Positions 1 to 64,000 of a stretch of DNA of 64,000 nucleotides are shown here, piece after piece. The notes below the pieces were generated by a model. That model searched no databases. It saw only the letters and a list, made by a program, of their open reading frames with translations, and was not told where the DNA came from. This DNA comes from Chitinophagaceae bacterium (GTDB lineage Bacteria; Bacteroidota; Bacteroidia; Chitinophagales; Chitinophagaceae). Location: positions 10,809 through 74,808 of the forward strand of contig JBGAPQ010000018.1 of assembly GCA_044221225.1 (NCBI GenBank). The letters are read 5' to 3'. The position numbers were made by a program, and so were the translations under genes. Numbering within the stretch: position 1 is the first letter of the stretch; each line of letters starts with the position of its first letter.

Positions 1-525
1 TTTTTCTATATCGGGCAGGTTGCGGCTGGCCTTGTGCCAGTCGTAGTTCCTGTTGGGGTTTTCATTTATAAAGGGTATGTAATAATACAAGTGCTGTACC
101 TGCATGTGCTCAGTTGTTTTTTTCCTGCATGTGCTGACCACAAAATCTTTTGTTTCGGCAGGCAGCTGCACCAGGTTCAGGTCAAATTTTCTGCCGTTCC
201 ATGCAAACCGGTTTTTATACTCCTGTATAAACCGGTACAGCAATGGCACCCCTTCCTGCATGGCCCAGATGGCGGCATGGCCGTTGCGCTCCCTGAACTG
301 TATTTTGGGATAGCGTACAATGGTTTTCTTTAGTCCGTCTTCCGTTCTTTCGTTACTGAATATCTCCTGAGCCTGCCCGCCAGGTATGCAACGCAACACG
401 GCTTCACGAAAGTCATGTATCTGTGCCGGCCCTATCTTGAGACTGAACTCTGCCAGCATGGAATTGATGAGGGGGTTGGTTGTTTTTCTTCTGGTGAGTA
501 TTTTTTCGGGGGTGAGTAATTCCAT
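1..525 (-). CDS. cas6: Cas6-family CRISPR RNA endoribonuclease (Cas6b-like), N-terminal 175 codons; the gene runs off the left edge
   Basis: It is missing from the ORF track because it has no in-window stop. The reverse-strand ATG at 525-523 opens MELLTPEKILTRRKTTNPLINSMLAEFSLKIGPAQIHDFREAVLRCIPGGQAQEIFSNERTEDGLKKTIVRYPKIQFRERNGHAAIWAMQEGVPLLYRFIQEYK..., and I checked by hand that it stays open to base 1. The pattern FRxAV ... RYPxIQ[FY][KR] ... G.AAI matches what I recall for Cas6b_N-type Cas6. It lies on the same strand, 176 nt downstream of the cmr operon. Confidence 0.55.
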   Translation of the reverse strand, partial: MELLTPEKILTRRKTTNPLINSMLAEFSLKIGPAQIHDFREAVLRCIPGGQAQEIFSNERTEDGLKKTIVRYPKIQFRERNGHAAIWAMQEGVPLLYRFIQEYKNRFAWNGRKFDLNLVQLPAETKDFVVSTCRKKTTEHMQVQHLYYYIPFINENPNRNYDWHKASRNLPDIEK

Positions 526-701
526 TGTAATTGTTTTTAGATTCAGGTGTTTTATTGGAATAATAGCCTTATGATTTAATTTTTCCGATCGTACCAAATA
601 ATTAGCTTTCAGCGAATCCTCTACTAAAATTCCTCACTAGTATCTTCATAGATTTTTCTTCTATCGGTTCTGTAACAATATAAAAGCCACTGTTTCGTTC
701 A

Positions 702-1565
702 TCAATCACTATCTACTCTCTGTTTCCATACCGCTGATAATCTGTCGCCATGCTTTTCATACAATGAACCTGGAGTCGGAAATGCATCATAAAGAATACA
801 GTTATACTCAGCAAAATTGATAAACAAATCATCCAGTTTAGGCTTACTCTTTAATCCTTCTAGTTTAGTATCAATTTCTCTTAACAGTTTAGCTTTTTTA
901 ATAAACGAATTGTAATAAGTCAAAACATTAAAAGCAAAAACTGTATTAACCAATAAAACCAGGTATTGAGATACATTTAAACTTTGGGTCGCCTTATCTC
1001 CTGCAGATTCACTTAAAACAATCATCCCTGCAATTACAGATATTAATATAACAACAAACATTGCCACTATTAAATTCTTTATTGCTCTCCCATGTAATTC
1101 CATTAAAGAGGATGTCCAAAATGAATTTTCCTGAATATGTTCAGCCAGCATTTCGTTTTTTTCTTTTCTATCTGTATAATAGTCAGATTCTTCCTTTGGA
1201 TTTTTTCTGGCAAGTTCAATAACTGATTTACTTACTTGCGATATCAAATAAGCCTGCTCCGCCTTATTATTTGCAGTAGGAAATACTTTTCTTATCAAGT
1301 CCAATTTTCTTATTCTTTCACCAATATCATACGCATACCTGAATTTATCCTGGTAGCGGTTGTCAAGTAAAATAGCAAAAACAGAAATAACGAAAACTCC
1401 CCAAATTGAAATACTATTAACAGTCAACCCCGGGAAAAATATTACTCCGAGATTTATAGAAAAAATTATGCCTTTTATCCAAAAACCCGTTTTAAGGAAA
1501 GTATATGCCATCTTATATTGAGCACTCATGAGGGAGGATATGTTTGGTATTTCATTTTTACTCAT
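702..1565 (-). CDS. 4-TM membrane protein (S-4TM/SLATT-like candidate effector), last gene of the cmr operon
   Basis: 287 aa. Two N-terminal hydrophobic helices (GFWIKGIIFSINLGVIFFPGL, ISIWGVFVISVFAILL) are followed by a ~100 aa charged loop ending DYY...QENSFW. Two more helices follow (LIVAMFVVILISVIAGMIVL, YLVLLVNTVFAFNVLTYY), then a ~70 aa tail with PGSLYEK. The start overlaps the HEPN stop by 8 nt. The architecture and motifs match ORF 8455-9366. Confidence 0.6.
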   Translation of the reverse strand: MSKNEIPNISSLMSAQYKMAYTFLKTGFWIKGIIFSINLGVIFFPGLTVNSISIWGVFVISVFAILLDNRYQDKFRYAYDIGERIRKLDLIRKVFPTANNKAEQAYLISQVSKSVIELARKNPKEESDYYTDRKEKNEMLAEHIQENSFWTSSLMELHGRAIKNLIVAMFVVILISVIAGMIVLSESAGDKATQSLNVSQYLVLLVNTVFAFNVLTYYNSFIKKAKLLREIDTKLEGLKSKPKLDDLFINFAEYNCILYDAFPTPGSLYEKHGDRLSAVWKQRVDSD

Positions 1566-1911
1566 TGCAAAATATTTTTTTTATTGTTGAGCAATTCTTG
1601 TCAAAGAAATCATACTCATATTTAGTTACGATAGTATTTGCATCCCATTCATTAATGATCGAGCTTGTATATAAATAGTAAATGCATTTTTGGGCATGAA
1701 TCGTGTCCTGAAGTGAAATAAATTCAAATATTGCCTTTTGCGTACTGTCAAAATCTACCCCTTTTTCTTCAAGAATATGGAATATCAGACTTCTTATACT
1801 TGCCCACTTGATCTGAATTGCTGATAAGTACAATTTCTCTTCAAGAAGTAACATAACCGCTTTTTCAAATTCACTTTGCCTTTGATAATACTCTTTATAT
1901 TTCAACTCCAT
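1558..1911 (-). CDS. HEPN-domain protein (partner of the upstream MNT)
   Basis: I use the internal ATG at 1911 (MELKYKEYYQRQSEFEKAV...). It gives a ~117 aa all-helical protein with an Rx4H motif (IRSLIFH). It overlaps the MNT stop (1895) by 17 nt, as is typical for MNT-HEPN pairs. The longer ORF-track version (to 2046) would overlap half of the MNT gene. Confidence 0.55.
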   Translation of the reverse strand: MELKYKEYYQRQSEFEKAVMLLLEEKLYLSAIQIKWASIRSLIFHILEEKGVDFDSTQKAIFEFISLQDTIHAQKCIYYLYTSSIINEWDANTIVTKYEYDFFDKNCSTIKKIFCNE

Positions 1912-2203
1912 TTTTTTGCACATTTTTGATAAAGGCATTGGGCTTTGCACTAAAATCAGAATTGTAAACAGGAAAAAACAAGAACATAAAATGATATTTT
2001 TGAATATACCCGATAGCCATTTCACTTGTTTTGGTGACGAAGTCAAACTTATTTACTCCATTAGTAATTACTACTACAAAGTCCAACTCTGTGTTTAAGA
2101 AAGTTTCTTTCCGAAAATTCCCTATTAAGAATAATCTTTCAACGCTGATTACTTCACTTAGCCCCTTTTTGATTTCTCTTGCCAGTTCTATAGTGTTTTT
2201 CAT
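1895..2203 (-). CDS. Minimal nucleotidyltransferase (MNT, Pol-beta superfamily)
   Basis: 102 aa. LFLIGNFRKETFLNTELDFVVVI fits the hG[GS]x9-13[DE]h[DE] Pol-beta NTase signature, with GS replaced by GN and the acidic pair as ELD. It starts 1 nt after the cmr6 stop. Confidence 0.55.
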   Translation of the reverse strand: MKNTIELAREIKKGLSEVISVERLFLIGNFRKETFLNTELDFVVVITNGVNKFDFVTKTSEMAIGYIQKYHFMFLFFPVYNSDFSAKPNAFIKNVQKNGVEI

Positions 2204-2204
2204 G

Positions 2205-3119
2205 CTATGCTTTTGTCATTGTGGTCAATAACTGCCCATAACCCACATTGGTTTTAGCACCTGTCCCCGTATATTCAAGTATACTTTTAAACAATTCCAT
2301 AATAGCCTGTCTTCTTAATCCCAGACCTGGAATATCCTGCAACAAAAACTGAAAGCTGAATTTTACTTTAGGCCGTATTTTCAGAAAATTTAGCGGTACC
2401 GGGTTCTTCAAAGGATCAGGATGCGGTGCTATGCTGTCCGTTTCAAATATCATATTTTCTTTGGCGCCGGATATATAAGCATTATAAAAAATAAACCGGT
2501 CATAAATACTTAAGTATTCATTATCTCCGGCCTCTTTGGTTTTGTCCAGGTCTACCCCTTCAAATATTGCCAGTTCAAGCCGGTGCACTTTTTTTATTTT
2601 CTCTGTTTCTTCAAGTCCTTTCCACCCGGTCAGTTCAGCAATAAATTCAACCTTGCTTTTCTGAATGTCAGTAATATCTTTTTCCTTTGGTAACTCATTT
2701 AATTTCCGGCCCAGTTGGGGGAACTCACTCCGCAATACACCCTTTACGCTGCTGCCGGGTATGCAGGGAAGCCCTGTAGTATGGTCAAAATAAAATCCCA
2801 TTTTAAATTCGGCTTCATTATCGCTCTGGTGTGTGTAACCGGTGCCGATAAGCAGTCCGGGGTAGGTAGTGGTAAATTCTATTTCTGTCAGCCAAATACT
2901 TTCCTCTTTATTCAACCGCAGACATTGATAATCCCCGGCCTGCAGTGCAAAGTTTTGCAGCTTCCTGTTGGCATCTTCAATAACTGGCTTATTACTTTTT
3001 TTGAGTTCTTTAAAATCATCTTTGTCTATCGGTTTTTCCGGGCTGAACACAACCCTGTTGTTTCCTGTCCCGGTTTCATGCTGGTAATATCCTTTATAAA
3101 AAAACTCCCTTGCATTCAT
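2205..3119 (-). CDS. cmr6: Type III-B RAMP protein Cmr6
   Basis: 304 aa. It has the RAMP motif GLPCIPGSSVKGVLRSEF and a C-terminal glycine-rich loop GTGAKTNVGYGQL. It sits directly after cmr5. Confidence 0.8.
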   Translation of the reverse strand: MNAREFFYKGYYQHETGTGNNRVVFSPEKPIDKDDFKELKKSNKPVIEDANRKLQNFALQAGDYQCLRLNKEESIWLTEIEFTTTYPGLLIGTGYTHQSDNEAEFKMGFYFDHTTGLPCIPGSSVKGVLRSEFPQLGRKLNELPKEKDITDIQKSKVEFIAELTGWKGLEETEKIKKVHRLELAIFEGVDLDKTKEAGDNEYLSIYDRFIFYNAYISGAKENMIFETDSIAPHPDPLKNPVPLNFLKIRPKVKFSFQFLLQDIPGLGLRRQAIMELFKSILEYTGTGAKTNVGYGQLLTTMTKA

Positions 3120-3120
3120 A

Positions 3121-3519
3121 TCAGTTAGTTTTTACCTGTTTAAAATTCCGTAGGCTGAGTTTTATGGCCACCACTGCGTCCATAATTAGTGGTTTCAGCG
3201 CTGCTTTTTCCTGCGGGCTCTTAGCCAATAAAAAATTCAACAGCCCATTTTTTTCATCAGCAATTGGCAAACCCTCTTTGCTGCGCAGTACGGCGCTGAC
3301 TATACCCAGTATTTCATACCGGTGTGGCTTATCACTATCCCTGTCTTTATGTATATCCGTATAGAAAGACACGGCAGGCAGCAGGCTGCTGGCGATGATG
3401 GCAGGCCCTAATGATGCAGCATACCCGTCATACTCTTCTGCTACCTTATTACCCCTGCCAATGCCTTCCCGGATAACCCTCAGTGCATCCGGTAAATAGT
3501 TTTCAATCCTTGTCTTCAT
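3121..3519 (-). CDS. cmr5: Type III-B small subunit Cmr5
   Basis: 132 aa, helical. YDGYAASLGPAIIASSLLPAVSFY resembles the Cmr5 core motif. It lies between cmr4 and cmr6. Confidence 0.7.
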   Translation of the reverse strand: MKTRIENYLPDALRVIREGIGRGNKVAEEYDGYAASLGPAIIASSLLPAVSFYTDIHKDRDSDKPHRYEILGIVSAVLRSKEGLPIADEKNGLLNFLLAKSPQEKAALKPLIMDAVVAIKLSLRNFKQVKTN

Positions 3520-4196
3520 CAGTGTTTATTTAATTTGGTGAATTTGCACAGGCCATACCCTACAGTAGCATTGGCCCCAACCTGGATTAAGGATGTGGTG
3601 ATTTCTTTATTGAAATCATCAAATAAGCTGTTGTCTTTTTCTTCATAAATAATACCGGTAATAAAAACTGTTTTGTGTGGCACCACTCTTTCATACCAAA
3701 GGTTCTGGCTGATGCCGTTTTCAAGATGATTGCGGGCAATTACCGGCAGATCGTCAACCGCTTCATTAAAAGCGGCTGAGTTGTTTACAGAATCTTTCAC
3801 TCTCCAGTCTGTGTTCATTTCGTATCCAAGAAGCTTGTACTTCTCAGCATACAGTCTGCTGATAGTATTACCACAATGTACCAGTTTGTAATAAGGGCTT
3901 TCTGTTTGCGGCGATGGTAAAGCTGCCAGGTCTGCAGCAAGAAAACTGAAACTGCCGGCCTGTTGTACTTTCTGTTTATCCTTGTCTTCACTGCAACCAA
4001 AAACTTTATCCACATGTTGCCACTTTCGGTGCTCCAGGAATTCCCTCAGCGCACCCTTCAGGCTGCTCGCATAAATAGTGGGCAGGCCTGAAGCGGCATC
4101 CCTTTGTATTTCCTTATCTACAATTTCATAATTGCTGTCGCCACTGCCTGCATGCAGGTTGGTAATGGCTTCTATGGTGTAAATAGCTGTTGTCAT
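3519..4196 (-). CDS. cmr4: Type III-B backbone RAMP / target-RNA cleaving subunit Cmr4
   Basis: 225 aa. ITNLHAGSGDSNYEIVDKEIQRDAASGLPTIYASSLKGALRE and the C-terminal GANATVGYG are classical Cmr4/Csm3-type RAMP motifs, including the acidic residue in the VDKEIQRD segment. Confidence 0.85.
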   Translation of the reverse strand: MTTAIYTIEAITNLHAGSGDSNYEIVDKEIQRDAASGLPTIYASSLKGALREFLEHRKWQHVDKVFGCSEDKDKQKVQQAGSFSFLAADLAALPSPQTESPYYKLVHCGNTISRLYAEKYKLLGYEMNTDWRVKDSVNNSAAFNEAVDDLPVIARNHLENGISQNLWYERVVPHKTVFITGIIYEEKDNSLFDDFNKEITTSLIQVGANATVGYGLCKFTKLNKH

Positions 4197-4205
4197 ATTC
4201 TTACA

Positions 4206-5282
4206 TTAAAAGTTCCTGATAAACTGGTTATATCCTATCGAAGTAAAACCCTGATGGCCTAGCAACCCCACAACCCTATCTTTTTTTGCTCCGTCAGCAA
4301 ATAACAAAGAGCCCTGCTTTAGCAGGTAAGTGGTTTCAACTGGCTTGTATAATTGCTTTTCATCACCTGCCAGGCTGCCAAGTCTGGAAAAATTGGTAAC
4401 TGTTTTGGGTGTCCTTATATTACGGAAAGCTTTTGCCCGCAAAACAGCATAGCTGATGTGTTCCTCCATTTCAGCCATGCTACTTACATAAGCATCTGTA
4501 AGCAGCAGCACACAGGGAGCAGATTGTGGCAGGTATGCGCTGAACAATGTTGTTAATTTATCCATCATACTGCTCCATATAGTGAAGCCATTTTCAGTAT
4601 AAGAAATGGAAAACATTTTTTTCTCACCGCCAAACGGAAGTAACCCTGGCAGCTTATTTATATCGACACTTCCATCTACAACTGCCTGGAAAGCTATTGC
4701 ACAGTTCTTAAGCCGGTAAAATTGCTGTTTGTAAAAGGCCCCTTCGTCTGTTTCCCTGTTATTGGTTTTGCCCTTATCAATACCTATATGGGTTTCGTGG
4801 CAAAATAAAGTACTGTCATCAACCAGTTCGCCGCTGACAATATTCAACCACCTTGGTGCAAATTCATTTTTGGGGTTATAATTTATTGCCGAAAACTTTC
4901 GGGCTGACAGCCGGTTATTATAAATAGCTGATTCGCCAGATACAGCTAATGACATTGTTACCATCCGGTTATTTTCTTCCTGCAGCAATGGAGGGCATTT
5001 ATATAACACCTCATTTTTGCTGTTGACGAGATAAAGCGGACTGATAGAATGAATGAAACCAAAATGCTGATCCTCTATCCCGGGGTTAAAACTTTCTCCG
5101 ATTTCATAACCTGCACAAAAGAAGGCATGGCGCAGCAGGCCCAGCAGTCCTGTCTGCTGCGGCAATGGATTGCTTTTCACAGAAAAGTTTCTAATCCCTT
5201 TGGCTCCGTATTCAAAGGTTTCATTACTGCCAAAAAAATAGTAATCAAGCGGTCTTATGGTTATTTGTATCGTTTTACTCAT
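4206..5282 (-). CDS. cmr3: Type III-B Cmr3
   Basis: 358 aa. The N-terminus IRPLDYYFFGSNETFE...NPLPQQTGLLGLLRHAFF and the internal LPFGGEKKMF fit the Cmr3 pattern. It lies between cas10 and cmr4. Confidence 0.8.
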   Translation of the reverse strand: MSKTIQITIRPLDYYFFGSNETFEYGAKGIRNFSVKSNPLPQQTGLLGLLRHAFFCAGYEIGESFNPGIEDQHFGFIHSISPLYLVNSKNEVLYKCPPLLQEENNRMVTMSLAVSGESAIYNNRLSARKFSAINYNPKNEFAPRWLNIVSGELVDDSTLFCHETHIGIDKGKTNNRETDEGAFYKQQFYRLKNCAIAFQAVVDGSVDINKLPGLLPFGGEKKMFSISYTENGFTIWSSMMDKLTTLFSAYLPQSAPCVLLLTDAYVSSMAEMEEHISYAVLRAKAFRNIRTPKTVTNFSRLGSLAGDEKQLYKPVETTYLLKQGSLLFADGAKKDRVVGLLGHQGFTSIGYNQFIRNF

Positions 5283-6903
5283 GGGCTGGCTGGTTTAAAA
5301 ACTGAAACATACGCAGGCAGGCAAACAACGTTTTAAATGTTTTGTCTGCATCGCCGGTTTCTTTATCCAACAATTCGGTAAACTCCCTGACCATCCGGAG
5401 ATAATTTTCATTATCAGTGAGCCTGGATATTTCCTTATGTATTTTCTCGTTCATGTGATTCTCAAAGAAGTTTCCCAGGCTGTTATTACGTATGGCATCC
5501 TTATACAACACCTGAATTTCCCTGAACTTATGTATAGTTGATGCCAGGAAGTTTATGTCCTTGAAGTTGTCGCCATTGTCAAGCATGTTCGTAATAAAAT
5601 ACTCCATGGCAGGGCCTTTGGTCAGTTCTGACCCAAACAGTTGTCCACTATGTTTCTGTACTTCAAATCCAAGCCTGTTTTTAAATCCTGAGTTCTTAAT
5701 ACGCATTAGAGCATCATGAGCTGCATTCAATGCATCAGCCATCGGGTACTTATAATAGCTGATGCCAATTCCGTAGCTGAGTGATACAGGGTCTTTAATC
5801 AGGCCGCTAAGCTTGTTCAGTTCAGCATCCGGAAACTCATTATCTATAGCGCTGAGTAATGCAAAAAAGTGTTTGCCTGTTTGCCTGCTGGTTTCAACAT
5901 TTCCATTAGCCAGCGGCAGAGCAAACAGCAAATCATCACCCCCAATAAAAATGGGAATTCCCCCATAATCAACAATCAATTTTGCCGCTTTACCGAAAAA
6001 TCGGGCAAGATGGGAAGAGTAGCTTTTAATTTTTCCCTCCTCATTGCCGAGTGCCCTCAGGCATTTTCCTACATTATCGCCATCTGCATAGACAAACGCA
6101 ATGTATTTGTGCCTTAACCTGAAATCTTTATAATTATCTTTTAAAGCCTGCATCAATTGGCTCTCCAGTTCCTGCTCCTCTTTTACTCTTTCATAGCGGG
6201 GTTTATTGCTCTGTATATAAGTGCACATTTTTTGACTGGCGGGTTCAGTAACCAGGTCAAAGTAATTCTGCTTGCCGGCTTTATATTTTAAATCCCTTGT
6301 ACAAAGTTCAATGATAGAAGGCAGTCGCTTATAGCCTTTTGCTCCGCATGTATAATGAATAAAAATGTCTCCCCCGCCTAATTGAAGGTTTTTATGCCCA
6401 TCATCGTATAATGCCTGTATATTATCGTCTAATGCAGGTACAAAGTCTACATCATTAGATGATACTTTCTCATATAGTTCTGCAGTATCGAGTAGTCTAT
6501 TTAACTCCAGAATAGCATTGGGGCCATTTTCATCAGCGTTAACTGATACAGCGCTGAAACTGGCATATTTATCAATCTGCTCCTTACTTATTCCTGTTAT
6601 TCTATACAATTCACTGCAAGCCTTCTCAAATACATTATTCATTTGCTCTGTCTTCATAGTACTTGTTTTCCAAAAAGCCCGGTCAGGATATATACCTGCA
6701 CCATGAATATGCAAACTTCCGTCTGCAGGCACAGGCGACAGCAATGTTCCGATATTTTGCTTTTCGGCCTCCGTTAATATCTCCCGCATCAGTATCGAAA
6801 AGAAATAGCTGGAAGACCAAAGCTCCCTCGTACTCCTGGCTTGCAGGATAGTATTATAAATGGGGCCTATGGTTATGGCGAGGTAGTTATTTAGCATAAT
6901 CAA
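5275..6903 (-). CDS. cas10: Cas10/Cmr2, short form without the HD domain, cyclase palm intact
   Basis: 542 aa. It begins directly with YLAITIGPIYNTILQARSTRELWSSSYFFSILM, the segment that normally follows the HD domain. It has HGAGIYPDR, a first palm FVYADGDNVGKCL and the catalytic GGDDLLFALP. No H-D dyad lies upstream of these motifs. Confidence 0.85.
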   Translation of the reverse strand: MIMLNNYLAITIGPIYNTILQARSTRELWSSSYFFSILMREILTEAEKQNIGTLLSPVPADGSLHIHGAGIYPDRAFWKTSTMKTEQMNNVFEKACSELYRITGISKEQIDKYASFSAVSVNADENGPNAILELNRLLDTAELYEKVSSNDVDFVPALDDNIQALYDDGHKNLQLGGGDIFIHYTCGAKGYKRLPSIIELCTRDLKYKAGKQNYFDLVTEPASQKMCTYIQSNKPRYERVKEEQELESQLMQALKDNYKDFRLRHKYIAFVYADGDNVGKCLRALGNEEGKIKSYSSHLARFFGKAAKLIVDYGGIPIFIGGDDLLFALPLANGNVETSRQTGKHFFALLSAIDNEFPDAELNKLSGLIKDPVSLSYGIGISYYKYPMADALNAAHDALMRIKNSGFKNRLGFEVQKHSGQLFGSELTKGPAMEYFITNMLDNGDNFKDINFLASTIHKFREIQVLYKDAIRNNSLGNFFENHMNEKIHKEISRLTDNENYLRMVREFTELLDKETGDADKTFKTLFACLRMFQFLNQPAHE

Positions 6904-8434
6904 ATTGTGAAAAGTAATCTTTTAAAAATGTAATAAAATCCCCCTTTCGTTGACTGGTCAAATTTGGGGTTCTAAACAATTCTCTTCCCGGCCTTGTTTC
7001 CGAATTTCTTAATTGTATTTTGTCACCAATTTGTTGCCAGCCATTTCTTGTTTTTTCCCTTACAGTAAAAAAAATCGAAAACGGTTTGTTCATAATAACA
7101 TCAAAATCATTCTTTATGAAGACATAAAGCTGCCACTCAATTAATTTATAAACAACAGGAGATTGAAATCTATCTATATCATCGTTATGAAAAGTCACAA
7201 CAAACTTTCTGTTCGAGTCTGTAGTTCCAAATTCATACTGCTCCGGCAAACCAAGAATAGCTCTGATAAAAAAATATTGACTATCAGAAAAACTATCATC
7301 CCAACTATTGTCACCCTCAAGCTCGTTAACTGATGGCGGTCTGTCTGCTTTCAGGCTTAAGCCTTGTCTCTCAGAATTAGTAAGATTATTAATTAATTTT
7401 TTTATTAGCCGTTTTTCCCAAACTTCGTTTCTGTCAATAAAGTGCAGAAACAACTTAGACTTAATATATTTCTTAGGGTTACCTGGGTTTACCCCACTCT
7501 TTAAGATTCTATTACTAAGCTCAATCTTATCAAGTATTTCAATGTAACTGGTGTATGGTAATACGTCATTTAAAAAATAATTTTTGCGAAGTTGAAATGC
7601 TTCATCAATTAATGAAGCAAAAACAGAGAACTCGCTTTTTAGTGCAAGTTTTTTTCTTTCTGCAAGAGACAAAAATTCTCCCTTTACTTTTTTAAGAATT
7701 TCGTCGTTTCTCCAAAGCTCATTAATCGGCTCATCCCCGATGATGTTTTCAGGAATAGAGTAAGAAAATTTCCTTTTTGCGTTGTATTTCTTTATTGTAT
7801 CCCGATTTACATTTCTATCAAACTTTATTGAGAAAAACTCTGAAGAATTCAGATTATAAAGATTTTCATCAAGATTTTCTCCAATATCAAGTTGGTCAAT
7901 AAGTTGATGTGTTCGCAAAAAAAGACTATGAACTTGTTGCTCAGCCGGAAGGCTAACATTAATATCATCTATTTCTGAAATAGTAAAGGAACCATAGCCT
8001 TTGGAAACTCTTTTTCCAAAGTTGGTAACAATAAAAAAATCAGTTATATGTTTTCGAATCTCCCGATTCAGATCCGCATTAAATGCTTTTATCATTCCAG
8101 ATAATCCATCAAATAACATTAAACTTTCTTCGGCCCCAACTACTGACTTTTTAAAGCTGATGCCTTTGACGGTATTAAATGAAAGTTTATAGTCAAATGC
8201 ATTATATCCCTTTTCGTATTTTGCCTTCAGAGTTTCTTCCGTTTGTTTAGTATATCCAATAAAGTAAGTTTTCGCTTTCTCAAAATCTCTTTGAAATACC
8301 ATATCAAGAAGGTATCTATCCAATTTTGGCTTTACCTCAGTAGCTCTTAAAGTAGCTCCGTCCTGGTTTGGCTGAAAGTGAATAAGAGGTGTGTGTTGTC
8401 TTAATTTAAATATCAGCGTATGCGGCAAACTCAT
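6887..8434 (-). CDS. cmr1: Type III-B Cmr1 (double-RAMP) with a large internal insertion
   Basis: 515 aa. The N-terminal RAMP is LIFKLRQHTPLIHFQPNQDGATLRATEVKPKLDRYL, the G-loop is FGKRVSKGYGSFTI, and the second RAMP has AILGLPEQYEF and DRFQSPVVYKLIE. It is the first cmr gene, upstream of cas10. Confidence 0.7.
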   Translation of the reverse strand: MSLPHTLIFKLRQHTPLIHFQPNQDGATLRATEVKPKLDRYLLDMVFQRDFEKAKTYFIGYTKQTEETLKAKYEKGYNAFDYKLSFNTVKGISFKKSVVGAEESLMLFDGLSGMIKAFNADLNREIRKHITDFFIVTNFGKRVSKGYGSFTISEIDDINVSLPAEQQVHSLFLRTHQLIDQLDIGENLDENLYNLNSSEFFSIKFDRNVNRDTIKKYNAKRKFSYSIPENIIGDEPINELWRNDEILKKVKGEFLSLAERKKLALKSEFSVFASLIDEAFQLRKNYFLNDVLPYTSYIEILDKIELSNRILKSGVNPGNPKKYIKSKLFLHFIDRNEVWEKRLIKKLINNLTNSERQGLSLKADRPPSVNELEGDNSWDDSFSDSQYFFIRAILGLPEQYEFGTTDSNRKFVVTFHNDDIDRFQSPVVYKLIEWQLYVFIKNDFDVIMNKPFSIFFTVREKTRNGWQQIGDKIQLRNSETRPGRELFRTPNLTSQRKGDFITFLKDYFSQFDYAK

Positions 8435-8454
8435 AATTCTTTCAGGTTTAATGT

Positions 8455-9366
8455 CTATTCTTCTATGGCTTTCATTCTGCTAATAAGCTCTTTGAGGATC
8501 ATTTTCATTTCCGTTTCATCCTTTTCTCTGAATCTTTTGTAAACCCAATCCGGCACCAGGGAACCATTCATCCTGTTCTCAAAAATTTTATCTTGAATGG
8601 TTCTGGAAATATGGGCAAGCTGAGCTTTTTCAAGTGTTTTCTTTTCCAGTTCTTCAAAAGTGCTTTGAAAACAATCATTTAACTGTTTTAGCTTCTTACT
8701 TACATTAAGATGATCTGTTAATTCCTTTTGTAAAAAAATAAAAAAAGGCATCAGCACTCCCAGCATCAAAACAGCTTCTGTCAATTTGATATCGTTTACT
8801 AAACCGGCAATCAGTAATATGACCGGTATCGATATCAGCACAACTATTATAAGAACCTTGTACCTTTTCCTAAGTTTTAGGTCCCACCAGCTATTGGAAC
8901 GTTGACAAATTAATGCTGCGATGTATTGGTCTTTTACATTGTTAATTTCTTCACCATACCAGTCTTTCAGATCATCAGTACTTCCCTGCCCATTTTGGTA
9001 TTGATCATGATTTTTAAGAATATCTTCCAGTGTAAACATGTCAGATATACTCATCAATGGCCTGGATAATTTCAAAACAGTACAATCGAATTCTTCCTGG
9101 ATAGATGCAGCTTTCTCTTTAAGTTTGGCAATAAATGGGGTAAATCCTATGACTTCAACCACCGTAAATACAATACCATATGCTGCTCCATAAATACCCC
9201 ATTGCGGATTAAACAAAGTCACTACAGCAATAACAACCGGAATTAAAACACTAAAGAGAAACTGAATAGCATAAAACATCTTTGCTGAACTATAGAGCTC
9301 TCTTTGGGCAGCCAGTAATTTAATATTGTGAGGCTCATTTTGCAGTTCGGCTATATTATTCTTCAT
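8455..9366 (-). CDS. 4-TM membrane protein (S-4TM/SLATT-like candidate effector), first gene of the cmr operon
   Basis: 303 aa. The helices are MFYAIQFLFSVLIPVVIAVVTLF and GIYGAAYGIVFTVVEVIGFTPFIA, then a soluble loop ending DWY...QRSNSWW, then VLIIVVLISIPVILLIAGLV and AVLMLGVLMPFFIFLQ. A ~95 aa helical tail carries PDWVYKR. Its stop lies 20 nt upstream of the cmr1 start. Confidence 0.6.
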   Translation of the reverse strand: MKNNIAELQNEPHNIKLLAAQRELYSSAKMFYAIQFLFSVLIPVVIAVVTLFNPQWGIYGAAYGIVFTVVEVIGFTPFIAKLKEKAASIQEEFDCTVLKLSRPLMSISDMFTLEDILKNHDQYQNGQGSTDDLKDWYGEEINNVKDQYIAALICQRSNSWWDLKLRKRYKVLIIVVLISIPVILLIAGLVNDIKLTEAVLMLGVLMPFFIFLQKELTDHLNVSKKLKQLNDCFQSTFEELEKKTLEKAQLAHISRTIQDKIFENRMNGSLVPDWVYKRFREKDETEMKMILKELISRMKAIEE

Positions 9367-9810
9367 TTATAATAATTAAAGTATTATAAAAAGATTCTTT
9401 GAAAAAAGTAAATATTCTACCCTTAGGTAAGGGCCAATATACCTATGCTACAATTAAACAGAGAAATAATCAGGAGTTATTCAGCAGATTGGATAATTAC
9501 AGATTTATCTAAATTAAGCCAAGGGAATATTATCCGCAAAAAAATTCTGATATTTTATTCCGGTACACCCCGGATACCCTTCATGCAACCTTATAAACAA
9601 AAGTTCGCATTATATTTTGAATGCATCCTGGAAAATAACGGCCTTTCGCCAATGGCAGCAGAGGAAACCCAAGGCCCGAATTACCCCTGCTCACAAAGTG
9701 AGATTATCAAATCATATTACAGGGTTGTATTGTAAGAGTAAAACCTTAGGCTGCCTTACCGAAAGTTTTTTTTATGGATTATTCTCACCAGAATACCTGC
9801 TTTAACCCGC

Positions 9811-10755
9811 TTACTGATACACAATAACAAGCTTCGGCCGTTTTGCCGGGTAGGTCGTATTGTAACTGGATACAAAAATCCGGCTGTTGTAAAAAGTTTC
9901 GTTTTGAATCTTCATCAGGAACCCGTAATTACCAGTACTGATCATCGGGCTTACCATATCCTTTACATCCAGATCAAGATCAAAGACAGACTGTGAAGCA
10001 TGCGGAACAATAACCTGGCTGGCCGTGGTAACGGAAGGCTGGTTGAACCAGTTGGCAGAACCGGGATCCCAGCTGGATGTAACACGTTGTACGGTAAAGC
10101 TGTTGGCTGTACCGAAATTGGCATCTGTAAAATTGCCGTTGAGTGTGGGGCTGGGATAGGAATAAAGAAACAGGTGTGCACTGACAATACCGGCATTGGC
10201 CGGGATACTGCTAAGGTCAAATTTAAGCAGGCTTCTCACAGTATAAGGCGTACCGCCACTTGTCCATGCCTCAACAGGTATATCCACAGCACCGGAGCCG
10301 CTGATAGGAACCCCATTATGGTTAATCATCAGAAATTCTGTCGGGTTATTGGAAGGCTGGAGAGTAAGGGTTTGTAACGGAGAGGGATATACCATCACCG
10401 ATGTGGTATCTGCCCCGGTAGCGCCTTTATTATCTGTTGCCTGTAGCTGAAACAGGTATCTCCCTTGTTTCAGCCCTTTCACTTTAGTAGTAGCTGAACC
10501 AGGGTTAATTAGTACTGAAGCATCCGGGCCGGATACCTGGCTCCACAAATAGGAAACAATAGTGCCATCACTATCGGTAGCAGAACCAAAAAGCGTTACA
10601 GAGTCAACATACAAAGTGATGCTTTGTGAAGTACCCGCCTCCACTACCGGAACCTTATTTTCCGGTTCTGCTAAAGCTTCCGGCTCTTTTTGACAGGCTG
10701 AAAATGAAAAAAAAAGACTGGCTGCTGTAAGGAGTACTGATAATGTCTTCTTCAT
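9811..10755 (-). CDS. Secreted lipoprotein with a PKD/Ig-like domain and a C-terminal DNRLRE-like domain
   Basis: 314 aa. It has a signal peptide plus lipobox (LFFSFSACQ). A PKD-like segment reads GSATDSDGTIVSYLWSQVSGP. LLKFDLSSIPANAGIVSAHLFLYSY resembles the DNRLRE domain. Confidence 0.6.
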   Translation of the reverse strand: MKKTLSVLLTAASLFFSFSACQKEPEALAEPENKVPVVEAGTSQSITLYVDSVTLFGSATDSDGTIVSYLWSQVSGPDASVLINPGSATTKVKGLKQGRYLFQLQATDNKGATGADTTSVMVYPSPLQTLTLQPSNNPTEFLMINHNGVPISGSGAVDIPVEAWTSGGTPYTVRSLLKFDLSSIPANAGIVSAHLFLYSYPSPTLNGNFTDANFGTANSFTVQRVTSSWDPGSANWFNQPSVTTASQVIVPHASQSVFDLDLDVKDMVSPMISTGNYGFLMKIQNETFYNSRIFVSSYNTTYPAKRPKLVIVYQ

Positions 10756-10842
10756 AGAAAAAAGTTACAGATTATACAATCAGCTTCGGGTAACGCACCG
10801 TTCGCTTTTGCAATGATACAATAAATGCCGGCAAAAAATGTA

Positions 10843-10868
10843 AACAAAAAAACCATCCTGCGATGGTT
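10843..10868 (-). terminator. Rho-independent terminator after nusG
   Basis: The minus strand reads aaccatc-gcag-gatggtt followed by a T-run (tttttttg), about 35 nt after the nusG stop. Confidence 0.7.
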
Positions 10869-10900
10869 TTAAATTAGTTTTCTCTGTAATCTGTAATAAA

Positions 10901-11482
10901 TCAGCTGATTTTCTCCACCTGCATATAATTCAGTTCAACAGGAGTAGAACGGCCGAATATCTTAACAGTTACTTTCAATTTCTTTTTCTCATCATTCACC
11001 TCTTCAATCACTCCATTAAAGTCATTAAACGGTCCTTCTATTATTTTGATAGTTTCACCTACAATAAATGGTTCACTCATACTTACTCCGCCAGCCTCGG
11101 CCATTTCGTCCATTTTACCCAGCATCTTATTCACTTCTGCCTTACGGAGTGCAATGGGATTTTCTTTACCAAGGAAATGAATAACATTAGTCGTATTCTT
11201 GATAACATCTCTCAGATCGTCGCTTAACTTTCCTTCAGCAATCTCAATCATTACATAGCCGGGATAGTAATTCCTTTCTCTCATTACTTTTTTTCCACTG
11301 GCTACTTTATACACTTTCTCTACCGGAAGAAATACCTGCTTAACAATCTCACTCCAGCCACCACGGGAAATTTCTTTATCAAGATATTCCTTAACTTTTT
11401 TTTCTTTACCGCTTACAACACGCAACACATACCATTTGGTCTCCTGCTGCTGTACGTTTTCAGTATTTGTAGTTACTTCCAT
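10901..11482 (-). CDS. nusG: Transcription termination/antitermination factor NusG
   Basis: 193 aa. It has WYVLRVVSGKEKKV (NGN domain) and a KOW-like C-terminus GETIKIIEGPFNDFNGVIEEV. It lies directly after secE. Confidence 0.95.
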   Translation of the reverse strand: MEVTTNTENVQQQETKWYVLRVVSGKEKKVKEYLDKEISRGGWSEIVKQVFLPVEKVYKVASGKKVMRERNYYPGYVMIEIAEGKLSDDLRDVIKNTTNVIHFLGKENPIALRKAEVNKMLGKMDEMAEAGGVSMSEPFIVGETIKIIEGPFNDFNGVIEEVNDEKKKLKVTVKIFGRSTPVELNYMQVEKIS

Positions 11483-11676
11483 TAGAAAAGTTGTTTGTAA
11501 ATAAACTTCAGCCCGTTACCTGTTACAAAATCCATTCCGAGCACTATAAAAGTGATTACGATAGTAGCAACGAGTACTATCATTGTTGACTGTTGCAACT
11601 GCAGCCAGGTTGGCCAGCTCACTTTCTCTGTCAGTTCTTTGTAACTCTCTCTGAAGTATGTAGTAATCTTATTCAT
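11482..11676 (-). CDS. secE: Preprotein translocase subunit SecE
   Basis: 64 aa with a single C-terminal TM helix. YFRESYKELTEKVSWPTW is the typical SecE N-terminus. Its end overlaps the nusG start by 1 nt. Confidence 0.9.
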   Translation of the reverse strand: MNKITTYFRESYKELTEKVSWPTWLQLQQSTMIVLVATIVITFIVLGMDFVTGNGLKFIYKQLF

Positions 11677-11713
11677 ACTAGTTTATTTGATGTTCAATGT
11701 TCGAGGTTTGATG

Positions 11714-11738
11714 TTAAAATCCGGGCCCCGGATTTTAA
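11714..11738 (-). terminator. Palindromic hairpin between tRNA-Trp and secE (possible attenuator or processing site)
   Basis: ttaaaatccggg/ccccggattttaa is a near-perfect inverted repeat flanked by T/A runs on both strands. Confidence 0.3.
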
Positions 11739-11761
11739 CCCTTATACTTCAAACTATTTAG

Positions 11762-11832
11762 CACGGGTACTAGGATTCGAACCCAGACTGAAGGTTTTGG
11801 AGACCTCTGTACTACCGTTATACTATACCCGT
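11762..11832 (-). tRNA. tRNA-Trp (CCA)
   Basis: Hand-folded. The acceptor is ACGGGTA/TACCCGT. The anticodon arm is GAGGT-CTCCAAA-ACCTT (anticodon CCA). The T-loop is GGTTCGAATCC. The position between tuf and secE is the canonical one. Confidence 0.9.
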
Positions 11833-11935
11833 AAGAAGGCCTCCCCAAGCCCCTCCGATGGAGGGGTTTCCGAAGACCCAAAAAAAGAACTTTTTTCTAA
11901 TAACAAAGTACCCAGGCTCTTCGCCCAAGTACTTT

Positions 11936-11943
11936 GCAAATTT
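11936..11943 (-). promoter_or_regulatory. Bacteroidota sigma-A -7 box (TAAATTTG) upstream of tRNA-Trp/secE/nusG
   Basis: This is an exact TAnnTTTG match on the minus strand, about 100 nt upstream of tRNA-Trp. Confidence 0.35.
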
Positions 11944-12009
11944 ATTAAGACTCTCCGCAAAGTCCCCCTGCAGGGAGACCCGCCTGCCGGCAGGCAGGTT
12001 TAGAGGGCT

Positions 12010-13197
12010 TTATTTTAAAATCTCAGTAACCTGTCCGGCGCCTACTGTACGGCCGCCTTCACGAATCGCAAACTTCAAACCTTTCTCCATCGCAATCGGC
12101 TGGATCAGTTTTACAGTCAATGAAGTGTTGTCACCAGGCATAACCATTTCAGTACCAGCATTCAGCTCCACTTCTCCGGTAACGTCTGTAGTACGGAAAT
12201 AGAACTGAGGACGATATTTCTGGAAGAATGGAGTATGACGTCCACCTTCTTCTTTGCTCAGTACGTAAACTTCGGCTTTGAATTCAGTATGCGGAGTGAT
12301 AGAACCTGGCTTAACGATAACCATACCACGACGGATTTGGTTCTTGTCGATACCACGAAGCAGCAAACCAGCATTATCCCCGGCTTCACCTTCGTCAAGC
12401 AACTTGCGGAACATTTCCACACCAGTTACTGTAGAAGTAAGCGGTTCAGCAATCAAACCAACTATTTCAACCGGCTCATTCACTTTAATACGACCTCTTT
12501 CGATACGACCGGTAGCCACTGTACCACGACCTGTGATGGAGAATACATCTTCCACAGACATCAGGAACGGCTGATCAACCGGGCGGGGAGGCAGCGGAAT
12601 GTAAGAATCTACAGCAGACATGAGTTCTTCAACCTGCTTAACAGCTTCAGGATCGCCATCAAGAGCTTTTACTGCAGAACCTTTAATGATTGGAGTAGTA
12701 GCGCCATCAAAACCGTAGAAAGTCAGCAGGTCACGGATTTCCATTTCCACTAACTCTAACAGTTCAGGATCGTCAACCAGATCCACTTTGTTCATAAATA
12801 CAACCATTTTAGGTACACCTACCTGGCGGGCCAGAAGGATGTGTTCCTTGGTTTGAGGCATAGGACCATCAGTGGCAGCCACAACCAGAATAGCGCCGTC
12901 CATCTGGGCAGCACCAGTAATCATGTTTTTAACATAGTCTGCGTGACCGGGACAGTCAACGTGAGCATAGTGACGATTTTCAGTCTGATACTCAACGTGT
13001 GCTGTATTGATGGTGATACCCCTTTCTTTTTCTTCGGGAGCAGCATCAATTTCATCATATTTCTTTGCCTCAGCCATTCCTTTTTTAGAAAGTATGGTTG
13101 TGATTGCAGCAGTTAAAGTGGTTTTTCCATGGTCAATGTGGCCGATGGTACCAACGTTAACATGGGGCTTGTCCCTTTTGAAGGTCTCTTTTGCCAT
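12010..13197 (-). CDS. tuf: Translation elongation factor Tu
   Basis: 395 aa. It contains [23 protein letters not shown] and NKVDLVDD, and is full-length EF-Tu. Confidence 0.99.
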
Positions 13198-13327
13198 TGT
13201 TATCGGTTTTAAAGTTGTGTTTTACAATTTTTGTTTTTTATCCGTAAGCCAAAGGTATTACTACCACAGGCTTTTTTCCTACTCTGTTTTCACTATCTCT
13301 TTCTCTCAGTCCTTTTGTTTAAAGATG

Positions 13328-13399
<72 letters not shown>

Positions 13400-13442
13400 T
13401 GGTCTTACCAGATCCGCCTTCCGCTGCGCCATGGCGGTTTTG

Positions 13443-13515
13443 AGCGGGAGACCGGGCTCGAACCGGCCACCTGAAGCTTGGAAGGCTACCGCTCTACCAA
13501 ATGAGCTACTCCCGC
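13443..13515 (-). tRNA. tRNA-Gly (TCC)
   Basis: Hand-folded. The acceptor is GCGGGAG/CTCCCGC. The anticodon loop is CTTCCAA. The T-loop is GGTTCGAGCCC. Confidence 0.85.
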
Positions 13516-13545
13516 TGATAATTTTATTTCAAATAAAGAACTATG

Positions 13546-13628
13546 TGGGCAAGGATGGATTCGAACCACCGAACTCCGAAGAGGACAGATTTACAGTCTG
13601 TTGCCGTTGGCCACTTGGCTACTTGCCC
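13546..13628 (-). tRNA. tRNA-Tyr (GTA), long variable arm
   Basis: Hand-folded. The acceptor is GGGCAAG/CTTGCCC. The anticodon loop is CTGTAAA. It has a long variable arm and the T-loop GGTTCGAATCC. Confidence 0.85.
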
Positions 13629-13634
13629 GCCCGG

Positions 13635-13707
13635 AGCCACCTGCCAGAATCGAACTGGCGACCTACTGATTACAAATCAGTTGCTCTACCAGCTGAGCTA
13701 AGGTGGC
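13635..13707 (-). tRNA. tRNA-Thr (TGT)
   Basis: Hand-folded. The acceptor is GCCACCT/AGGTGGC. The anticodon arm is CTGAT-TTTGTAA-ATCAG. The T-loop is AGTTCGATTCT. Confidence 0.9.
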
Positions 13708-13781
13708 AATTTTTGACTTTCGATGCTGCCGGATAACGCACCAAAACAGGCAATAAAGAGCTACCCCATTTTTTGGGAAGG

Positions 13782-13789
13782 CAAAGGTA
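13782..13789 (-). promoter_or_regulatory. -7 box (TACCTTTG) for the tRNA-tuf operon
   Basis: This is an exact TAnnTTTG match on the minus strand, about 75 nt upstream of the first tRNA. Confidence 0.4.
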
Positions 13790-13845
13790 AGGGAATTTGG
13801 ATATTGCAAAAATTTTATAGGAGATTTTTCTGCTGACAATCAGGA

Positions 13846-13872
13846 AATAAAAAAGACCTCCGGAGAGGTCTT
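13846..13872 (-). terminator. Rho-independent terminator after hpf
   Basis: The hairpin is agacctc-cgga-gaggtct. The minus strand follows it with ttttttat. It starts 8 nt after the hpf stop. Confidence 0.7.
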
Positions 13873-13879
13873 GAATTTT

Positions 13880-14179
13880 TTAAGCTGCTTGTTTTTCTTT
13901 TTTTCGTTTTATCTGGCTTACGATTGATTCGAAAGCACTGTCAAAGGATTCTTCAAATGATTTACTGGTTGCTTTTACAAAAAAGTTGTGACGTGGTACA
14001 TGTACTCTGATTTCTGCAATCTTGTCCTTAATTGAATGCACCACGTTGTCTAATTTCAAATACACATTTACCTGGATGATGCGATCGCTAAACACTGTCA
14101 GCTTTTCCAGTTTACGATTTACATAATCTACTAACTTGCTGTCAGCGTTGAAATGAACAGTTTGAATTTTTACGTTCAT
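13880..14179 (-). CDS. hpf: Ribosome hibernation promoting factor (HPF/RaiA family)
   Basis: MNVKIQTVHFNADSKLVDYVNRKLEKL... is a typical short HPF. I prefer the ATG at 14179 to the upstream in-frame ATGs at 14185, 14188 and 14206. Confidence 0.85.
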   Translation of the reverse strand: MNVKIQTVHFNADSKLVDYVNRKLEKLTVFSDRIIQVNVYLKLDNVVHSIKDKIAEIRVHVPRHNFFVKATSKSFEESFDSAFESIVSQIKRKKEKQAA

Positions 14180-14331
14180 GGTCATCATTTTTAAACTGTG
14201 AAACAATAAATAAAGAACTTTTCTGAAAATTTTTCTAAGGGTTCGGTTCTTTTATCATGTTCAAGTTACTACAAAAGATGTTTTATACCAAGTAAAAAAA
14301 AGCCATTTTTTATCAGGTTAAGGGAAAACTT

Positions 14332-15234
14332 CTATGCTTTCGGATGGGCTTTTTTATGAATATCTTTCAGCTTTTCAATGGTGTTATGGGTATACACCTG
14401 AGTGGCTGCAAGGCTGCTATGCCCTAAAAGCTCTTTTACCGCATTCAGATCTGCCCCATTGTTCATAAGATGTGTGGCAAAAGTGTGCCGTAGTACATGG
14501 GGGCTTCTTTTGTCAAGAGTGCTGGCTTCGCCCAAAACCTTATTTACAAGCAGCCACGCATACCTGGGATATAACTTTTTTCCCCTTTCAGTTACGAGTA
14601 AACAGCCTTCAGCATTCTCAAATTCTTTTCTCTTCAATTGCTGATATTCCCTGATCGCATCAAGCACTTCTTTGCTTACCGGAATTATTCTCTCCTTATT
14701 CCCTTTTCCCAATACTTTAACCTGCTCCCTGCTGAAATCGATCTGTTTCTCAGCCAGATTTATCAGCTCACTTAGCCGCATCCCGGTAGCATAAAACAAG
14801 GTAACCAGCATCATCGCATTCAGACTTTTCCAATCTTCTGCAGACCGGTTCAGGGTTTGTACCAGCCGTTTTGTGTCTTCCTCTTTTACAAACACAGGCA
14901 GCCGCTTACTTATTTTTGGGCTGATTACATTATTCATCGGGGTACTATCAATACTCCCTGTCTTCAAATGAAATTTAAAAAAAGACTTGAGACTGGATAT
15001 TTTGCGGTTTAGCGATTTAGAAGTAAGTCCTTTCTCTTTTAATGCAGCCAGCCAGCTTCGGACAAAAGCGGGGTTTATCTCTTTAAGCTTTGCTATACCA
15101 AATTGTATTTCTAGATAATCAAAAAAATCAACAAGGTCAGCAGTATAAGCAGTAAGGGTATGTAAAGAATACCTTTTCTCGAACTTAAGGTAATCAAGGA
15201 AGGGCTGAATATGCGGACGGTCTGTAACAGGCAT
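14332..15234 (-). CDS. xerC: Tyrosine recombinase XerC/XerD family
   Basis: 300 aa. It has an N-terminal SAM-like core-binding domain (FLDYLKFEKRYSLHTLTAYTADL). The catalytic region has ATGMRLSEL, HVLRHTFATHL and LGHSSLAATQVYTH. Confidence 0.9.
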   Translation of the reverse strand: MPVTDRPHIQPFLDYLKFEKRYSLHTLTAYTADLVDFFDYLEIQFGIAKLKEINPAFVRSWLAALKEKGLTSKSLNRKISSLKSFFKFHLKTGSIDSTPMNNVISPKISKRLPVFVKEEDTKRLVQTLNRSAEDWKSLNAMMLVTLFYATGMRLSELINLAEKQIDFSREQVKVLGKGNKERIIPVSKEVLDAIREYQQLKRKEFENAEGCLLVTERGKKLYPRYAWLLVNKVLGEASTLDKRSPHVLRHTFATHLMNNGADLNAVKELLGHSSLAATQVYTHNTIEKLKDIHKKAHPKA

Positions 15235-15300
15235 AAAAAAAGACAGCTACAAAGCTATTAAACTTTGCAGCTATCCTGTAAATATTATTACCGGTAAAAA

Positions 15301-15498
15301 TTAGCTTTCGATCTGGCCGCTGGCTAACTTCTGCTTATAGATTGCTTTCAGCACGGCGCCACGACGCTTTACAGATGGCTTTGTGAAACTTTGCCGCTCA
15401 CGCAATTGCAAAAGAACTTTTGATTTCTCAAATTTCTTTTTGTATTTCTTTAAAGCTTTGTCGATGTTTTCGCAATCTTTTGAGTCGATGATCAGCAT
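15301..15498 (-). CDS. rpsU: 30S ribosomal protein S21
   Basis: 65 aa, basic, with LKKYKKKFEKSKVLLQLRERQSFTKPSVKRR. Confidence 0.9.
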   Translation of the reverse strand: MLIIDSKDCENIDKALKKYKKKFEKSKVLLQLRERQSFTKPSVKRRGAVLKAIYKQKLASGQIES

Positions 15499-15534
15499 AA
15501 CTTATTATACCTCCTTTGGTATTTTTTAGGTGGG

Positions 15535-15542
15535 CAAAGATA
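15535..15542 (-). promoter_or_regulatory. -7 box (TATCTTTG) for rpsU
   Basis: This is an exact TAnnTTTG match on the minus strand, about 37 nt upstream of the rpsU ATG. Confidence 0.4.
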
Positions 15543-15594
15543 GGCGGGTTTTCTGAAAAGAAGAAATGAAAATAGAAATGATTTACTTTGCCCT

Positions 15595-16185
15595 ATGTTT
15601 ACAGGCATTGTAGAAAGCAACGGACTTGTTAAATCAGTCATTTCCAATGGATCTAACAAGACATTTTGGATTGAATCCCCGATTTCCAGCCAGTTAAAAA
15701 TGGATCAAAGTGTGAGCCATAGTGGTGTCTGCCTTACAGTGGAGGAAGTAAAAGATAACCAGCATCGTATTACGGCTATTGATGAAACTCTTCAAAAATC
15801 AAACCTTGCAGACTGGAAAGAAGGGACATTGGTCAACCTGGAACGCTGTCTTCAGTTAAACGACCGTATAGACGGGCACCTTGTACAAGGACATGTGGAT
15901 GCAACCGGTATTTGTACCAGGAAGATTGAAAAGGAAGGCAGTTGGGAATTTGAATTTCAATTTCCCCGAAAATTTGCGGAGCTGGTAATTGAAAAGGGTT
16001 CTATCTCTTTAAACGGAATAAGCCTGACTGCTTTTAATGTAAAAAAGAGAAGTTTTAAGGTTGCTATCATCCCCTACACTTTTGAGCATACGAATATGAA
16101 AAGTATAAGAATTGGCGACCAGGTGAATCTTGAATTTGATATGATTGGAAAGTATTTGCTCAGAAGATTATCTTTGAAAGACTAA
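15595..16185 (+). CDS. ribE: Riboflavin synthase (alpha chain)
   Basis: 196 aa. It has MFTGIVE..., an internal duplication, and GVCLTV / GISLTA lumazine-binding repeats. Confidence 0.95.
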   Translation: MFTGIVESNGLVKSVISNGSNKTFWIESPISSQLKMDQSVSHSGVCLTVEEVKDNQHRITAIDETLQKSNLADWKEGTLVNLERCLQLNDRIDGHLVQGHVDATGICTRKIEKEGSWEFEFQFPRKFAELVIEKGSISLNGISLTAFNVKKRSFKVAIIPYTFEHTNMKSIRIGDQVNLEFDMIGKYLLRRLSLKD

Positions 16186-16205
16186 TTATTAACCCCTTCA
16201 AACTG

Positions 16206-17312
16206 ATGAGCTCCCAAAACCCCAACCTTGCCAACCAGCAGGCGGGCAGACAATACCATCCTGCCCTGGATGGCATCAGGGGATTTGCGATCTTACTGGT
16301 CGTCGTCTATCACAATTTCGGGTTTATCAATTATTTCTTTTTCGGATGGCTGGGAGTTGATCTATTCTTTGTGCTTTCCGGCTTCCTTATCACTGACATA
16401 CTGTTAAAAACACTGGGCACAAAAAACTATCTCAGGAATTTTTATGTACGAAGGATTTTGAGAATTTTCCCTTTGTATTATTTATGCCTGATTCTTTTCT
16501 TACTTATAATACCCCGTATTACAACCCGGTTTGATGTACAATATTATACGGATAACCAAATCTGGATATGGGCTTACCTTCAAAACTGGCTTTACATTTT
16601 CAAAGATCCGGGGCAATACAATGCACTTAACCATCTCTGGTCTTTAGCGGTAGAAGAGCAATTTTATTTACTCTGGCCAATTGCAATACTTCTCCTGCGT
16701 AAACCTAAATACCTGCTGATTACTATCTCGCTTTTATTAATCGGAGTTCTTGGCCTCCGTCTGTGGATATGGAATAATCAGGTTGCTGACCTTGCCTACT
16801 TCAACCTGTATACATTTACCCGCATTGATGGCATTTGTATTGGAAGTATGATTGCATTATTGCAACGTATTAACCCCCAATTTCTAAAGAATTACACGCC
16901 GGCAATTGTTTTGTTTTTTGCAGCATCAAACTTCATTTTCTTCTTTATTAACCGCAGCTATCAATTCTCATTCCCCTACCTGGCATTGGTGGGGTACACC
17001 ACTTTTGCCATGATATTCGGCCTGTTGGTGAATGAGGCCGTAACAAAAGAAACAAAACTCATCACCCAGATATTTACCAACCCTGTACTCCGGTTTTTTG
17101 GCAAAATTTCATACGGTTTCTACATATTTCACTGGCCAGTTTTTCTGCTTCTGAGCCCGGCCTTATTTTCTTTTGGTTCAAAATATTTTGACGGCACCGC
17201 ACTCTCAATTGCTGTTTCTATTTCCGCAACAATAACTGCTGTCATATTCAGCTGGGTTAGCTACCGGTATTTTGAAAAATATTTCCTTACACTGAAAGAC
17301 AAGTTTATTTAG
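16206..17312 (+). CDS. Acyltransferase family 3 (OafA-like) membrane protein
   Basis: 368 aa, polytopic. LDGIRGFAILLVVVYH and GVDLFFVLSGFLIT are the Acyl_transf_3 hallmarks. Confidence 0.85.
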   Translation: MSSQNPNLANQQAGRQYHPALDGIRGFAILLVVVYHNFGFINYFFFGWLGVDLFFVLSGFLITDILLKTLGTKNYLRNFYVRRILRIFPLYYLCLILFLLIIPRITTRFDVQYYTDNQIWIWAYLQNWLYIFKDPGQYNALNHLWSLAVEEQFYLLWPIAILLLRKPKYLLITISLLLIGVLGLRLWIWNNQVADLAYFNLYTFTRIDGICIGSMIALLQRINPQFLKNYTPAIVLFFAASNFIFFFINRSYQFSFPYLALVGYTTFAMIFGLLVNEAVTKETKLITQIFTNPVLRFFGKISYGFYIFHWPVFLLLSPALFSFGSKYFDGTALSIAVSISATITAVIFSWVSYRYFEKYFLTLKDKFI

Positions 17313-17363
17313 CCGTAAGCATCTTCTTTATCTTTTTTTTGATTGTATCTTTAGCGCATCGCA

Positions 17364-18302
17364 ATGAAAGATCAAATAATTATATTAATACCCGTTTACA
17401 ATGATGGCCAGTCTGCCAAAAGGTTATTAAGTGAACTGGCTTCTGTATTTAAGGATTTTACCACATCTCATTTTTCTGTATTGTTAATAGATGATGGGTC
17501 TACAGAAAAACTGAATATAACCGGAATACCCTCCCTACCGGTTTCCATCCTGCATCTTCAGCGAAACATAGGGCACCAGAAAGCAATTGCAATAGGCATG
17601 GCCTACATAAAAGAAAACAGGGCATGTGAAAAAATCATTGTAATGGACAGTGACGGAGAAGACAGACCTGAAGATGCGGCCCGTCTGCTTAAAGCATCAG
17701 CTGACAATCCGGGAAAGATCATTTTTGCCCGCCGGAAATCCCGGCAGGAAGGAAGCCGGTTTCAGCTTTTTTACAAAATATACAAGTTTGTATTCAGGAT
17801 ACTTACCGGCCGGAAGATAACATTTGGCAATTTTTTACTGATGCCCGCAGTACTGCTTGACCGAGTGGTTTTTTATAGCGAAATCTGGAGCCATATCGCC
17901 GGCGGGATTCTAAAAACAGGACTTCCCTACACCTCCTTAGATACACACCGGGGAAAAAGATATGACGGAAATTCAAAAATGAGTTTCAACTTATTGTTAA
18001 TGCATGGCCTCGGCGCTATCGCCGTATTTATTGAAATTATTGCCAGCCGCTTATTGATTTTTTCTTTACTGCTGATTGGCATCTCGCTAATAATAATTCT
18101 GACAATTCTGGGAATAAAAATTTTTACTGATAAAGCCATCCCCGGCTGGGCATCCACTGTTACATCGGCAATGCTGATTATTCTTTTACAAAGTTTCCTG
18201 CTCTCCTTGTTTACCATCTTCCTGTACTTATCATCACAACGAAAATTTATTCCGGCAAAACACTATAAAGACTATACAGGTGATGTTGAAACTATTCAAT
18301 AA
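17364..18302 (+). CDS. GT2 polyprenyl-phosphate glycosyltransferase (GtrB/CsbB/ArnC-like)
   Basis: 312 aa. It has IPVYNDG, LIDDGSTE and the DxD motif MDSDGED, plus two C-terminal TM helices as in GtrB-type enzymes. Confidence 0.8.
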   Translation: MKDQIIILIPVYNDGQSAKRLLSELASVFKDFTTSHFSVLLIDDGSTEKLNITGIPSLPVSILHLQRNIGHQKAIAIGMAYIKENRACEKIIVMDSDGEDRPEDAARLLKASADNPGKIIFARRKSRQEGSRFQLFYKIYKFVFRILTGRKITFGNFLLMPAVLLDRVVFYSEIWSHIAGGILKTGLPYTSLDTHRGKRYDGNSKMSFNLLLMHGLGAIAVFIEIIASRLLIFSLLLIGISLIIILTILGIKIFTDKAIPGWASTVTSAMLIILLQSFLLSLFTIFLYLSSQRKFIPAKHYKDYTGDVETIQ

Positions 18303-19011
18303 TGAATCCTTCAAATACCAGGGCGATGAGCTGGTGCTTTTCCAACATGCAAAAAACTGGAAAAAATATTTTTCAAAAAAAATAATCCCCTTCATACAAG
18401 GAAATGTACTGGAAGCAGGTGCCGGCCTGGGCGCCACCACACTCCTGCTTAATAATGGCACTGCCCCGAAATGGCTATTACTGGAGCCTGATGAAAAACT
18501 GTGCGAAGAACTCAGAAAAAAAATTACAACCAGGGGGTTGCCTGCCAATTGCCAGCTTCAAACAGGAACAATCAATGCACTGTCAGAAAAATTTGATACG
18601 ATAATTTACATAGACGTCCTTGAGCATATTGAAGCCGACAACGAAGAAATGCTAAGAGCTTCCACCCTTTTAAATTCCGGGGGGCATCTGATTGTACTTT
18701 CTCCTGCTTTCCAGCACTTATTTAATCCTTTTGATAAAGCTATAGGCCATTACAGACGATATACAAAAAAAACATTAAAAAAACTTAGCCCGGCCGGCAT
18801 GAAGGTTGTCAGTTGCAAATACTACGATACTGCTGGCTATCTTGCAGCACTAGTCAACAAAATTTTTCTGCATCAAAAATACCCAACCATCAGGCAAGTA
18901 CTTTTTTGGGACAGATGGATGATCCCTTTGTCAAGGATAACTGATAATTTAATATTTCACAGTTTTGGCAAGAGTATCATTGGCATATGGAGAAAAGAGA
19001 CTGTAAACTAA
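18280..19011 (+). CDS. Class I SAM-dependent methyltransferase
   Basis: 243 aa with motif I VLEAGAGLGATT. The start is GTG 18280 or ATG 18283, overlapping the GT2 stop. Confidence 0.75.
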   Translation: MMLKLFNNESFKYQGDELVLFQHAKNWKKYFSKKIIPFIQGNVLEAGAGLGATTLLLNNGTAPKWLLLEPDEKLCEELRKKITTRGLPANCQLQTGTINALSEKFDTIIYIDVLEHIEADNEEMLRASTLLNSGGHLIVLSPAFQHLFNPFDKAIGHYRRYTKKTLKKLSPAGMKVVSCKYYDTAGYLAALVNKIFLHQKYPTIRQVLFWDRWMIPLSRITDNLIFHSFGKSIIGIWRKETVN

Positions 19012-19041
19012 CCTGCTCTTTGCATAGTTTTGCTATACAAT

Positions 19042-20001
19042 ATGAAAAATAACCTGGAAGGAATTTCTTTTGATGAAGTTAAGAATAGTAAAGGGCTCAG
19101 TTATGCAGCCTACAGAAACACATTACCGGCCCGTTATTCAATCGTATTGTTTGATATCCTGAAAGGGTATTTTTTTCTTACTCTTACAGTTTCCCTTATC
19201 ATTCTTTTAAGTCAGTCTTATTCATTTTTATGGTGGGTTTTGATCCCTGTTGGTGCCATTATCACAGGCTTCATCGCAGCTTACATTGCCTTATTTGCAC
19301 ATGAAGCCAGCCATTACAATATTCATCCTGATAAAAAAATAAATGACCGCCTGTCCGCTATTTTTCTGTGCCTGCCCTTTGGGTTATCGATGAAATCATA
19401 CCGCAAAATACATTGGCAGCATCATATCCATTTGGGCACCCCGGATGATACAGAAATATCCTACTTCAACGGACTAACTGATCTTTTTATACTGGAAACG
19501 TTAACGGGTATTCACCTGTTGAGAACAGTAATGAAAAAAGAAAAGAACGAAGTACTCACCAAAGAGCAGAAACAAGAAAGCCGAAGAATGCTGCTCGCAG
19601 GGTTTCTCTTACATCTAATTATTCTTATACCATCTTTTATTACCGGTAACTGGATTTTTGCATCTGCCTGGATATTGGGGTTTGGAATATTCTTTCCTTT
19701 TTTCGCCACTATCAGGCAAATTCTGGAACACAGAGATGAACTGGCACATCATGCATCTGATTTCACTAAAATTCCGCATGGAAAGATCAGCAGAATTTTT
19801 GTCCATACACTTTTGAGCAGCAGTTTTGGTGCCGCTGGCTTTACACGTCACCTGATCCATCACTGGGACCCGCAGGCATCTTATACCCGTATGAAAGAGA
19901 TCGAAATCTTTTTAAGCCAATGTGAAAAAACTGCAGCCATCATCCAACATTCAAAAACTACTTACACATCTGTATTAAAAAAGTTACTCAAAGCTCCTTG
20001 A
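19042..20001 (+). CDS. Membrane fatty-acid desaturase family protein
   Basis: It has three histidine boxes (HEASHY, HWQHHIH, HHWD) and N-terminal TM helices. I prefer the ATG at 19042 to the TTG at 19030. Confidence 0.8.
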   Translation: MKNNLEGISFDEVKNSKGLSYAAYRNTLPARYSIVLFDILKGYFFLTLTVSLIILLSQSYSFLWWVLIPVGAIITGFIAAYIALFAHEASHYNIHPDKKINDRLSAIFLCLPFGLSMKSYRKIHWQHHIHLGTPDDTEISYFNGLTDLFILETLTGIHLLRTVMKKEKNEVLTKEQKQESRRMLLAGFLLHLIILIPSFITGNWIFASAWILGFGIFFPFFATIRQILEHRDELAHHASDFTKIPHGKISRIFVHTLLSSSFGAAGFTRHLIHHWDPQASYTRMKEIEIFLSQCEKTAAIIQHSKTTYTSVLKKLLKAP

Positions 20002-20933
20002 ACCCGGTTCCCGCATATTGTCCTGTTTGCAAACAACAACACATTTCTGTATGGAGTTTGGCAAAAGACTATGAATATTTTTCTGTACCGGAAGAATTCA
20101 CTTATTATTATTGTCCGGATTGCGGAACCATATTTATACATCCGGTTCCGATTGAACGCCTCAATGAAATTTACCCTTCTAACTATTACTCCTTTGTAAA
20201 TTCATCAAAAAACATTGTAGTAAGAATTAAGGAGTGGCTGGATAAAAGGTTTTTTCGGAAAATTCTCCGGCAGATACCTGCCGGTCAGATTAACGTTCTT
20301 GATGTTGGTGGTGGTACTGGCTGGATACTGGATGTATTAAAAAAAACTGACAGCAGAATCAGCTTTACCCAAATTGCAGATATTGATGAAAATGCCGGGG
20401 CTATTGCAACAACTAATGGCCATGCTTATTTCCAGGGAACGGTAGAAAAATTTGAAACGGATAAAAAGTTTCATCTTATACTGATGCTGAACCTGATTGA
20501 GCATGTTGCTAATCCGCTTGCTGTTTTACAAAAAACAGAATCATTGCTTTACCCCGGAGGAATCATAGTTATAAAAACTCCCAATACCAACAGCCAGGAT
20601 GCCCGGCTTTTCAGGAAAACTTATTGGGGCGGACTCCATTGTCCCCGTCATTGGGAAATTTTTTCTGAAAAAAGTTTTAGAATATTACTGCAATCAACAA
20701 AACTCCGCATTAAAGAATTGAAGTACACACAAGGGGCACCTTTCTGGGCTTTTAGTATTATCGCATCACTTCACCGAAAAAAAATCATTCATATTTCTGC
20801 TCAAAAACCAATTATTTTTCATTGGCTTTTTGCTCCTGTCAGCGGGTTATTTGCCTTTATTGATTTTATCCGGCTGCCGTTTGGCAAAACATCGCAGATG
20901 TTCATTTTACTGACAAAGGAGGAAAAACAGTAA
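19998..20933 (+). CDS. SAM-dependent methyltransferase with an N-terminal Cys4 zinc ribbon
   Basis: 311 aa. The zinc ribbon is CPVC...CPDC and motif I is VLDVGGGTGW. The TTG start overlaps the desaturase stop (TTGA). Confidence 0.7.
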   Translation: MNPVPAYCPVCKQQHISVWSLAKDYEYFSVPEEFTYYYCPDCGTIFIHPVPIERLNEIYPSNYYSFVNSSKNIVVRIKEWLDKRFFRKILRQIPAGQINVLDVGGGTGWILDVLKKTDSRISFTQIADIDENAGAIATTNGHAYFQGTVEKFETDKKFHLILMLNLIEHVANPLAVLQKTESLLYPGGIIVIKTPNTNSQDARLFRKTYWGGLHCPRHWEIFSEKSFRILLQSTKLRIKELKYTQGAPFWAFSIIASLHRKKIIHISAQKPIIFHWLFAPVSGLFAFIDFIRLPFGKTSQMFILLTKEEKQ

Positions 20934-20985
20934 TATGGGTTGCTGAATTTTTATCTATTTTACAGGCATCAGGGCCAGTTATCAC

Positions 20986-23172
20986 ATGATTATAACCAAC
21001 AATACCAGGCATATCAGCGTTCATTACAAAAACTATTTCCTGCTGCTTGTTATTTGTCTCCTTACCTGGTGGCCTTTAACCTTTTCTATTTTCAGTGTAA
21101 AAAATGATGCAATCCATTATTTCCTCCCTTATCGTTTTAGCATTAGCGAAGCCATAAGAAATGGTGAATGGCCATTCTGGAGTCCTTATATTTATTTGGG
21201 CAATCCGGTTTATGGCGACATGCAAAGCGGTGCATGGAATCCAGTTGTATGGTTTTTTTCCTGTATCGGCAGATACAATCTGACGCTTTTCCATTTTGAA
21301 AATCTATTATACATTTTTTTAGCTGGCGCCGGGATGTACAAGCTAACCAACAGGCTGACGGAACATTCTCGTACGTCATTGCTGATTGCCGTAAGTTATA
21401 TGCTGAGTGGCTTTATGCTGAGCGGTCAGCTGATTAACTGGCTGGCATCTGCAGCTTTTTTTCCGTTTGTAATTCATAATTATATTTCATTACTACATAC
21501 CGGTAAATATCATTATACAATCACAACTGCCATTGCTCTGTTCTTCTTATTAACGGCTGGCTATCCTTCTTTTTTTATCACCACAGGATATATCCTGCTC
21601 CTCCTTTTTCTTTTTTACGCAGTGCTTAGCATCAAAAACAAATTAAATAGAAACTGGAAGACTTTCCTGCTGCAACATCTGCTCTTATGTGTTGTTTTTA
21701 TTTTCCTTGCTTTACCCGCAATTATTTCCTATGCAGATCTCTTGCCCTATTATCAAAGGGGGAATGGAGTTTCATACAACGAAGCTGTTATCAACTCCTT
21801 TGAATGGCAGCATTTTTTATCACTTCTCTTACCTGCTTCAATAAGCGCTACAGATATTTCGTCCACCACGGATATCACCTTCAGGAATATCTATCTCGGT
21901 CTGTTTCCCCTGATTATACTTATTGCATTTCCGCCACAGTTAAATAAGAGAAATATCCTTTTGATCTGCCTGGGCATATTTGCCATTCTTTTCAGCCTTG
22001 GTGATATAACTCCGGTCAGAAAATTATGCTACGATTACTTGCCCCTGATGAATACATTCAGGCACCCGGCCCAGGTACGCATTTTTTTAATATTTTCTTT
22101 ACTCTTGCTAACCGCCCCGGGATTGAAACGGATAATAACCGGAGATTCCGATAACATGGCATTATCAAAGACAAAGTTTTCCCTGGTTGTCATAACCTGT
22201 AGCATATTGCTGACTACAATCATTGCGTTAGCCCAACCAGACAGTTCATCTATTTTCAAACTTTTAAAGAATAGTACAGGAATAAGCTCCTTAAAAACTA
22301 CTTTAGACAATCTTCATTTAAATCAGGCTATTGTTATCAGTGCATCCATTCAGCTTTTATTTATTACAGGCTATATCATCTGGCTCAGGAAAAGAAATAG
22401 CTATTTATTAAGCTCATTATGGATAGCCAATTTATTTATTATGGCACAACTGGCTCTACCGGCAACTTTTGTGGGGATGGCAAATCCAAAAGAAATAAAT
22501 GCTTACATCAATAATTCACCAGCTGGATTTCCAACAGAATCCCTCGCAAACACATTAAAAGAAAATAGTGAAGATGCCACAGTGGCTTTTAACCAAATTT
22601 CACTATCCTATTTTTACAATAAAAAAATAGGTATCAGTAAAGTTGCTAATTCTCCGGCTTTTCTTAAGCAACAGGAAGAATTTCTTAACAACTCCGTATT
22701 ATATGATTATACAGCATCAATGCCTGCTGTTTATATTGCCGATCAAACCTTTAACCTGGCAGGCACTAATTCTTTAAAAGAAAGTAATACTTGCCACTTT
22801 GCTGTTACCACATATGTTCTAAACAAAGGCAATAGCTGCGACTCAGCCAGTAAAGTAAGGATTAGTAAATTATCTGCAAACAGATTCGAAATTGAAACAG
22901 AAAGCAGTACACCGGGTTTTTTAGTATTGACGCAAAACTATAATCACCATTGGAAAGTGAAAACAGACAATAAATCTGCGGAAATTTACAAAACTAACCT
23001 GAGTTTTATGGGAACACCCCTGCAGCCGGGCAAACATTTGATTGTATTTGAGTTTAAGCCAGTAAATACAATAGCAGCTATTTGGGTAATGGCCGGCAGT
23101 ATCATACTACTATTAACCGCCTGGCTTATTGTTTTGCTAATAAAAAGAAGAGAATCAATATTTACTAAATGA
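20986..23172 (+). CDS. YfhO-family polytopic membrane glycosyltransferase (GT-C-like)
   Basis: 728 aa. The N-terminus reads NDAIHYFLPYRFSISEAIRNGEWPFWSPYIYLGNPVYGDMQSGAWNP, typical of YfhO. It has more than 10 TM helices and a C-terminal soluble domain followed by a final TM helix. Confidence 0.75.
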   Translation: MIITNNTRHISVHYKNYFLLLVICLLTWWPLTFSIFSVKNDAIHYFLPYRFSISEAIRNGEWPFWSPYIYLGNPVYGDMQSGAWNPVVWFFSCIGRYNLTLFHFENLLYIFLAGAGMYKLTNRLTEHSRTSLLIAVSYMLSGFMLSGQLINWLASAAFFPFVIHNYISLLHTGKYHYTITTAIALFFLLTAGYPSFFITTGYILLLLFLFYAVLSIKNKLNRNWKTFLLQHLLLCVVFIFLALPAIISYADLLPYYQRGNGVSYNEAVINSFEWQHFLSLLLPASISATDISSTTDITFRNIYLGLFPLIILIAFPPQLNKRNILLICLGIFAILFSLGDITPVRKLCYDYLPLMNTFRHPAQVRIFLIFSLLLLTAPGLKRIITGDSDNMALSKTKFSLVVITCSILLTTIIALAQPDSSSIFKLLKNSTGISSLKTTLDNLHLNQAIVISASIQLLFITGYIIWLRKRNSYLLSSLWIANLFIMAQLALPATFVGMANPKEINAYINNSPAGFPTESLANTLKENSEDATVAFNQISLSYFYNKKIGISKVANSPAFLKQQEEFLNNSVLYDYTASMPAVYIADQTFNLAGTNSLKESNTCHFAVTTYVLNKGNSCDSASKVRISKLSANRFEIETESSTPGFLVLTQNYNHHWKVKTDNKSAEIYKTNLSFMGTPLQPGKHLIVFEFKPVNTIAAIWVMAGSIILLLTAWLIVLLIKRRESIFTK

Positions 23173-24746
23173 GCAGGAAAAAGATTATACTATTATCCGT
23201 CCTGCTGGCACTGCCGGTAATTTTTTTTCTGCTGCACCATTATTTTTATCACAGTAAAGAATTACACCCAACTGGCTTTACCGTAGACGAGAACATCCTG
23301 TATATGTCCTACGCCAGGCAGTATGCTGACCAGGAAAATTTTTCGCCTTTTTACTCTAACCCATTTGATGGCAACCCGGAGTCTGCGAGAATTTATTTTC
23401 AGCCGGTTAATTTTCTTTTTGCTGCAACTATTAAAGCCGGAATTGACCCGGGATTAACGCTTTCACTGTTTGGACTGATCATGGCTATACTTTGTATAGC
23501 TACGGGCCTTCTGATAATTCGTCACTTGCTGGATAAACAAAAGAAACAACCATTTATTGCGCTGTTATTTACCTGGGGAGGAGGGCTCACGGCATTTGCA
23601 GGTTTTGGGGCAGCCTTATTTCTTTCCGGTCAACCAGCCTTTTCAATGGATGCCATTTATATTGCTGATCCTGCCAATGGCTGGTGGGGGCTTAACTGGG
23701 GAAGGAACCTGTTTATTCCCATGGAAGCATATTATCACTTCCTTTTCCTGCTGAATATTTACCTGCTACTAAAACAAAAATGGATACCGGCTATTGCCAC
23801 AGTCTTGTTTCTTTCTGTTTCACATCCCTTTACAGGTATTGAATATTTGCTGATAATAAACGGATGGCTTTTTATTGAAAAAATCATGTTCAGGAATAAA
23901 TCAGTTCCTTATTCGTATTGGTCAGGTATTTTTCTTGTTACACTCTTTCATATATGGTACTACCTGGTTTACCTGAACAGTTTTCCGGAACATAAACAAT
24001 TATTCTCCCAATACAGCGCTGGCTGGACCTATAGTCTCCGGATTGCCATACCTGCCTATCTGATTGTAGCAGCTTTGTCATTATTTACAACAAAAATTAA
24101 CAGGGAAAATCACATTCTTTCCGGCTCACATCAGCGACTGTTCTTATGCTGGGCCATTATTGCATTTTTACTTTCCAAGCATGAGTGGTTTATGCCACCT
24201 ATGCAGCCCATCCATTTTACAAGGGGTTATATATGGTCCGGATTATTTCTTTTTTCGCTGCCTGTAATTGTTTGGCTAATAAATGAATCGGTTAAAACAA
24301 GGTTAAAAAAATGGCTCTTCATCCTGTTTGCAGTAATTCTGCTTACTGATAATTTAGTATGGAGCATTAATGTTCTCAGGAAAAAAGAAACAACAGAATG
24401 GGAAGGGCATATAACTGCAGAAACAAGAGAAGTGCTTACTTATTTACAAAATAATAGTTCCGCAAGCGATCTGTTAACGGGTAATGCTGTACTGATCAAT
24501 TATATATCGAATGCGTATAGTTCCACAAATACATGGGCCTCTCATCCTTATAATACACCTGGCATTGAGTTGAGAAAAATTCAAATGGAACGTTTCCTGA
24601 AAACAGGATCAAAACCTGAGGAATGGAAAAACAGGAGGGTGTTACTGCTAATTGATAATAACCCCGGTAATTCAGATGGAATAAATACCGAGCTCAAGAA
24701 AACTAAACTATTTGAAAATACCCGTTACAGCATTTTTAGTCCGTGA
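23169..24746 (+). CDS. Polytopic membrane protein of unknown function (possible second GT-C-like enzyme)
   Basis: 525 aa with many TM helices. Its ATGA overlap with the yfhO-like stop implies co-translation. I recognise no diagnostic motif. Confidence 0.5.
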
Positions 24747-26598
24747 TATTTTTCCCTTTCATAGCCTTGCTAATGGCTTCATCCATTAATCTTTCGGCAT
24801 AAGGCCTGGATATTTCATTTAACTTTTCTATCCCTGCCTGTATTTCATCTTTTGTGCCTGTATTGATTAATGCCGACAACCCATCAATTAATTTACTCGT
24901 TTCCTTAAGCTCCACTTCAGAAAGAAAATTTTTGTTCTTTGTAATAAACACGGTAGTAGTATCAATGATTTGTTTTGCCTCTGTCTGTGCTTCAACCAAT
25001 GCTCTTACTTGTATATCCTCTTTTGCATGAGTGATAGAATCCATCAGCATTTTTTCCACTTCCACATCGGTAAGGCCATATTGCGGTTTAACTTCAATAC
25101 TCTGCTCTGCCCCGCTTCTCAACTCTTTTGCTTTTACCACCAGGATACCATCCGCATTTACTAAAAAAGAAACTTCCACCTTGGGCAGGCCCGCAGGCAT
25201 ACCGGGTATACCTGTCAGATTAAACTCAGCCAATTTGCGGTTATCCTTTACCAAATCTCTTTCTCCCTGAAAAACAGATATCCGCATACTTCCCTGGCCA
25301 TCTTTCTGTGTTGTATACTGTCTTCCCGCTTTTGAAGGAATCTTTGAATTTCGTGGAATCAATACATCCATCAAACCACCCATTGTTTCTATACCTAATG
25401 ATAACGGCGTAATATCCAGCAATAAGAAATCCCTATTGTTTCCGGCCAAAATATCTGCCTGTACTGCAGCCCCCAATGCCACTACTTCATCCGGGTTTAA
25501 GGAATCATGAAGTTTCCTTTTAAAAAATTCACTCACTCTGTTTTTAACAAGCGGTACTCTGGTTGAGCCACCAACCATCACTACTTCATCAATATCACTT
25601 ATTGAAAGTCCGGCATCTTTCAATGCATTACTGCAAGAATTAATGGTTCTGTCAACAAGAGGCTTGATCAGTTCCTCAAACTGTTCTCTTGTAAGGCTTA
25701 CTTCCTGACCTGCTACGGAGCCTGAAAACCCGCCTGCTTTACCAATTGCTTTCTTTGCCTCTTCAGCAACCAGTCTTAATTCTTGTGCAAGGTTTTTATG
25801 AACATTTAATTCCTCTTCAGTAATACCAGATTGTTTTGCCCAGAATTTCACAATTTCTCTGTCAAAATCATCGCCTCCCAAATACGTATCGCCATTAGTT
25901 GATAACACTTCGAAAATTCCGGCATTGATCCGAAGAACAGAAATGTCAAATGTTCCTCCCCCCAGGTCATATACTGCAATAGTCTTTTCTTCGTCCCGGC
26001 TCATCCCCATTCCATAAGCCAAACTTGCAGCAGTTGGTTCATTAACTATTCTCAATACATCAAGACCTGCCAGCTTACCGGCATCACGTGTAGCCTGCCG
26101 TTGTGCATCGTTGAAGTAGGCTGGTACAGTAATAACGGCTTTTGTTACTGGTGTTTTCAGAATATGCTCAGCCCTTGTTTTTAATTCCTTCAAAATATAA
26201 GACGATAATTCAACGGGAGAATAAAACCTGTAACCAACCTGTACCTTCACCAGGCTTTCAGTATTATCATCAATAACCTTATAACCAAAGAAAGAAGAGT
26301 GCTCTTTAATATCAGTAAAGGATTTTCCCATAAGCCTCTTTACAGAAAAAATAGTGTTATGGGGCTCTGTTATAAGAAACTTTTTTGCTTCCTCTCCAAC
26401 CGTTACCTGTCCCTGCTCTCCAAAATGCACAATAGATGGAACCAATGAAACAGCATCATACTCCTTTAAAACAACAGGCCGCTGTGTATCAGGGTGGATG
26501 ATTGCAACAAGGCTGTTAGTAGTGCCAAGGTCAATTCCTACAATCATTTCCTGCTTTTGCAAACTCCCTGTTGCTATATTAATACCAATTTTTGCCAT
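24736..26598 (-). CDS. hscA: Hsp70-family chaperone, HscA-like
   Basis: 620 aa. It has [25 protein letters not shown] and VGGSTRVP ATPase motifs plus an Hsp70 substrate-binding domain. Its size and N-terminus resemble HscA more than DnaK. Confidence 0.8.
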
Positions 26599-26607
26599 TA
26601 AACTTAG

Positions 26608-27453
26608 TTACTCGGTTACAAATTTATATTTCAAGAATAAAGAATCCGGATAAAATGAATTTATTGTTTCCGGATCGGATAAAATTTCCTCCACCGTTTC
26701 CTCCTTTAGCTGCTCACCCTTTTTTACAAAGAAAAGGTTATAGCCCTGTTTGTTAGCACCCACCAGTTTATATCCTTTCTTTTCTCCCAAACGCTTATAT
26801 GCTTCTACAGAAGCTCCGTTATATATTTTATCAATTGAATGATGATTGTGCCCGCCGTAAGGAACTATTACATTTCTTTTACCAAATTCCACTTTTGCTT
26901 CAATTACCACAATCCGTGGTGCAATTATATCAATCGCTTTCCATATCCAGTAATCATTTCCATCAATATCAATTGATAGCAAACCAATCTCTCCGCTGAT
27001 ACCTGATTGACTTATTAATCTATTTACGTTTTCAGTTAACACCAGTTCATTTACTATCCGGATATTTTGTCTCCTACTAATAAAGGATTGGTAAAAACGT
27101 TTACCTGTTTGCAGTTGTTGTTCATTTTTATCAATAAAAATCCCATCCCACCCGAAGTGAACGGCAAGATTCGCACAGTTACCTGTTATACAATCACCCG
27201 ATCCAATATCTACAAAAACCGGTGGCACATTCCCCAATTTGCTCAATAAGTACAATATTATCCCGTCTTCACCGTGATAAGTAAAGTTATTAAATGAAGC
27301 CCCGGAAAGTTTTGTGATATTGCTTTGACTTATTTCTTCCAGCCATTGGTTCATTTGTGTTTTCCTGGAACGGGTCATTTGCTTCCTGTATATCCAGTAA
27401 GCAAAATTCCTTTTTATCCATTGCTTAAGCGGCTGCATAGTAATAATTAGCAA
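26608..27453 (-). CDS. Hypothetical protein, possibly an FkbM-like SAM methyltransferase fold
   Basis: 281 aa. VDIGSGDCITGNCANLA and SIDIDGNDYW resemble FkbM-type methyltransferases, but the assignment is weak. It lies 9 nt upstream of the Hsp70 gene. Confidence 0.35.
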   Translation of the reverse strand: MLIITMQPLKQWIKRNFAYWIYRKQMTRSRKTQMNQWLEEISQSNITKLSGASFNNFTYHGEDGIILYLLSKLGNVPPVFVDIGSGDCITGNCANLAVHFGWDGIFIDKNEQQLQTGKRFYQSFISRRQNIRIVNELVLTENVNRLISQSGISGEIGLLSIDIDGNDYWIWKAIDIIAPRIVVIEAKVEFGKRNVIVPYGGHNHHSIDKIYNGASVEAYKRLGEKKGYKLVGANKQGYNLFFVKKGEQLKEETVEEILSDPETINSFYPDSLFLKYKFVTE

Positions 27454-27472
27454 AAATCGTTCTTCAATAGCG

Positions 27473-27500
27473 TAAAAAAAAGTCCTGCGAATGCAGGACT
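27473..27500 (-). terminator. Rho-independent terminator after porU
   Basis: The hairpin is agtcctgc-gaat-gcaggact. The minus strand follows it with tttttttt. It lies about 20 nt after the porU stop. Confidence 0.75.
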
Positions 27501-27521
27501 TTCCGTTATCGGGAATTATTT

Positions 27522-30500
27522 TTATCGCATCAGGTACATTTTACCGTATCCCTTATTGAAATACTTATCTGTATTATCACCCGTCGCCTTATACTTGTCC
27601 AATGCTTTGCCATTCAGGTTCGTTACAACCCTGTATAAATAGATACCATTCGCCAGTTTCTGGCCGTACTGGTCAGTACCGTCCCATTTGAATTCAGTGA
27701 TATTTCTGCCTATCCGCAATGGCCCTAACTCGTCTTTGGTGATCTCTCGGACAATTTTGCCCGTCACAGTCATGATTTCAATCTTGATATTCTGAGGAAC
27801 TTCACTACCTGTAATGGTAAATACAAACGCAGTTGACGTAGTAAAAGGATTTGGATAATTGAGCATATTCGAAATCATCGGCTTATTGATAACTTCAAAC
27901 AGTACACGGTACTCAATACTACCTGCTTCGTTATTACTTTTGTCTTTACCTGTAATAATCATTTCATACTCACCATCCTGCTGGAAATATGGTTTAAAAT
28001 TAATAGTAGCAGTATTGTCCGGATTGGGGGCCTGGCCTGCGGGAGTAAACCGAAGAGTATCATTATTGAAATAGAATCTTCTTAATGTGCCATTGGGAAA
28101 ACGAACCTGCAATGTAAGCAGGGAGGTATCATCCAATATCATCCATTTTGCTTCATCCTTAAGTTTAACGAGTATATCAGGTCTTGAAGAAACTATATCC
28201 CTGTTAAGAATATGCATTCCGTCAAATGTTACATCCAGCAACGGATTGAGGCTGTCAGGCTTAACATACAAGCCGCGGTATGCAAAATTGTTGAAATGAT
28301 ATTGCTCCAACTGATCATTATCCGGATTAGCTTCTATGTACACAGTATTCGCTCCCGGGAAAGACCCGGTATTCACCAGTGTGCCTATTTGTAATGTATC
28401 ATTTACCGGTAAAGGCCGTCTTCGGGGAAGCGGAATGATATGGGGTACATTGCTCCTGTCAGTAATCACCATCTTTACTTTCACACTATCAAACGCTACT
28501 TCACTTACATTCTTAAACCCAACCTTAAAATTGTAGGGCTCTCCCACTTCAAGTGTATCCTTTACTACAAGGTGCAGGTTTGGCGCAATAGCTCCTTCCG
28601 GAACAGGTACATAAGTGATTCTCCAGTAGCGGAGCTGGTAAGGCGTATAGTTAACATTGTCTGTTGTACGCATTTTTAATTTTACAAATGGGTACACACC
28701 CGGATCAATTGATGAAACATCAAAATCCTGCTGGGCGGTAGTTAATCCACTGAATAATGTCTGTTCCGTTCCTGCTGTTGTAATACCTATCACATCCACA
28801 GTAGCAGTATCGCCGGTCGCTTCACTATTACCTCTCCATTTAAGCTGTCTCCATTCCCGGGCAGGTCCGAACACAGGAGAGGTGATATGTCCAACAGTAT
28901 CGTTTGTAACGCAATCAACTGATAAGGTCGGGTTATCAGTTAACCCTTGCCCCATTATCCATTTTGGAGTAAAAGTTGGATCATTTTTCTTGTAAACGAG
29001 AGCCCATGGTCTTGCCCTGTAGAACGAATCAATACTGCTTAACCCTGCATTTTTCAGGTAATGGTACAGCGATTGACCGGTACCATGAATAGCTTCATCA
29101 GCTGCCCAATCTGCCGCCCACGCATTAGGAAATCCATATCCCGGATCCAATGTAAAATTCCTGACAACAACATAAGCACCATTCGGTATTACATCCCGCA
29201 TGAAGTCCATCATTTTTCTGCGACTCGAAGTATCAGTATACCTGTACTCAAAATTGAACCATTTAGTACTTCCGAAGCAGTTATTGTCTGTACTTCCATA
29301 AAGCCCCTGGCCCAATGAAGAAGGGTATGTATTAGCCACCACCCTTTGATTTATCCATGGCTTGAATGAAACTGGATCAAAAACGTTAAACACCAGTGAA
29401 GAGAACCAGCACATCAGGCGAATAGACGCAATACCATCGACCGCCACAGATAAACAAGCCTCCTGCGTACACCCGCTTGACACCCAAGTACCCTGTTTTA
29501 CAAATAAGTTGTGATTAACAGGCCCAAATTTCAGAGAGTGATTTGCTGAATCAATTTGAATTCTTTCATATTCAGATTTTGTATGCTGATAAAAGTCAGA
29601 CTGATTAAAGCCTAGATCACTGCTGTTAGGACCAGTGCTGCTCAGGTAAACAAACGATGATTTATTCCAGACAGGCTGCCCTGTCACCGGAACAGGGGCT
29701 ACCCGCCAATGATATACAGCACTGTCACGAAGTGTACTACCATGAGTAAATTCCAAAACACCGCCTGAGGAGGTAATTGTTCTCGTTATTTTAGCCGGGG
29801 AATTAAAAAACTCAGTGGTATCCATCTCCATCATATACTGTTTTGTTCCGCCAAATGGGTTTGCCGTAGATGCCACCAGTTTTACATCCTGCTTGTTAAT
29901 AATTGCATAAGTGTACGGATACACAGGTCTTGCTTCATCTTCGTAAATGAATATGTCTTTTGTAATACAATTATTTGTTTCATATAATTCATCAACGGTA
30001 TTATCAGCATCAACACAGATAGATATCCTGTTCAGTCCTTTATCCCTGGTGGCAACAATATCAATTGGATAAGAAAGAGAATCAATAAAACGAATGCCGG
30101 GAATAGTATCCCTGCGGATAACTTCTGTTATATTATTAGGATATGTTCTTTTAACCTCAACAACTATATTCTTATTAATAGCTTTACCCAGGTTCATAAA
30201 CTTGGCATCCACATTAAAATGAGTTTCTGCCACAGAAATAAATGAAGGATTTACTTTCACTAACTGGTCTTCTATAACATAATCAGGTTTGGTAAAAGAT
30301 GTATTAAGCTTTATGGCAGGATCGCCGTGCAATGTCGTTTGCTCTGTATGAAACCGGGCATAATAATCATTCTGCGTCGTTAAATTAAAAACCTGGGTAA
30401 TAGACTCTCTTAATATCTCCCCAAGTGTTTTACCATAGCTATTTACCGAAGCAGCCGTCATTGTCTTGGTATTGAAAATATCCAGGTAATGTACAATACC

Positions 30501-32624
30501 AAAGTGAGTACTGGCGATAAATGCAATTGATCCCCGTTGATTTGCCAATACAAATTTTTCAGATAATGTCTCTTTGGTGATGAAACGAAGAATATTAAAA
30601 TTGAAAAAATTACCTGCATTACAACCCATCACTATAGTTACTGGATATTTACCCGGGTTATTATACTGGTCAGGATTATCAAGGTTAAACTCAAGGGTAG
30701 TGGCTGAAGAGTGTCCAAAATACGTCAGCAGTCCGATACCCTCTTCATAAAGCCGGTACAGCTTTTCACTACTGGCCTGTTCCACCGGGGCAGAAGACAC
30801 TTTACTGAATGTATGAACATTAGCACCCATCATTGTATCTGAAACAATCGCTTTATACCGGTCCATATCAGCAGTAAGAATGGCTCCGAGAGACCCGTCA
30901 GCTGCGCCAATTACATGTGCTATATTTTTCATCCATGCTTTATCGGCAATAAGTGGTGATGAAAATGCCTGTTGCTGCTCATATTGAATAACTTTTGCAA
31001 GATAAATAGCCACTTCATTTCCATTAATAGCGGAAATACGTCCAATTGATACTTTTGGTATACCATCACCTCCCGGTTCAGTTGCCAATAAATTATCAGA
31101 CGCCGGAAATCCAAAAGTTGGAATGAATGATAGCTTTTCGACTTCAGTGTTACTTTCATATCCCCTGTACTGAACATAGTTAAGGCCCTTTCCCAAAAGC
31201 AATACATTCTTTACGGGTGAAGAATAATTGTCTCTTGCCCATAAAATAAAATTCCTGATTGCACCGGGATTCTTTTTTATTCCATAACCAAACTGGTCAA
31301 TCAACTCATCTATAAGGTAAATTTTTGCAGAATGGCCGCCCCCGGCAGCAGAACTCCGGTAATTCCTGTATTCTTCAACAGGATTGCTCCCCCCTGCTGT
31401 AGTCATCAAATATGGATGAGATATAATAAGATAGTCACCCTGATTGGCAGAGATACTGTAGTCGATAAAATTCCGCTGTTGTAATGAAGTAACAGGAGTT
31501 CCCGGATATGAGAAATTCATTAACAACAATTTTCTGCTTACAGAAGATGGTTCAAGCGCTACCTTAACTAAAGAAGGATTGGAAACATCCCCAATATACC
31601 TTTTGCCATTAGTCATATCATAAAGAACAGGCCCCGTACCTCCGTGATTGAATCCGCTTATCTCCAGGTAATTTCCAGATGTATTAGCGGCAAGCTCAAA
31701 TGAGAAAATATTAGCTCCGCCAAAATTAAACTGACGGGCATATAATAGTTCAGTCTTCCCGATAACCATCCTGTCATTGGGAAGCGTTGTAATATTCTTT
31801 ACTTCAACATTGGCAGCGCCGCTGCTTATTAAGCCCGTGGCAAAAGAAACCTGTGCTTTTTTATAATCAAAGAAATCCATTGTTTCTGTTGAAACAAGTG
31901 TGCTATTTACTTTTATTTCAAATTGCCGGGGATTTAATGCATTGCCGGATGCATTAATCTTTAGCACTGGTGCAGGTGCGCCGGCTCCACTGTATGGAAA
32001 TAAGTTTGCAAAATTTTCTGCCGTTGTGCTTCCTGTTCCAATATCATTTGATGTCCATCCCTCCCCCTGATCATAAGAAGATGAATAGACATATTCACCA
32101 ACTACAGCTGCATAACCGGGATTTAATTTATCCCTGTAATATTTTCCGGCTGTATACATAAAGTATGGTTCTGCCGGCAATGCTGAAGGAAGAGTATTAG
32201 CCGCCGGCACTAAACGAAGGTTACTGCCACCCGGATTAATAGTAAGAAAGAAAAAAGCGGTATCAGATTCAAGGCTCCATTTATCATTCAGTTGAAAATC
32301 AGTATTCCTGTATAATTGATTATCAGGTTTACCATCATTCATTTCTCCCCAAAACTCTATATATCCACTGCTGCCCAACGGACCCGCTTGTGCTGTTGTA
32401 TAAAGAGGTATTTGCTGGCCATTTCTCCAAAGCTGGAAATGCTCTGCAGGTGTGTTGCCAATACCAAGCCCGTCCAATACAGGCTGACTGATTCTGTAAA
32501 GGCCTGTAGCCCCTACTTTAAATTTATAGTACGTTTTGCTATAGTCTATCCATTCATTGTAAAATGATTGCGCCCCGGCAACCAAATTTGTGCAAACTAA
32601 AAGCAGAAGTAAAAATCTTTTCAT
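27522..32624 (-). CDS. porU: Type IX secretion system C-terminal signal peptidase/sortase PorU (peptidase C25 family), unusually long
   Basis: 1700 aa with a signal peptide. The C25 catalytic His is in LTYFGHSS and the Cys in IVMGCNAGNF. The C-terminus carries a T9SS CTD (YPNPFTTSTAFVFT...GKMYLMR). It lies immediately downstream of porV. Confidence 0.75.
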   Translation of the reverse strand: MKRFLLLLLVCTNLVAGAQSFYNEWIDYSKTYYKFKVGATGLYRISQPVLDGLGIGNTPAEHFQLWRNGQQIPLYTTAQAGPLGSSGYIEFWGEMNDGKPDNQLYRNTDFQLNDKWSLESDTAFFFLTINPGGSNLRLVPAANTLPSALPAEPYFMYTAGKYYRDKLNPGYAAVVGEYVYSSSYDQGEGWTSNDIGTGSTTAENFANLFPYSGAGAPAPVLKINASGNALNPRQFEIKVNSTLVSTETMDFFDYKKAQVSFATGLISSGAANVEVKNITTLPNDRMVIGKTELLYARQFNFGGANIFSFELAANTSGNYLEISGFNHGGTGPVLYDMTNGKRYIGDVSNPSLVKVALEPSSVSRKLLLMNFSYPGTPVTSLQQRNFIDYSISANQGDYLIISHPYLMTTAGGSNPVEEYRNYRSSAAGGGHSAKIYLIDELIDQFGYGIKKNPGAIRNFILWARDNYSSPVKNVLLLGKGLNYVQYRGYESNTEVEKLSFIPTFGFPASDNLLATEPGGDGIPKVSIGRISAINGNEVAIYLAKVIQYEQQQAFSSPLIADKAWMKNIAHVIGAADGSLGAILTADMDRYKAIVSDTMMGANVHTFSKVSSAPVEQASSEKLYRLYEEGIGLLTYFGHSSATTLEFNLDNPDQYNNPGKYPVTIVMGCNAGNFFNFNILRFITKETLSEKFVLANQRGSIAFIASTHFGIVHYLDIFNTKTMTAASVNSYGKTLGEILRESITQVFNLTTQNDYYARFHTEQTTLHGDPAIKLNTSFTKPDYVIEDQLVKVNPSFISVAETHFNVDAKFMNLGKAINKNIVVEVKRTYPNNITEVIRRDTIPGIRFIDSLSYPIDIVATRDKGLNRISICVDADNTVDELYETNNCITKDIFIYEDEARPVYPYTYAIINKQDVKLVASTANPFGGTKQYMMEMDTTEFFNSPAKITRTITSSGGVLEFTHGSTLRDSAVYHWRVAPVPVTGQPVWNKSSFVYLSSTGPNSSDLGFNQSDFYQHTKSEYERIQIDSANHSLKFGPVNHNLFVKQGTWVSSGCTQEACLSVAVDGIASIRLMCWFSSLVFNVFDPVSFKPWINQRVVANTYPSSLGQGLYGSTDNNCFGSTKWFNFEYRYTDTSSRRKMMDFMRDVIPNGAYVVVRNFTLDPGYGFPNAWAADWAADEAIHGTGQSLYHYLKNAGLSSIDSFYRARPWALVYKKNDPTFTPKWIMGQGLTDNPTLSVDCVTNDTVGHITSPVFGPAREWRQLKWRGNSEATGDTATVDVIGITTAGTEQTLFSGLTTAQQDFDVSSIDPGVYPFVKLKMRTTDNVNYTPYQLRYWRITYVPVPEGAIAPNLHLVVKDTLEVGEPYNFKVGFKNVSEVAFDSVKVKMVITDRSNVPHIIPLPRRRPLPVNDTLQIGTLVNTGSFPGANTVYIEANPDNDQLEQYHFNNFAYRGLYVKPDSLNPLLDVTFDGMHILNRDIVSSRPDILVKLKDEAKWMILDDTSLLTLQVRFPNGTLRRFYFNNDTLRFTPAGQAPNPDNTATINFKPYFQQDGEYEMIITGKDKSNNEAGSIEYRVLFEVINKPMISNMLNYPNPFTTSTAFVFTITGSEVPQNIKIEIMTVTGKIVREITKDELGPLRIGRNITEFKWDGTDQYGQKLANGIYLYRVVTNLNGKALDKYKATGDNTDKYFNKGYGKMYLMR

Positions 32625-32655
32625 GGAATAAAAGTTTATTCAGGTACAGACAGAT

Positions 32656-33768
32656 TTATTGGTTTTTGTTCTTATTTCCAGCCATATTTAATCGTAATGA
32701 AAAAACATGAGTAAATAAAGGGTTAGTCTGGTTGGCCAGATTAGTGAAGGCATAATCCACTGCCACATTCTGAATCCGGAACCCAGCACCTGCACTTGGC
32801 TGATATATCCATACTTTCTTTTGATTCACAGTATCCCCATCGTATAAAGCCTTCTGAAAGTTATTAATTCCCCCACGCAGGAAAAATACATTGTTGATAT
32901 TTAATTCAAGCCCAAGTTTAGGATCAGCACTTACAGGATCGGCGCTTATCAGTGTATTACGCTGTCCGTCAAAAGTTACATCCAGATTAGCTTCGGCTAA
33001 AAGGCTTGATTTTTGCCCCAGTTTAAACTCCCTTCCGATTCCTAAAACCAGTCTGGGGGCCGTAAGCTCTGTTGATTTCACCGGAATTTCATTATTAGTC
33101 AGATACAATACTTCTTTTTCTTTTTCAGTAAAAGTAAATGACCAGGCATTGAATGTGCTTGTAATATCTCTTCCTGCTATACCAAATTTCCAGCGATTAC
33201 TTTGTATTTGCAACCCTGCATCCAAGCCAAAACCCCAGGCCCTGGCAAATTTGCCAACACTGCGGTGAATCACTTTTGCATTCAGGCCAAAGTTTACTTT
33301 TTTCCGCTCTTTATCTTTTATTTTTTGGGCAAATGAGAAAATGAAAGCATAATCAGCAGAAGAAAATGACTGAATATTATTGTAATTCACTGAACCATCC
33401 GGCTCCACTAAAAATAAAGTATTCATAATATCATCCACTGCAAAACGGAGACCTGTAATGCCGATTGTACGTTTATTATTAGAAGTGGGAAATGCAATAC
33501 TTGCATAATCATACTTGCCAATTCCGGCGAAATACTCAGCATGCATCAGGTTCAGTTGAGGATGATCTTTGATACTGACAAGGCCGGCAGGGTTCCAGTA
33601 ACCCGCTGTTCCATCATTAACTGATGCCACCTGTGCACTGCCCATAGCAAGGCCTCTGGCACCAGCGCCAATATTCAAAAACTCGTTGGAGTATTTTCGG
33701 AATTGCGCATTGGCAAATTGAAACAGAAAGATTGCAAGTACGGTAAGATATAAGCGGTTCGTTTTCAT
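32656..33768 (-). CDS. porV: T9SS outer-membrane beta-barrel shuttle protein PorV (LptO)
   Basis: 370 aa with a signal peptide. FLNIGAGARGLAMGSAQVA is the conserved PorV N-terminal motif. It has a beta-barrel-like alternating pattern ending with an aromatic-rich C-terminus. Confidence 0.8.
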   Translation of the reverse strand: MKTNRLYLTVLAIFLFQFANAQFRKYSNEFLNIGAGARGLAMGSAQVASVNDGTAGYWNPAGLVSIKDHPQLNLMHAEYFAGIGKYDYASIAFPTSNNKRTIGITGLRFAVDDIMNTLFLVEPDGSVNYNNIQSFSSADYAFIFSFAQKIKDKERKKVNFGLNAKVIHRSVGKFARAWGFGLDAGLQIQSNRWKFGIAGRDITSTFNAWSFTFTEKEKEVLYLTNNEIPVKSTELTAPRLVLGIGREFKLGQKSSLLAEANLDVTFDGQRNTLISADPVSADPKLGLELNINNVFFLRGGINNFQKALYDGDTVNQKKVWIYQPSAGAGFRIQNVAVDYAFTNLANQTNPLFTHVFSLRLNMAGNKNKNQ

Positions 33769-33945
33769 TCATTGAATTTTCAAATAAGCAATGGAATAAG
33801 ACATGTCTTCAGTATGTACGGATAGCTTGTAAAATTAGTCTTTAGCCTTGTAAATTCATAGGTTTGTGGCAGCAAAAGACTAAACCCTGAAAACGAATAA
33901 ATTATATAAATATTGCCTTTAATGTTCCACAAACCTAAACTGCCT

Positions 33946-33953
33946 TACTTTTG
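33946..33953 (+). promoter_or_regulatory. -7 box (TACTTTTG) for tyrS
   Basis: This is an exact TAnnTTTG match about 55 nt upstream of the tyrS ATG. Confidence 0.4.
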
Positions 33954-34008
33954 CAAGGCCCTATTATTTTCTCTAATACTATAAACTGTAAATCACAGAT
34001 TTAGATAT

Positions 34009-35286
34009 ATGAGCCTGATTGAAGAATTACGATGGAGAGGTATGATACAGGATATCATGCCGGGAACAGAGGAGCAATTAAACAAAGAGATGACTACTGG
34101 TTATATCGGTTTCGACCCCACGGCCGACAGCCTGCATATTGGCAGCCTTGTACCTATTTTATTACTGGTTCATTTTCAAAAAGCGGGGCACAAACCTATT
34201 GCACTGGTAGGCGGCGCCACAGGTATGGTGGGTGACCCAAGTGGAAAAAGTGAAGAAAGGAACCTGCTTAGTGAAGAAACATTACAAAAAAATGTGGCTG
34301 GTGTAAAAGCTCAATTAGAAAAATTCCTTGACTTCAACCCTTCCCTGCCTAATGCCGCCGAGATGGCCAATAATTATGATTGGTTCAGGAATATTTCTTT
34401 TATTGATTTCTTAAGAGAGGCGGGAAAGCATATTACGGTGAACTACATGATGGCTAAGGATAGTGTGAAAAAAAGGATTGAAGGAGATACAGGTATTAGC
34501 TACACCGAGTTTGCTTATCAACTGATGCAGGGTTATGATTTTTATTGGTTGCACCAGCATAAAAATTGTAAACTGCAAATGGGCGGCAGTGATCAGTGGG
34601 GTAATATGACTACAGGAACCGAACTCATCCGTCGCAAATGCGGAGGCGAAGCATTTGTATTTACCAATCCACTTATTACAAAGACTGATGGTGGCAAGTT
34701 TGGAAAAACAGAAAGCGGAAATGTATGGTTAGACCCAGTCAGAACATCGCCTTATCAGTTTTACCAGTTTTGGCTCAATGCCAGTGATGCTGATGCAGAA
34801 AAATGGATTAAAATATTTACGTTCCTTACCCGGGATGCAATAGAAATGCTGATACATGAACACAGAGTGAACCCGGCGGAGAGAGTCTTACAAAAAACCC
34901 TGGCACAGGAAATAACCATTTTCGTTCATGGAAAGGAAGAATACGAAAAGGCGGTGGAAACAACACAAAAACTTTTTGCCAATCAAAATGCTCCTGCTGA
35001 AAGCCTGAGTATTCAAGACCTGGAAGGAATGGAAGGTGTAGTGAAAAGCAATTTTCCAAAAGAAAAAATTACCGCAGGCATTGACATTGTTTCTTTCCTG
35101 GCAGAAACAGCGATTTTTGACAGCAAGGGCAATGCAAGAAAAAATGTACAAGGTGGAGGCGTAAGTATCAACAGAAAGAAAGTAGAAGCAGCAGATTATA
35201 AAATTGATCCTTCACTGCTATTACATGATAAGTATATACTTGTGCAAAAAGGCAAAAAGAATTATTACCTGATTCAGGTTATTTAG
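34009..35286 (+). CDS. tyrS: Tyrosyl-tRNA synthetase
   Basis: 425 aa. It has a HIGH-type motif (DSLHIGSL), a KMSKS-type motif (KFGKT) and a C-terminal S4-like domain. Confidence 0.95.
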
Positions 35287-35295
35287 TTTACATAA

Positions 35296-35937
35296 TTGAA
35301 AAAAGTTTATTTTATAAGCGGATTAGGTGCTGACAAAAGAGTCTTTTCCTTTCTTGATCTTTCTTTTTGTACGCCAATATTTATAGATTGGATCCAACCA
35401 GAAATTAATGAATCACTCGAAAGCTATGCGAATCGGCTAAAAGAGTTTATCACTGAACCTTCACCAGTCATAGTGGGTATTTCTTTCGGAGGAATGCTCG
35501 CCACAGAAATAGCTAAAGTGAATCCACAAAGCAAAGTAATTATCATTTCAAGTAATAAGGTTGCAACAGAACTTCCTCTCTACTTTAGAATGGGCAAGTA
35601 TTTTCCGGTTTACAGATGGGCACCTGTTTCTTTGACAAAAAGTCTCATGCTCCGTTCAACTTGGATACTTGGCGGAAAAAATAAAGAGCAAAAGGAAGTT
35701 TTGCGAAACATCATCCGTGATTCTGATACCCGATTTGTTAAATGGGCTATAAATGCAATACTATACTGGAAAAACAAAGAAATACCGGGGAATCTTACTC
35801 ATATTCATGGAAAGGCCGACAAATTATTACCATATCAATATGTAAAGGCTGACTTTACCGTAGATGGAGGCACTCATGTTATGACTTTAGATAATCCTAA
35901 CGAAGTTTCAGTCTTATTAAAAAAATTACTGCAATAA
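35296..35937 (+). CDS. Alpha/beta hydrolase
   Basis: 213 aa with the nucleophile elbow GISFGG. The start codon is TTG. Confidence 0.65.
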   Translation: MKKVYFISGLGADKRVFSFLDLSFCTPIFIDWIQPEINESLESYANRLKEFITEPSPVIVGISFGGMLATEIAKVNPQSKVIIISSNKVATELPLYFRMGKYFPVYRWAPVSLTKSLMLRSTWILGGKNKEQKEVLRNIIRDSDTRFVKWAINAILYWKNKEIPGNLTHIHGKADKLLPYQYVKADFTVDGGTHVMTLDNPNEVSVLLKKLLQ

Positions 35938-36594
35938 TTTTATACCCTTCCACATTGCATCAGCCACTAATTGATTTCCTTTGGCATTCAGGTGCACCCG
36001 GTCATATGTAAGAATGTCTTTTTCTTTATTATCAGGATTATTGGCTTTATTATAGTCAAGAAATTTCTGACGCAGATCCACCAGTGGAAGATTATTCTTC
36101 CCGGCAATGCCCCTGATAATATTGCTATAGCGATTCAGATCCCCATCCAGTTGATTACTCATGTCCGTCTTTTCTCCTACTACAGCAGGTGTGCAAAGAA
36201 TCACTTTAATATTTTTCTCTTTCAGTTTTTTCAAAATAGCTGAATAAAATTTCTCGAACTTATCAGGATCAGTACCTGTACCCAGTAATGTTTTATGCCA
36301 TACATCATTTACACCAATGTAAATAACAACAACATCAGGATTCTTACTCAACACATCATCCTCTAACCGCAAATACAGGTCATATACCTTATTGCCTCCA
36401 ATACCAGCCCCAATAAAATCAAATTGATCACCCTTTCCTTCTGCCCTACACATACTATCCACCCTTGTTACATATCCACCCGGTTTTACTCCCAGTTCTG
36501 TAATAGAATCACCAAAGAAAATGACCTTTGTTTTCTTTTGAGGCACAAAAGCAACAAGTAAAACAACAAGTAAAGAGAAGAGTATTTTTTTCAT
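35926..36594 (-). CDS. SGNH/GDSL hydrolase
   Basis: 222 aa with a signal peptide, block I FFGDSIT, GINDVW and DRVHLN (block V). Confidence 0.8.
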   Translation of the reverse strand: MKKILFSLLVVLLVAFVPQKKTKVIFFGDSITELGVKPGGYVTRVDSMCRAEGKGDQFDFIGAGIGGNKVYDLYLRLEDDVLSKNPDVVVIYIGVNDVWHKTLLGTGTDPDKFEKFYSAILKKLKEKNIKVILCTPAVVGEKTDMSNQLDGDLNRYSNIIRGIAGKNNLPLVDLRQKFLDYNKANNPDNKEKDILTYDRVHLNAKGNQLVADAMWKGIKLLQ

Positions 36595-36694
36595 ACCTAA
36601 AGATTAATAAAAAAGAGCACCTGTTATCAGATGCTTCACAATATAAAACAGTTGCTCTAACCTTTAACTATTAAACCCTAAAACCTTTCAATCT

Positions 36695-37591
36695 TCACTC
36701 CACATCCACCTGCTTCTTTATCACTGAGCCATCACTGGCTTCAGGCAGGTATTTTCTTTCTTTTATCAGGTAACCATTCCCTTTCTCACAAAAATGCACT
36801 TTCAGGTTTTCAATGCTGATCGGGTTACCATCAGGTATGTCTGCAATATTAGAATGAAGAATATCATGCCCGTCAATAATGATAACCAGCCCACTGCCGA
36901 TAGCTTCCATTTTATTACCTTCTGTGATTAGCATACCTGTGTCTTCACCCAAGCCAACACCGATACAACCCGGGTTCGCAGCCACAGCTTGTGCCAATCT
37001 TCCAAAACGGCCTCTCTTTTCAAAATGCGAATCAATAATGATATTATTCATAAAGCCAAGGCCAGTAGTGATCTTTACTTCTCCTTTCAGGTGTGCCCTT
37101 GTGGCATTGCCTTCATAGATCATTGTGTTGCTCATTGCCATAGCGCCTGCCGAAGTGCCTGCAATCAAAAAATTTTCATCCTCTTTATATCGTTTCTTCA
37201 GGATGGTAAGAAATTCTGTCCCCCCATCGGTAGCGCTAAGCCGAAGTTGATTACCTCCGCTAAACATCACGGCATCGCAGTGACGGATACGTTCCACATA
37301 TTCATCATTCATCGCATCCTGCCGTGTGCGGATATGCAAAAGACCGATATTGGTACATCCAATTTTTCCAAAAGCATCCAGGTAATTCTCCCCCACTTCA
37401 TAAGGGATCATTGAAGCTGTAGTAATAACTTCTATCCGGGCATTTACGCCACCTGCTTCTTCCACCACCCGGCGAAGAATACCGAGCTCAAAAAAGTTGA
37501 GATTGTTACGTTGAAAGCCGTCTACTTCCAGTTCTGTTCCCTTGTGTTCAGCTCCGCCTATAGCTATCAGTTTTCCCTTCGGGTTACTCAT
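36695..37591 (-). CDS. cphB: Cyanophycinase (peptidase S51), no signal peptide
   Basis: 298 aa with IAIGGAE, FSGGNQ and the nucleophile motif GTSAGA. It lies opposite cphA. Confidence 0.85.
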   Translation of the reverse strand: MSNPKGKLIAIGGAEHKGTELEVDGFQRNNLNFFELGILRRVVEEAGGVNARIEVITTASMIPYEVGENYLDAFGKIGCTNIGLLHIRTRQDAMNDEYVERIRHCDAVMFSGGNQLRLSATDGGTEFLTILKKRYKEDENFLIAGTSAGAMAMSNTMIYEGNATRAHLKGEVKITTGLGFMNNIIIDSHFEKRGRFGRLAQAVAANPGCIGVGLGEDTGMLITEGNKMEAIGSGLVIIIDGHDILHSNIADIPDGNPISIENLKVHFCEKGNGYLIKERKYLPEASDGSVIKKQVDVE

Positions 37592-37681
37592 TCATTGGGG
37601 TTTGATTAAAACAAATGTAGCAGAAAAATAAATTAACGCTGAAAAGAACGATTTCGTTTGTGGATATGTGGAAAATATTTG

Positions 37682-39004
37682 TTACGCTGTTCTTTTGAAC
37701 CGGCTGGTTAAAAAATAAATTCCAACGCCGATCACAGCTATTAAACTGCCCCACAAGGCAAACCATCCTGTAGAGAAAAATAAAAACAACCAGATAGCAA
37801 TGGAGAGGATGACAGGCACCGGGAATAACCACATTTTGAAAGGAAGGTCTTTTGACCCAAATCGTTTCCTGAGCAGCGTTACTCCGGCTGACTGCCCGAT
37901 AAATTGTATTACAATCCGCATAGCCAGTATAGAGCTGATAACATCTGAGAGTTTGAATAACAAACTAAAAACAAAGCCCGATGCACATAATACAAGCAGT
38001 GATATATAAGGAAAGTTCTTTACAGGGTGCAATCTGGCAAATGGTTTAAAGAAGTTCCCGTCCACCGCGGCTGCATAAGGCACCCTTGAATAACCCAGCA
38101 CCACAGCAAACAAAGAAGAAAATGCTATACAGAGAATTAAAATTGTAACAATAATTCCTGCCTGCTGGCCATATATGGTCTGCATAAAAGTACTTACCAG
38201 GTATTTATCATCAGTCCTGACAACCTGCCAGGGAATTACTCCCATCACACTAATATTCATGAGAAGGTATAAAGTGGAAATTCCAATAATGGAAATAAAA
38301 ATGCTGCGGGGGATATTCTTACCCGGATTTTTAATCTCCCCTCCAAGATGGCATACATTGTAATAACCCAGGTAGGCATAAACTGTTTTTACAGAAGCCT
38401 GACCCACAGCTGCCCAAAAAGCATATGTAAAAAATGATTCTTCTCCCGATGGAAGTACCTTTACCGGTTGCTGCTGCGCCATTAATCCGCTGACAATGAT
38501 CCAGAGGATGGTCAGCACCACAATAGAACCCATTACAACAGAAATCTTTCCGATGGTTTCTATTTTCCGGTATAATAAAATAAAAACAAGAATAACAAGG
38601 CTGCCCGAAACGATTTTTTGCTGCCACAATTCTAACGGAATTATATAAGTAAGGTATTGTGCAAAACCAATAGAAGCAGACGCAACAACCAGCGGAGCCT
38701 GGATAGAAGTTTGCCAAACGAATAAAAAACTCATTAATCTGCCGCCTCTTTCTCCAAATGCAATACGGTGAAAATTATAGGTGCCGCCTGCTAATGGATA
38801 CTTTGCACCAAGTTCACTCCAGATCATTGCGTCTGCAAATGCAGTAACAGCGCCAAATATCCATGCCCATATAAATAATCCATCCGTGAATTGTGCCACC
38901 ACAAAAGGCATTACAACAAAGGGACCGATACCTACCATGTCTATCATGTTGATAGAGGTAGCCTGAAGCAGGTTGATCTTGCGGTTAGTTTGTGGAATGG
39001 ACAA
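37682..39004 (-). CDS. APC-superfamily amino acid permease
   Basis: It has about 12 TM helices and LLQATSINMIDMVGIGPF near the N-terminus. The start is uncertain. I use the TTG at 39004 (MSIPQTNRKINLLQ...). The ORF-track ATG at 39103 would overlap the upstream gene by 68 nt, and the ATG at 38947 would cut a conserved segment. Confidence 0.75.
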   Translation of the reverse strand: MSIPQTNRKINLLQATSINMIDMVGIGPFVVMPFVVAQFTDGLFIWAWIFGAVTAFADAMIWSELGAKYPLAGGTYNFHRIAFGERGGRLMSFLFVWQTSIQAPLVVASASIGFAQYLTYIIPLELWQQKIVSGSLVILVFILLYRKIETIGKISVVMGSIVVLTILWIIVSGLMAQQQPVKVLPSGEESFFTYAFWAAVGQASVKTVYAYLGYYNVCHLGGEIKNPGKNIPRSIFISIIGISTLYLLMNISVMGVIPWQVVRTDDKYLVSTFMQTIYGQQAGIIVTILILCIAFSSLFAVVLGYSRVPYAAAVDGNFFKPFARLHPVKNFPYISLLVLCASGFVFSLLFKLSDVISSILAMRIVIQFIGQSAGVTLLRKRFGSKDLPFKMWLFPVPVILSIAIWLFLFFSTGWFALWGSLIAVIGVGIYFLTSRFKRTA

Positions 39005-39035
39005 GAAAGTAAATATTTTATGATTTGTGGCACAT

Positions 39036-40334
39036 TTAACTCTTTGCAAATGCACTAATCCCTTCCACCAGCACATCCAAATTCTTAGTTGTTGTATACA
39101 CATTCGGTGTTACCCTTACCCCCATTATATTTTCCCATGTTATGGCCACGGTATGCACTTTATATTTATCCAGCAGAAATGAATCTAATTCATTGGGCTT
39201 TCTTCCTTCTATGCCCACATTACCGATAGCGCAGCCCCATTTTGGATTAAGTGAGGTATTCAGTTTCACTTTGGGAATATCTTTTACTTTCTCCATCCAG
39301 TAATTTTTCAGGTAATGCAGCCTTTTTTGTTTCCGCTCTATCCCAATCATATCATGAAACTCGATGGCTTTACCAATTGCCTGCTCAATAAAGAAAGGAC
39401 GGGTACCAAGGTTTTCAAATTTTCTTATATCGTCTTTCAGCGGGTTATCTGAAGTTGCAAACAGAGGGTACAGGTTTTTGATCTTTTCCTTTTTTACATA
39501 CAACATACCGCTTCCAATTGGTGCATATAACCATTTATGTAAACTGGCGGCAAAGTAATCTGCATCCAGGTCTGGTATCTTAAAATCAAAATGGGCAAAG
39601 CTGTGAGCACCATCCACTACTACCTCAATTCCTCTTTTATGCGCTTCCGCTGCGATCTTCTTCACCGGCAATATCTGCCCGTTCCAGTTGATGATATGAG
39701 TAATATGCACCACTTTAGTTTTAGCAGAAAAGGCATTTACATATTGCTGCACCAAATAATTTTCATTCTCGCTGGGCAGTTCAAGATTTATCCATACCAT
39801 TTTTATTCCGTCACGAAGCTCCCTTTGCTTATAGGCATTGATCATATTGGGATAATCCTGTTTAGCGGCCACTACTTCATCCCCTGCTTTTAGTTGCAAG
39901 CCAAAAATAACAGTCTCCAGACCTTCTGATGAGTTCCTGTTTATAACAATTTCCTCAGCATCACACCCAGCCAACTTCGCCAGGTTCTTCCTGAGTGGTT
40001 CACGGCCCTGATCAAGAGTTCGCCACATATAAAAACTTGGTGCCTCATTACTCAGATCATAATACCTTTTCATAGCATCCTGGACTGTTTTAGGCGCCGG
40101 CGAAACACCCCCATTATTTAAATTGATCAATGAAGGCGAAACAGTAAATGATTGTTGTATATAATACCAGAAATCTTCTTCTGATGCCAGATCATCCGGA
40201 GCTATTCCTTCTGCATCCCGCAAGACACTTTCAAGATTACGGCTCCATGCAGGTTGCGCAAGAGATGAAAATAAAGCTGTGGCTGAAAATAATCCTGCTT
40301 TGCGCAAGAAACGGCGACGGTTTGTAGCAGACAT
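39036..40334 (-). CDS. Aminotransferase class V-fold PLP enzyme with a twin-arginine (Tat) signal
   Basis: 432 aa. The N-terminus NRRRFLRKAGLFSATALFSSLAQPAWS is a Tat signal. SLHKWLYAPIGSG carries the PLP lysine context of class V / isopenicillin-N-epimerase-like enzymes. Confidence 0.75.
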   Translation of the reverse strand: MSATNRRRFLRKAGLFSATALFSSLAQPAWSRNLESVLRDAEGIAPDDLASEEDFWYYIQQSFTVSPSLINLNNGGVSPAPKTVQDAMKRYYDLSNEAPSFYMWRTLDQGREPLRKNLAKLAGCDAEEIVINRNSSEGLETVIFGLQLKAGDEVVAAKQDYPNMINAYKQRELRDGIKMVWINLELPSENENYLVQQYVNAFSAKTKVVHITHIINWNGQILPVKKIAAEAHKRGIEVVVDGAHSFAHFDFKIPDLDADYFAASLHKWLYAPIGSGMLYVKKEKIKNLYPLFATSDNPLKDDIRKFENLGTRPFFIEQAIGKAIEFHDMIGIERKQKRLHYLKNYWMEKVKDIPKVKLNTSLNPKWGCAIGNVGIEGRKPNELDSFLLDKYKVHTVAITWENIMGVRVTPNVYTTTKNLDVLVEGISAFAKS

Positions 40335-40479
40335 AATAATTGATTTATCCTCCTAAATGTACTGAAAAGGAAGAAGCAAACTCAACTGGTGATGTTTGCA
40401 GTAAAGGTGTTGGCTACATACATAAAAAAAACTATCTTCCAAGCCCGTCTGACGGTCAGGCAGGTTCAACTTTTCATAT

Positions 40480-43128
40480 ATGAAAATCCTTGAGATCAAA
40501 GTGCTGAAAGGCCCCAATTACTGGAGTGTGCGCCGCACCAAACTGATCCAGATGAAACTGGATCTGGAAGAAAAAGAGAATATGCCAACGAATAAGATTC
40601 CGGGGTTCAGGGAACGGTTGGAACAATTGCTTCCCTCCTTATATGAACATCGCTGCAGCGTGGGAGAACCGGGTGGTTTTTTTCAACGGGTGGATGAAGG
40701 CACCTGGATGGGGCATGTAGTGGAGCATATAGCTTTGGAGATTCAGACATTGGCCGGAATGGATACTGGTTTCGGAAGGACAAGAACTCCTGAAGGGGAA
40801 AAAGAAGGTGTATACTATGTGGTGTTCAGTTATATGGAAGAAGATGCCGGTGTATATGCGGCGAAAGCTGCAGTAAGAATTGCACAAGCATTGATTGATG
40901 GAACTGCGTATGATCTGTCGGAAGATATTCAAAGAATGCGGGAGATCAGGGAAGACACACGGCTAGGGCCTTCCACGGGTTGCATTGTAGAAGAAGCAGC
41001 CAAAAGAGGAATTCCTTACATAAGATTGAATAAACAAAGTTTAGTGCAGCTCGGTTATGGAGTAAATCAAAAAAGAATAAGGGCCACTATTGCATCGACC
41101 ACCGGGAATATTGCTGTTGACATTGCCTGTGACAAAGAAGAAACAAAGGCATTACTCGAGGCAGCAGAGATACCGGTTCCAAGAGGTACGGTGATAAGAA
41201 CAGAAGCCGGCCTGGATGAAGCAATAGAAAAATTTGGTTACCCACTGGTGATAAAACCCATCGATGGCAATCATGGTAAAGGCAATACCACCAATATCAC
41301 CAACAGGGAACAGGCAATCAAAGCATTTGAAGCCGCCAAAGTTTACAGTCGCAGTGTGATCGTTGAACGATTTATCACCGGCTACGATTTCCGCTGCCTG
41401 GTTATTAATTATAAATTCATTTGTGCGGCGTTGAGAACCCCGGCTTCTGTTGTAGGAGATGGTGCACACAATATTCAATGGCTGATTGATGAAACCAATA
41501 AAGATCCTCGCCGCGGTTATGGGCATGAAAAAGTACTGACACAAATCACCGTTGACCAGTTTACTCAAAAGATGCTGGATGATGCCAATATTACATTGGA
41601 ACATATTCCTGCAAAAGGTGAAAGAGTTTTACTAAAACCTACTGCTAATCTTTCTACTGGTGGTACATCTACTGATGTAACGGATGAAGTACACCCGGCG
41701 AATATTTTTATGTTTGAACGTATTGCCAAGATCATCGGGCTTGACATATGTGGTATTGATGTTATGGCAACAGATTTAAGAACTCCTGTTGCGGAAAATG
41801 GGGGAGCCATCCTTGAAGTAAATGCAGCACCCGGTTTCCGTATGCATATAGAACCGGCTGAAGGTTTACCCAGGAATGTGGCTGAACCTGTTGTTGATAT
41901 GCTGTTTCCAAAGGGCAGTGCAGGAAGAATTCCCATCATTGCTATTACAGGAACAAATGGAAAAACAACCACTACAAGACTGACAGCACATATTGCCAAA
42001 AGTGCTGGCAAAAAAGTTGGATATACCACTTCTGATGGTGTGTACATCCAGAATCAGCTGATGATGAAAGGAGATTGTACTGGTCCCATTTCATCAGCCT
42101 TTGTATTGAAGGATCCGACTGTTGATTTTGCAGTACTGGAATGTGCAAGGGGCGGTATTTTAAAAGCAGGATTGGCTTTTCAAAATTGCGAAGTGGCGGT
42201 GGTGACCAATGTAGCTGCCGATCATATTGGTTTGGGTGGTATCAACAGTGTGGAGGCAATGGCAAAAGTAAAAGCCGTGGTTCCCGAAACTGTTTTTCCA
42301 CATGGGTATGCAGTACTTAATGCAGATGATGATCTTGTATATAAAATGAAGTATGACCTGAAATGCAATATCGCCTTATTCAGTATGGATGAAACCAATC
42401 CAAGAATAAAACAACATTGCAATGATAATGGTCTTGCCTGTGTGTATGAAAATGGCTATGTCACCATCATGAAAGGAAACTGGAAAATAAGAGTACTGCC
42501 AGCCAGGGACATCCCCCTGACTTATGAAGCCAAAGCCGTGCATAATATCAATAACTGTTTACCGGCTGTTCTTTCTGCTTATTTATTCCGTGATATTACC
42601 ATTGATGATATACGCATCGGGTTGCAAACATTTATTCCGAGTGAGAGCCTGACACCAGGTCGCCTGAATTTTTTCCATTTCAAGAACTTTACCATGCTGG
42701 CAGATTTTGCACATAACCCGCATGGCTTAAAGTTGCTTTGTGATTTTGTCAGCAAACTGGACTACCCGGCAAAAATTGGAGTTATCAGCGGTACCGGCGA
42801 CCGCCGGGATGAAGACATCCGTGAACTAGGAGAAATTTCCGCTACTTATTTTGATGAGATCATTATCAGATGCGATAAGAACCTGAGAGGAAGAACAGCA
42901 GACGAGATCATTGATTTGCTGAAAGAAGGTATCAATAAAGTAAATCCTTCTATACCTGTGCTGACTATTCCTAACGAAGACCAGGCCCTGGATCATATAT
43001 ATGAAAATCATAAACCCGGTGCCCTGTATACTATTATGTGCGATGTGGTGGCAAGGGCATTAGATAAGATTAAAGAGCTAAAAGTAAGGGAAGAAAAAGA
43101 AGGAGCTAAAGCGCCACAAACAGTATAA
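40480..43128 (+). CDS. cphA: Cyanophycin synthetase CphA
   Basis: 882 aa. It has the N-terminus MKILEIKVLKGPNYWS, an ATP-grasp domain, and a Mur-ligase-like domain with ITGTNGKTTT. Confidence 0.95.
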   Translation: MKILEIKVLKGPNYWSVRRTKLIQMKLDLEEKENMPTNKIPGFRERLEQLLPSLYEHRCSVGEPGGFFQRVDEGTWMGHVVEHIALEIQTLAGMDTGFGRTRTPEGEKEGVYYVVFSYMEEDAGVYAAKAAVRIAQALIDGTAYDLSEDIQRMREIREDTRLGPSTGCIVEEAAKRGIPYIRLNKQSLVQLGYGVNQKRIRATIASTTGNIAVDIACDKEETKALLEAAEIPVPRGTVIRTEAGLDEAIEKFGYPLVIKPIDGNHGKGNTTNITNREQAIKAFEAAKVYSRSVIVERFITGYDFRCLVINYKFICAALRTPASVVGDGAHNIQWLIDETNKDPRRGYGHEKVLTQITVDQFTQKMLDDANITLEHIPAKGERVLLKPTANLSTGGTSTDVTDEVHPANIFMFERIAKIIGLDICGIDVMATDLRTPVAENGGAILEVNAAPGFRMHIEPAEGLPRNVAEPVVDMLFPKGSAGRIPIIAITGTNGKTTTTRLTAHIAKSAGKKVGYTTSDGVYIQNQLMMKGDCTGPISSAFVLKDPTVDFAVLECARGGILKAGLAFQNCEVAVVTNVAADHIGLGGINSVEAMAKVKAVVPETVFPHGYAVLNADDDLVYKMKYDLKCNIALFSMDETNPRIKQHCNDNGLACVYENGYVTIMKGNWKIRVLPARDIPLTYEAKAVHNINNCLPAVLSAYLFRDITIDDIRIGLQTFIPSESLTPGRLNFFHFKNFTMLADFAHNPHGLKLLCDFVSKLDYPAKIGVISGTGDRRDEDIRELGEISATYFDEIIIRCDKNLRGRTADEIIDLLKEGINKVNPSIPVLTIPNEDQALDHIYENHKPGALYTIMCDVVARALDKIKELKVREEKEGAKAPQTV

Positions 43129-43203
43129 TTTCTTTCAAAAACCATTTGGGAGAAAAGGCATATAGCCCTATTTTTGCACTCCAATTGAAAATTGGAACAG
43201 GAT

Positions 43204-43274
43204 TGACCCATGGTGTAATGGTAGCACTACTGATTTTGGTTCAGTCAGTTAAGGTTCGAATCCTTATGGGTCAA
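43204..43274 (+). tRNA. tRNA-Gln (TTG)
   Basis: Hand-folded. The acceptor is TGACCCA/TGGGTCA. The anticodon arm is ACTGA-TTTTGGT-TCAGT. The T-loop is GGTTCGAATCC. Confidence 0.85.
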
Positions 43275-43275
43275 C

Positions 43276-43308
43276 AAAGGCCCCGCTTTACGGCGGGGCC
43301 TTTGATTT
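43276..43308 (+). terminator. Rho-independent terminator after tRNA-Gln (also faces the convergent gene)
   Basis: The hairpin is aaaggccccgc-tttacg-gcggggccttt, followed by tttgattt. Confidence 0.75.
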
Positions 43309-43340
43309 ATACCGTCTCAGATTGATTCATTTTTATACAC

Positions 43341-45821
43341 TTAACGGATCAAAGTAATACTTCCCTTTTTAAAAATGGTTTTACCCGTGTAATCAATACC
43401 CTGAACCATAAATACAAAATTGTTGGTATCTTGTAATAATCCTTTAATTCTTCCATCCCAACCTCTTCCCATCTGGTTAGTACTGAAAACTAGCTGCCCC
43501 CAGCGGTTGAAAACCCGGAAAAAATCCAACTGTTTAATACCAACACAAATTGGGTAAATATTGTCATTTAATCCGTCATTATTCGGCGTGAATCCGGTAG
43601 GAACAAAAATATCAGGGCCGGTTTTGAAAATAGTTACTTTAATATCATCCTCCCCATAGCAACCGTCGGCATTGGTGGCTCTTACAATATAGGTAATTGA
43701 CTCTCCCATTTCCGGTCCCAATGTGGCAACAGGATTATATATATTGGTAAAATCTAACCCAAAAGAAGGCGTCCAGTTAAATATATTAGCTTCAGGATCA
43801 CTGACTGAAGCTTGTAATTGCAGAGGCTGGTTAACCACAACTGATGTATCATTCCCGGCGAAAACAAAAATGCGGGGCGTTACAATAACATGAAAAGTAT
43901 CTTTTAAGGTGTTGGGACAACCGGCATTCGTTACTGTAAGAATATAATCAGTTGTTAGCCTGGGTGTGGCAACAGCATTAATAATATGCGGAAGGGTGCT
44001 TATGGTGCCGCTTCCCTGGCCTGATAGTGTACTGGTATTACTCCAGGTATAACCGGAACCTGTAGTAATAGTAGCATTCAGTATACCCGACTTACCATAA
44101 CAGATCGTTTGCACGTCAGGAGAAATACTGGCTGCCGGAAATGGTACATTTATAAAATTAATGGTGGCCACGGAACTTGTATCTGCAGGACACACTCCAC
44201 TTTTTATAATTGTTCTGTAATAAACAGTAGCGCTTACAGAGCCCACGTTGTAGGAAGAATCAGTTTTAACCGGTGTAAAACTGATCCAATTTGTATTATC
44301 ATTAGACAATTGCCAGTTGAGTACAGACCCGGTATTCCCGGAAAGAGTAACTGTGTTGTTTACATTCTGTCCGAGGCAAATATTAGTATTTGCAGGACTT
44401 AAATTTCCTCCAATAGTTTTTGGATCCACAGTAATTATCGCAGCAGCACTTGTATCGGCTCTGCAGGCAGGTCCATTCTGAACTACGGCTTTATATGTAG
44501 TGGTAGCAGTCAGATTTTGCGCAGTATAATTGTTTGTGTTATTAGCAATGGGTACCCAGCTTATACCATCGGTTGATGATATCCAGTTCAAAACACTTCC
44601 CACTTGCCCACTTAAAGTCAGGAAACTGCTGTTGACACCAGAACAAACAATACTATTGCTATTTACCTGTCCTGCAACAGTAGCAGGAGATGCTGTTACA
44701 TTTATAGTATCCCTGAGATCTGCACAACCATTTATTTCACGAGCTGTAATGATTCCGCTGGCAGTTCCCGGTGTTACAGTAATAATATTTGTGTTTGCTC
44801 CTGAATTAATAGTCCACCCTGCCGGAACAGTCCAATTATATATAGCTCCGGCCAAAGCAGGAATTGAATAGGTTAAAGATGTATTGGTACAGGCTACCGG
44901 GCTTCCACTGATTTCAAGGCCTGCACAGGTGTTCCGGAGAGCTACATAGGCGTAGGCAAAGTGGCCGCCTGGCGTACAATTATCGGATTCAAAAGTCAGG
45001 CTTACCTGCTGTCCCCGGTAAGGGGAAAGATCAAATGTTACTTCGGTCCACCCTTTGGTCCATACGTCATAAAGTAATGTGCCTGCTGTATTATTTTGCC
45101 CGGTATGCGATAAAAAAGGAACAGGGCTAAGCGAAAATCCATTAGCTATAGCTCTTGCCGTGTCAAGCGTAGCACCTGTAGAACCACCTCCACCACCGGC
45201 ATTATTGAATGTTGGCAGATAATACTGCGGGGATGCACAGGTAATAACACTATCCGTAGTTGTAAGAGTTGCTTTAAACAGCGGTTGCTGGTTCGAATTA
45301 TGCGTACCATTCTCCAGCACCATTGCATAGGCATATGTCATTGTATAAGGTTCAGACACTGATCCGGCAGGCACATTGATTGTATAAGTAATTGACCTCG
45401 TAAACCCTCCCGGATTGCTGTTTGTAGCATGCAGATCCCAGGAAGTGGCAGTAGAACCTATCTGAACAGAATGTCCATAAGCATATCCATTGATTGTAGG
45501 GATGGTTGGAAAACTACCATAAAGGTCAGAACCCTGCGTGGTAATTACCCTAATACCTGTATTTGAAATAGTATACTCCGGGATAGTTGAAACGCCGGTA
45601 TTAGGTGCTGGGTAATTTGTAGCTCCTCCCCCAACCAACCCTGTTTTGGCAGACCAGGAAGATATATCACCTGAAGTAAAGTTGATATTTGCAGGACAGG
45701 TTTGTGATTGAGAAAATGCCTGAAAGCTAAAAAGTACAGTTATGCAGCAACCAAGAAATACTCCTGGTTTATGTTTCATAACTGCCTTATAATCTGTTGC
45801 TTTCATATTCGGGTAATTCAT
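43341..45821 (-). CDS. T9SS type-B C-terminal-domain surface protein with Ig/PKD-like repeats
   Basis: 826 aa with a signal peptide and repeated Cys-containing Ig-like modules. The C-terminus FVPTGFTPNNDGLNDNIYPI...FNRWGQLVF...WDG matches the gliding-motility/T9SS type-B sorting domain. The true start may be the internal MKHKPG. Confidence 0.75.
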   Translation of the reverse strand: MNYPNMKATDYKAVMKHKPGVFLGCCITVLFSFQAFSQSQTCPANINFTSGDISSWSAKTGLVGGGATNYPAPNTGVSTIPEYTISNTGIRVITTQGSDLYGSFPTIPTINGYAYGHSVQIGSTATSWDLHATNSNPGGFTRSITYTINVPAGSVSEPYTMTYAYAMVLENGTHNSNQQPLFKATLTTTDSVITCASPQYYLPTFNNAGGGGGSTGATLDTARAIANGFSLSPVPFLSHTGQNNTAGTLLYDVWTKGWTEVTFDLSPYRGQQVSLTFESDNCTPGGHFAYAYVALRNTCAGLEISGSPVACTNTSLTYSIPALAGAIYNWTVPAGWTINSGANTNIITVTPGTASGIITAREINGCADLRDTINVTASPATVAGQVNSNSIVCSGVNSSFLTLSGQVGSVLNWISSTDGISWVPIANNTNNYTAQNLTATTTYKAVVQNGPACRADTSAAAIITVDPKTIGGNLSPANTNICLGQNVNNTVTLSGNTGSVLNWQLSNDNTNWISFTPVKTDSSYNVGSVSATVYYRTIIKSGVCPADTSSVATINFINVPFPAASISPDVQTICYGKSGILNATITTGSGYTWSNTSTLSGQGSGTISTLPHIINAVATPRLTTDYILTVTNAGCPNTLKDTFHVIVTPRIFVFAGNDTSVVVNQPLQLQASVSDPEANIFNWTPSFGLDFTNIYNPVATLGPEMGESITYIVRATNADGCYGEDDIKVTIFKTGPDIFVPTGFTPNNDGLNDNIYPICVGIKQLDFFRVFNRWGQLVFSTNQMGRGWDGRIKGLLQDTNNFVFMVQGIDYTGKTIFKKGSITLIR

Positions 45822-46218
45822 TCAGGCAAATTTGCCGGTCACATTTACACTTAACGTTTAATAAGCTTTGTTATTACCATTGGAATGAAATTAAATGGAT
45901 ATCTGCCCCGGGAAATAACAACAATCAAATTTATCATATCCTTCCGGAAATTTTTATGATCCCCGCCAATTACCAGAAATGAATCGGTAATCAGGGTTAA
46001 AAGGTTTCCCGGTAGTTACCTTTTAATGCATTGCTAAACAAAAATCCAAGTCATCATTCCTAAAAAAGACCTTTTATTATTAACTCTCAAAGAATCCATT
46101 AAGATACAAGAAACACCAGAAAGGTTTAAAGCAACTGGGACTATATTTTGCACATACTGGCCCTGTTACTTCTGAAACCGTTTCATTGCTTTTCCTGAAG
46201 CAATAAATAAAAGGAATA

Positions 46219-47082
46219 TTATTTTAAAACTGAAAGGCAGGTTGCAAGGCTTATTTTCCAGTCCTTCAGACTGATATTGAAAACGGAAACAATTTTTGAT
46301 TTATCCAGCACTGAATAAGCAGGTCTTTTTGCCGGAGTGGGGTACTGCGATGTCGGGATGGGGTTTATTGTACAACTGCTTCCACTCAATTCTTTTATTG
46401 CTACAGCAAAATCATACCAGTTTATTTCTCCTTCATTACTGAAGTGATAAATTCCCGGATTCCATTGACCGGATGAAATAATTTTCATAATTGCAGCAGC
46501 AAGATCTGCTGCATAAGTAGGCGAGCCAACCTGGTCGCATACAACATTAAGAGATTCCCGTTCACTCATCAATTTGAGCATAGTCTTTACAAAATTCTTT
46601 CCAAACTCAGAATAAACCCATGAAGTGCGGATGATAATGGAATCGGGATTGAATTGAAAAGCCTGCTTTTCTCCCTCCAGTTTGGAAGCCCCATAAACAC
46701 TTTGAGGATTAGTAGCAGCATCGGTTTTATAGGGTGATGATGCAGTGCCATCGAAAACATAATCTGTGGAAATATGGATAAAGCCGGTATTGAACTCTTT
46801 ACAAACAGCTGCCAGCACCCCCGTTGACTCTCCATTTACCTGGAAAGCCAGATCTTTTTCAGACTCTGCTTTATCTACAGCAGTATAGGCTGCACAGTTA
46901 ATTAAATACCGGGGATGGTATCCTTTAAAAAAATTCCGTACCAGCTCAAAATGATGAATTGGTAAATCTTCCCTTGATAAGAACACAAACTCATATTGAG
47001 GAAAAGAAGACTCCAACTGCCTCAGTTCTTTCCCTAACTGGCCATTGGCACCTGTAACCAGTATTTTGGGTTTAGCCTCCAT
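46219..47082 (-). CDS. rfbD: dTDP-4-dehydrorhamnose reductase
   Basis: 287 aa with the Rossmann motif ILVTGANGQLG, YGASKLEGE (YxxxK), and adjacency to rfbC. Confidence 0.9.
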   Translation of the reverse strand: MEAKPKILVTGANGQLGKELRQLESSFPQYEFVFLSREDLPIHHFELVRNFFKGYHPRYLINCAAYTAVDKAESEKDLAFQVNGESTGVLAAVCKEFNTGFIHISTDYVFDGTASSPYKTDAATNPQSVYGASKLEGEKQAFQFNPDSIIIRTSWVYSEFGKNFVKTMLKLMSERESLNVVCDQVGSPTYAADLAAAIMKIISSGQWNPGIYHFSNEGEINWYDFAVAIKELSGSSCTINPIPTSQYPTPAKRPAYSVLDKSKIVSVFNISLKDWKISLATCLSVLK

Positions 47083-47087
47083 ACTTG

Positions 47088-47642
47088 TTAGAATACAAAA
47101 CTGTTTTTACATTCTGCCAATGTGGGCAACACCTGATCTTTTTCTGAAATAATTGCTTCTTCAGCGGGAATCTTCCAGTCAATATCCAGGGCTGGATCAT
47201 TGTAAATAATACCTCCTTCACTTTCCCGGCTGTAAAACCCATCACATTTATATAATACCTCGGCTTTTTCACTCAAAACAGAAAACCCATGCGCAAATCC
47301 TTTGGGGACCAATAACTGTTTTTTATTTTCTGCAGACAATATTATGGTGAAAACTTTACCATAAACAGGAGAACCTCGCCGGATGTCAACCACTACATCT
47401 AAAATCTCGCCATTCAAAACTCTCACCATTTTTGTCTGGTCGTTGGGAGGAAGCTGATAATGCAGGCCCCTTATAACGCCATATACAGAAGAAGACTGGT
47501 TATCCTGGACCCAATGGGTATTAATTCCCTGTTCCAGGAATATCCGCTCATTATAAGATTCAAAAAAATATCCGCGGCTGTCTTCGAATACTCTCGGTTC
47601 AAAAACCAGCAAGCCTGGAAAATTTGTTTTAATAAATGGCAT
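47088..47642 (-). CDS. rfbC: dTDP-4-dehydrorhamnose 3,5-epimerase
   Basis: 184 aa with FEDSRGYFFE, IRGLHYQ and PKGFAHGF. Confidence 0.95.
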   Translation of the reverse strand: MPFIKTNFPGLLVFEPRVFEDSRGYFFESYNERIFLEQGINTHWVQDNQSSSVYGVIRGLHYQLPPNDQTKMVRVLNGEILDVVVDIRRGSPVYGKVFTIILSAENKKQLLVPKGFAHGFSVLSEKAEVLYKCDGFYSRESEGGIIYNDPALDIDWKIPAEEAIISEKDQVLPTLAECKNSFVF

Positions 47643-47643
47643 A

Positions 47644-48933
47644 TTACAGGCTCCAGTAAGTTCTGTTAGAAATTTTATTACGGTAAATCCCTTTAAGGTC
47701 GGCGATCATCGCCTGGGGCTTTGTAATATTTGCAAAATACTTTTCATCAAGTTCCTTGTATTGTTTATGGGGAACAGGAATAATCACTGCATCATAATCA
47801 CTGGCAATACTCTTAACCAATCCAAACCCATATTCATGCTCCAGTTCATCTGAGTCAGCATGAGGGTCTTCTACTTCCACATTCACATAAAATTCTTTCA
47901 GTGCATTTACAACATCGCTCACTTTGGAATTGCGGATATCACTAACATCCTCTTTGAACGTAGCGCCTTTTATCAATACCTTGGAGGACTTAACATCCCC
48001 GTTATTTTTAATGATATGCTGAATTACTTTCTTGGCCACATATTTACCCATATTATCATTAATACTTCTTCCGGATAAGATTACCTCTGAATGATAACCC
48101 AACTCTTTTGCTTTATAGGTAAGATAATAGGGATCCACACCTATACAGTGCCCCCCTACCAATCCGGGCTGAAATTTTAAGAAATTCCATTTTGTACCGG
48201 CAGCATCAAGTACTTCATATGTATTAATACTCATCTTATCAAAAATAATTGAAAGCTCATTCATCAAAGCTATGTTCAGGTCTCTTTGTGTATTTTCAAT
48301 TATTTTGGCGGCTTCTGCCACTTTAATCGATGAGGCTCTGTGAACACCTGCCTTCACTACCAATTCATATGTTTTTGCAATTTCCTCAAGTGATTCAGCA
48401 TCACAACCGGAAACCACTTTTACAATAGTTGCCAGTGTATGGTTTTTATCACCCGGGTTGATTCGCTCCGGAGAATAGCCCAGTTTGAAGTCAGTTACAT
48501 TTTTAAGGCCTGATAGTTTTTCAATAATTGGTAAGCAATCTTCTTCAGTACAGCCGGGATAAACGGTTGACTCAAAAACAACATAATCTCCCTTTTTTAT
48601 CACTTTACCTACGGTTTCAGATGCTTTTTGTACTGGTGTTAGGTCAGGTACGTTATGTTCATCAACAGGTGTGGGTACGGCTACTATGAAAAATTTGGCC
48701 TCCCGCAATACATCCAGCGAGTCAGTAAATGTAATGTCACAGCCTTCAAATGCTTCTTTTTCCAGTTCATTACTGGGATCTATCCCCTGCTTCATCATTT
48801 CAATACGCTTTGCGCTGATATCAAAACCAATTACAGATATTTTACGGGCAAATTCCAATGCAATAGGCAAGCCTACATATCCCAATCCGATAACGGCAAG
48901 CTTTACTTTTTTGTCTACTAATTCCTGGTACAT
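47644..48933 (-). CDS. Nucleotide-sugar (UDP-N-acetyl-hexosamine) 6-dehydrogenase, TviB/WecC/Cap5O-like
   Basis: 429 aa with the N-terminal Rossmann motif AVIGLGYVGLP and the catalytic Cys context GGHCIGVDPYY. Confidence 0.85.
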   Translation of the reverse strand: MYQELVDKKVKLAVIGLGYVGLPIALEFARKISVIGFDISAKRIEMMKQGIDPSNELEKEAFEGCDITFTDSLDVLREAKFFIVAVPTPVDEHNVPDLTPVQKASETVGKVIKKGDYVVFESTVYPGCTEEDCLPIIEKLSGLKNVTDFKLGYSPERINPGDKNHTLATIVKVVSGCDAESLEEIAKTYELVVKAGVHRASSIKVAEAAKIIENTQRDLNIALMNELSIIFDKMSINTYEVLDAAGTKWNFLKFQPGLVGGHCIGVDPYYLTYKAKELGYHSEVILSGRSINDNMGKYVAKKVIQHIIKNNGDVKSSKVLIKGATFKEDVSDIRNSKVSDVVNALKEFYVNVEVEDPHADSDELEHEYGFGLVKSIASDYDAVIIPVPHKQYKELDEKYFANITKPQAMIADLKGIYRNKISNRTYWSL

Positions 48934-48972
48934 TTTTTAAAGGTTTAATCAATTAATAAGGTAAACGGTTCA

Positions 48973-50103
48973 TTAACTATTTATATATTCAAGCACTTTT
49001 GAGGTGATGTAAGCCAGTTGTTCTTCATCAAGTTCTGTATGAATGGGCAATGAAATAACCCGTTCTGTAAGCCAGTCTGTAACAGGCATTACCTGTGATG
49101 CAGAATTAAATTTTTCAAACATTTTCTGCTTATGACCCGGTACGGGATAATAGATCATTGAAGGCACTTTCTGTCCGGCAAGATACTGATTCAAACCATC
49201 TCTGTCAATCCCCTCAAGAATTAAAGTATACTGGTGAAACACATGATTTGAATACCCCGCCCTGTAAGGAGTTCTCATTTTTATATGCCCTGCAAAAGCG
49301 CTGTCATAAATATCAGCCGCTTTTCTTCTGGCAACAATATACTCATCCAGGTGTTGGAGCTTAATATCAAGAATAGCTGCCTGAATAGTATCAAGACGGC
49401 TGTTACAACCCACCAGATCATGATAATACCTCCTGCTTTGGCCATGATTGGCAATCATCCTTAATTTATCTGCAAGTATATCATCATTAGTAAACATTGC
49501 ACCCCCATCTCCAAAAGCACCCAGGTTTTTAGAAGGATAAAAAGAGGTGCATCCAATATGACCGATCGATCCTGTTTTCTTTTTTGAGCCGTCAGGAAAT
49601 GTATATTCACAACCTATAGCCTGTGCATTATCTTCTATTACATACAGGTTGTTTTTTTCTGCTATTGCCATTATTTCCGCCATCGGTGCAGCTTGCCCGT
49701 AAAGGTGAACCGGAACTATGGCTTTTGTTTTGGGAGTAATAGCTTTTTCCAATGCTGCAGGATCGATACAAAAAGTTTTGGGGTCTGCTTCAACAAAAAC
49801 AGGCTTTAACCTCAAAAGTGCAATTACTTCGGTTGTGGCTATGTACGTAAATGATGGAGTTATCACTTCATCACCCGGTTCAAGCCCCAAAGCCATCATA
49901 GCTATCTGTAATGCGTCAGTTCCGTTGGCACAGGGAATTGTATGTTTTACTCCAAGATAAGAAGAGAGGTTATTGGCAAAATCCTGAACAGGTTTACCAT
50001 TGATGAATGCAGAACTTTCCATTACATCCAGCACAGCCCTGTCCACTTCAGCCTTAATATTGTAGTACTGGGTCCGGGTATCAACCATCTGAATCTGCCT
50101 CAT
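48973..50103 (-). CDS. DegT/DnrJ/EryC1/StrS-family sugar aminotransferase
   Basis: 376 aa with the PLP-lysine context SFYPSKNLGAFGDGG, typical of this family. Confidence 0.9.
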   Translation of the reverse strand: MRQIQMVDTRTQYYNIKAEVDRAVLDVMESSAFINGKPVQDFANNLSSYLGVKHTIPCANGTDALQIAMMALGLEPGDEVITPSFTYIATTEVIALLRLKPVFVEADPKTFCIDPAALEKAITPKTKAIVPVHLYGQAAPMAEIMAIAEKNNLYVIEDNAQAIGCEYTFPDGSKKKTGSIGHIGCTSFYPSKNLGAFGDGGAMFTNDDILADKLRMIANHGQSRRYYHDLVGCNSRLDTIQAAILDIKLQHLDEYIVARRKAADIYDSAFAGHIKMRTPYRAGYSNHVFHQYTLILEGIDRDGLNQYLAGQKVPSMIYYPVPGHKQKMFEKFNSASQVMPVTDWLTERVISLPIHTELDEEQLAYITSKVLEYINS

Positions 50104-50155
50104 AGAAAGGGTTTGTGCTTGTAAAGTGTCGCAAAAATAGTAAAATAAGAATAGT

Positions 50156-51469
50156 TTGCACTATTGCCTTTACTTTTGTTATCAATTCAAATCCAGCGAT
50201 TTGGCCGTTTTTTTCTACAATATTTTCCTGCTGCTCTATAAAACGGGTATCCGGCTTGCTGCTCCATTTAATGAAAAAGCAGCCAAATGGATATCCGGAA
50301 GAAAAAATATTATTAAACAACTGGAAAAAACCATTCCCTTAACCGAAAAAATTATCTGGATGCATTGTTCTTCCCTGGGCGAATTTGAACAGGGGCGGCC
50401 CCTGATTGAAAAACTGAGAACGGAATACCCGGGTTATAAATTTCTTCTTACCTTTTTTTCTCCCTCCGGCTATGAGGTACAAAAAAATTACAAGGGAGCT
50501 GACTGGATTTTTTATTTACCAATGGACGGGCCACGAAATGCCAAACGTTTCCTGGAAATAGTACATCCGTCCCTGGTGATCTTTATTAAATATGAGTTTT
50601 GGTATTATTATCTCAAGAAGATCAGGTACAAAAAAATTCCATTATTACTTGTATCAGCGCTTTTCAGAAAAAATACAGCCTTTTTTAAATGGTATGGTAA
50701 TCTTCAGCGGAAAATGCTTTCCCGTTTTAATCATCTTTTTGTCCAAAATCAGGAATCAAAAAATCTTATTAATGAAACAGGACTGGCAGATATTTGTACC
50801 ATCTCCGGTGATACAAGGTTTGACAGGGTGATTGACATTGCAGAAAAGTTTGAACCTCTCCCTTTAATCAGCGGTTTTATCGGAAATAACAGGGCCATCA
50901 TTGCTGGCAGCACCTGGTCTGAGGATGAAATTATTTTGCAGAAAGCTTTTTATGCAATCAATAACCCGTCTTTACGGCTCATCATAGCGCCACATGAAAT
51001 CCATGAAAAACATCTTGCTGAGATAGAAAGTTCTTTCCCCGGAGCGGTACGGTTTTCAAAGCTGACCGTGTCTATGCAAGAAACTTCAAACGTACTTATT
51101 ATTGATAATTTCGGTATGCTGTCCCGCCTGTATAAGTATGCCTGGCTTACTTATGTAGGAGGAGGTCATACTTCAAATGGTGTTCACAATGTACTTGAAG
51201 CAGCAGTTTATAAAAAGATTGTTTTATTCGGCCCCGTCTACCAAAAATATTCTGAAGCAGTAGGCCTGATTAAATCAGGCGGAGGAATATCTTTTACAGA
51301 TGAAAAAAGGGATGGAAATACGCTCCGGGTAATAATTGAAGCTCTTTCAAATGATGATAATGAATATAAATTCAGAAGTGAATCCGCTGGTAATTTTGCT
51401 TTTTTCCATAAAGGTGCTACCCAAAAAATTCTTTCCTATATTCAGGAAAACCGTCTTTTAACAAGCTGA
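50156..51469 (+). CDS. waaA: 3-deoxy-D-manno-octulosonic acid (Kdo) transferase
   Basis: It has IWMHCSSLGEFEQGRPLIE and a C-terminal GT-B domain. The start is uncertain, either TTG 50156 or TTG 50201 (LAVFFYNIFLLLYK fits the usual N-terminus). Confidence 0.85.
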   Translation: MHYCLYFCYQFKSSDLAVFFYNIFLLLYKTGIRLAAPFNEKAAKWISGRKNIIKQLEKTIPLTEKIIWMHCSSLGEFEQGRPLIEKLRTEYPGYKFLLTFFSPSGYEVQKNYKGADWIFYLPMDGPRNAKRFLEIVHPSLVIFIKYEFWYYYLKKIRYKKIPLLLVSALFRKNTAFFKWYGNLQRKMLSRFNHLFVQNQESKNLINETGLADICTISGDTRFDRVIDIAEKFEPLPLISGFIGNNRAIIAGSTWSEDEIILQKAFYAINNPSLRLIIAPHEIHEKHLAEIESSFPGAVRFSKLTVSMQETSNVLIIDNFGMLSRLYKYAWLTYVGGGHTSNGVHNVLEAAVYKKIVLFGPVYQKYSEAVGLIKSGGGISFTDEKRDGNTLRVIIEALSNDDNEYKFRSESAGNFAFFHKGATQKILSYIQENRLLTS

Positions 51470-52155
51470 TCAAAGTGTTGCACGGTGGTACTGCTTCCAT
51501 CCCATCCCAATTTTACTTTTAATTCCCTGCTGATCCAATATTCGGCCTCAGCATAAATATTAAAATTATTGATGGTTTTTATACTCCGTTCATACATGTT
51601 CTCGTCACCACGAAAAAGTTCATTTATAAAAAGAAATCTGTCATTAATGCCAATGGCTTTACGGAGATCTCTTACAGGTGTCTCTTTAAGTATTTCCATC
51701 AGTTCTGTCTTGGCCTGCTTTAATTTATCATTCAGCGATTCTGACAAACCGGCTGTATCATTTACTTCCCTTGCCTGGTGTGAAAGGGTTGGTATTTCTG
51801 TCATGGGATCAAAGACCATATCTAACTGACCATTCTTTTGCACCATGGAAACAAAGCCCTTTTCAACCAGCACAGTTTCTTTTGTAGTTTTCACTTCCTT
51901 ATCCGTCTGTTTTTCTGCAGGTTTGGGAGCATATTTTTCATACTCACGGGGCAGTTCAGCTGCAATGGGCACATTGGTCACAGCAGCAGGCAAAACCACA
52001 GCAACCTTGGCGGTACCCAGGCCATGCGGTACGGAAGATTTCAGCTTTGTCAGTTCAAACTGAAGCAACTGAACCGTACCCAATAACAAAGCCGGATCAG
52101 CCTGCTTTTCAAACTGGTCTTTTAATTTATTGATGAGAGCTTCTATTCGTTCCAT
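51442..52155 (-). CDS. Hypothetical protein (helical N-terminus, conserved C-terminal domain of unknown function)
   Basis: 237 aa with a coding-like composition. I recognise no family. Its 3' end overlaps the waaA 3' end by 28 nt (convergent). Confidence 0.45.
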   Translation of the reverse strand: MERIEALINKLKDQFEKQADPALLLGTVQLLQFELTKLKSSVPHGLGTAKVAVVLPAAVTNVPIAAELPREYEKYAPKPAEKQTDKEVKTTKETVLVEKGFVSMVQKNGQLDMVFDPMTEIPTLSHQAREVNDTAGLSESLNDKLKQAKTELMEILKETPVRDLRKAIGINDRFLFINELFRGDENMYERSIKTINNFNIYAEAEYWISRELKVKLGWDGSSTTVQHFDQLVKRRFS

Positions 52156-52250
52156 TCAATTATATTTGATGCCGGCAAATGAGGCCCTTTAAAGTTACAA
52201 ACTGTTTGCCAATAAAATTAATTACCCAAAAGTCATAATAAATCTTAACA

Positions 52251-52817
52251 ATGTTTATTGAGCCCAATACCAGCGGTGAGCGGCGGGGAAGTATTGAAGT
52301 GATCTGTGGCTCTATGTTCAGTGGCAAAACGGAGGAACTGATCCGCAGGCTAAAAAGAGTAAAAATTGCTAACCAGAAAGTCGAAATTTTTAAACCCGCA
52401 ATTGATGTACGCTATGATGAGGTTAAGATTGTATCGCATGATGCTACCGCCATTCATTCCACGCCGATTGATAATTCACAAAAAATTTTATTAATGGCCG
52501 GAGATGTTGACGTAATCGGTATTGATGAGGCTCAGTTCTTTGATGAAGAAATTGCCAACGTATGTGATGAACTGGCTTTCCGGGGTATCAGGGTTATTGT
52601 AGCCGGGCTGGATATGGATTACCTGGGCAGGCCATTTGGTCAAATGCCTTTCATAATGGCAAAAGCAGATTATGTAACTAAACTGCATGCAATATGTATG
52701 AAATGCGGAAGTATTGCTAATTACTCCTACCGGAAGATACCTAATGAAGATCAGGTGATGCTGGGAGCAACAGATGCATATGAACCCCGTTGCAGAAAAT
52801 GCTATCATAGTAAATAA
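52251..52817 (+). CDS. tdk: Thymidine kinase
   Basis: 188 aa with the P-loop GSMFSGKT and a C-terminal zinc ribbon CxxC...CRKC. Confidence 0.95.
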
Positions 52818-52819
52818 AA

Positions 52820-52856
52820 AAGAGGCCGCCTAAAGGGCGATACAGCCTCTTTCTTA
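52820..52856 (+). terminator. Hairpin terminator between convergent tdk and the lipoprotein gene
   Basis: The stem agaggc...gcctct encloses an inner cgcc/ggcg stem and is followed by tttctt. Confidence 0.45.
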
Positions 52857-52877
52857 ATTTATAGCAGACTTATACAA

Positions 52878-53792
52878 TTACCTTGCTTTCCCTTTAATTT
52901 TTGTTTTTGCTTTTATATCAATAGACATCCCTCCTGCTTTAGCAGTCATGTCCATTACCAGGTCAGCTGTTACCACCAGCCCTGTACGGCTGTCTACAAC
53001 TAATATCCCGTTTTGTTCACCTTCTACTTCCATTGCATCATCGGCAGAAACAATTTTCGTCTTTTCCTCCAATGTCACCATATCACCTTCTATCTCCGCT
53101 ACTTTATAAGTCGAATTCATTTTCCCCGACATTTTATTGCTCATATTGCTGCTTTTCTGCCAGCTGTCTCCTACTTTTACCTCCTTATTCGGGAAAATAT
53201 ACAATACTCTCTCGAATTGTTCTCTGATATTTTGGTCGTTGAACTGCTGATCAAACTGTGTTTCCATTTTTTCCCGAACCTCTTTCTGGTCTTCCGCATC
53301 AAGCTCCATCGAAGAAATGATTGACTCAGCTATTTCTTTAAACCCGTTTATTTCCAGCACTTTTCCTTCTGCATCCACTTTCATCCTGAATTGCTTTCCT
53401 TTTATCGCACCAAATAGCCGGCTGATCATTTGCATAGGATCTTTCGATGCACCTGCTGTATCAACGGGTTTTTCTGTATCCACATTCAGTTTCATTCCAA
53501 ACAGGTCCATATCCATTTTAAATCTGTCATATCTTGCCTGCAAGACTTTCACTTTTCCGTCATCCTCCATTACATCCATTGAGTAATAAGTGGCTATGCC
53601 CAGTTTGGTAGAGCTGCCCATTATCTCCTGATCCATATCAATATTCATTTCATAATCATACCCCTTTCCTTTTTCAAAATTAAATTTGAGCATCTTGGCA
53701 GAAGTGGCAGATTTAGAGGACTGGCAGGCTTCAATACCAATCAAAAAACTGAATACAGCTGCTATTATCAATGAAATTCTTAACTTTCTCAT
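52878..53792 (-). CDS. Hypothetical lipoprotein
   Basis: 304 aa with a signal peptide plus lipobox (LIGIEACQ). It is a charged soluble domain with no recognised motif. Confidence 0.5.
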   Translation of the reverse strand: MRKLRISLIIAAVFSFLIGIEACQSSKSATSAKMLKFNFEKGKGYDYEMNIDMDQEIMGSSTKLGIATYYSMDVMEDDGKVKVLQARYDRFKMDMDLFGMKLNVDTEKPVDTAGASKDPMQMISRLFGAIKGKQFRMKVDAEGKVLEINGFKEIAESIISSMELDAEDQKEVREKMETQFDQQFNDQNIREQFERVLYIFPNKEVKVGDSWQKSSNMSNKMSGKMNSTYKVAEIEGDMVTLEEKTKIVSADDAMEVEGEQNGILVVDSRTGLVVTADLVMDMTAKAGGMSIDIKAKTKIKGKAR

Positions 53793-53848
53793 TGTTTTTT
53801 TCTGGAAAATTAGAAAAATTTAGTAAGAAAGAAGCTGATGGTAAATAG

Positions 53849-53856
53849 TAAATTTG
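53849..53856 (+). promoter_or_regulatory. -7 box (TAAATTTG) for the ccmBCD-like operon
   Basis: This is an exact TAnnTTTG match about 60 nt upstream of the annotated ccmB start. Confidence 0.35.
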
Positions 53857-53917
53857 CCGCTAAACCAGTTTTATAAGTTTAACCAGACATATCATCACCC
53901 TTTTTAAAAAGGACCTT

Positions 53918-54529
53918 TTGCTGGAAGTAAGACAGCAGTACAGCTTCTATGGTATTTTGCTCTATATAAGTGCAACTATTTTTGTATTATTCATGGCATT
54001 AGAAGAACCGGAAAGCCGGGTGTGGAATGGTTTGTTTTGGGTGATACAACTTTTTATTTGCATAAATGCAGTTGCCAAAAGTTTTTTACAGGAAAGCCGG
54101 GGCAGGATGTTATACTTTTATTCTGTTGCCAGTCCCACAGCCTTCGTTTTATCAAAACTGCTGTTTAATTCCCTCTTAATGTTGGTGATGAGTTTATTGA
54201 GCCTTTTGCTGTTTACAATGTTTTTAGGAAATCCGATGCAAAAAATAGGGCAATTTATCGGACTGGTATTACTGGGTGGCTGGAGCCTGAGCCTTGTTTT
54301 CAGTTTCCTCGCTGCTATTGCTGCTAAAGCACAGCAAAATGCAGCTATTATGGCGGTACTTGGTTTTCCCATTATCATTCCCCAGTTAATATTATTAATG
54401 CGTCTCTCCAATGCGGCATTTGCACCATTGCTTACTATTCCGGTAAGTACAGTATTATTATTAATTGCATTAGATGCCCTCATAATAGTATTGGCTGTTA
54501 TTTTGTTTCCTTTTTTATGGAAAGATTAA
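53918..54529 (+). CDS. ccmB: Heme exporter permease CcmB-like
   Basis: 203 aa from TTG 53918, with six TM helices and YGILLYISATIFVLF. CcmB-like sequence (LFKKDLLLE) continues in frame upstream of this TTG back to 53864, with no ATG/GTG/TTG available there. Confidence 0.7.
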   Translation: MLEVRQQYSFYGILLYISATIFVLFMALEEPESRVWNGLFWVIQLFICINAVAKSFLQESRGRMLYFYSVASPTAFVLSKLLFNSLLMLVMSLLSLLLFTMFLGNPMQKIGQFIGLVLLGGWSLSLVFSFLAAIAAKAQQNAAIMAVLGFPIIIPQLILLMRLSNAAFAPLLTIPVSTVLLLIALDALIIVLAVILFPFLWKD

Positions 54530-54645
54530 TTCTTTTTATGTGTTCTTTGCACATCCGGCCCCAAAAAGAATTTTTACGAACGTTTAGCAGCATCACCTTA
54601 ATTTTGCCTCACTTTACCCGGCCTTAAATCTTCCTGGCCTATCTG

Positions 54646-55362
54646 ATGATCAACGTAAAAAACTATATGCACAAGTCTTGGTGGAAAATAGCAAGTGTGA
54701 TCTTGCTTGTTTACACTTTTATTGCAGGCTTTTTAGGAGAGGTACCCCACCTGCCTTTGCTTCAGGAAACAATACGTAACCTTTATTTCCATGTTTGCAT
54801 GTGGTTTGCCATGATGATTTTGTTTACAATATCTGTGGTAAATGCCATCCGTTACCTGCGGACATTCAACTTGAAATATGACATCTATGCCCGGCATTTC
54901 GCTGTAGTGGCGATTGTGTTTGGGGTATTGGGTTATTCCACAGGTGCCATCTGGGCCTCCTATACATGGGCCGACCCGAACAAAGCTGCTGTAAATTCTT
55001 TCAGCACCATTGCGAGAGACCCAAAGCTGATTGGTGCAGCTATTGCATTACTTGTATATTTTGCCTACCTGATTCTTAGAGATTCAATACAGGACATGGA
55101 TAAAAAAGCAAGGATCAGTGCTGTGTATAACATTTTTGCGTATGCCATTTTATTCCCCTCCATCTGGATATTACCAAGAATATTACCCAGCCTTCATCCC
55201 GGAAATGAAGACAACCCGGCCCTGGATGTAAAAAATGATATCAGCGGTTCTATGCGGATTGTATTTTACCCTGCAGTAATTGGATGGACATTATTAGGAG
55301 TATGGATTACCACTTTAAAAATCCGCCTTAGTTTATTGAAAGAAAAAAAGATGTGGTCATGA
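54646..55362 (+). CDS. ccmC: Heme exporter / cytochrome c assembly protein CcmC-like
   Basis: 238 aa, polytopic, with a Trp-rich WWD-like motif GAIWASYTWADP. Confidence 0.75.
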   Translation: MINVKNYMHKSWWKIASVILLVYTFIAGFLGEVPHLPLLQETIRNLYFHVCMWFAMMILFTISVVNAIRYLRTFNLKYDIYARHFAVVAIVFGVLGYSTGAIWASYTWADPNKAAVNSFSTIARDPKLIGAAIALLVYFAYLILRDSIQDMDKKARISAVYNIFAYAILFPSIWILPRILPSLHPGNEDNPALDVKNDISGSMRIVFYPAVIGWTLLGVWITTLKIRLSLLKEKKMWS

Positions 55363-55574
55363 GTATAATCAGAAAAATAACACTGTTGTTAACTTTCATT
55401 TTACCTGTATGTACTCTTTTTGCACAGGATAAAAAAGTGGAGATGGCGGACCTGATGCGGGCAAATGGCCGCATCTATGTAGTAGTGGCTGTTGCCCTTA
55501 CTATTCTTTTCGGTCTACTCCTGTACGTGGCAAGACTGGATAGAAAAATATCCAAACTGGAAAAAGACAATTAA
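55353..55574 (+). CDS. ccmD: CcmD-like small membrane protein
   Basis: 73 aa with two hydrophobic segments and the tail LYVARLDRKISKLEK. It overlaps the ccmC stop. Confidence 0.6.
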   Translation: MVMSIIRKITLLLTFILPVCTLFAQDKKVEMADLMRANGRIYVVVAVALTILFGLLLYVARLDRKISKLEKDN

Positions 55575-55647
55575 AATACCGGGCTGACAGATAAAATTAT
55601 ATGCTGGCAGCTCTCTTTAACGATTGCTAAAACTTAAAAAAGAAATC

Positions 55648-57063
55648 ATGTCAGACAAGTACAGTTTTTTTGGCGCTGTTGAAAGAAGTTTTGACAAAGC
55701 AGCCAGGTTCACCACATGGGATAAAGGTATCCTTGAACAGATCAGGCAATGTAATGCAGTTTACCAAATACGTTTCCCGATTAAAAGAGATGACGGAACC
55801 ATCGAAGTAATTGAAGCTTACCGTGTACAGCACTCCCACCACAAAACACCCTGCAAAGGTGGTATCCGCTTCGCCGCTGAAGTTAACCAGGATGAAGTAA
55901 TGGCCCTTGCTGCCCTCATGACTTATAAGTGTACCATTGTGGATGTGCCCTTCGGAGGCGCCAAAGGTGGTATCAAAATCAACCCCAAAAAATATTCTCC
56001 TTACGAACTGGAAAAAATAACCCGACGCTATACTGCAGAACTGATTCGCAAAAAATTTATCGGGCCCGGTACTGATGTTCCTGCTCCTGATTACGGAACC
56101 GGCGAAAGAGAAATGTCCTGGATACTGGATACATACACGGCCATGCATCCCGGAGAAATTGATGCCGCCGGATGTGTTACCGGTAAGCCAATTACACAAG
56201 GGGGTGTTCGTGGCCGGCGGGAGGCAACAGGACTTGGTGTTTTCTTTGGTATCCGTGAAGTGTGCAACATGCCAGATATAATGGAAAAGCTGGGAATGAC
56301 GATTGGTGTGGAAGGCAAAAAAGTAGTTGTTCAGGGACTGGGTAATGTGGGCTATCACTCTGCTAAGTTTTTCCAGGATGCCGGTGCAAAGATTATTGCT
56401 CTTGCAGAATATGAAGGCGCTATCTGGAATAATGACGGCCTGGATGTGGATGCAGTATTCAATCACCGTAAAAGCACGGGGTCTATCCTCAACTATCCCG
56501 GCGCCACCAACTTTGCCAAAACAGGCGAAGCATTGGAAATGGAATGTGACATACTGATTCCTGCAGCACTGGAAAATGTAATTGACGGTAATAATGCCCC
56601 CCGTGTAAGGGCCAAATTAATTGGAGAGGCTGCCAATGGTCCGTTAACCCCCGAAGCAGATGAAATATTTTCAAAGAAAAAGATTCTTGTCGTTCCGGAT
56701 ATGTATCTGAATGCCGGTGGCGTTACCGTTTCTTACTTTGAATGGTTAAAAAACCTGAGCCATGTTCGTTACGGACGTTTGGAAAAACGCTTCACTGAAA
56801 ATATGAACACTCATATACTTGGCCAGATAGAAGAACTGAGTGGTAAAAAAGTAAAAGGAAGTGCAAGGGAAATGATCATGCATGGCCCGGATGAAGTGGA
56901 CCTTGTGTACAGCGGCCTGGAAGAAACTATGATCAACGCCACCCATGAGATCATGGATACCTGGAAATCAAATCCTGATATTCCTGATATGCGTACAGCA
57001 GCGTATGTAGTAGCTATTAATAAAGTAGCCACAGCGTATGCAGAACTGGGTATTTTCCCATAA
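55648..57063 (+). CDS. gdh: Glutamate dehydrogenase (Glu/Leu/Phe/Val dehydrogenase family, animal GLUD-like subclass)
   Basis: It contains TPCKGGIRFAAEVNQDEVMALAALMTYKCTIVDVPFGGAKGGIKINPK and GTGEREMSWILDTY. I prefer ATG 55648 (MSDKYSFF) to TTG 55624. Confidence 0.9.
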   Translation: MSDKYSFFGAVERSFDKAARFTTWDKGILEQIRQCNAVYQIRFPIKRDDGTIEVIEAYRVQHSHHKTPCKGGIRFAAEVNQDEVMALAALMTYKCTIVDVPFGGAKGGIKINPKKYSPYELEKITRRYTAELIRKKFIGPGTDVPAPDYGTGEREMSWILDTYTAMHPGEIDAAGCVTGKPITQGGVRGRREATGLGVFFGIREVCNMPDIMEKLGMTIGVEGKKVVVQGLGNVGYHSAKFFQDAGAKIIALAEYEGAIWNNDGLDVDAVFNHRKSTGSILNYPGATNFAKTGEALEMECDILIPAALENVIDGNNAPRVRAKLIGEAANGPLTPEADEIFSKKKILVVPDMYLNAGGVTVSYFEWLKNLSHVRYGRLEKRFTENMNTHILGQIEELSGKKVKGSAREMIMHGPDEVDLVYSGLEETMINATHEIMDTWKSNPDIPDMRTAAYVVAINKVATAYAELGIFP

Positions 57064-57102
57064 CACTCATTTGCAAGAGCCTGAGTCAATTGCTTATTTT
57101 CA

Positions 57103-57134
57103 AATCCCGTTTGCAATGTAGACGGGATTTTTTA
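57103..57134 (+). terminator. Rho-independent terminator after gdh
   Basis: The hairpin is aatcccgt-ttgcaatgtag-acgggatt, followed by ttttta. Confidence 0.75.
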
Positions 57135-57548
57135 TGCCGCCTTCTGTGTAAGGAAGCTATATAACATTATATGTTTAAAAAGCAGCCGACAGATAATTTT
57201 ATACCGGGTTTGTTAACAAAAGCAATGTTGCGTAGCTGAACGGAAACAATTGTTACAATCAATTTGGAAAATCAAGTGTTGTCGCGGAAGGCGAATTAAA
57301 TGTAACAGGAAGTGCAAACTGTCAAATCTGGTTGCCTGCTCACAAAAACATATTTATTTCAATTCTTTGCTGCTCTTTATTAGATTTATCTTGTCCAATT
57401 CATTTCGACCCTAGTGGTTATGCAAAGCCTTTCGGGCTACCGGCATGCAAATCTGTGGTCACTTATTTTCAGCAATCCGGCTCCCTCACCACTTACCCCC
57501 TAATAGCACCTGTCACAGTATCATTCTGTACTTCACCACCGAAATTCC

Positions 57549-57556
57549 TACCTTTG
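57549..57556 (+). promoter_or_regulatory. -7 box (TACCTTTG) upstream of ORF 57576
   Basis: This is an exact TAnnTTTG match 20 nt upstream of the ATG. Confidence 0.4.
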
Positions 57557-57575
57557 CCTGTCAAAAATCATAAAA

Positions 57576-58280
57576 ATGAAACGACTCCTTTTTGCATTAT
57601 TCATCCTGGCCTTTTTGTCAGCAAATAGCCAAACCGTTGAAGAAATTATTCAGAAACACACAACCGCTATGGGCGGACTGGATGTATTTAATAAAGTTTC
57701 TACTCTTAAAATGACCGGTGTTGTTACAACACAAGGGATGGACCTGCCATTAACCACTCAGATTATCAATGGTAAAGGCGTACGAACGGATGTGGAGGCA
57801 ATGGGACAGGCTGTGGTAAATGTATACTTTAATGGTACTGGCTGGACAATAAATCCTTTTGCCGGATCCACAGAAGCTACTGATTTAACAGGAGTGCAAC
57901 TGAATGACCTTAAAACACAGGCTTATCTCGCCAGCAACCTGATGGATTATAAAAACAGGGGGCATCAGGTGGAGCTACTCGGCCAGGAAGAAGTAGAAGG
58001 AATAAATACTTTCAAAATTAAAATGACCACCAAAGAAGATGGCAGAGTAACCACTTATAATATTACTAATGATTACATGTTACTAAGATCTGTAACCAAG
58101 AGGGAAATGCAGGGACAGGAATTTGATGTAGAAACATTTTACTCCGACTTTAAAGAATTTGGAGGGATAAAAATTGCCTGCAGCCGTATACAGAAAATTG
58201 ATGGCCAGGTATTTCAGGAGGTGAATATTGAAAAAGCAGAACTTAATGTAGCCGTAGATGAAAGTATTTTCAAAAAATAA
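57576..58280 (+). CDS. Secreted protein, LolA-like / outer-membrane lipoprotein-sorting-like fold (tentative)
   Basis: 234 aa with a signal peptide (LFILAFLSANSQ) and a beta-rich sequence. The family assignment rests on recall only. Confidence 0.4.
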   Translation: MKRLLFALFILAFLSANSQTVEEIIQKHTTAMGGLDVFNKVSTLKMTGVVTTQGMDLPLTTQIINGKGVRTDVEAMGQAVVNVYFNGTGWTINPFAGSTEATDLTGVQLNDLKTQAYLASNLMDYKNRGHQVELLGQEEVEGINTFKIKMTTKEDGRVTTYNITNDYMLLRSVTKREMQGQEFDVETFYSDFKEFGGIKIACSRIQKIDGQVFQEVNIEKAELNVAVDESIFKK

Positions 58281-58300
58281 ATACGGCAGTAAAAATTCTA

Positions 58301-58330
58301 AAAAACCTGCAGAACTATTGCAGGTTTTTT
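58301..58330. terminator. Bidirectional terminator between convergent genes
   Basis: The hairpin is aaaaacctgca-gaactat-tgcaggtttttt, with A-run and T-run arms on both strands. Confidence 0.7.
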
Positions 58331-58763
58331 AGTTGGCCGGCAGTTCATTTATCAGCTCCAGTTTTTCACCTTTTCTTTGCCAGGCATAAGTACTCTTCCC
58401 GTTTGCAATAACAAGGTAGGTTACGGGTACACTTATGTTGTACCGCAGTACCTGCTGCAGAACTACGTTGTCCAGTTTTATCTCCGGAGCTTTACATTCC
58501 ACCATCAGCCAGGGCTGGTATTCTTTATCATACACAAGAATATCAAACCGCTTTTTCAACTCACCCAGCCTGATTTCTTTTTCGATGGCAATTAGGGAGG
58601 CAGGGTATTTTTTTACCTGTAAAAGATATTGAACAAAATTTTGTCTCACCCATTCTTCAGGAGTAAGTAATAGCCATTTTTTGCGAAGCTGATCGAAAAT
58701 AAATTCTTTGCCCTCCTCCTTTTTAATGCGAAATGCAGGTTCGGGATAATTCACAATCACCAT
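58329..58763 (-). CDS. Type I restriction enzyme HsdR N-terminal (PD-(D/E)xK-like) domain protein, stand-alone
   Basis: 144 aa. IFDQLRKKWLLLTPEEWVRQNFVQYL ... RFDILVY ... MVECKAP matches the HSDR_N_2-type small proteins common in Bacteroidota. Confidence 0.65.
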   Translation of the reverse strand: MVIVNYPEPAFRIKKEEGKEFIFDQLRKKWLLLTPEEWVRQNFVQYLLQVKKYPASLIAIEKEIRLGELKKRFDILVYDKEYQPWLMVECKAPEIKLDNVVLQQVLRYNISVPVTYLVIANGKSTYAWQRKGEKLELINELPAN

Positions 58764-58794
58764 GCTTCAAAAGTAATTGTTTAAATTCGCCTTT

Positions 58795-59565
58795 ATGAAG
58801 ACAAAAGAAGAAATTGTACACAACTGGTTGCCCCGCTATACCGGGGAGCAATTAGAAAATTTTGGTGAATATATTCTGTTGACCAATTTCAGCAATTATG
58901 TAACCATGTTTGCAGAATGGAATAATGTACAGGTGACTGGTGAAGGCAAACCTATGCAATGTGCCACGTCAAATGATATAACAATTATCAACTTCGGTAT
59001 GGGAAGCCCTACTGCCGCCACCATAATGGATCTGCTGACGGCCATTAACCCAAAAGCTGTTCTGTTTCTTGGTAAGTGCGGTGGCCTGAAAAAAAGAAAT
59101 AAGATTGGCGACCTGATACTGCCGATAGCGGCAATAAGAGGTGAGGGTACTTCTAATGATTACTTTCCCGCTGAAGTACCGGCACTGCCAGCATTTGCAC
59201 TGCAAAAAGCAGTGTCTACCACCATCAGAGACCATGGCGTAGATTACTGGACAGGCACCGTTTATACCACTAACCGTCGTGTTTGGGAACATGATGAGCC
59301 TTTTAAAGAATACCTCCAAAAAATAAGAGCCTATGCGATTGACATGGAAACTGCAACCATTTTCACGGTTGGGTTCTACAACAAAATCCCCACTGGCGCA
59401 TTGCTGCTTGTAAGCGATCAACCCATGATACCGGAAGGTGTAAAAACAGAAGAAAGCGATAAAAAAGTAACAGCAAGTTTTGTAGAGAACCATCTGAAAA
59501 TCGGCATTGACTCACTCAAACAATTAATCAATGATGGATTAACTGTTCGCCACCTGAAATTCTAA
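58795..59565 (+). CDS. amn: AMP nucleosidase (short form) / PNP_UDP_1 nucleoside phosphorylase family
   Basis: It reads MKTKEEIVHNWLPRYTG... and has INFGMGSPTAA, GKCGGL and AIDMETATIF. I prefer ATG 58795 to TTG 58777. Confidence 0.75.
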   Translation: MKTKEEIVHNWLPRYTGEQLENFGEYILLTNFSNYVTMFAEWNNVQVTGEGKPMQCATSNDITIINFGMGSPTAATIMDLLTAINPKAVLFLGKCGGLKKRNKIGDLILPIAAIRGEGTSNDYFPAEVPALPAFALQKAVSTTIRDHGVDYWTGTVYTTNRRVWEHDEPFKEYLQKIRAYAIDMETATIFTVGFYNKIPTGALLLVSDQPMIPEGVKTEESDKKVTASFVENHLKIGIDSLKQLINDGLTVRHLKF

Positions 59566-59575
59566 AATCAAACAA

Positions 59576-59950
59576 ATGAAAGCTTTCCCTTCTCTTATCG
59601 CCATTTTTTTGCTGACTGTTTCAGCAGAGAACTGTGGTAAAAAAACTACCTCCAATTCATACAAAGGTCGTCTTGAAATAGCTGGAATTTGTATGAACTA
59701 TACTATCGGGTTGCTGGAGGGAGCTATTGACAGTTCATTAATAGCTGCCAGCTGGACGGATGAAACAAACGGCAAAACATATAATAATGTATTCAGGCTT
59801 GGCAGCCCCTGTAATTTTCCTGCTTCCATCAAACAGGGTGATGAGTTTTATTTTGTAATTGATAGTACTACGGCCCAAAACTGTGCTGTGTGCCAGGCTT
59901 ACTATCCTGCTCCCTCAAAATCATTGCGTATAAAAGTGGTACAGAAATAA
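59576..59950 (+). CDS. Small hypothetical lipoprotein
   Basis: 124 aa with a signal peptide and a Cys at ENCGKK. It has several Cys residues and no known motif. Confidence 0.45.
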   Translation: MKAFPSLIAIFLLTVSAENCGKKTTSNSYKGRLEIAGICMNYTIGLLEGAIDSSLIAASWTDETNGKTYNNVFRLGSPCNFPASIKQGDEFYFVIDSTTAQNCAVCQAYYPAPSKSLRIKVVQK

Positions 59951-61680
59951 TGCACCCGTTACTTCGCATAAAAAACCTTTCTGTAGATTTTATTGCAGAA
60001 TCAGGTATCACCAATGCATTAAAGAATATTTCACTAACCGTAAGCCGCGGTGAAATTGTTGCGTTAGTGGGAGAATCGGGTTCAGGAAAATCCGTTACAT
60101 CCCTTTCCATCCTGCAACTGCTCCCCTCTCCACCTGCCCAATATCCTTCCGGTGAAATTTTATTCTCTGAAAAAGAAAATGAAGAAACAGACCTGCTGAA
60201 AAGAAACCGCTATGAAATGCAGGACATCCGTGGTAATAAGATCGCCATGATTTTCCAGGAGCCGATGACATCTCTGAACCCGGTATTGACCTGCGGCGAC
60301 CAGGTGATGGAAGTGATACTTCTGCATAAAAAAATAGCAAAAGAAGAAGCAAAGCAGCAAACACTTAACTGGTTTGAAAAAGTGAAACTGCCTGATCCCA
60401 TTGCTGCTTTTAACCGGTATCCGCACCAATTAAGCGGCGGACAGAAACAACGGGTGATGATTGCAATGGCGATGTGCTGCGAACCATCTTTACTGATTTG
60501 TGATGAACCTACCACGGCCCTGGATGTTACTGTACAAAAAACAATACTTCAACTGATAAAAGAATTACAGCAACAAACCAATATGGGTGTTATCTTCATT
60601 ACACATGACCTTGGCGTAGTTGCTGAAATAGCAGACAGGGCTGTTGTAATGTACAGTGGGGAAATTGCAGAACAAAACACCGTAAAAGAAATTTTTACTC
60701 ATCCACAGCATCCCTACACCAAAGCATTACTGGCCTGCCGCCCCGTAAATCATCAGCGGGGAGAAAGATTGCCGGTAGTAAGTGACTTCTTAGAACAAAA
60801 TCCGGATACAGAAAGTCGGATACCAAAGACAATAATAAAAAACCCTGAAGAGAATACAATACAATCCGGTCGTAGTATTCAGGCCTCCGTTCTGCTTTCG
60901 GCACAAAACCTTTCTGTATGGTTCCCGGTCAAAAAAAATATATTGGGTAAAGCACTTTCATTCACAAAAGCAGTTGACAACGTAAGCTTTGATGTATATA
61001 AAAATGAAACATTAGGATTGGTGGGAGAAAGCGGCTGTGGAAAAACAACATTAGGACGTACCCTATTGCGGCTTATAGAACCTGCTTCAGGAAAAATTGT
61101 TTACAACGGAATTGACCTGACAGCTAAGAAAAGAGATGAACTGCATTCACTAAGGAAAGAGATACAAATCATTTTCCAGGATCCTTACTCTTCGCTGAAT
61201 CCGAGACTGACTATCGGCTCTGCCATAGCCGAGCCGATGAAAGTGCACCACATTTCAGGCAATGAAAAACAGCGAAAAGATAAAGTAGTTGAGTTATTAG
61301 AGAAAGTAAACCTGAAGGCAGAACACTTCAACCGCTACCCCCATGAATTCAGCGGCGGTCAGCGTCAACGCATTGTTATTGCCAGGGCCCTGGCATTGAA
61401 TCCTTCGTTTATTGTTTGTGACGAATCAGTATCTGCTTTGGATGTAAGTGTGCAGGCGCAGGTATTGAACCTGCTTAATGATCTGAAAAAGGAATTCGGC
61501 TTCACGGTTATTTTCATTTCTCATGATCTATCAGTTGTCCGTTATATCAGCGACAGGATTATGGTGATGAACATGGGCAAGATAGAAGAAAGCGGCCCGG
61601 CAGATGAAATCTATTTCAACCCGCAATCCCCCTGCACAAAAAACCTCATTGCATCTATTCCTAAAGGATTAACAGCCTGA
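59950..61680 (+). CDS. ABC transporter ATP-binding protein with duplicated ATPase domains (Dpp/Opp/GsiA-like)
   Basis: It has two Walker A motifs (GESGSGKS, GESGCGKT) and two signature motifs (LSGGQKQR, FSGGQRQR). The ATG at 59950 overlaps the preceding stop (TAATG). The ORF-track start at 59890 is less likely. Confidence 0.9.
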   Translation: MHPLLRIKNLSVDFIAESGITNALKNISLTVSRGEIVALVGESGSGKSVTSLSILQLLPSPPAQYPSGEILFSEKENEETDLLKRNRYEMQDIRGNKIAMIFQEPMTSLNPVLTCGDQVMEVILLHKKIAKEEAKQQTLNWFEKVKLPDPIAAFNRYPHQLSGGQKQRVMIAMAMCCEPSLLICDEPTTALDVTVQKTILQLIKELQQQTNMGVIFITHDLGVVAEIADRAVVMYSGEIAEQNTVKEIFTHPQHPYTKALLACRPVNHQRGERLPVVSDFLEQNPDTESRIPKTIIKNPEENTIQSGRSIQASVLLSAQNLSVWFPVKKNILGKALSFTKAVDNVSFDVYKNETLGLVGESGCGKTTLGRTLLRLIEPASGKIVYNGIDLTAKKRDELHSLRKEIQIIFQDPYSSLNPRLTIGSAIAEPMKVHHISGNEKQRKDKVVELLEKVNLKAEHFNRYPHEFSGGQRQRIVIARALALNPSFIVCDESVSALDVSVQAQVLNLLNDLKKEFGFTVIFISHDLSVVRYISDRIMVMNMGKIEESGPADEIYFNPQSPCTKNLIASIPKGLTA

Positions 61681-61693
61681 AATTATTACCCGG

Positions 61694-64000
61694 TCAGTCG
61701 GCATGTTGCGGCATCTCTGTTCCGTTCTTAATCCCTTCATAAAATTCTTTGGCGCTTTTTCTTCTTGAATACAATAGTTTCTTCAGTTCTTTATTCAATT
61801 GCTCAGGCAAGGCTTTGTTCGGGTCCAGTTTCACATCCGTAAATGAAGTGAAATTATACCGGTTATACTTTGCAAAATTGAAGAGATCGTATGCAAATGC
61901 CGGCATCCTCCGCTTTGCAGTATCATCAAATTGAAACTCTTTAGGGTTTTCCGGCACTAATCCTACAGTAGCCAGCTTCCAGCTCAAATCATCCTTCTTT
62001 GCTTTATATTTAAAGAAGTAGATGAACCCTCTCTTGCCCTTGTACTCTGTCTTTAACCTGTCCACATATATCAGTGAATCGGGCTTATCATAAGATTTTT
62101 CATTTAGCAATGCACTCTTCCCCAGGTCGAGGTGATTATTGTGAGCAGGCGGGAACTTCTCCCTTTTATTCATCTCTTTCAAATCACTGTATAGTTCATA
62201 CCTGTATTCATCAAGGCTGGCAAAATACGTAAGGAGGGTGTCCGGGTAAGGCTTGTTGGCCTTCAGCAGTTGCAGCATTGTTTTGTACTTCAGCTTTTTG
62301 TCGTTTGATGCCAGCATCTGTCCGGTCAATGTCCTCACAGCGGGTTGCGCATCCCAATAGGGCATCAGCAACCTTGCATAAAGACTCAGGTTCTCATTTC
62401 CTTTGTCCCTGTTTTCATAATCATCATAACCGGTATTCCCTTTTTTACCGCCCTTACTTTCTTCAGCTTTTTTAATAGCCCTCCTTTTTTCTGCTATTGA
62501 TTGTTTCTTTAATTCCTGTTTAGCTTCCAGCAGAAATTTGCTATAATACATTTCATACTCTTTTGGTTGAACGATATTACTGTCTGCCATTTTTCCAAGC
62601 AGCTTCATGATACTGTTCTTATAGTCTTCCAGGTTCAGCAAGGGCAATAATTCCGTTAAAATGTTTTTGGTAAGTCTCAGCGAGTCGGAAAGCTCATCCA
62701 TAAACCTCCCGTCATCCTGCCTGAAATCATTATCATATATATTTGTCATGTCCGGAACTGCATAGTCGGAATAATCATTGCTGCTGAAATCAAGTACCGG
62801 CGGCTCCGTACTGATTATATCCCGGAAAACCTGGTAAGCATACTTGTTCTTGTGCTGCAGCAGGTTTTCGAGTACCGGATATTGCAATTCCACGGTGTCA
62901 TCCAGCGCATAATAAAGTTCTTTTAAGAAATCGGCGGATTGTTTCGTTTTGATATCACCCAGTTTATTAATCAGCGATTTCTTGATCTCCATGTATTTTT
63001 TTTCTTTCCAGCTTAACCATGAAATGACTTTTTCTAACTCGGGTAAGTCAGACGAATCCAGGTAAATACTTCCGGTGTATTTTATTGCCTTTTTTCTCCT
63101 TACACTGTCAGTACTCATCATATCTGCAAAAAAAAGTCCGGATTTTTTTACAAATGGATTAATCCCCTTTAACGTATCTGCGGGAGTAAATGTTTCGTAA
63201 AAATTTTTAATAAAATTGCCCGGGGGAGTTAAAGTGTCCGATTGGGTTGTAAGCGAAAAAGTGATACCATCTTTATAGAAGGTCTTCATCCACAAAGTGC
63301 GGCTACTGCCACTGTCAGTAACAATGTTTTCCCATACTTTCATTTTACTGGGGAGCTCTGTTTTCTTAAACGATTTTACGATCCAGGTAGAATCACCCCT
63401 GAACGAATAGAATTTATTTTTATCCAGCAGGGTGCTGTCTTTACTATAATAATAACGGGAACTGCGGTAGAAAGTAATATAAATTTTTTCACCCGTCGTA
63501 TCATTGGCAATTACTTTACTGCGAAAAGCACCGCCATCCAGTATCAGGTCTTCGGTTTCTTCCCCGTCTTCATCATCATAGCTCCCTCCCATCAGGTTGT
63601 AGCGGGGAATATCAAGTCTTATTTTCTTTTCATCAGGATAAACAGGTGTGTTTACGCTAAAGTAAAGTGATGTGTCTTTTTGCTGCTTTGTTACGTCATA
63701 TATAAATGGTTTTATTACAAAAGAATTCAGGAAACCTGTCATTACCGGTGATTCTTGTTTGCCATGTGCCACTAATGTATAATAATGTGGCCCCTGGATG
63801 ATGTACCTTACTGAATAAATAAATCCTTCCTTATCCCTGTACTTCGCATCCATAGCCGGATAGCCTTTATAGATTGTTTGCTTTCTGCTGAGTTGTGTAT
63901 CTATAAATTCTGATGCTTTAAAACTCTCCTCCATCAGCCCCAGGTCGAAGCTGTCCTCTTCTGCAAATCCATAATTATGAATTTCACTTTTAATAACCCG
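61694..64000 (-). CDS. Large hypothetical protein, probably 5'-truncated by the window edge
   Basis: The frame stays open from 61694 past the ATG at 63934 to base 64000 (...RVIKSEIHNYGFAEEDSFDLGLMEE...). It is Lys/Tyr/Asp-rich with no recognised domain. Confidence 0.5.
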   Translation of the reverse strand, partial: RVIKSEIHNYGFAEEDSFDLGLMEESFKASEFIDTQLSRKQTIYKGYPAMDAKYRDKEGFIYSVRYIIQGPHYYTLVAHGKQESPVMTGFLNSFVIKPFIYDVTKQQKDTSLYFSVNTPVYPDEKKIRLDIPRYNLMGGSYDDEDGEETEDLILDGGAFRSKVIANDTTGEKIYITFYRSSRYYYSKDSTLLDKNKFYSFRGDSTWIVKSFKKTELPSKMKVWENIVTDSGSSRTLWMKTFYKDGITFSLTTQSDTLTPPGNFIKNFYETFTPADTLKGINPFVKKSGLFFADMMSTDSVRRKKAIKYTGSIYLDSSDLPELEKVISWLSWKEKKYMEIKKSLINKLGDIKTKQSADFLKELYYALDDTVELQYPVLENLLQHKNKYAYQVFRDIISTEPPVLDFSSNDYSDYAVPDMTNIYDNDFRQDDGRFMDELSDSLRLTKNILTELLPLLNLEDYKNSIMKLLGKMADSNIVQPKEYEMYYSKFLLEAKQELKKQSIAEKRRAIKKAEESKGGKKGNTGYDDYENRDKGNENLSLYARLLMPYWDAQPAVRTLTGQMLASNDKKLKYKTMLQLLKANKPYPDTLLTYFASLDEYRYELYSDLKEMNKREKFPPAHNNHLDLGKSALLNEKSYDKPDSLIYVDRLKTEYKGKRGFIYFFKYKAKKDDLSWKLATVGLVPENPKEFQFDDTAKRRMPAFAYDLFNFAKYNRYNFTSFTDVKLDPNKALPEQLNKELKKLLYSRRKSAKEFYEGIKNGTEMPQHAD

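Follow-up and report, generated by a model that had tools for sequence, protein, structure and literature searches.

Among the closest described counterparts of the locus analysed here is the type III-B Cmr/CorA/NrN system of B. fragilis (Chi et al. 2023, PMC10600005; structures 9LQ5-9LQ8, of which 9LQ8 is the III-B complex, PMC13294483). Its Cmr2 is a SAM-AMP synthase, and the D70N/E151R double mutant abolishes SAM-AMP synthesis and shifts this Cas10 towards ATP (Chi et al. 2023, PMC10600005), whilst the CorA systems studied depend on NrN or the lyase for immunity (PMC12255297). The concept proposed for the locus is shared by Cam1, Csx23, Cam2 and Cam3 (PMC11229360), in which an ancillary transmembrane (TM) protein is gated by a nucleotide made by Cas10, resulting in membrane depolarisation. 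Type I CBASS with a 4TM effector (e.g. EcCdnD12-4TM) uses proteins of four-TM and helical cytosolic architecture (S_4TM), and in CdnD12-4TM CBASS operons defence and toxicity are strong and depend on the CD-NTase (bioRxiv 10.1101/2023.05.21.541620). We found no demonstration of ligand binding by S_4TM, CBASS included, in the accessible literature. Burroughs et al. reportedly made a prediction concerning S_4TM in 2015.

Organization of the locus

The locus lies in a 64,000-nucleotide stretch of Chitinophagaceae DNA, the whole of which is referred to as the window. In common with the B. fragilis system it belongs to the phylum Bacteroidota and has an HD-less Cmr2 (~540-600 aa) with D70, E151 and GGDD equivalents, the cmr1-6 gene order, an effector or candidate effector gene immediately upstream of cmr1, and a membrane protein as the sole candidate effector. 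It differs in having no CorA, NrN, DEDD or SAM-AMP lyase, the slot being occupied by an unrelated S_4TM, and in carrying an extra MNT-like/HEPN-like/4TM cassette as well as an RT-cas1-cas2 adaptation module. The features are as follows.

8455..9366, minus strand: S_4TM (4TM-B), 303 aa; Pfam PF18159 E 7e-74, PADLOC CBASS '4TM' effector 2e-81
6887..8434, minus strand: cmr1, 515 aa; PADLOC Cmr1 PDLC01492 6.9e-60, phmmer matches to cmr1 genes of related loci
5275..6903, minus strand: cas10/cmr2, HD-less, 540-542 aa; Pfam Cmr2_N and Cas10-Cmr2_palm2
4206..5282, minus strand: cmr3, 358 aa; Pfam Cas_Cmr3 3.9e-18, PADLOC 5e-22
3519..4196, minus strand: cmr4, backbone RAMP subunit, 225 aa; TIGR02580 3.5e-41 (above cut-off), PADLOC Cmr4 1e-42
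3121..3519, minus strand: cmr5, 132 aa; Pfam Cas_Cmr5 5.5e-6, PADLOC Cmr5 6.8e-19
2205..3119, minus strand: cmr6, 304 aa; TIGR01898 7.9e-30 (above cut-off)
1895..2203, minus strand: MNT-like minimal nucleotidyltransferase, 102 aa, trio gene 1; profile A5 against PDB 9xbd_E 2.3e-11, PADLOC PDC-S09 1.9e-8
1558..1911, minus strand: small helical 'HEPN-like' protein, 117 aa, trio gene 2; fused to 4TM-A-like proteins elsewhere
702..1565, minus strand: 4TM-A, 287 aa, divergent member of the S_4TM superfamily, trio gene 3; PADLOC 4TM model PDLC00724 2.7e-9
1..525, minus strand: cas6b, 3' end lost at the window edge (175 codons out of 257 present); Cas6b_C in the identical contigs L001 and L007

The ten minus-strand ORFs from 9366 to 702 are tightly packed, and their coordinates and all nine junctions agree with those given in a sequence-only reading of this DNA, as does the position of its Cas6-like gene, here identified as cas6b, which starts at 525 after a 176-nt gap downstream of 4TM-A. 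For cas10 the gene callers choose a start at 6897 (540 aa), and they prefer the 117-aa start at 1911 for the HEPN-like ORF, which is extendable to 2046; cmr1 is ~100 aa longer than those of the closest relatives (417 aa). Past the window edge, Cas6b_C is followed in the two identical contigs by RVT_1, Cas_Cas1, CRISPR_Cas2 and HigB_toxin, i.e. RT, cas1, cas2 and higBA lie downstream of cas6b and outside the window. The sequence-only reading had reported no CARF, SAVED, Csx1/Csm6, NucC, Lon or CorA architecture in the locus, and indeed none of its ORFs matched these models; a CARF/SAVED effector just beyond the window, which it had raised as a counter-possibility, was not found up to 4.6 kb past the edge. 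Neither CorA nor its DEDD partner has a homologue in the whole 64-kb window, and no CD-NTase lies in the locus. Since there is no CRISPR array beside the locus (none in the window and none in the first 1.2 kb after cas2 on the extended contig), activity of this Cmr copy is only putative.

Cas10 and its probable signal

Cas10 had been described as lacking an HD domain and retaining GGDD, and both features were confirmed, with no HD match in Pfam and GGDD at residues 319-322. Its best PDB match is B. fragilis Cmr2 (9lq5_B; 1.7e-39 with the single sequence and 1.4e-98 with a profile), with D72 (YPDR), E140 (AELYE) and the GGDD motif aligning with B. fragilis D70, E151 and D328/D329 respectively. 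The equivalents of D70, E151 and GGDD are kept in the window Cas10 and in 80/80 clade members, and judged by sequence the protein falls within a CorA-associated clade of the SAM-AMP-synthase type. Because both residues that change the acceptor site from ATP to SAM (the D70/E151 equivalents) are conserved, the signal is likely to be SAM-AMP rather than cyclic oligoadenylate (cOA).

An S_4TM protein in the CorA slot

The gene upstream of cmr1 encodes, on its profile matches, a bona fide SMODS-associated S_4TM protein that matches PF18159 over its full length, with four TM segments by hydropathy and an all-helical AF2 model (pLDDT 91.3) that found no Foldseek match in the PDB. The soluble sensors of Cam1, Csx23, Cam2 and Cam3 (CARF, a tetrameric cA4-binding domain or a REC-like domain) are all missing from S_4TM, which matches those proteins neither in sequence nor, by Foldseek against the PDB, in fold. 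CD-NTase-linked S_4TMs form the sister group of the window clade, sharing about 35-41% identity with it. Metagenomic homologues stand beside CD-NTases in 67/80 cases and beside Cmr in only 2/80, and non-CRISPR relatives directly adjoin SMODS CD-NTases also in L013, L014, L180 and L182. The family is therefore mostly found outside type III loci, an outcome that the sequence-only reading had listed as adverse, yet it is not a housekeeping family, and as CBASS is another nucleotide-signalling defence system this context supports an effector role. CD-NTase-linked S_4TMs have R or K at the Arg position that precedes the CQR motif by three residues (68/68) and a Trp after TM4 (68/68), and both residues are replaced in 8/8 Cmr-linked ones; this Arg/Trp signature is near-invariant rather than exclusive, as the SMODS-linked P0007 and P0010 lack it. 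The window protein differs from its type I CBASS counterparts in that its signal generator would be Cas10 in an RNA-guided complex rather than a CD-NTase, and its ligand is likely to differ as well.

Among 64 related loci whose sequence upstream of cmr1 could be read, this position holds CorA in 57, S_4TM only, arranged as in the window, in four, an MNT gene with a HEPN-like-TM fusion and a SLATT protein in two, and an IS element with a 2-TM ORF in one; CorA and S_4TM occur together in two loci (L026 and L033). Six loci have S_4TM ahead of cmr1 at a distance of 6-44 nt (the window, at 20 nt, L020, L021, L026, L052 and L100); none of them has a CD-NTase remnant, and their Cas10s span 28-76% identity to that of the window. 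A seventh such contig, L120, has a Cas10 nearly identical to that of L020.

The downstream trio

The genes between cmr6 and cas6b had been read as an MNT-HEPN pair followed by a second 4-TM protein. The MNT assignment stands, with IG[NKS] and [DE]-x-D motifs and the match to the solved MNT 9xbd_E, whilst the HEPN label is not verified, as the helical protein has no Pfam or PDB match (one homologue matches PaREP1 at 0.012) and the His of R40-x4-H45 is replaced by Y, Y, Q, S or F in homologues. The arrangement recalls HEPN/MNT (HepT/MntA) type VII toxin-antitoxin modules, in which a small MNT-type gene also overlaps a gene for a small helical protein; in contrast to these, the trio partner has no conserved R-x4-6-H RNase motif, matches no HEPN model and always comes before, or forms a fusion with, a membrane protein of four or two TM segments, and most members of the MNT-like family have G-N or G-K as their GS motif. 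The HEPN-like domain is fused N-terminally to 4TM-A-like proteins in L063 and in cluster representatives P0152, P0156, P0157, P0158 and P0167, and the protein probably serves 4TM-A as its cytosolic partner or as a regulatory domain. The latter, unlike 4TM-B, is only a distant S_4TM relative (hhalign E 2.9e-4, probability 40%), with intermediate sequences matched by the HMMs of both.

The two 4-TM proteins, formerly read as bracketing the cmr genes, do not form a conserved bracket. The trio stands alone in non-CRISPR neighbourhoods (L011, L012, L018 and L019), with close 4TM-A homologues (56-73% identity) found in stand-alone trios, and the closest Cmr relatives (L020, L120 and L021) lack it, cmr6 abutting cas6b there, pointing to a lineage-specific insertion between these two genes. 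On this distribution the trio is a separately mobile cassette and, with a nucleotidyltransferase (NTase) of its own, it is probably self-sufficient. In distant 4TM-A members a SMODS or ANT-like NTase domain is part of the same polypeptide. The CorA slot of the CorA-less L063 and L075 also holds trio-like modules, so the trio may be more than a passenger.

Proposed pathway and alternatives

With moderate confidence, we favour the explanation that a signal of the HD-less Cas10, probably SAM-AMP, gates S_4TM, while the trio has been inserted and is probably autonomous. An S_4TM borrowed from two-gene CBASS would, in this sub-lineage, have taken the place of the CorA(+DEDD/NrN) module that normally precedes cmr1. 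As a nucleotidyltransferase, helical partner and pore-like protein co-transcribed with cmr, the trio could form a second arm or modulator. As expected from the family, the crRNA-loaded Cmr complex would bind a complementary transcript, the activated Cas10 palm domains would make a nucleotide signal, most probably SAM-AMP from the residues present, and this would bind to S_4TM at its conserved cytosolic bundle of helices, which is rich in Arg, Gln and Asp. S_4TM would then perturb the membrane, leading to growth arrest or abortive infection, a step proposed by analogy with CorA, Cam1, Csx23 and the CD-NTase-dependent toxicity of CdnD-4TM CBASS operons. Of the two 4-TM proteins earlier proposed as effectors of Cmr, the upstream one is thus retained as a candidate Cas10-signal-gated membrane effector, given the six loci, the CorA slot and the missing CD-NTase, whereas 4TM-A is set aside as a member of a separate cassette.

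It is rather unlikely that S_4TM serves Cmr but responds to a cOA or other CBASS-like nucleotide, having kept its ancestral ligand class with Cas10 making cOA. At ~41% identity to CBASS-linked neighbours a cyclic oligonucleotide ligand would fit more easily, and the effectors shared by CBASS and type III, NucC and TIR-SAVED, retain cyclic ligands (PMC11229360). No SAM-AMP-degrading enzyme (DEDD, NrN or lyase) is recognisable in the S_4TM-only loci, which is in keeping with cOA and is counted against our preferred explanation. However, the acceptor-site residues whose mutation moves B. fragilis Cas10 towards ATP (PMC10600005) are invariant in the clade, and every Cmr-linked S_4TM has lost the Arg and Trp of its CD-NTase-linked relatives. 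Moreover, co-occurrence of CorA and S_4TM implies one shared signal, and Hoikkala et al. consider two very different products from one Cas10 site unlikely. A complete lack of coupling, with S_4TM an orphan left over from a CBASS operon that has decayed and, like the trio, merely sharing a defence island with Cmr, is very improbable: the family is overwhelmingly a CBASS one, one homologue belongs to a type I R-M operon that has no CD-NTase (L016) and defence genes commonly cluster, but chance clustering would not readily place S_4TM in the same orientation within 44 nt of cmr1 beside such divergent Cas10s, precisely where CorA is found otherwise, with no CD-NTase remnant and with shared substitutions at otherwise invariant positions.

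We also regard as unlikely an integral role for the trio, either as a second SAM-AMP-controlled pore with the HEPN-like protein as sensor or as an off-switch or regulator replacing DEDD, NrN or lyase. Such a role would suit its overlapping or abutting junctions (a 1-nt gap between cmr6 and the MNT-like gene, then 17- and 8-nt overlaps), the related modules (MNT, HEPN-like-4TM or -2TM fusion, SLATT) directly upstream of cmr1 in the two CorA-less loci, the 4TM-A-like gene beside CorA in L088, and the need of a III-D2 SAM-AMP system for a VapBC-like TA module, for which its authors propose messenger degradation (PMC13294483). Against it, the close homologues examined outside the window lineage are all stand-alone trios in unrelated neighbourhoods, the closest Cmr relatives do without it, the HEPN-like protein has no conserved catalytic His, and its own NTase, together with the NTase fusions of its relatives, suggests self-sufficiency.

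We found no description of a Cmr locus with S_4TM in place of CorA in the searchable literature. Under the preferred explanation, in which S_4TM is gated by the Cas10 signal, its presence in the CorA slot suggests a second, unstudied receptor for the SAM-AMP signalling route.

Locus organisation

The sequence-only reading had described ten tightly packed minus-strand ORFs in the window, and an ORF listing reproduced all ten together with every junction, neighbouring ORFs being separated by at most 20 nt or overlapping by up to 17 nt. All six Cmr subunits (Cas10/Cmr2, Cmr1 and Cmr3-Cmr6) were matched in searches of Pfam, NCBIfam and PADLOC, with cmr3 and cmr5 recognised in the family searches and the other features matched as listed below.

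Features of the Cmr locus (window coordinates)
9366-8455, minus strand: S_4TM (4TM-B); Pfam PF18159, E = 7e-74, full length; PADLOC CBASS '4TM effector', 2e-81
6887-8434, minus strand: cmr1; PADLOC, 7e-60; no Pfam match
cas10, minus strand: Cmr2_N and Cas10-Cmr2_palm2, no HD domain; TIGR02577 above cut-off
cmr4, minus strand: TIGR02580, 3.5e-41
cmr6, minus strand: TIGR01898, 8e-30
1895-2203, minus strand: MNT-like protein, 102 aa; only family match the PADLOC candidate PDC-S09, 1.9e-8
1558-1911, minus strand: HEPN-like protein, 117 aa; no match in the Pfam, NCBIfam and PADLOC family searches
1565-702, minus strand: 4TM-A; only one PADLOC 4TM model, over the C-terminal half, 2.7e-9
525-1: cas6b, starting 176 nt after 4TM-A; also seen in contig L007

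Two contigs encoding identical proteins (L001 and L007) extend the locus past the left edge of the window through cas6b, a stand-alone reverse transcriptase (RT), cas1, cas2 and a higBA-like pair. In L007 (10389-13679) the RT is a 347-aa RVT_1 protein, followed by cas1, cas2 and a pair made up of a HigB toxin and a 118-aa protein; spacer acquisition in this adaptation module is likely RT-linked. Contigs of this type stop soon after the HigB pair, possibly at a CRISPR array. A tandem-repeat search detected no array in the window, nor within 1.2 kb past cas2 in L007, and arrays whose 36-nt repeats end in GACTGAAAC are present in the relatives L020 and L021. A sigma-70 promoter scan, using a model ill-suited to Bacteroidota, returned 26 sites compared with 31.5 expected from shuffled sequence and is neither for nor against a single operon.

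The other flank holds a PKD/CBM96 lipoprotein gene, nusG, secE, tRNA genes and tuf, the tRNA(Thr-Tyr-Gly-Thr)-tuf-tRNA(Trp)-secE-nusG cluster adjoining the Cmr locus at 10901-13707 of the window. Since the same cluster (7421-9537) neighbours a Cmr locus with a 49%-identical S_4TM in a Chitinophagaceae MAG (L009), this points to integration at a shared or recurrent site. Within the 444-nt gap upstream of S_4TM lies a 96-aa plus-strand ORF (9445-9735) with no family match, which gene calling includes in every identical contig and which could be a regulator or spurious. Cmr1 is 515 aa long in the window compared with 417 aa in its closest relatives (L020, L021 and L120), indicating an insertion of about 100 aa. 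In L021, one of two Chitinophagaceae assemblies encoding the same S_4TM protein (P0002), cmr3 (11604-12684) is split into ORFs of 134 and 213 aa, reflecting a recent frameshift or else a mistake in assembly; in the other, L010 (4527-5606), it is intact at 359 aa.

Cas10 and its predicted signal

That Cas10 lacks the HD nuclease domain and keeps GGDD was borne out, as no HD Pfam match was obtained, the N-terminal part matches Bacteroides fragilis Cmr2 starting at residue 1 of the latter, and GGDD lies at residues 319-322. The closest solved structure is that same B. fragilis protein, a SAM-AMP synthase (9lq5_B; phmmer 1.7e-39, family profile 1.4e-98), with Pyrococcus furiosus Cmr2 a distant second at only 1e-7. 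In a profile alignment to 9lq5_B, whose numbering agrees with the published B. fragilis residues D70, E151 and D328/D329, D72 (YPDR) and E140 (AELYE) of the window Cas10 align with D70 and E151. Both residues are invariant among the Cas10s associated with CorA, and the D70N/E151R variant abolishes SAM-AMP synthesis whilst enhancing pppApA formation (Chi et al., 2023, PMC10600005).

A 22-sequence Cas10 alignment scanned against one genome per GTDB species yielded 308 relatives, and in all of the best 80 of these, which were analysed further (L020-L099), the D, the E and GGDD are kept. By sequence, the window protein is thus a Cas10 of the SAM-AMP-synthase type, and on balance we favour SAM-AMP or a close derivative as its signal.

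S_4TM occupies the CorA position upstream of cmr1

For the best 80 of the 308 relatives ORFs were called, Cmr genes labelled by phmmer and the other neighbours clustered; 16 of the 80 loci were cut off upstream of cmr1, leaving 64 informative. The commonest neighbour cluster, present in 57 of these 64, comprises the CRISPR-associated CorA (Pfam CorA for its representatives), a small DEDD exonuclease partner of Rv2179c/RNase_T type, and fusions of CorA with the exonuclease, all encoded immediately upstream of cmr1. Four loci have S_4TM only (L020, L021, L052 and L066), two (L063 and L075) combine a SLATT protein with an MNT-like gene and a HEPN-like-TM fusion, and one has an IS element with an unassigned 2-TM ORF (L074), so that a membrane protein accompanies Cmr in every informative locus. 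Among the best 80 relatives, S_4TM comes second to CorA as membrane partner of this Cas10 clade. Both proteins occur in tandem upstream of cmr1 in L026, and L033 has CorA upstream and S_4TM downstream.

The SLATT proteins of the CorA-less loci L063 (5791-6327) and L075 (8234-8728), both with a D/E-type Cas10, are two-TM members of a CBASS/SMODS-associated family (SLATT_4, 3.6e-14; SLATT_6, 3e-6) and lie directly upstream of cmr1. Unassigned ORFs of about 160-167 aa with one or two predicted TM segments also occur between corA (or the IS element) and cmr1, in L024 (8078-8581), L033 (8214-8708) and L074 (4597-5076), and may represent a further small membrane protein conserved in CorA-type systems.

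Neither a CorA-cluster homologue nor a homologue of the DEDD partner is present anywhere in the 64-kb window, and no locus ORF has an NrN, DEDD or lyase Pfam match, NrN and lyase having been covered by the general Pfam scan only. Likewise, the reported lack of a CARF, SAVED, NucC, Lon or CorA gene holds for the ten ORFs in Pfam, NCBIfam and PADLOC, and precomputed Pfam annotation of the genes just past the left edge gives only cas6b, RT, cas1, cas2 and HigB, with no CARF/SAVED effector.

The window S_4TM is a full member of its family, scoring 249 bits against a Pfam cut-off of 26.9 and covering positions 1-290 of the 291 in the profile. It has four hydrophobic segments, which in an all-helical AF2 model (ten-sequence alignment; pLDDT 91.3, pTM 0.86) continue as long helices into a cytosolic bundle. 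Foldseek comparison of this model with the PDB gave nothing (best E 0.66, TM below 0.26) and a sequence-profile search of the PDB found no solved relative, so the gating mechanism is one that we infer from context. No SMODS/CD-NTase match was found in the locus with Pfam or PADLOC, S_4TM adjoining cmr1 instead.

A word-index search returned few S_4TM relatives. The 49%-identical protein of Chitinophagaceae (L009/L010) belongs to an S_4TM-cmr1-cas10-cmr3-6-cas6b locus beside tuf-secE-nusG that has no counterpart of the three genes between cmr6 and cas6b, and relatives of 41% and 35% identity are encoded in two-gene SMODS and S_4TM operons. In a metagenome scan with an S_4TM alignment (80 loci), a CD-NTase gene stood beside S_4TM in 67, Cmr genes in two (L100 and L120), and the other 11 were short or of other kinds. 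S_4TM homologues do lie mostly outside type III loci, an outcome that the sequence-only reading had named as counting against its proposal, but their usual setting is CBASS, itself a nucleotide-signalling defence system, which favours an effector role. L100 shares 46% identity with the window in S_4TM and 28% in Cas10, the latter having YADR, LELQ and GGDD, which indicates that S_4TM and this Cas10 class recombine yet stay together. In a rough neighbour-joining tree of 93 S_4TMs the Cmr-linked proteins fall into two groups, one nested beside CBASS-linked proteins (window, L020, L021 and L100) and one deep-branching (L026, L033, L052 and L066). A third context for the family is seen in L016 (3325-7974), where hsdS and hsdR of a type I restriction-modification system flank a 30%-identity homologue accompanied by a 146-aa ORF and no CD-NTase.

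Several polar motifs are common to CD-NTase- and Cmr-linked S_4TMs (QR..Y..AK, AASIQEEFD, WY, CQR.N.WD..R, R..QD...R and R). Two positions differ in the 93-sequence alignment: the residue three before the invariant C-Q-R is R or K in 68/68 CD-NTase-linked proteins and A, T, S, T, T, I, Q and Q in the eight Cmr-linked ones, whilst the Trp after TM4 is W in 68/68 of the former and F, I, L or V in the latter. Loss of this Arg/Trp signature is an association with Cmr context and not diagnostic, and it is possible that the signature marks a ligand switch. As a strict predictor of CBASS context the signature was rejected, as P0007 and P0010 are without it yet adjoin weak or faint SMODS genes.

The downstream trio

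The MNT-like, HEPN-like and 4TM-A genes lie between cmr6 and cas6b. The MNT label stands in part: the family profile matches a solved MNT protein (9xbd_E, 2.3e-11), but the GS motif is G-N or G-K; the first carboxylate of the window protein is E. The HEPN label is not endorsed, because the His of R-x4-H is unconserved (R40 is invariant, with H, Y, Y, Q, S or F at position 45 of six members) and neither Pfam nor the PDB gave a HEPN match, profile searches of the two returning a single weak PaREP1 match; a single-sequence AF2 model was unusable (pLDDT 51.5). In L063 and five cluster representatives, 4TM-A-like proteins begin with a fused HEPN-like domain, and in L075 such a domain is joined to a SLATT-like region with 2 TM segments, from which we infer that the HEPN-like protein is probably the cytosolic partner of 4TM-A.

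An exhaustive HMM search recovered only 266 cluster representatives of the 4TM-A family, some also matched by the S_4TM HMM. In distant members the fusion partner is a SMODS, ANT-like nucleotidyltransferase or TCAD9 domain; P0160, P0171, P0150, P0159 and P0194 combine a 4TM-A-type region with a SMODS CD-NTase-like domain, an aminoglycoside-adenylyltransferase-like NTase or TCAD9 in one chain. Judged from these family relationships, 4TM-A would be a divergent S_4TM-superfamily effector that usually travels with its own Pol-beta-type NTase.

Both 4-TM proteins had been proposed as effectors of the Cmr system, and the two fare differently. For 4TM-B coupling is favoured by its presence in the same slot in relatives, and we regard a functional link between S_4TM and this Cmr module as likely. 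4TM-A belongs to a mobile trio. Its close homologues (56-73% identity) belong to cassettes of three genes, with products of about 104, 117-121 and 282-293 aa; these cassettes (L011, L012, L018 and L019) stand alone in unrelated, non-CRISPR neighbourhoods, their first two genes homologous to the window MNT-like and HEPN-like genes. In the nearest Cmr relatives (L020, L120 and L021) cmr6 leads directly to cas6b, which points to insertion of the trio in the window lineage, and autonomy is further favoured by the usual association of 4TM-A with its own NTase. The trio could instead be integral to Cas10 signalling, as 4TM-A-type modules are found again in L063 and L075, where they fill the CorA slot, and in L088 next to CorA; weighing both, we lean towards the trio being an insertion that acts autonomously and not an integral arm. 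Our best combined explanation, held with similar, moderate confidence, is that a Cas10 signal, probably SAM-AMP, gates S_4TM, with the trio as an inserted and probably autonomous element.

Relation to known systems and implications

The window locus would work in the same way as B. fragilis Cmr/CorA but lacks both CorA and a recognisable degrading enzyme. It contains a true S_4TM member but, unlike CBASS, no CD-NTase, and none of its ORFs has a domain of the CARF/SAVED-type effectors (Csx1/Csm6, Can1/2, Cam1, NucC, CalpL and TIR-SAVED). The trio has an MNT-like gene that resembles those of HEPN/MNT type VII toxin-antitoxin systems but has G-N or G-K in the GS motif, and it is without a partner bearing the conserved R-x4-6-H motif. 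CorA, Cam1 and Csx23 are known type III membrane effectors, with Cam2 and Cam3 as candidates, and NucC and TIR-SAVED are common to type III and CBASS (PMC11229360); since membrane effectors and effector sharing with CBASS are already known, this kind of system is not new. A full-text literature search, with incomplete coverage of subscription papers, found nothing linking S_4TM, 4TM or SLATT to type III CRISPR or Cas10, and in the literature it covered no SAM-AMP effector other than CorA is described. What that literature was not found to describe is a SAM-AMP-type Cas10 paired with S_4TM or SLATT proteins.

A bolder reading, which we put forward tentatively and consider rather less probable than the combined explanation, is that S_4TM would be a second, CorA-unrelated receptor for SAM-AMP or a close derivative, a CBASS pore family re-tuned from CD-NTase products. 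Loss of Arg/Trp would then mark the ligand change, SLATT proteins and the trio would be further outputs of the Cas10 clade, and the two Cmr-linked S_4TM groups would imply re-tuning at least once and possibly twice. If true, a whole range of membrane effectors derived from CBASS would serve SAM-AMP signalling, and the trio would represent an NTase-sensor-pore defence system not described before.

S_4TM, a 303-aa protein with a confident model in the CorA slot, would be an independent and tractable candidate receptor for SAM-AMP recognition. Its place in a Cmr locus would also provide the first ligand or functional lead for the S_4TM family, itself a common CBASS effector, and its position in the CorA slot would be evidence of effector modules moving between CBASS and non-cOA type III signalling. 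The locus would be an instance of SAM-AMP signalling with no enzyme dedicated to breaking the signal down, a point relevant to whether such systems reset or kill the cell. The trio, for its part, is a candidate for a new defence cassette able to stand alone.

Follow-up and report, generated by a model that had tools for sequence, protein, structure and literature searches.

Two divergent S-4TM superfamily proteins encoded within a type III-B CRISPR-Cas operon of a Chitinophagaceae bacterium

Results

Organization of the locus

The window analyzed in this study, a 64,000-nucleotide stretch of contig JBGAPQ010000018.1 (assembly GCA_044221225.1), contains a type III-B CRISPR-Cas operon in which ten genes lie on the minus strand with gaps of no more than 20 nt. 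The first of these encodes B (8455..9366, minus strand, 303 aa), an S-4TM membrane protein matching Pfam PF18159 over its full length (E = 7e-74). B stands 20 nt upstream of a cmr1-like RAMP gene (6887..8434, minus strand, 515 aa), which was recognized by the PADLOC Cmr1 model (E = 7e-60) and had no Pfam match; its product shares only 55% identity, in the N-terminal part, with its orthologue in the sister locus L004. The operon continues on the minus strand with cas10/cmr2 (5275..6903, 542 aa; Pfam Cmr2_N and Cas10 palm2, TIGR02577), cmr3 (4206..5282; Pfam Cas_Cmr3, E = 4e-18), cmr4 (3519..4196; TIGR02580, E = 3.5e-41), cmr5 (3121..3519; Pfam Cas_Cmr5, E = 5.5e-6), and cmr6 (2205..3119; TIGR01898, E = 8e-30), with cmr4 and cmr5 being 91% and 92% identical to L004, respectively.

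Downstream of cmr6, and on the same strand, there is a cassette of three overlapping genes. Cassette gene 1 (1895..2203, minus strand, 102 aa) encodes a minimal Pol-beta-type nucleotidyltransferase (NTase), gene 2 (1558..1911, minus strand, ATG at 1911, 117 aa) encodes a small helical protein, and gene 3 (702..1565, minus strand, 287 aa) encodes A, a divergent membrane protein of the S-4TM superfamily. The overlaps of the helical-protein gene measure 17 nt with the NTase gene and 8 nt with that for A. The 5' part of cas6b (1..525, minus strand), identified by reading the sequence, runs past the window edge, and according to the genes called along this contig (L014: Cas6b_N/C, RVT_1, Cas1, Cas2), it is followed by RT, cas1, and cas2. 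No CRISPR array was found within the window; the array and the adaptation genes lie past its left edge, and the locus ends with a HigB toxin gene.

Since gaps of no more than 20 nt separate the ten genes, A is almost certainly co-transcribed with the Cmr genes, and no terminator-like intergenic site was seen from B to A. A sigma-70 promoter scan was also performed, with a model that is ill suited to a Bacteroidota genome.

Homology between A and B

The initial annotation, based on alignment by eye, had described A and B as divergent paralogues with three shared positional motifs. Both reading frames were confirmed, and the motifs were located at DYY 128–130, NSFW 147–150, and PGSLYEK 265–271 in A and at DWY 135–137, NSWW 158–161, and PDWVYKR 272–278 in B. 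Deep profiles were needed to detect the similarity of the two proteins, as pairwise BLASTP (E = 0.5, non-significant) and HHalign with shallow profiles (P = 0.0028, 10.8% probability, in the same register as by eye) were too weak. The comparison of a 73-sequence A-family profile with the B family by HHalign gave 97.4% probability and E = 1.4e-11 over 253 columns (A 4–280, B 12–287), nearly the full length, with all three motifs in register (DYY with DWY, ENSFW with SNSWW, and P..LY with P..VY). A had no match in Pfam and was placed at the superfamily level only, by this alignment and by its match to the PADLOC CBASS "4TM" model PDLC00724 (E = 2.7e-9). Pfam S_4TM was matched directly by three of the 73 A-family members (down to E = 3e-8), and the A-family HMM in turn matched many S-4TM proteins at 23–32 bits.

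The motifs are also conserved among the homologues of each protein. In the B family, W136, Y137, and R280 are invariant, and Q155, R156, N158, W161, and D273 are nearly so. The A family shows full or almost full conservation of Y129, Q145, and N147, with YY, QES.FWT, and APPIP...Y in its consensus. The non-significant BLASTP result, the low probability from shallow profiles, and the missing Pfam S_4TM match of A would fit a convergent or compositional resemblance of alpha-helical 4-TM proteins, with motifs matched by chance. Such an explanation is extremely improbable and is effectively refuted by the deep alignment, whose E-value of 1.4e-11 covers the soluble loop and the tail, by the match of A to the PADLOC 4TM model, by the A-family members matching PF18159, by the reciprocal HMM matches, and by the NTase-partnered genomic contexts common to both families. 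Judged from these profiles, A and B are true homologues rather than random membrane ORFs; both belong to the S-4TM superfamily, within which their two deeply separated clades diverged long ago.

The layout proposed for both proteins, namely two TM helices, a loop, two further TM helices, and a tail, was recovered, with the fourth helix less distinct in A. Kyte-Doolittle analysis identified four TM segments in B (34–52, 57–75, 172–190, and 198–216), with outer turns of 4 and 7 residues, but only three segments above the threshold in A, in which the TM4 region (helix 198–236) is weakly hydrophobic. The AlphaFold model of B (pLDDT 91.3) is all helical, and that of A (pLDDT 74, medium confidence) has the same helix order and lengths. 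Sequence searches of solved structures with A and B gave no match, and a Foldseek search with the B model against the PDB and viral models gave nothing significant (best E = 0.66), so that no solved structure resembles B. Nucleotide binding and pore formation are predicted activities of S-4TM proteins.

An off-register BLAST match between A and B, together with weak SLATT matches, had prompted the idea that S-4TM is an internal duplication of two SLATT-like 2TM halves. It was rejected, the N-half and the C-half aligning with a probability of 1.7% in HHalign.

Genomic partners of B

B scored 249 bits against PF18159 (gathering cut-off 26.9), covering profile positions 1–290 of 291, and its best match to the PADLOC models of CBASS "4TM" effectors had E = 2e-81. 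PF18159 is S-4TM, the SMODS-associating 4TM effector, known as "4TM" in CBASS. Relatives of B are annotated as "S-4TM family putative pore-forming effector" in 935 plasmid records.

Every S-4TM locus at least 42% identical to B is followed by cmr1–cas10 (the window/L014, L004–6, L020, L021/L041, and L101), and the clade of B always lies 5' of these genes. Among the S-4TM loci with 41% identity or less, SMODS is adjacent in 74 and was not detected in the other 6, five of which have short flanks. The Cmr-linked S-4TM clade is monophyletic (100 of 100 NJ bootstraps) and nested inside the SMODS-linked S-4TMs, and the linkage was observed in five lineages with Cas10 identity down to 31% (L020). In the clade of B, the usual SMODS cyclase neighbor is swapped for a type III-B Cmr operon. 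Pfam searches revealed no SMODS/CD-NTase gene in the window operon, and in B and A they identified none of the known sensor domains such as CARF or SAVED. All 80 SMODS-linked S-4TMs have an Arg and a Trp at positions where the Cmr clade has other residues (A151 and F237 in B), possibly reflecting a ligand shift.

A literature search for S-4TM or 4TM together with type III CRISPR or Cas10 found no link; the paper by Burroughs et al. (2015), which reportedly defined S-4TM, lies outside the scope of that search. S-4TM is absent from the type III effectors of a 2024 effector survey and a 2025 classification.

Cas10 and its likely messenger

The Cas10 of this operon has no HD domain and retains an intact GGDD at residues 321–324. 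Its closest solved relative is PDB 9lq5_B, matched over the full length (E = 1.7e-39 with the single sequence, E = 3e-75 with the profile), which we infer from residue numbering to be the Cas10 of B. fragilis. In the alignment, D74 and E142 correspond to D70 and E151 of 9lq5_B, and all five S-4TM-linked Cas10s compared share these two residues and GGDD. D70 and E151 of the B. fragilis Cas10 have been tied to SAM-AMP synthesis (PMC10600005, PMC13294483), their conservation being defined on CorA-linked Cas10s. The double substitution D70N/E151R changes what the B. fragilis enzyme produces. Because D74 and E142 match D70 and E151, the messenger is probably SAM-AMP-like, the alternative being a cyclic oligoadenylate.

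No NrN phosphodiesterase, DEDD, or SAM-AMP lyase was found at the checked S-4TM–Cmr loci (window/L014, L004/L005, and the L020 flanks), where a CorA-family effector was likewise missing. CorA systems come with a SAM-AMP-degrading enzyme of this kind, which is needed for immunity in B. fragilis (PMC12255297), and its absence here counts against SAM-AMP as the signal.

The three-gene cassette

The GC content of the cassette is 0.31–0.32, versus 0.41 for cmr6 and 0.48 for cas6b, and in the sister locus L004/L005, cmr6 directly abuts cas6b with no cassette. The cassette is a compositionally foreign, low-GC insert between cmr6 and cas6b, and A is not a local duplicate.

An exhaustive protein search yielded 266 representatives (clusters) of the A family; a further search with a diverse A alignment added only four new proteins, and a genome scan with the close A family found only 4 loci. 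The same two small genes were present directly upstream of every A homologue examined. The three-gene cassette occurs with the same overlaps and without Cmr or B in L001/2, L003, L010/11, L012, L013, L103, and L104, and in the five lineages with the closest relatives of A (56–73% identity), the cassette is present and neither Cmr nor B occurs within 6–10 kb. The cassette lies at or beside CRISPR genes in three of the ten cassette lineages examined (the window, L100, and L105). In L100, it is immediately upstream of an S-4TM–Cmr operon with overlapping stop and start codons, at identities to the window of only 25% for the A-like protein, 21% for the S-4TM, and 27% for Cas10, and the L100 S-4TM falls outside the clade of B (2 of 100 bootstraps); in L105, the cassette adjoins an orphan cas6b. 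The association of A with cas10 is only occasional (the window, L100, and possibly L105), most cassettes being CRISPR-free.

The cassette NTase was aligned over its full length with the 120-aa PDB entry 9xbd_E ("Nucleotidyltransferase domain-containing protein"; profile E = 5e-10) and matched PADLOC PDC-S09 (E = 1.9e-8), an unvalidated single-gene defense candidate. Its motif, G28-N...[E/D]-L-D41, has conserved carboxylates and a replacement of the canonical G-S serine; with G-N in place of G-S, its activity is putative.

The helical protein had no match among Pfam and PDB sequences; W36, R40, S56, T57, Y81, W89, and D90 are invariant. HEPN identity was considered for this protein and dropped, given that Pfam and PDB provided no support and that the Rx4-6H histidine is not conserved: the position four residues after the invariant R40 is occupied by H, Y, Q, S, and others. 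In P0032/36/37/38/47, the helical protein is fused to the N-terminus of an A-type 4TM (E = 1e-11 to 1e-15). Fusions of A-type 4TMs with SMODS (P0040/43/51) and with an ANT(2'')-like NTase (P0030) also occur, and in Nonomuraea, SMODS is adjacent to an A-type 4TM.

Discussion

The present data are best explained if A and B belong to two distinct signaling modules stitched into one transcription unit, an interpretation that we consider probable. The first module (B-cmr1-cas10-cmr3-4-5-6) is a type III-B CRISPR-Cas interference complex together with its predicted effector. The HD-less Cas10 would act only via its GGDD palm domain; upon target RNA binding, it would make a nucleotide messenger, which may bind the conserved cytoplasmic helical bundle of B (the N-terminal helix, the TM2–TM3 loop, and the tail), and B would then open or disrupt the inner membrane, resulting in growth arrest or abortive infection. 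B is predicted to be a Cas10-signal-activated membrane effector, and it would occupy the position held by the partner of the SMODS cyclase in type I CBASS and by CorA in the Cmr system of B. fragilis. The second module (NTase, small helical protein, and A) is an autonomous, horizontally acquired cassette in which A would serve as the membrane effector, the minimal NTase may supply or control the signal for A, and the helical protein may be a cytoplasmic adaptor or sensor docking on the N-terminus of A. The strict separation of the modules is weakened by the co-occurrence seen in L100 and L105.

Several features link both modules to type I CBASS, in which SMODS is combined with 4TM, as in the E. 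coli CdnD12-4TM operon, which provides phage defense that requires cyclase activity (bioRxiv 10.1101/2023.05.21.541620). B matches PF18159 over its full length, SMODS adjoins those of its relatives with 41% identity or less, and the wider family of A is adjacent or fused to SMODS. The shared logic couples a nucleotide-synthesizing enzyme to a small 4-TM protein that kills the cell. Unlike in CBASS, however, the window has no SMODS/CD-NTase, and the signal for B would come from an RNA-guided Cas10 complex; the partners of A are a 102-aa minimal NTase and a separate helical protein, and the Arg and Trp invariant in CBASS are replaced in the Cmr-linked clade.

The Cmr-CorA-NrN system of B. fragilis (Chi et al. 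2023, PMC10600005) is likewise a type III-B system of Bacteroidota with an HD-less Cas10, carrying the D70 and E151 whose equivalents were found here, and its ancillary effector is a membrane protein. In our locus, by contrast, the predicted effector is S-4TM and not CorA, NrN, DEDD, and lyase are missing, and SAM-AMP is a putative product. Other small membrane proteins encoded beside cas10, namely Cam1, Csx23, Cam2, and Cam3, are thought to depolarize the membrane after messenger binding (PMC11229360). Their sensor is a CARF, a tetrameric soluble domain, or a REC, whereas B has none of these.

The initial annotation interpreted A and B as two diverged copies of one gene at opposite ends of one operon, forming a hetero-oligomeric pore or acting as two effectors tuned to different signals. 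The duplication does not agree with the separate clades, the separate partner genes, and the foreign character of the cassette. An obligate hetero-oligomeric pore is contradicted by the distribution, since the cassette occurs without B and Cmr in L001/2, L003, L010/11, L012, and L013; nor do related loci always carry both copies, as B–Cmr is found without A in L004/5, L020, and L041. Two effectors tuned to different signals is the proposal closest to the evidence. A joint system, in which A and B form a hetero-oligomeric pore or both read the Cas10 product under the regulation of the NTase and the helical protein, may be considered quite unlikely. The genes from B to A do lie on one strand with gaps of no more than 20 nt and no terminator-like site, the two homologous proteins share their helix layout, the cassette adjoins cas6b in both the window and L105, and the pairing recurs in L100, in another arrangement and at very low identity. 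However, the closest relatives of A in five lineages are without Cmr or B within 6–10 kb, the cassette is absent from three B–Cmr lineages, its GC content is foreign to its flanks, and A-type 4TMs elsewhere have their own NTase partners, including adjacent or fused SMODS. Moreover, as the L100 S-4TM is outside the clade of B (2 of 100 bootstraps), the co-occurrence in L100 represents an independent juxtaposition and not an inherited pair. Owing to the recurrence of the cassette at L100 and L105, it may still cooperate facultatively with Cmr.

The cassette could instead be a toxin-antitoxin or addiction module like MntA-HepT, in which nucleotidylylation by the NTase silences a toxin made up of the helical protein and the 4TM, with no diffusible messenger; we regard this as unlikely, although less so than the joint system. 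By the same unlikely account, the toxin would be freed when NTase activity is lost in the course of infection or when the locus itself is lost, and the presence of the cassette at CRISPR loci would reflect defense-island hitch-hiking or stabilization of the locus. MNT-HEPN modules are common near CRISPR loci, and in them, too, the gene for a minimal Pol-beta NTase overlaps that of a small helical protein downstream. The cassette NTase is MNT-sized and matches a solved NTase of 120 aa, the helical protein follows it in the HEPN position with invariant Tyr81 and Arg40, the three reading frames overlap in the manner of toxin-antitoxin operons, the HigB gene at the end of the locus indicates that such modules gather here, and PDC-S09 is only an unvalidated single-gene defense candidate. 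Unlike in MNT-HEPN, the helical protein has no detected HEPN similarity and no conserved Rx4-6H histidine, and a third gene, for the 4-TM protein, is always present and sometimes fused to that for the helical protein. In relatives of A, the partners are genuine SMODS second-messenger synthetases, which favors signaling over covalent neutralization.

A more far-reaching interpretation, tentative and on balance doubtful, is that the Cmr-linked S-4TM clade constitutes an unrecognized type III effector family gated by SAM-AMP or another non-cOA product and that the cassette is a functionally coupled second arm. If so, S-4TM would be the second effector family for that messenger, working without a dedicated NrN or lyase, and the cassette, instead of being a passenger, would provide a reserve effector at the membrane or modify the signal.

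S-4TM proteins rank with the most common effectors of CBASS, and their modes of signal sensing and membrane action are putative. Under the two-module interpretation, the Cmr-linked clade would join NucC and TIR-SAVED as an example of effectors exchanged between CBASS and type III CRISPR, and target RNA would serve as a programmable trigger for an S-4TM protein, making its mechanism experimentally tractable. Given the Cas10 residues, SAM-AMP signaling may extend beyond CorA effectors. The A family comprises 266 clusters, is invisible to Pfam, and always has a nucleotidyltransferase encoded next to it or within the same protein; it expands the S-4TM superfamily, and the combination of NTase, helical protein, and 4TM represents a compact three-gene candidate defense cassette missed by current annotation.

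Results

A (702-1565, minus strand, 287 aa) and B (8455-9366, minus strand, 303 aa), the two 4-TM membrane proteins of the gene string, are homologous as judged from their sequence profiles. Both ORFs and the three motifs on which the initial annotation had based their resemblance were found exactly where it had placed them, and the resemblance was confirmed far beyond chance by deep profile alignment and by PADLOC, Pfam and HMM matches. Pairwise BLASTP was not significant (E 0.5), and a first profile comparison was weak (10.8% probability, P 0.0028), since the word-indexed database returned only close relatives of A (13 proteins, at least 56% identity); its register already agreed with that of the annotation. 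When the A alignment was used for an exhaustive HMM search, 266 cluster representatives were recovered at E ≤0.001; an alignment of 73 of these, compared with the B-family alignment, gave 97.4% probability and E 1.4e-11 over 253 columns, spanning A 4-280 and B 12-287. This deep alignment places in register the loop-end aromatic pair (A Y129-Y130, B W136-Y137), the pre-TM3 motif (A Q-E-N-S-F-W, B Q-R-S-N-S-W-W) and the tail motif P-x-x-h-Y. Additionally, A matches the PADLOC CBASS '4TM' effector model PDLC00724 (E 2.7e-9), Pfam S_4TM was matched in 3 of the 73 A-family members (best E 3e-8), and the A-family HMM matched dozens of S-4TM proteins at 23-32 bits.

AlphaFold modelled long helices in the same succession in B (H12-52, H54-97, short ones, H147-190, H195-241, H247-267, H273-302; pLDDT 91.3) and in A (H9-43, H51-94, short ones, H136-187, H198-236, H244-258, with a poorly modelled tail; pLDDT 73.8). 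Four hydrophobic segments stand out clearly in B, whose outer turns are 4 and 7 residues long; the fourth of A is weak. Because the helices form two TM hairpins, hydropathy and the models place the N-terminus, the ~90-residue loop and the tail on one membrane side, which is probably cytoplasmic, since the loops are K/R-rich. No structure or biochemistry was found for any S-4TM family member. Giant-virus SLATT proteins in BFVD matched the B model (mf207d697f901) below threshold (best TMt 0.51, E 2.8), as did NCBIfam SLATT_1 the B sequence (E 0.076), and two A-family members gave weak SLATT_1/SLATT_6 matches. An internal duplication of S-4TM, considered because of the resemblance to the 2TM SLATT proteins, was dropped after a negative duplication test.

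Assignments by Pfam, NCBIfam and PADLOC showed that window positions 1-9366 carry a single close-packed minus-strand gene string, with gaps all ≤20 nt and several overlaps. B is its first gene, followed by a cmr1-like gene (6887-8434), cas10/cmr2 (5275-6903, 542 aa), cmr3, cmr4 and cmr5 in that order, cmr6 (2205-3119), and a three-gene cassette comprising a 102-aa gene (1895-2203), a 117-aa gene (1558-1911) and A; the start of cas6b (525 down to 1) follows after a 177-nt gap. Past the left edge, the contig (L014, reached via the A sequence) continues at L014 9562-13679 with cas6b and then an RT-associated adaptation module of a stand-alone RVT_1 reverse transcriptase, cas1 and cas2. Therefore, this is a complete type III-B CRISPR-Cas locus with RT-linked adaptation. 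Behind cas2 come a HigB toxin gene and the gene of its 118-aa partner, and the 1.2 kb past cas2 showed no CRISPR array. A 96-aa ORF divergent from B (9445-9735, plus strand), also called on the independent contigs L014 and L015, has no family match.

On its other side, the CRISPR locus lies just downstream of a tRNA cluster, tuf, tRNA-Trp, secE and nusG (10901-13707). The diverged Chitinophagaceae locus L004 likewise follows tuf, secE and nusG (L004 7421-9537), so the position is either a conserved site of integration or anciently syntenic. In L004, an NCBI MAG contig, cmr3 is broken into two ORFs of 134 and 213 aa (13798-14878); it is intact in the near-identical L005 (359 aa), and the split is probably an assembly frameshift. 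The window locus is a mosaic relative to L004, with identities of 85-92% for cmr4, cmr5 and cmr6, 73% for cas10, 66% for cmr3, 55% for cmr1 (N-terminal part), 49% for B and 32% for cas6b. B and cmr1 (6887-9366) have a GC content of 0.33-0.355 versus 0.41-0.46 for cas10 to cmr5. Turnover at the effector end of the operon, whether by sequence evolution or by exchange, is much faster than in the core.

B matches Pfam PF18159, the S-4TM ('SMODS-associating 4TM effector') family, over its full length (E 7e-74) as well as nine PADLOC CBASS 4TM models (best E 2e-81); its relatives are common on plasmids (935 records), annotated there as 'S-4TM family putative pore-forming effector'. At 42% identity to B or more, every S-4TM gene is immediately followed by cmr1-cas10: L004-6 (Chitinophagaceae MAG, 49%), L020 (46%), L101 (46%) and L021/L041 (42-43%). 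At ≤41% identity, SMODS was adjacent in 74 loci and was not detected in the other 6, five of which are short-flanked and one of which (L070) has full 7-kb flanks. In neighbour-joining trees of about 300 columns, the Cmr-linked proteins form one clade nested within the SMODS-linked ones (100/100 bootstraps). The link is old and maintained, since it persists in L020, whose Cas10 is only 31% identical. Therefore, B is an effector of the CBASS type that a type III-B system has captured.

The five Cmr-linked proteins all lack two residues that are invariant in 80 SMODS-linked S-4TMs: the Arg preceding the CQR motif is replaced by A/S/T (A151 in B, about 8916-8914, minus strand), and the Trp of the post-TM4 helix by F/I (F237, about 8658-8656, minus strand). 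The pattern is what a change of ligand would be expected to leave, and both are candidate specificity-determining positions. The S-4TM of the distant locus L100 has K and L at the equivalent sites.

A did not arise from B by tandem or local duplication; its cassette is a conserved unit. About 11 of the 266 A-family clusters were sampled for context, and each A homologue in these loci was preceded by the same pair of small genes, again with overlaps of 17 nt and 8 nt; A identity is 58-73% in L001/2, L003, L010/11, L012 and L013, 57% in L105 and 25-29% in L100, L103 and L104. The first gene is predicted to encode a minimal Pol-beta nucleotidyltransferase: its profile aligned over the full length with a solved 120-aa NTase (9xbd_E, E 5e-10), one Gly is invariant and an [E/D]-L-D motif is conserved. 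It also matches PADLOC PDC-S09, an unvalidated single-gene defence candidate. The second, helical protein has no family or PDB match. Its fusion to the N-terminal side of A-type 4TM domains in five cluster representatives (E 1e-11 to 1e-15) makes a contact with A very probable. A HEPN-like identity, considered from its position, was dropped, as the Rx4H histidine is not conserved.

Elsewhere in the A family, the C-terminal fusion partner is SMODS, in three cases, or an ANT(2'')-like NTase; in Nonomuraea, a SMODS gene overlaps at its end with the gene of an A-type protein. Together with the conserved NTase neighbour, these data indicate that the A clade behaves as S-4TM does, being a membrane effector invariably linked with a nucleotidyltransferase. 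A homologues in the database have neither a Pfam domain nor an informative name; the clade and its cassette are unannotated, and Pfam does not cover the clade. In members of about 755-780 aa (P0039, P0074, P0095, P0120, P0139) the A-type 4TM domain is N-terminal, and in P0039, the one scanned individually, the C-terminal region matched TCAD9 (ternary complex-associated domain 9) below the Pfam cut-off; TCAD9 was matched in 3 of 73 aligned members, which hints at yet another conflict-system context.

Discussion

The initial annotation regarded A and B as copies within one operon that might form a hetero-oligomeric pore or serve as two effectors for different signals. Their occurrence speaks against both an in-operon duplication and an obligate hetero-oligomer, as the two are not always found together in related loci: in five lineages of close A relatives, neither Cmr nor B lies within 6-10 kb of the cassette, and three B-Cmr lineages lack the cassette. 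In the sister locus L004/L005, cas6b starts 3 nt after cmr6, exactly where the window has the cassette, whose GC content is 0.305-0.323 versus 0.407 for cmr6 and 0.478 for cas6b. The cassette is thus an insertion between cmr6 and cas6b, a further argument against an in-operon duplication and an obligate hetero-oligomer.

Its placement is nevertheless not random, since it lies at or beside CRISPR genes in 3 of 10 lineages, which exceeds chance placement in a genome. In L100 (1382-8937), an NTase-helical-A-like cassette lies immediately upstream of an S_4TM gene (PF18159, E 1e-43), with overlapping stop and start, and cmr1-cas10-cmr3-cmr4 come after that gene; compared with the window, A is only 25%, S-4TM 21% and Cas10 27% identical, and this S-4TM falls outside the B clade (2/100 bootstraps). 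In L105 (2499-7575), the cassette is followed after 63 nt by an orphan cas6b, 22% identical to that of the window, and a STAND-like AAA_16/TPR NTPase; no cmr genes or CRISPR repeats were found on that contig. This adjacency could reflect defence-island clustering or real cooperation.

The 542-aa Cas10 starts with the Cmr2_N motif, keeps GGDD at 321-324 and lacks an HD domain; therefore, any immunity must pass via its nucleotide product. Of all solved proteins, the one nearest to it by a wide margin is 9lq5_B (E 1.7e-39; next best 1e-7), which we take to be the B. fragilis Cas10, as the residue numbers D70 and E151 coincide. A profile of five S-4TM-linked Cas10s aligned with 9lq5_B over the full length (E 3e-75), pairing window D74 with D70 and E142 with E151; neither residue varies among the five, one of which is from the very distant L100. 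As D70 and E151 of the B. fragilis enzyme are tied to SAM-AMP synthesis (PMC10600005, PMC13294483), this alignment favours SAM-AMP, or a molecule like it, as the messenger. The counter-evidence is that CorA, NrN, DEDD and lyase genes were absent from the S-4TM-Cmr loci whose flanks were checked, whereas immunity in CorA systems needs NrN or lyase activity (PMC12255297). The chances of SAM-AMP are roughly even, and the main alternative is cA3, which activates other effectors shared by CBASS and type III systems, such as NucC and TIR-SAVED (PMC11229360).

We propose that target RNA binding by Cmr would lead Cas10 to make the messenger, which would reach the cytoplasmic bundle of B, where conserved polar and aromatic positions are found (Q21, R22, Q90, E91, W136, Y137, Q155, R156, N158, W161, R255, Q258, R265 and R280); messenger-bound B would then compromise the membrane. 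In parallel, the cassette NTase may make an activator of A, by analogy with CBASS, or may restrain A by nucleotidylylation in a toxin-antitoxin-like manner. The SMODS fusions favour the activator. In E. coli CdnD12-4TM, phage defence by a 4TM effector depends on cyclase activity (bioRxiv 10.1101/2023.05.21.541620).

S-4TM is already known as a CBASS effector family, and type III systems borrow other CBASS effectors, such as NucC and TIR-SAVED (PMC11229360). Our search of full texts other than the S-4TM-defining paper returned no match for S-4TM or 4TM with type III CRISPR or Cas10, and S-4TM is absent as an effector from the 2024 type III effector survey and the 2025 classification. For CRISPR and CBASS signalling, the main interest of this locus is the pairing of a SAM-AMP-type Cas10 with a membrane effector other than CorA; additionally, it would provide a switch, programmable by RNA, with which S-4TM proteins can be studied.
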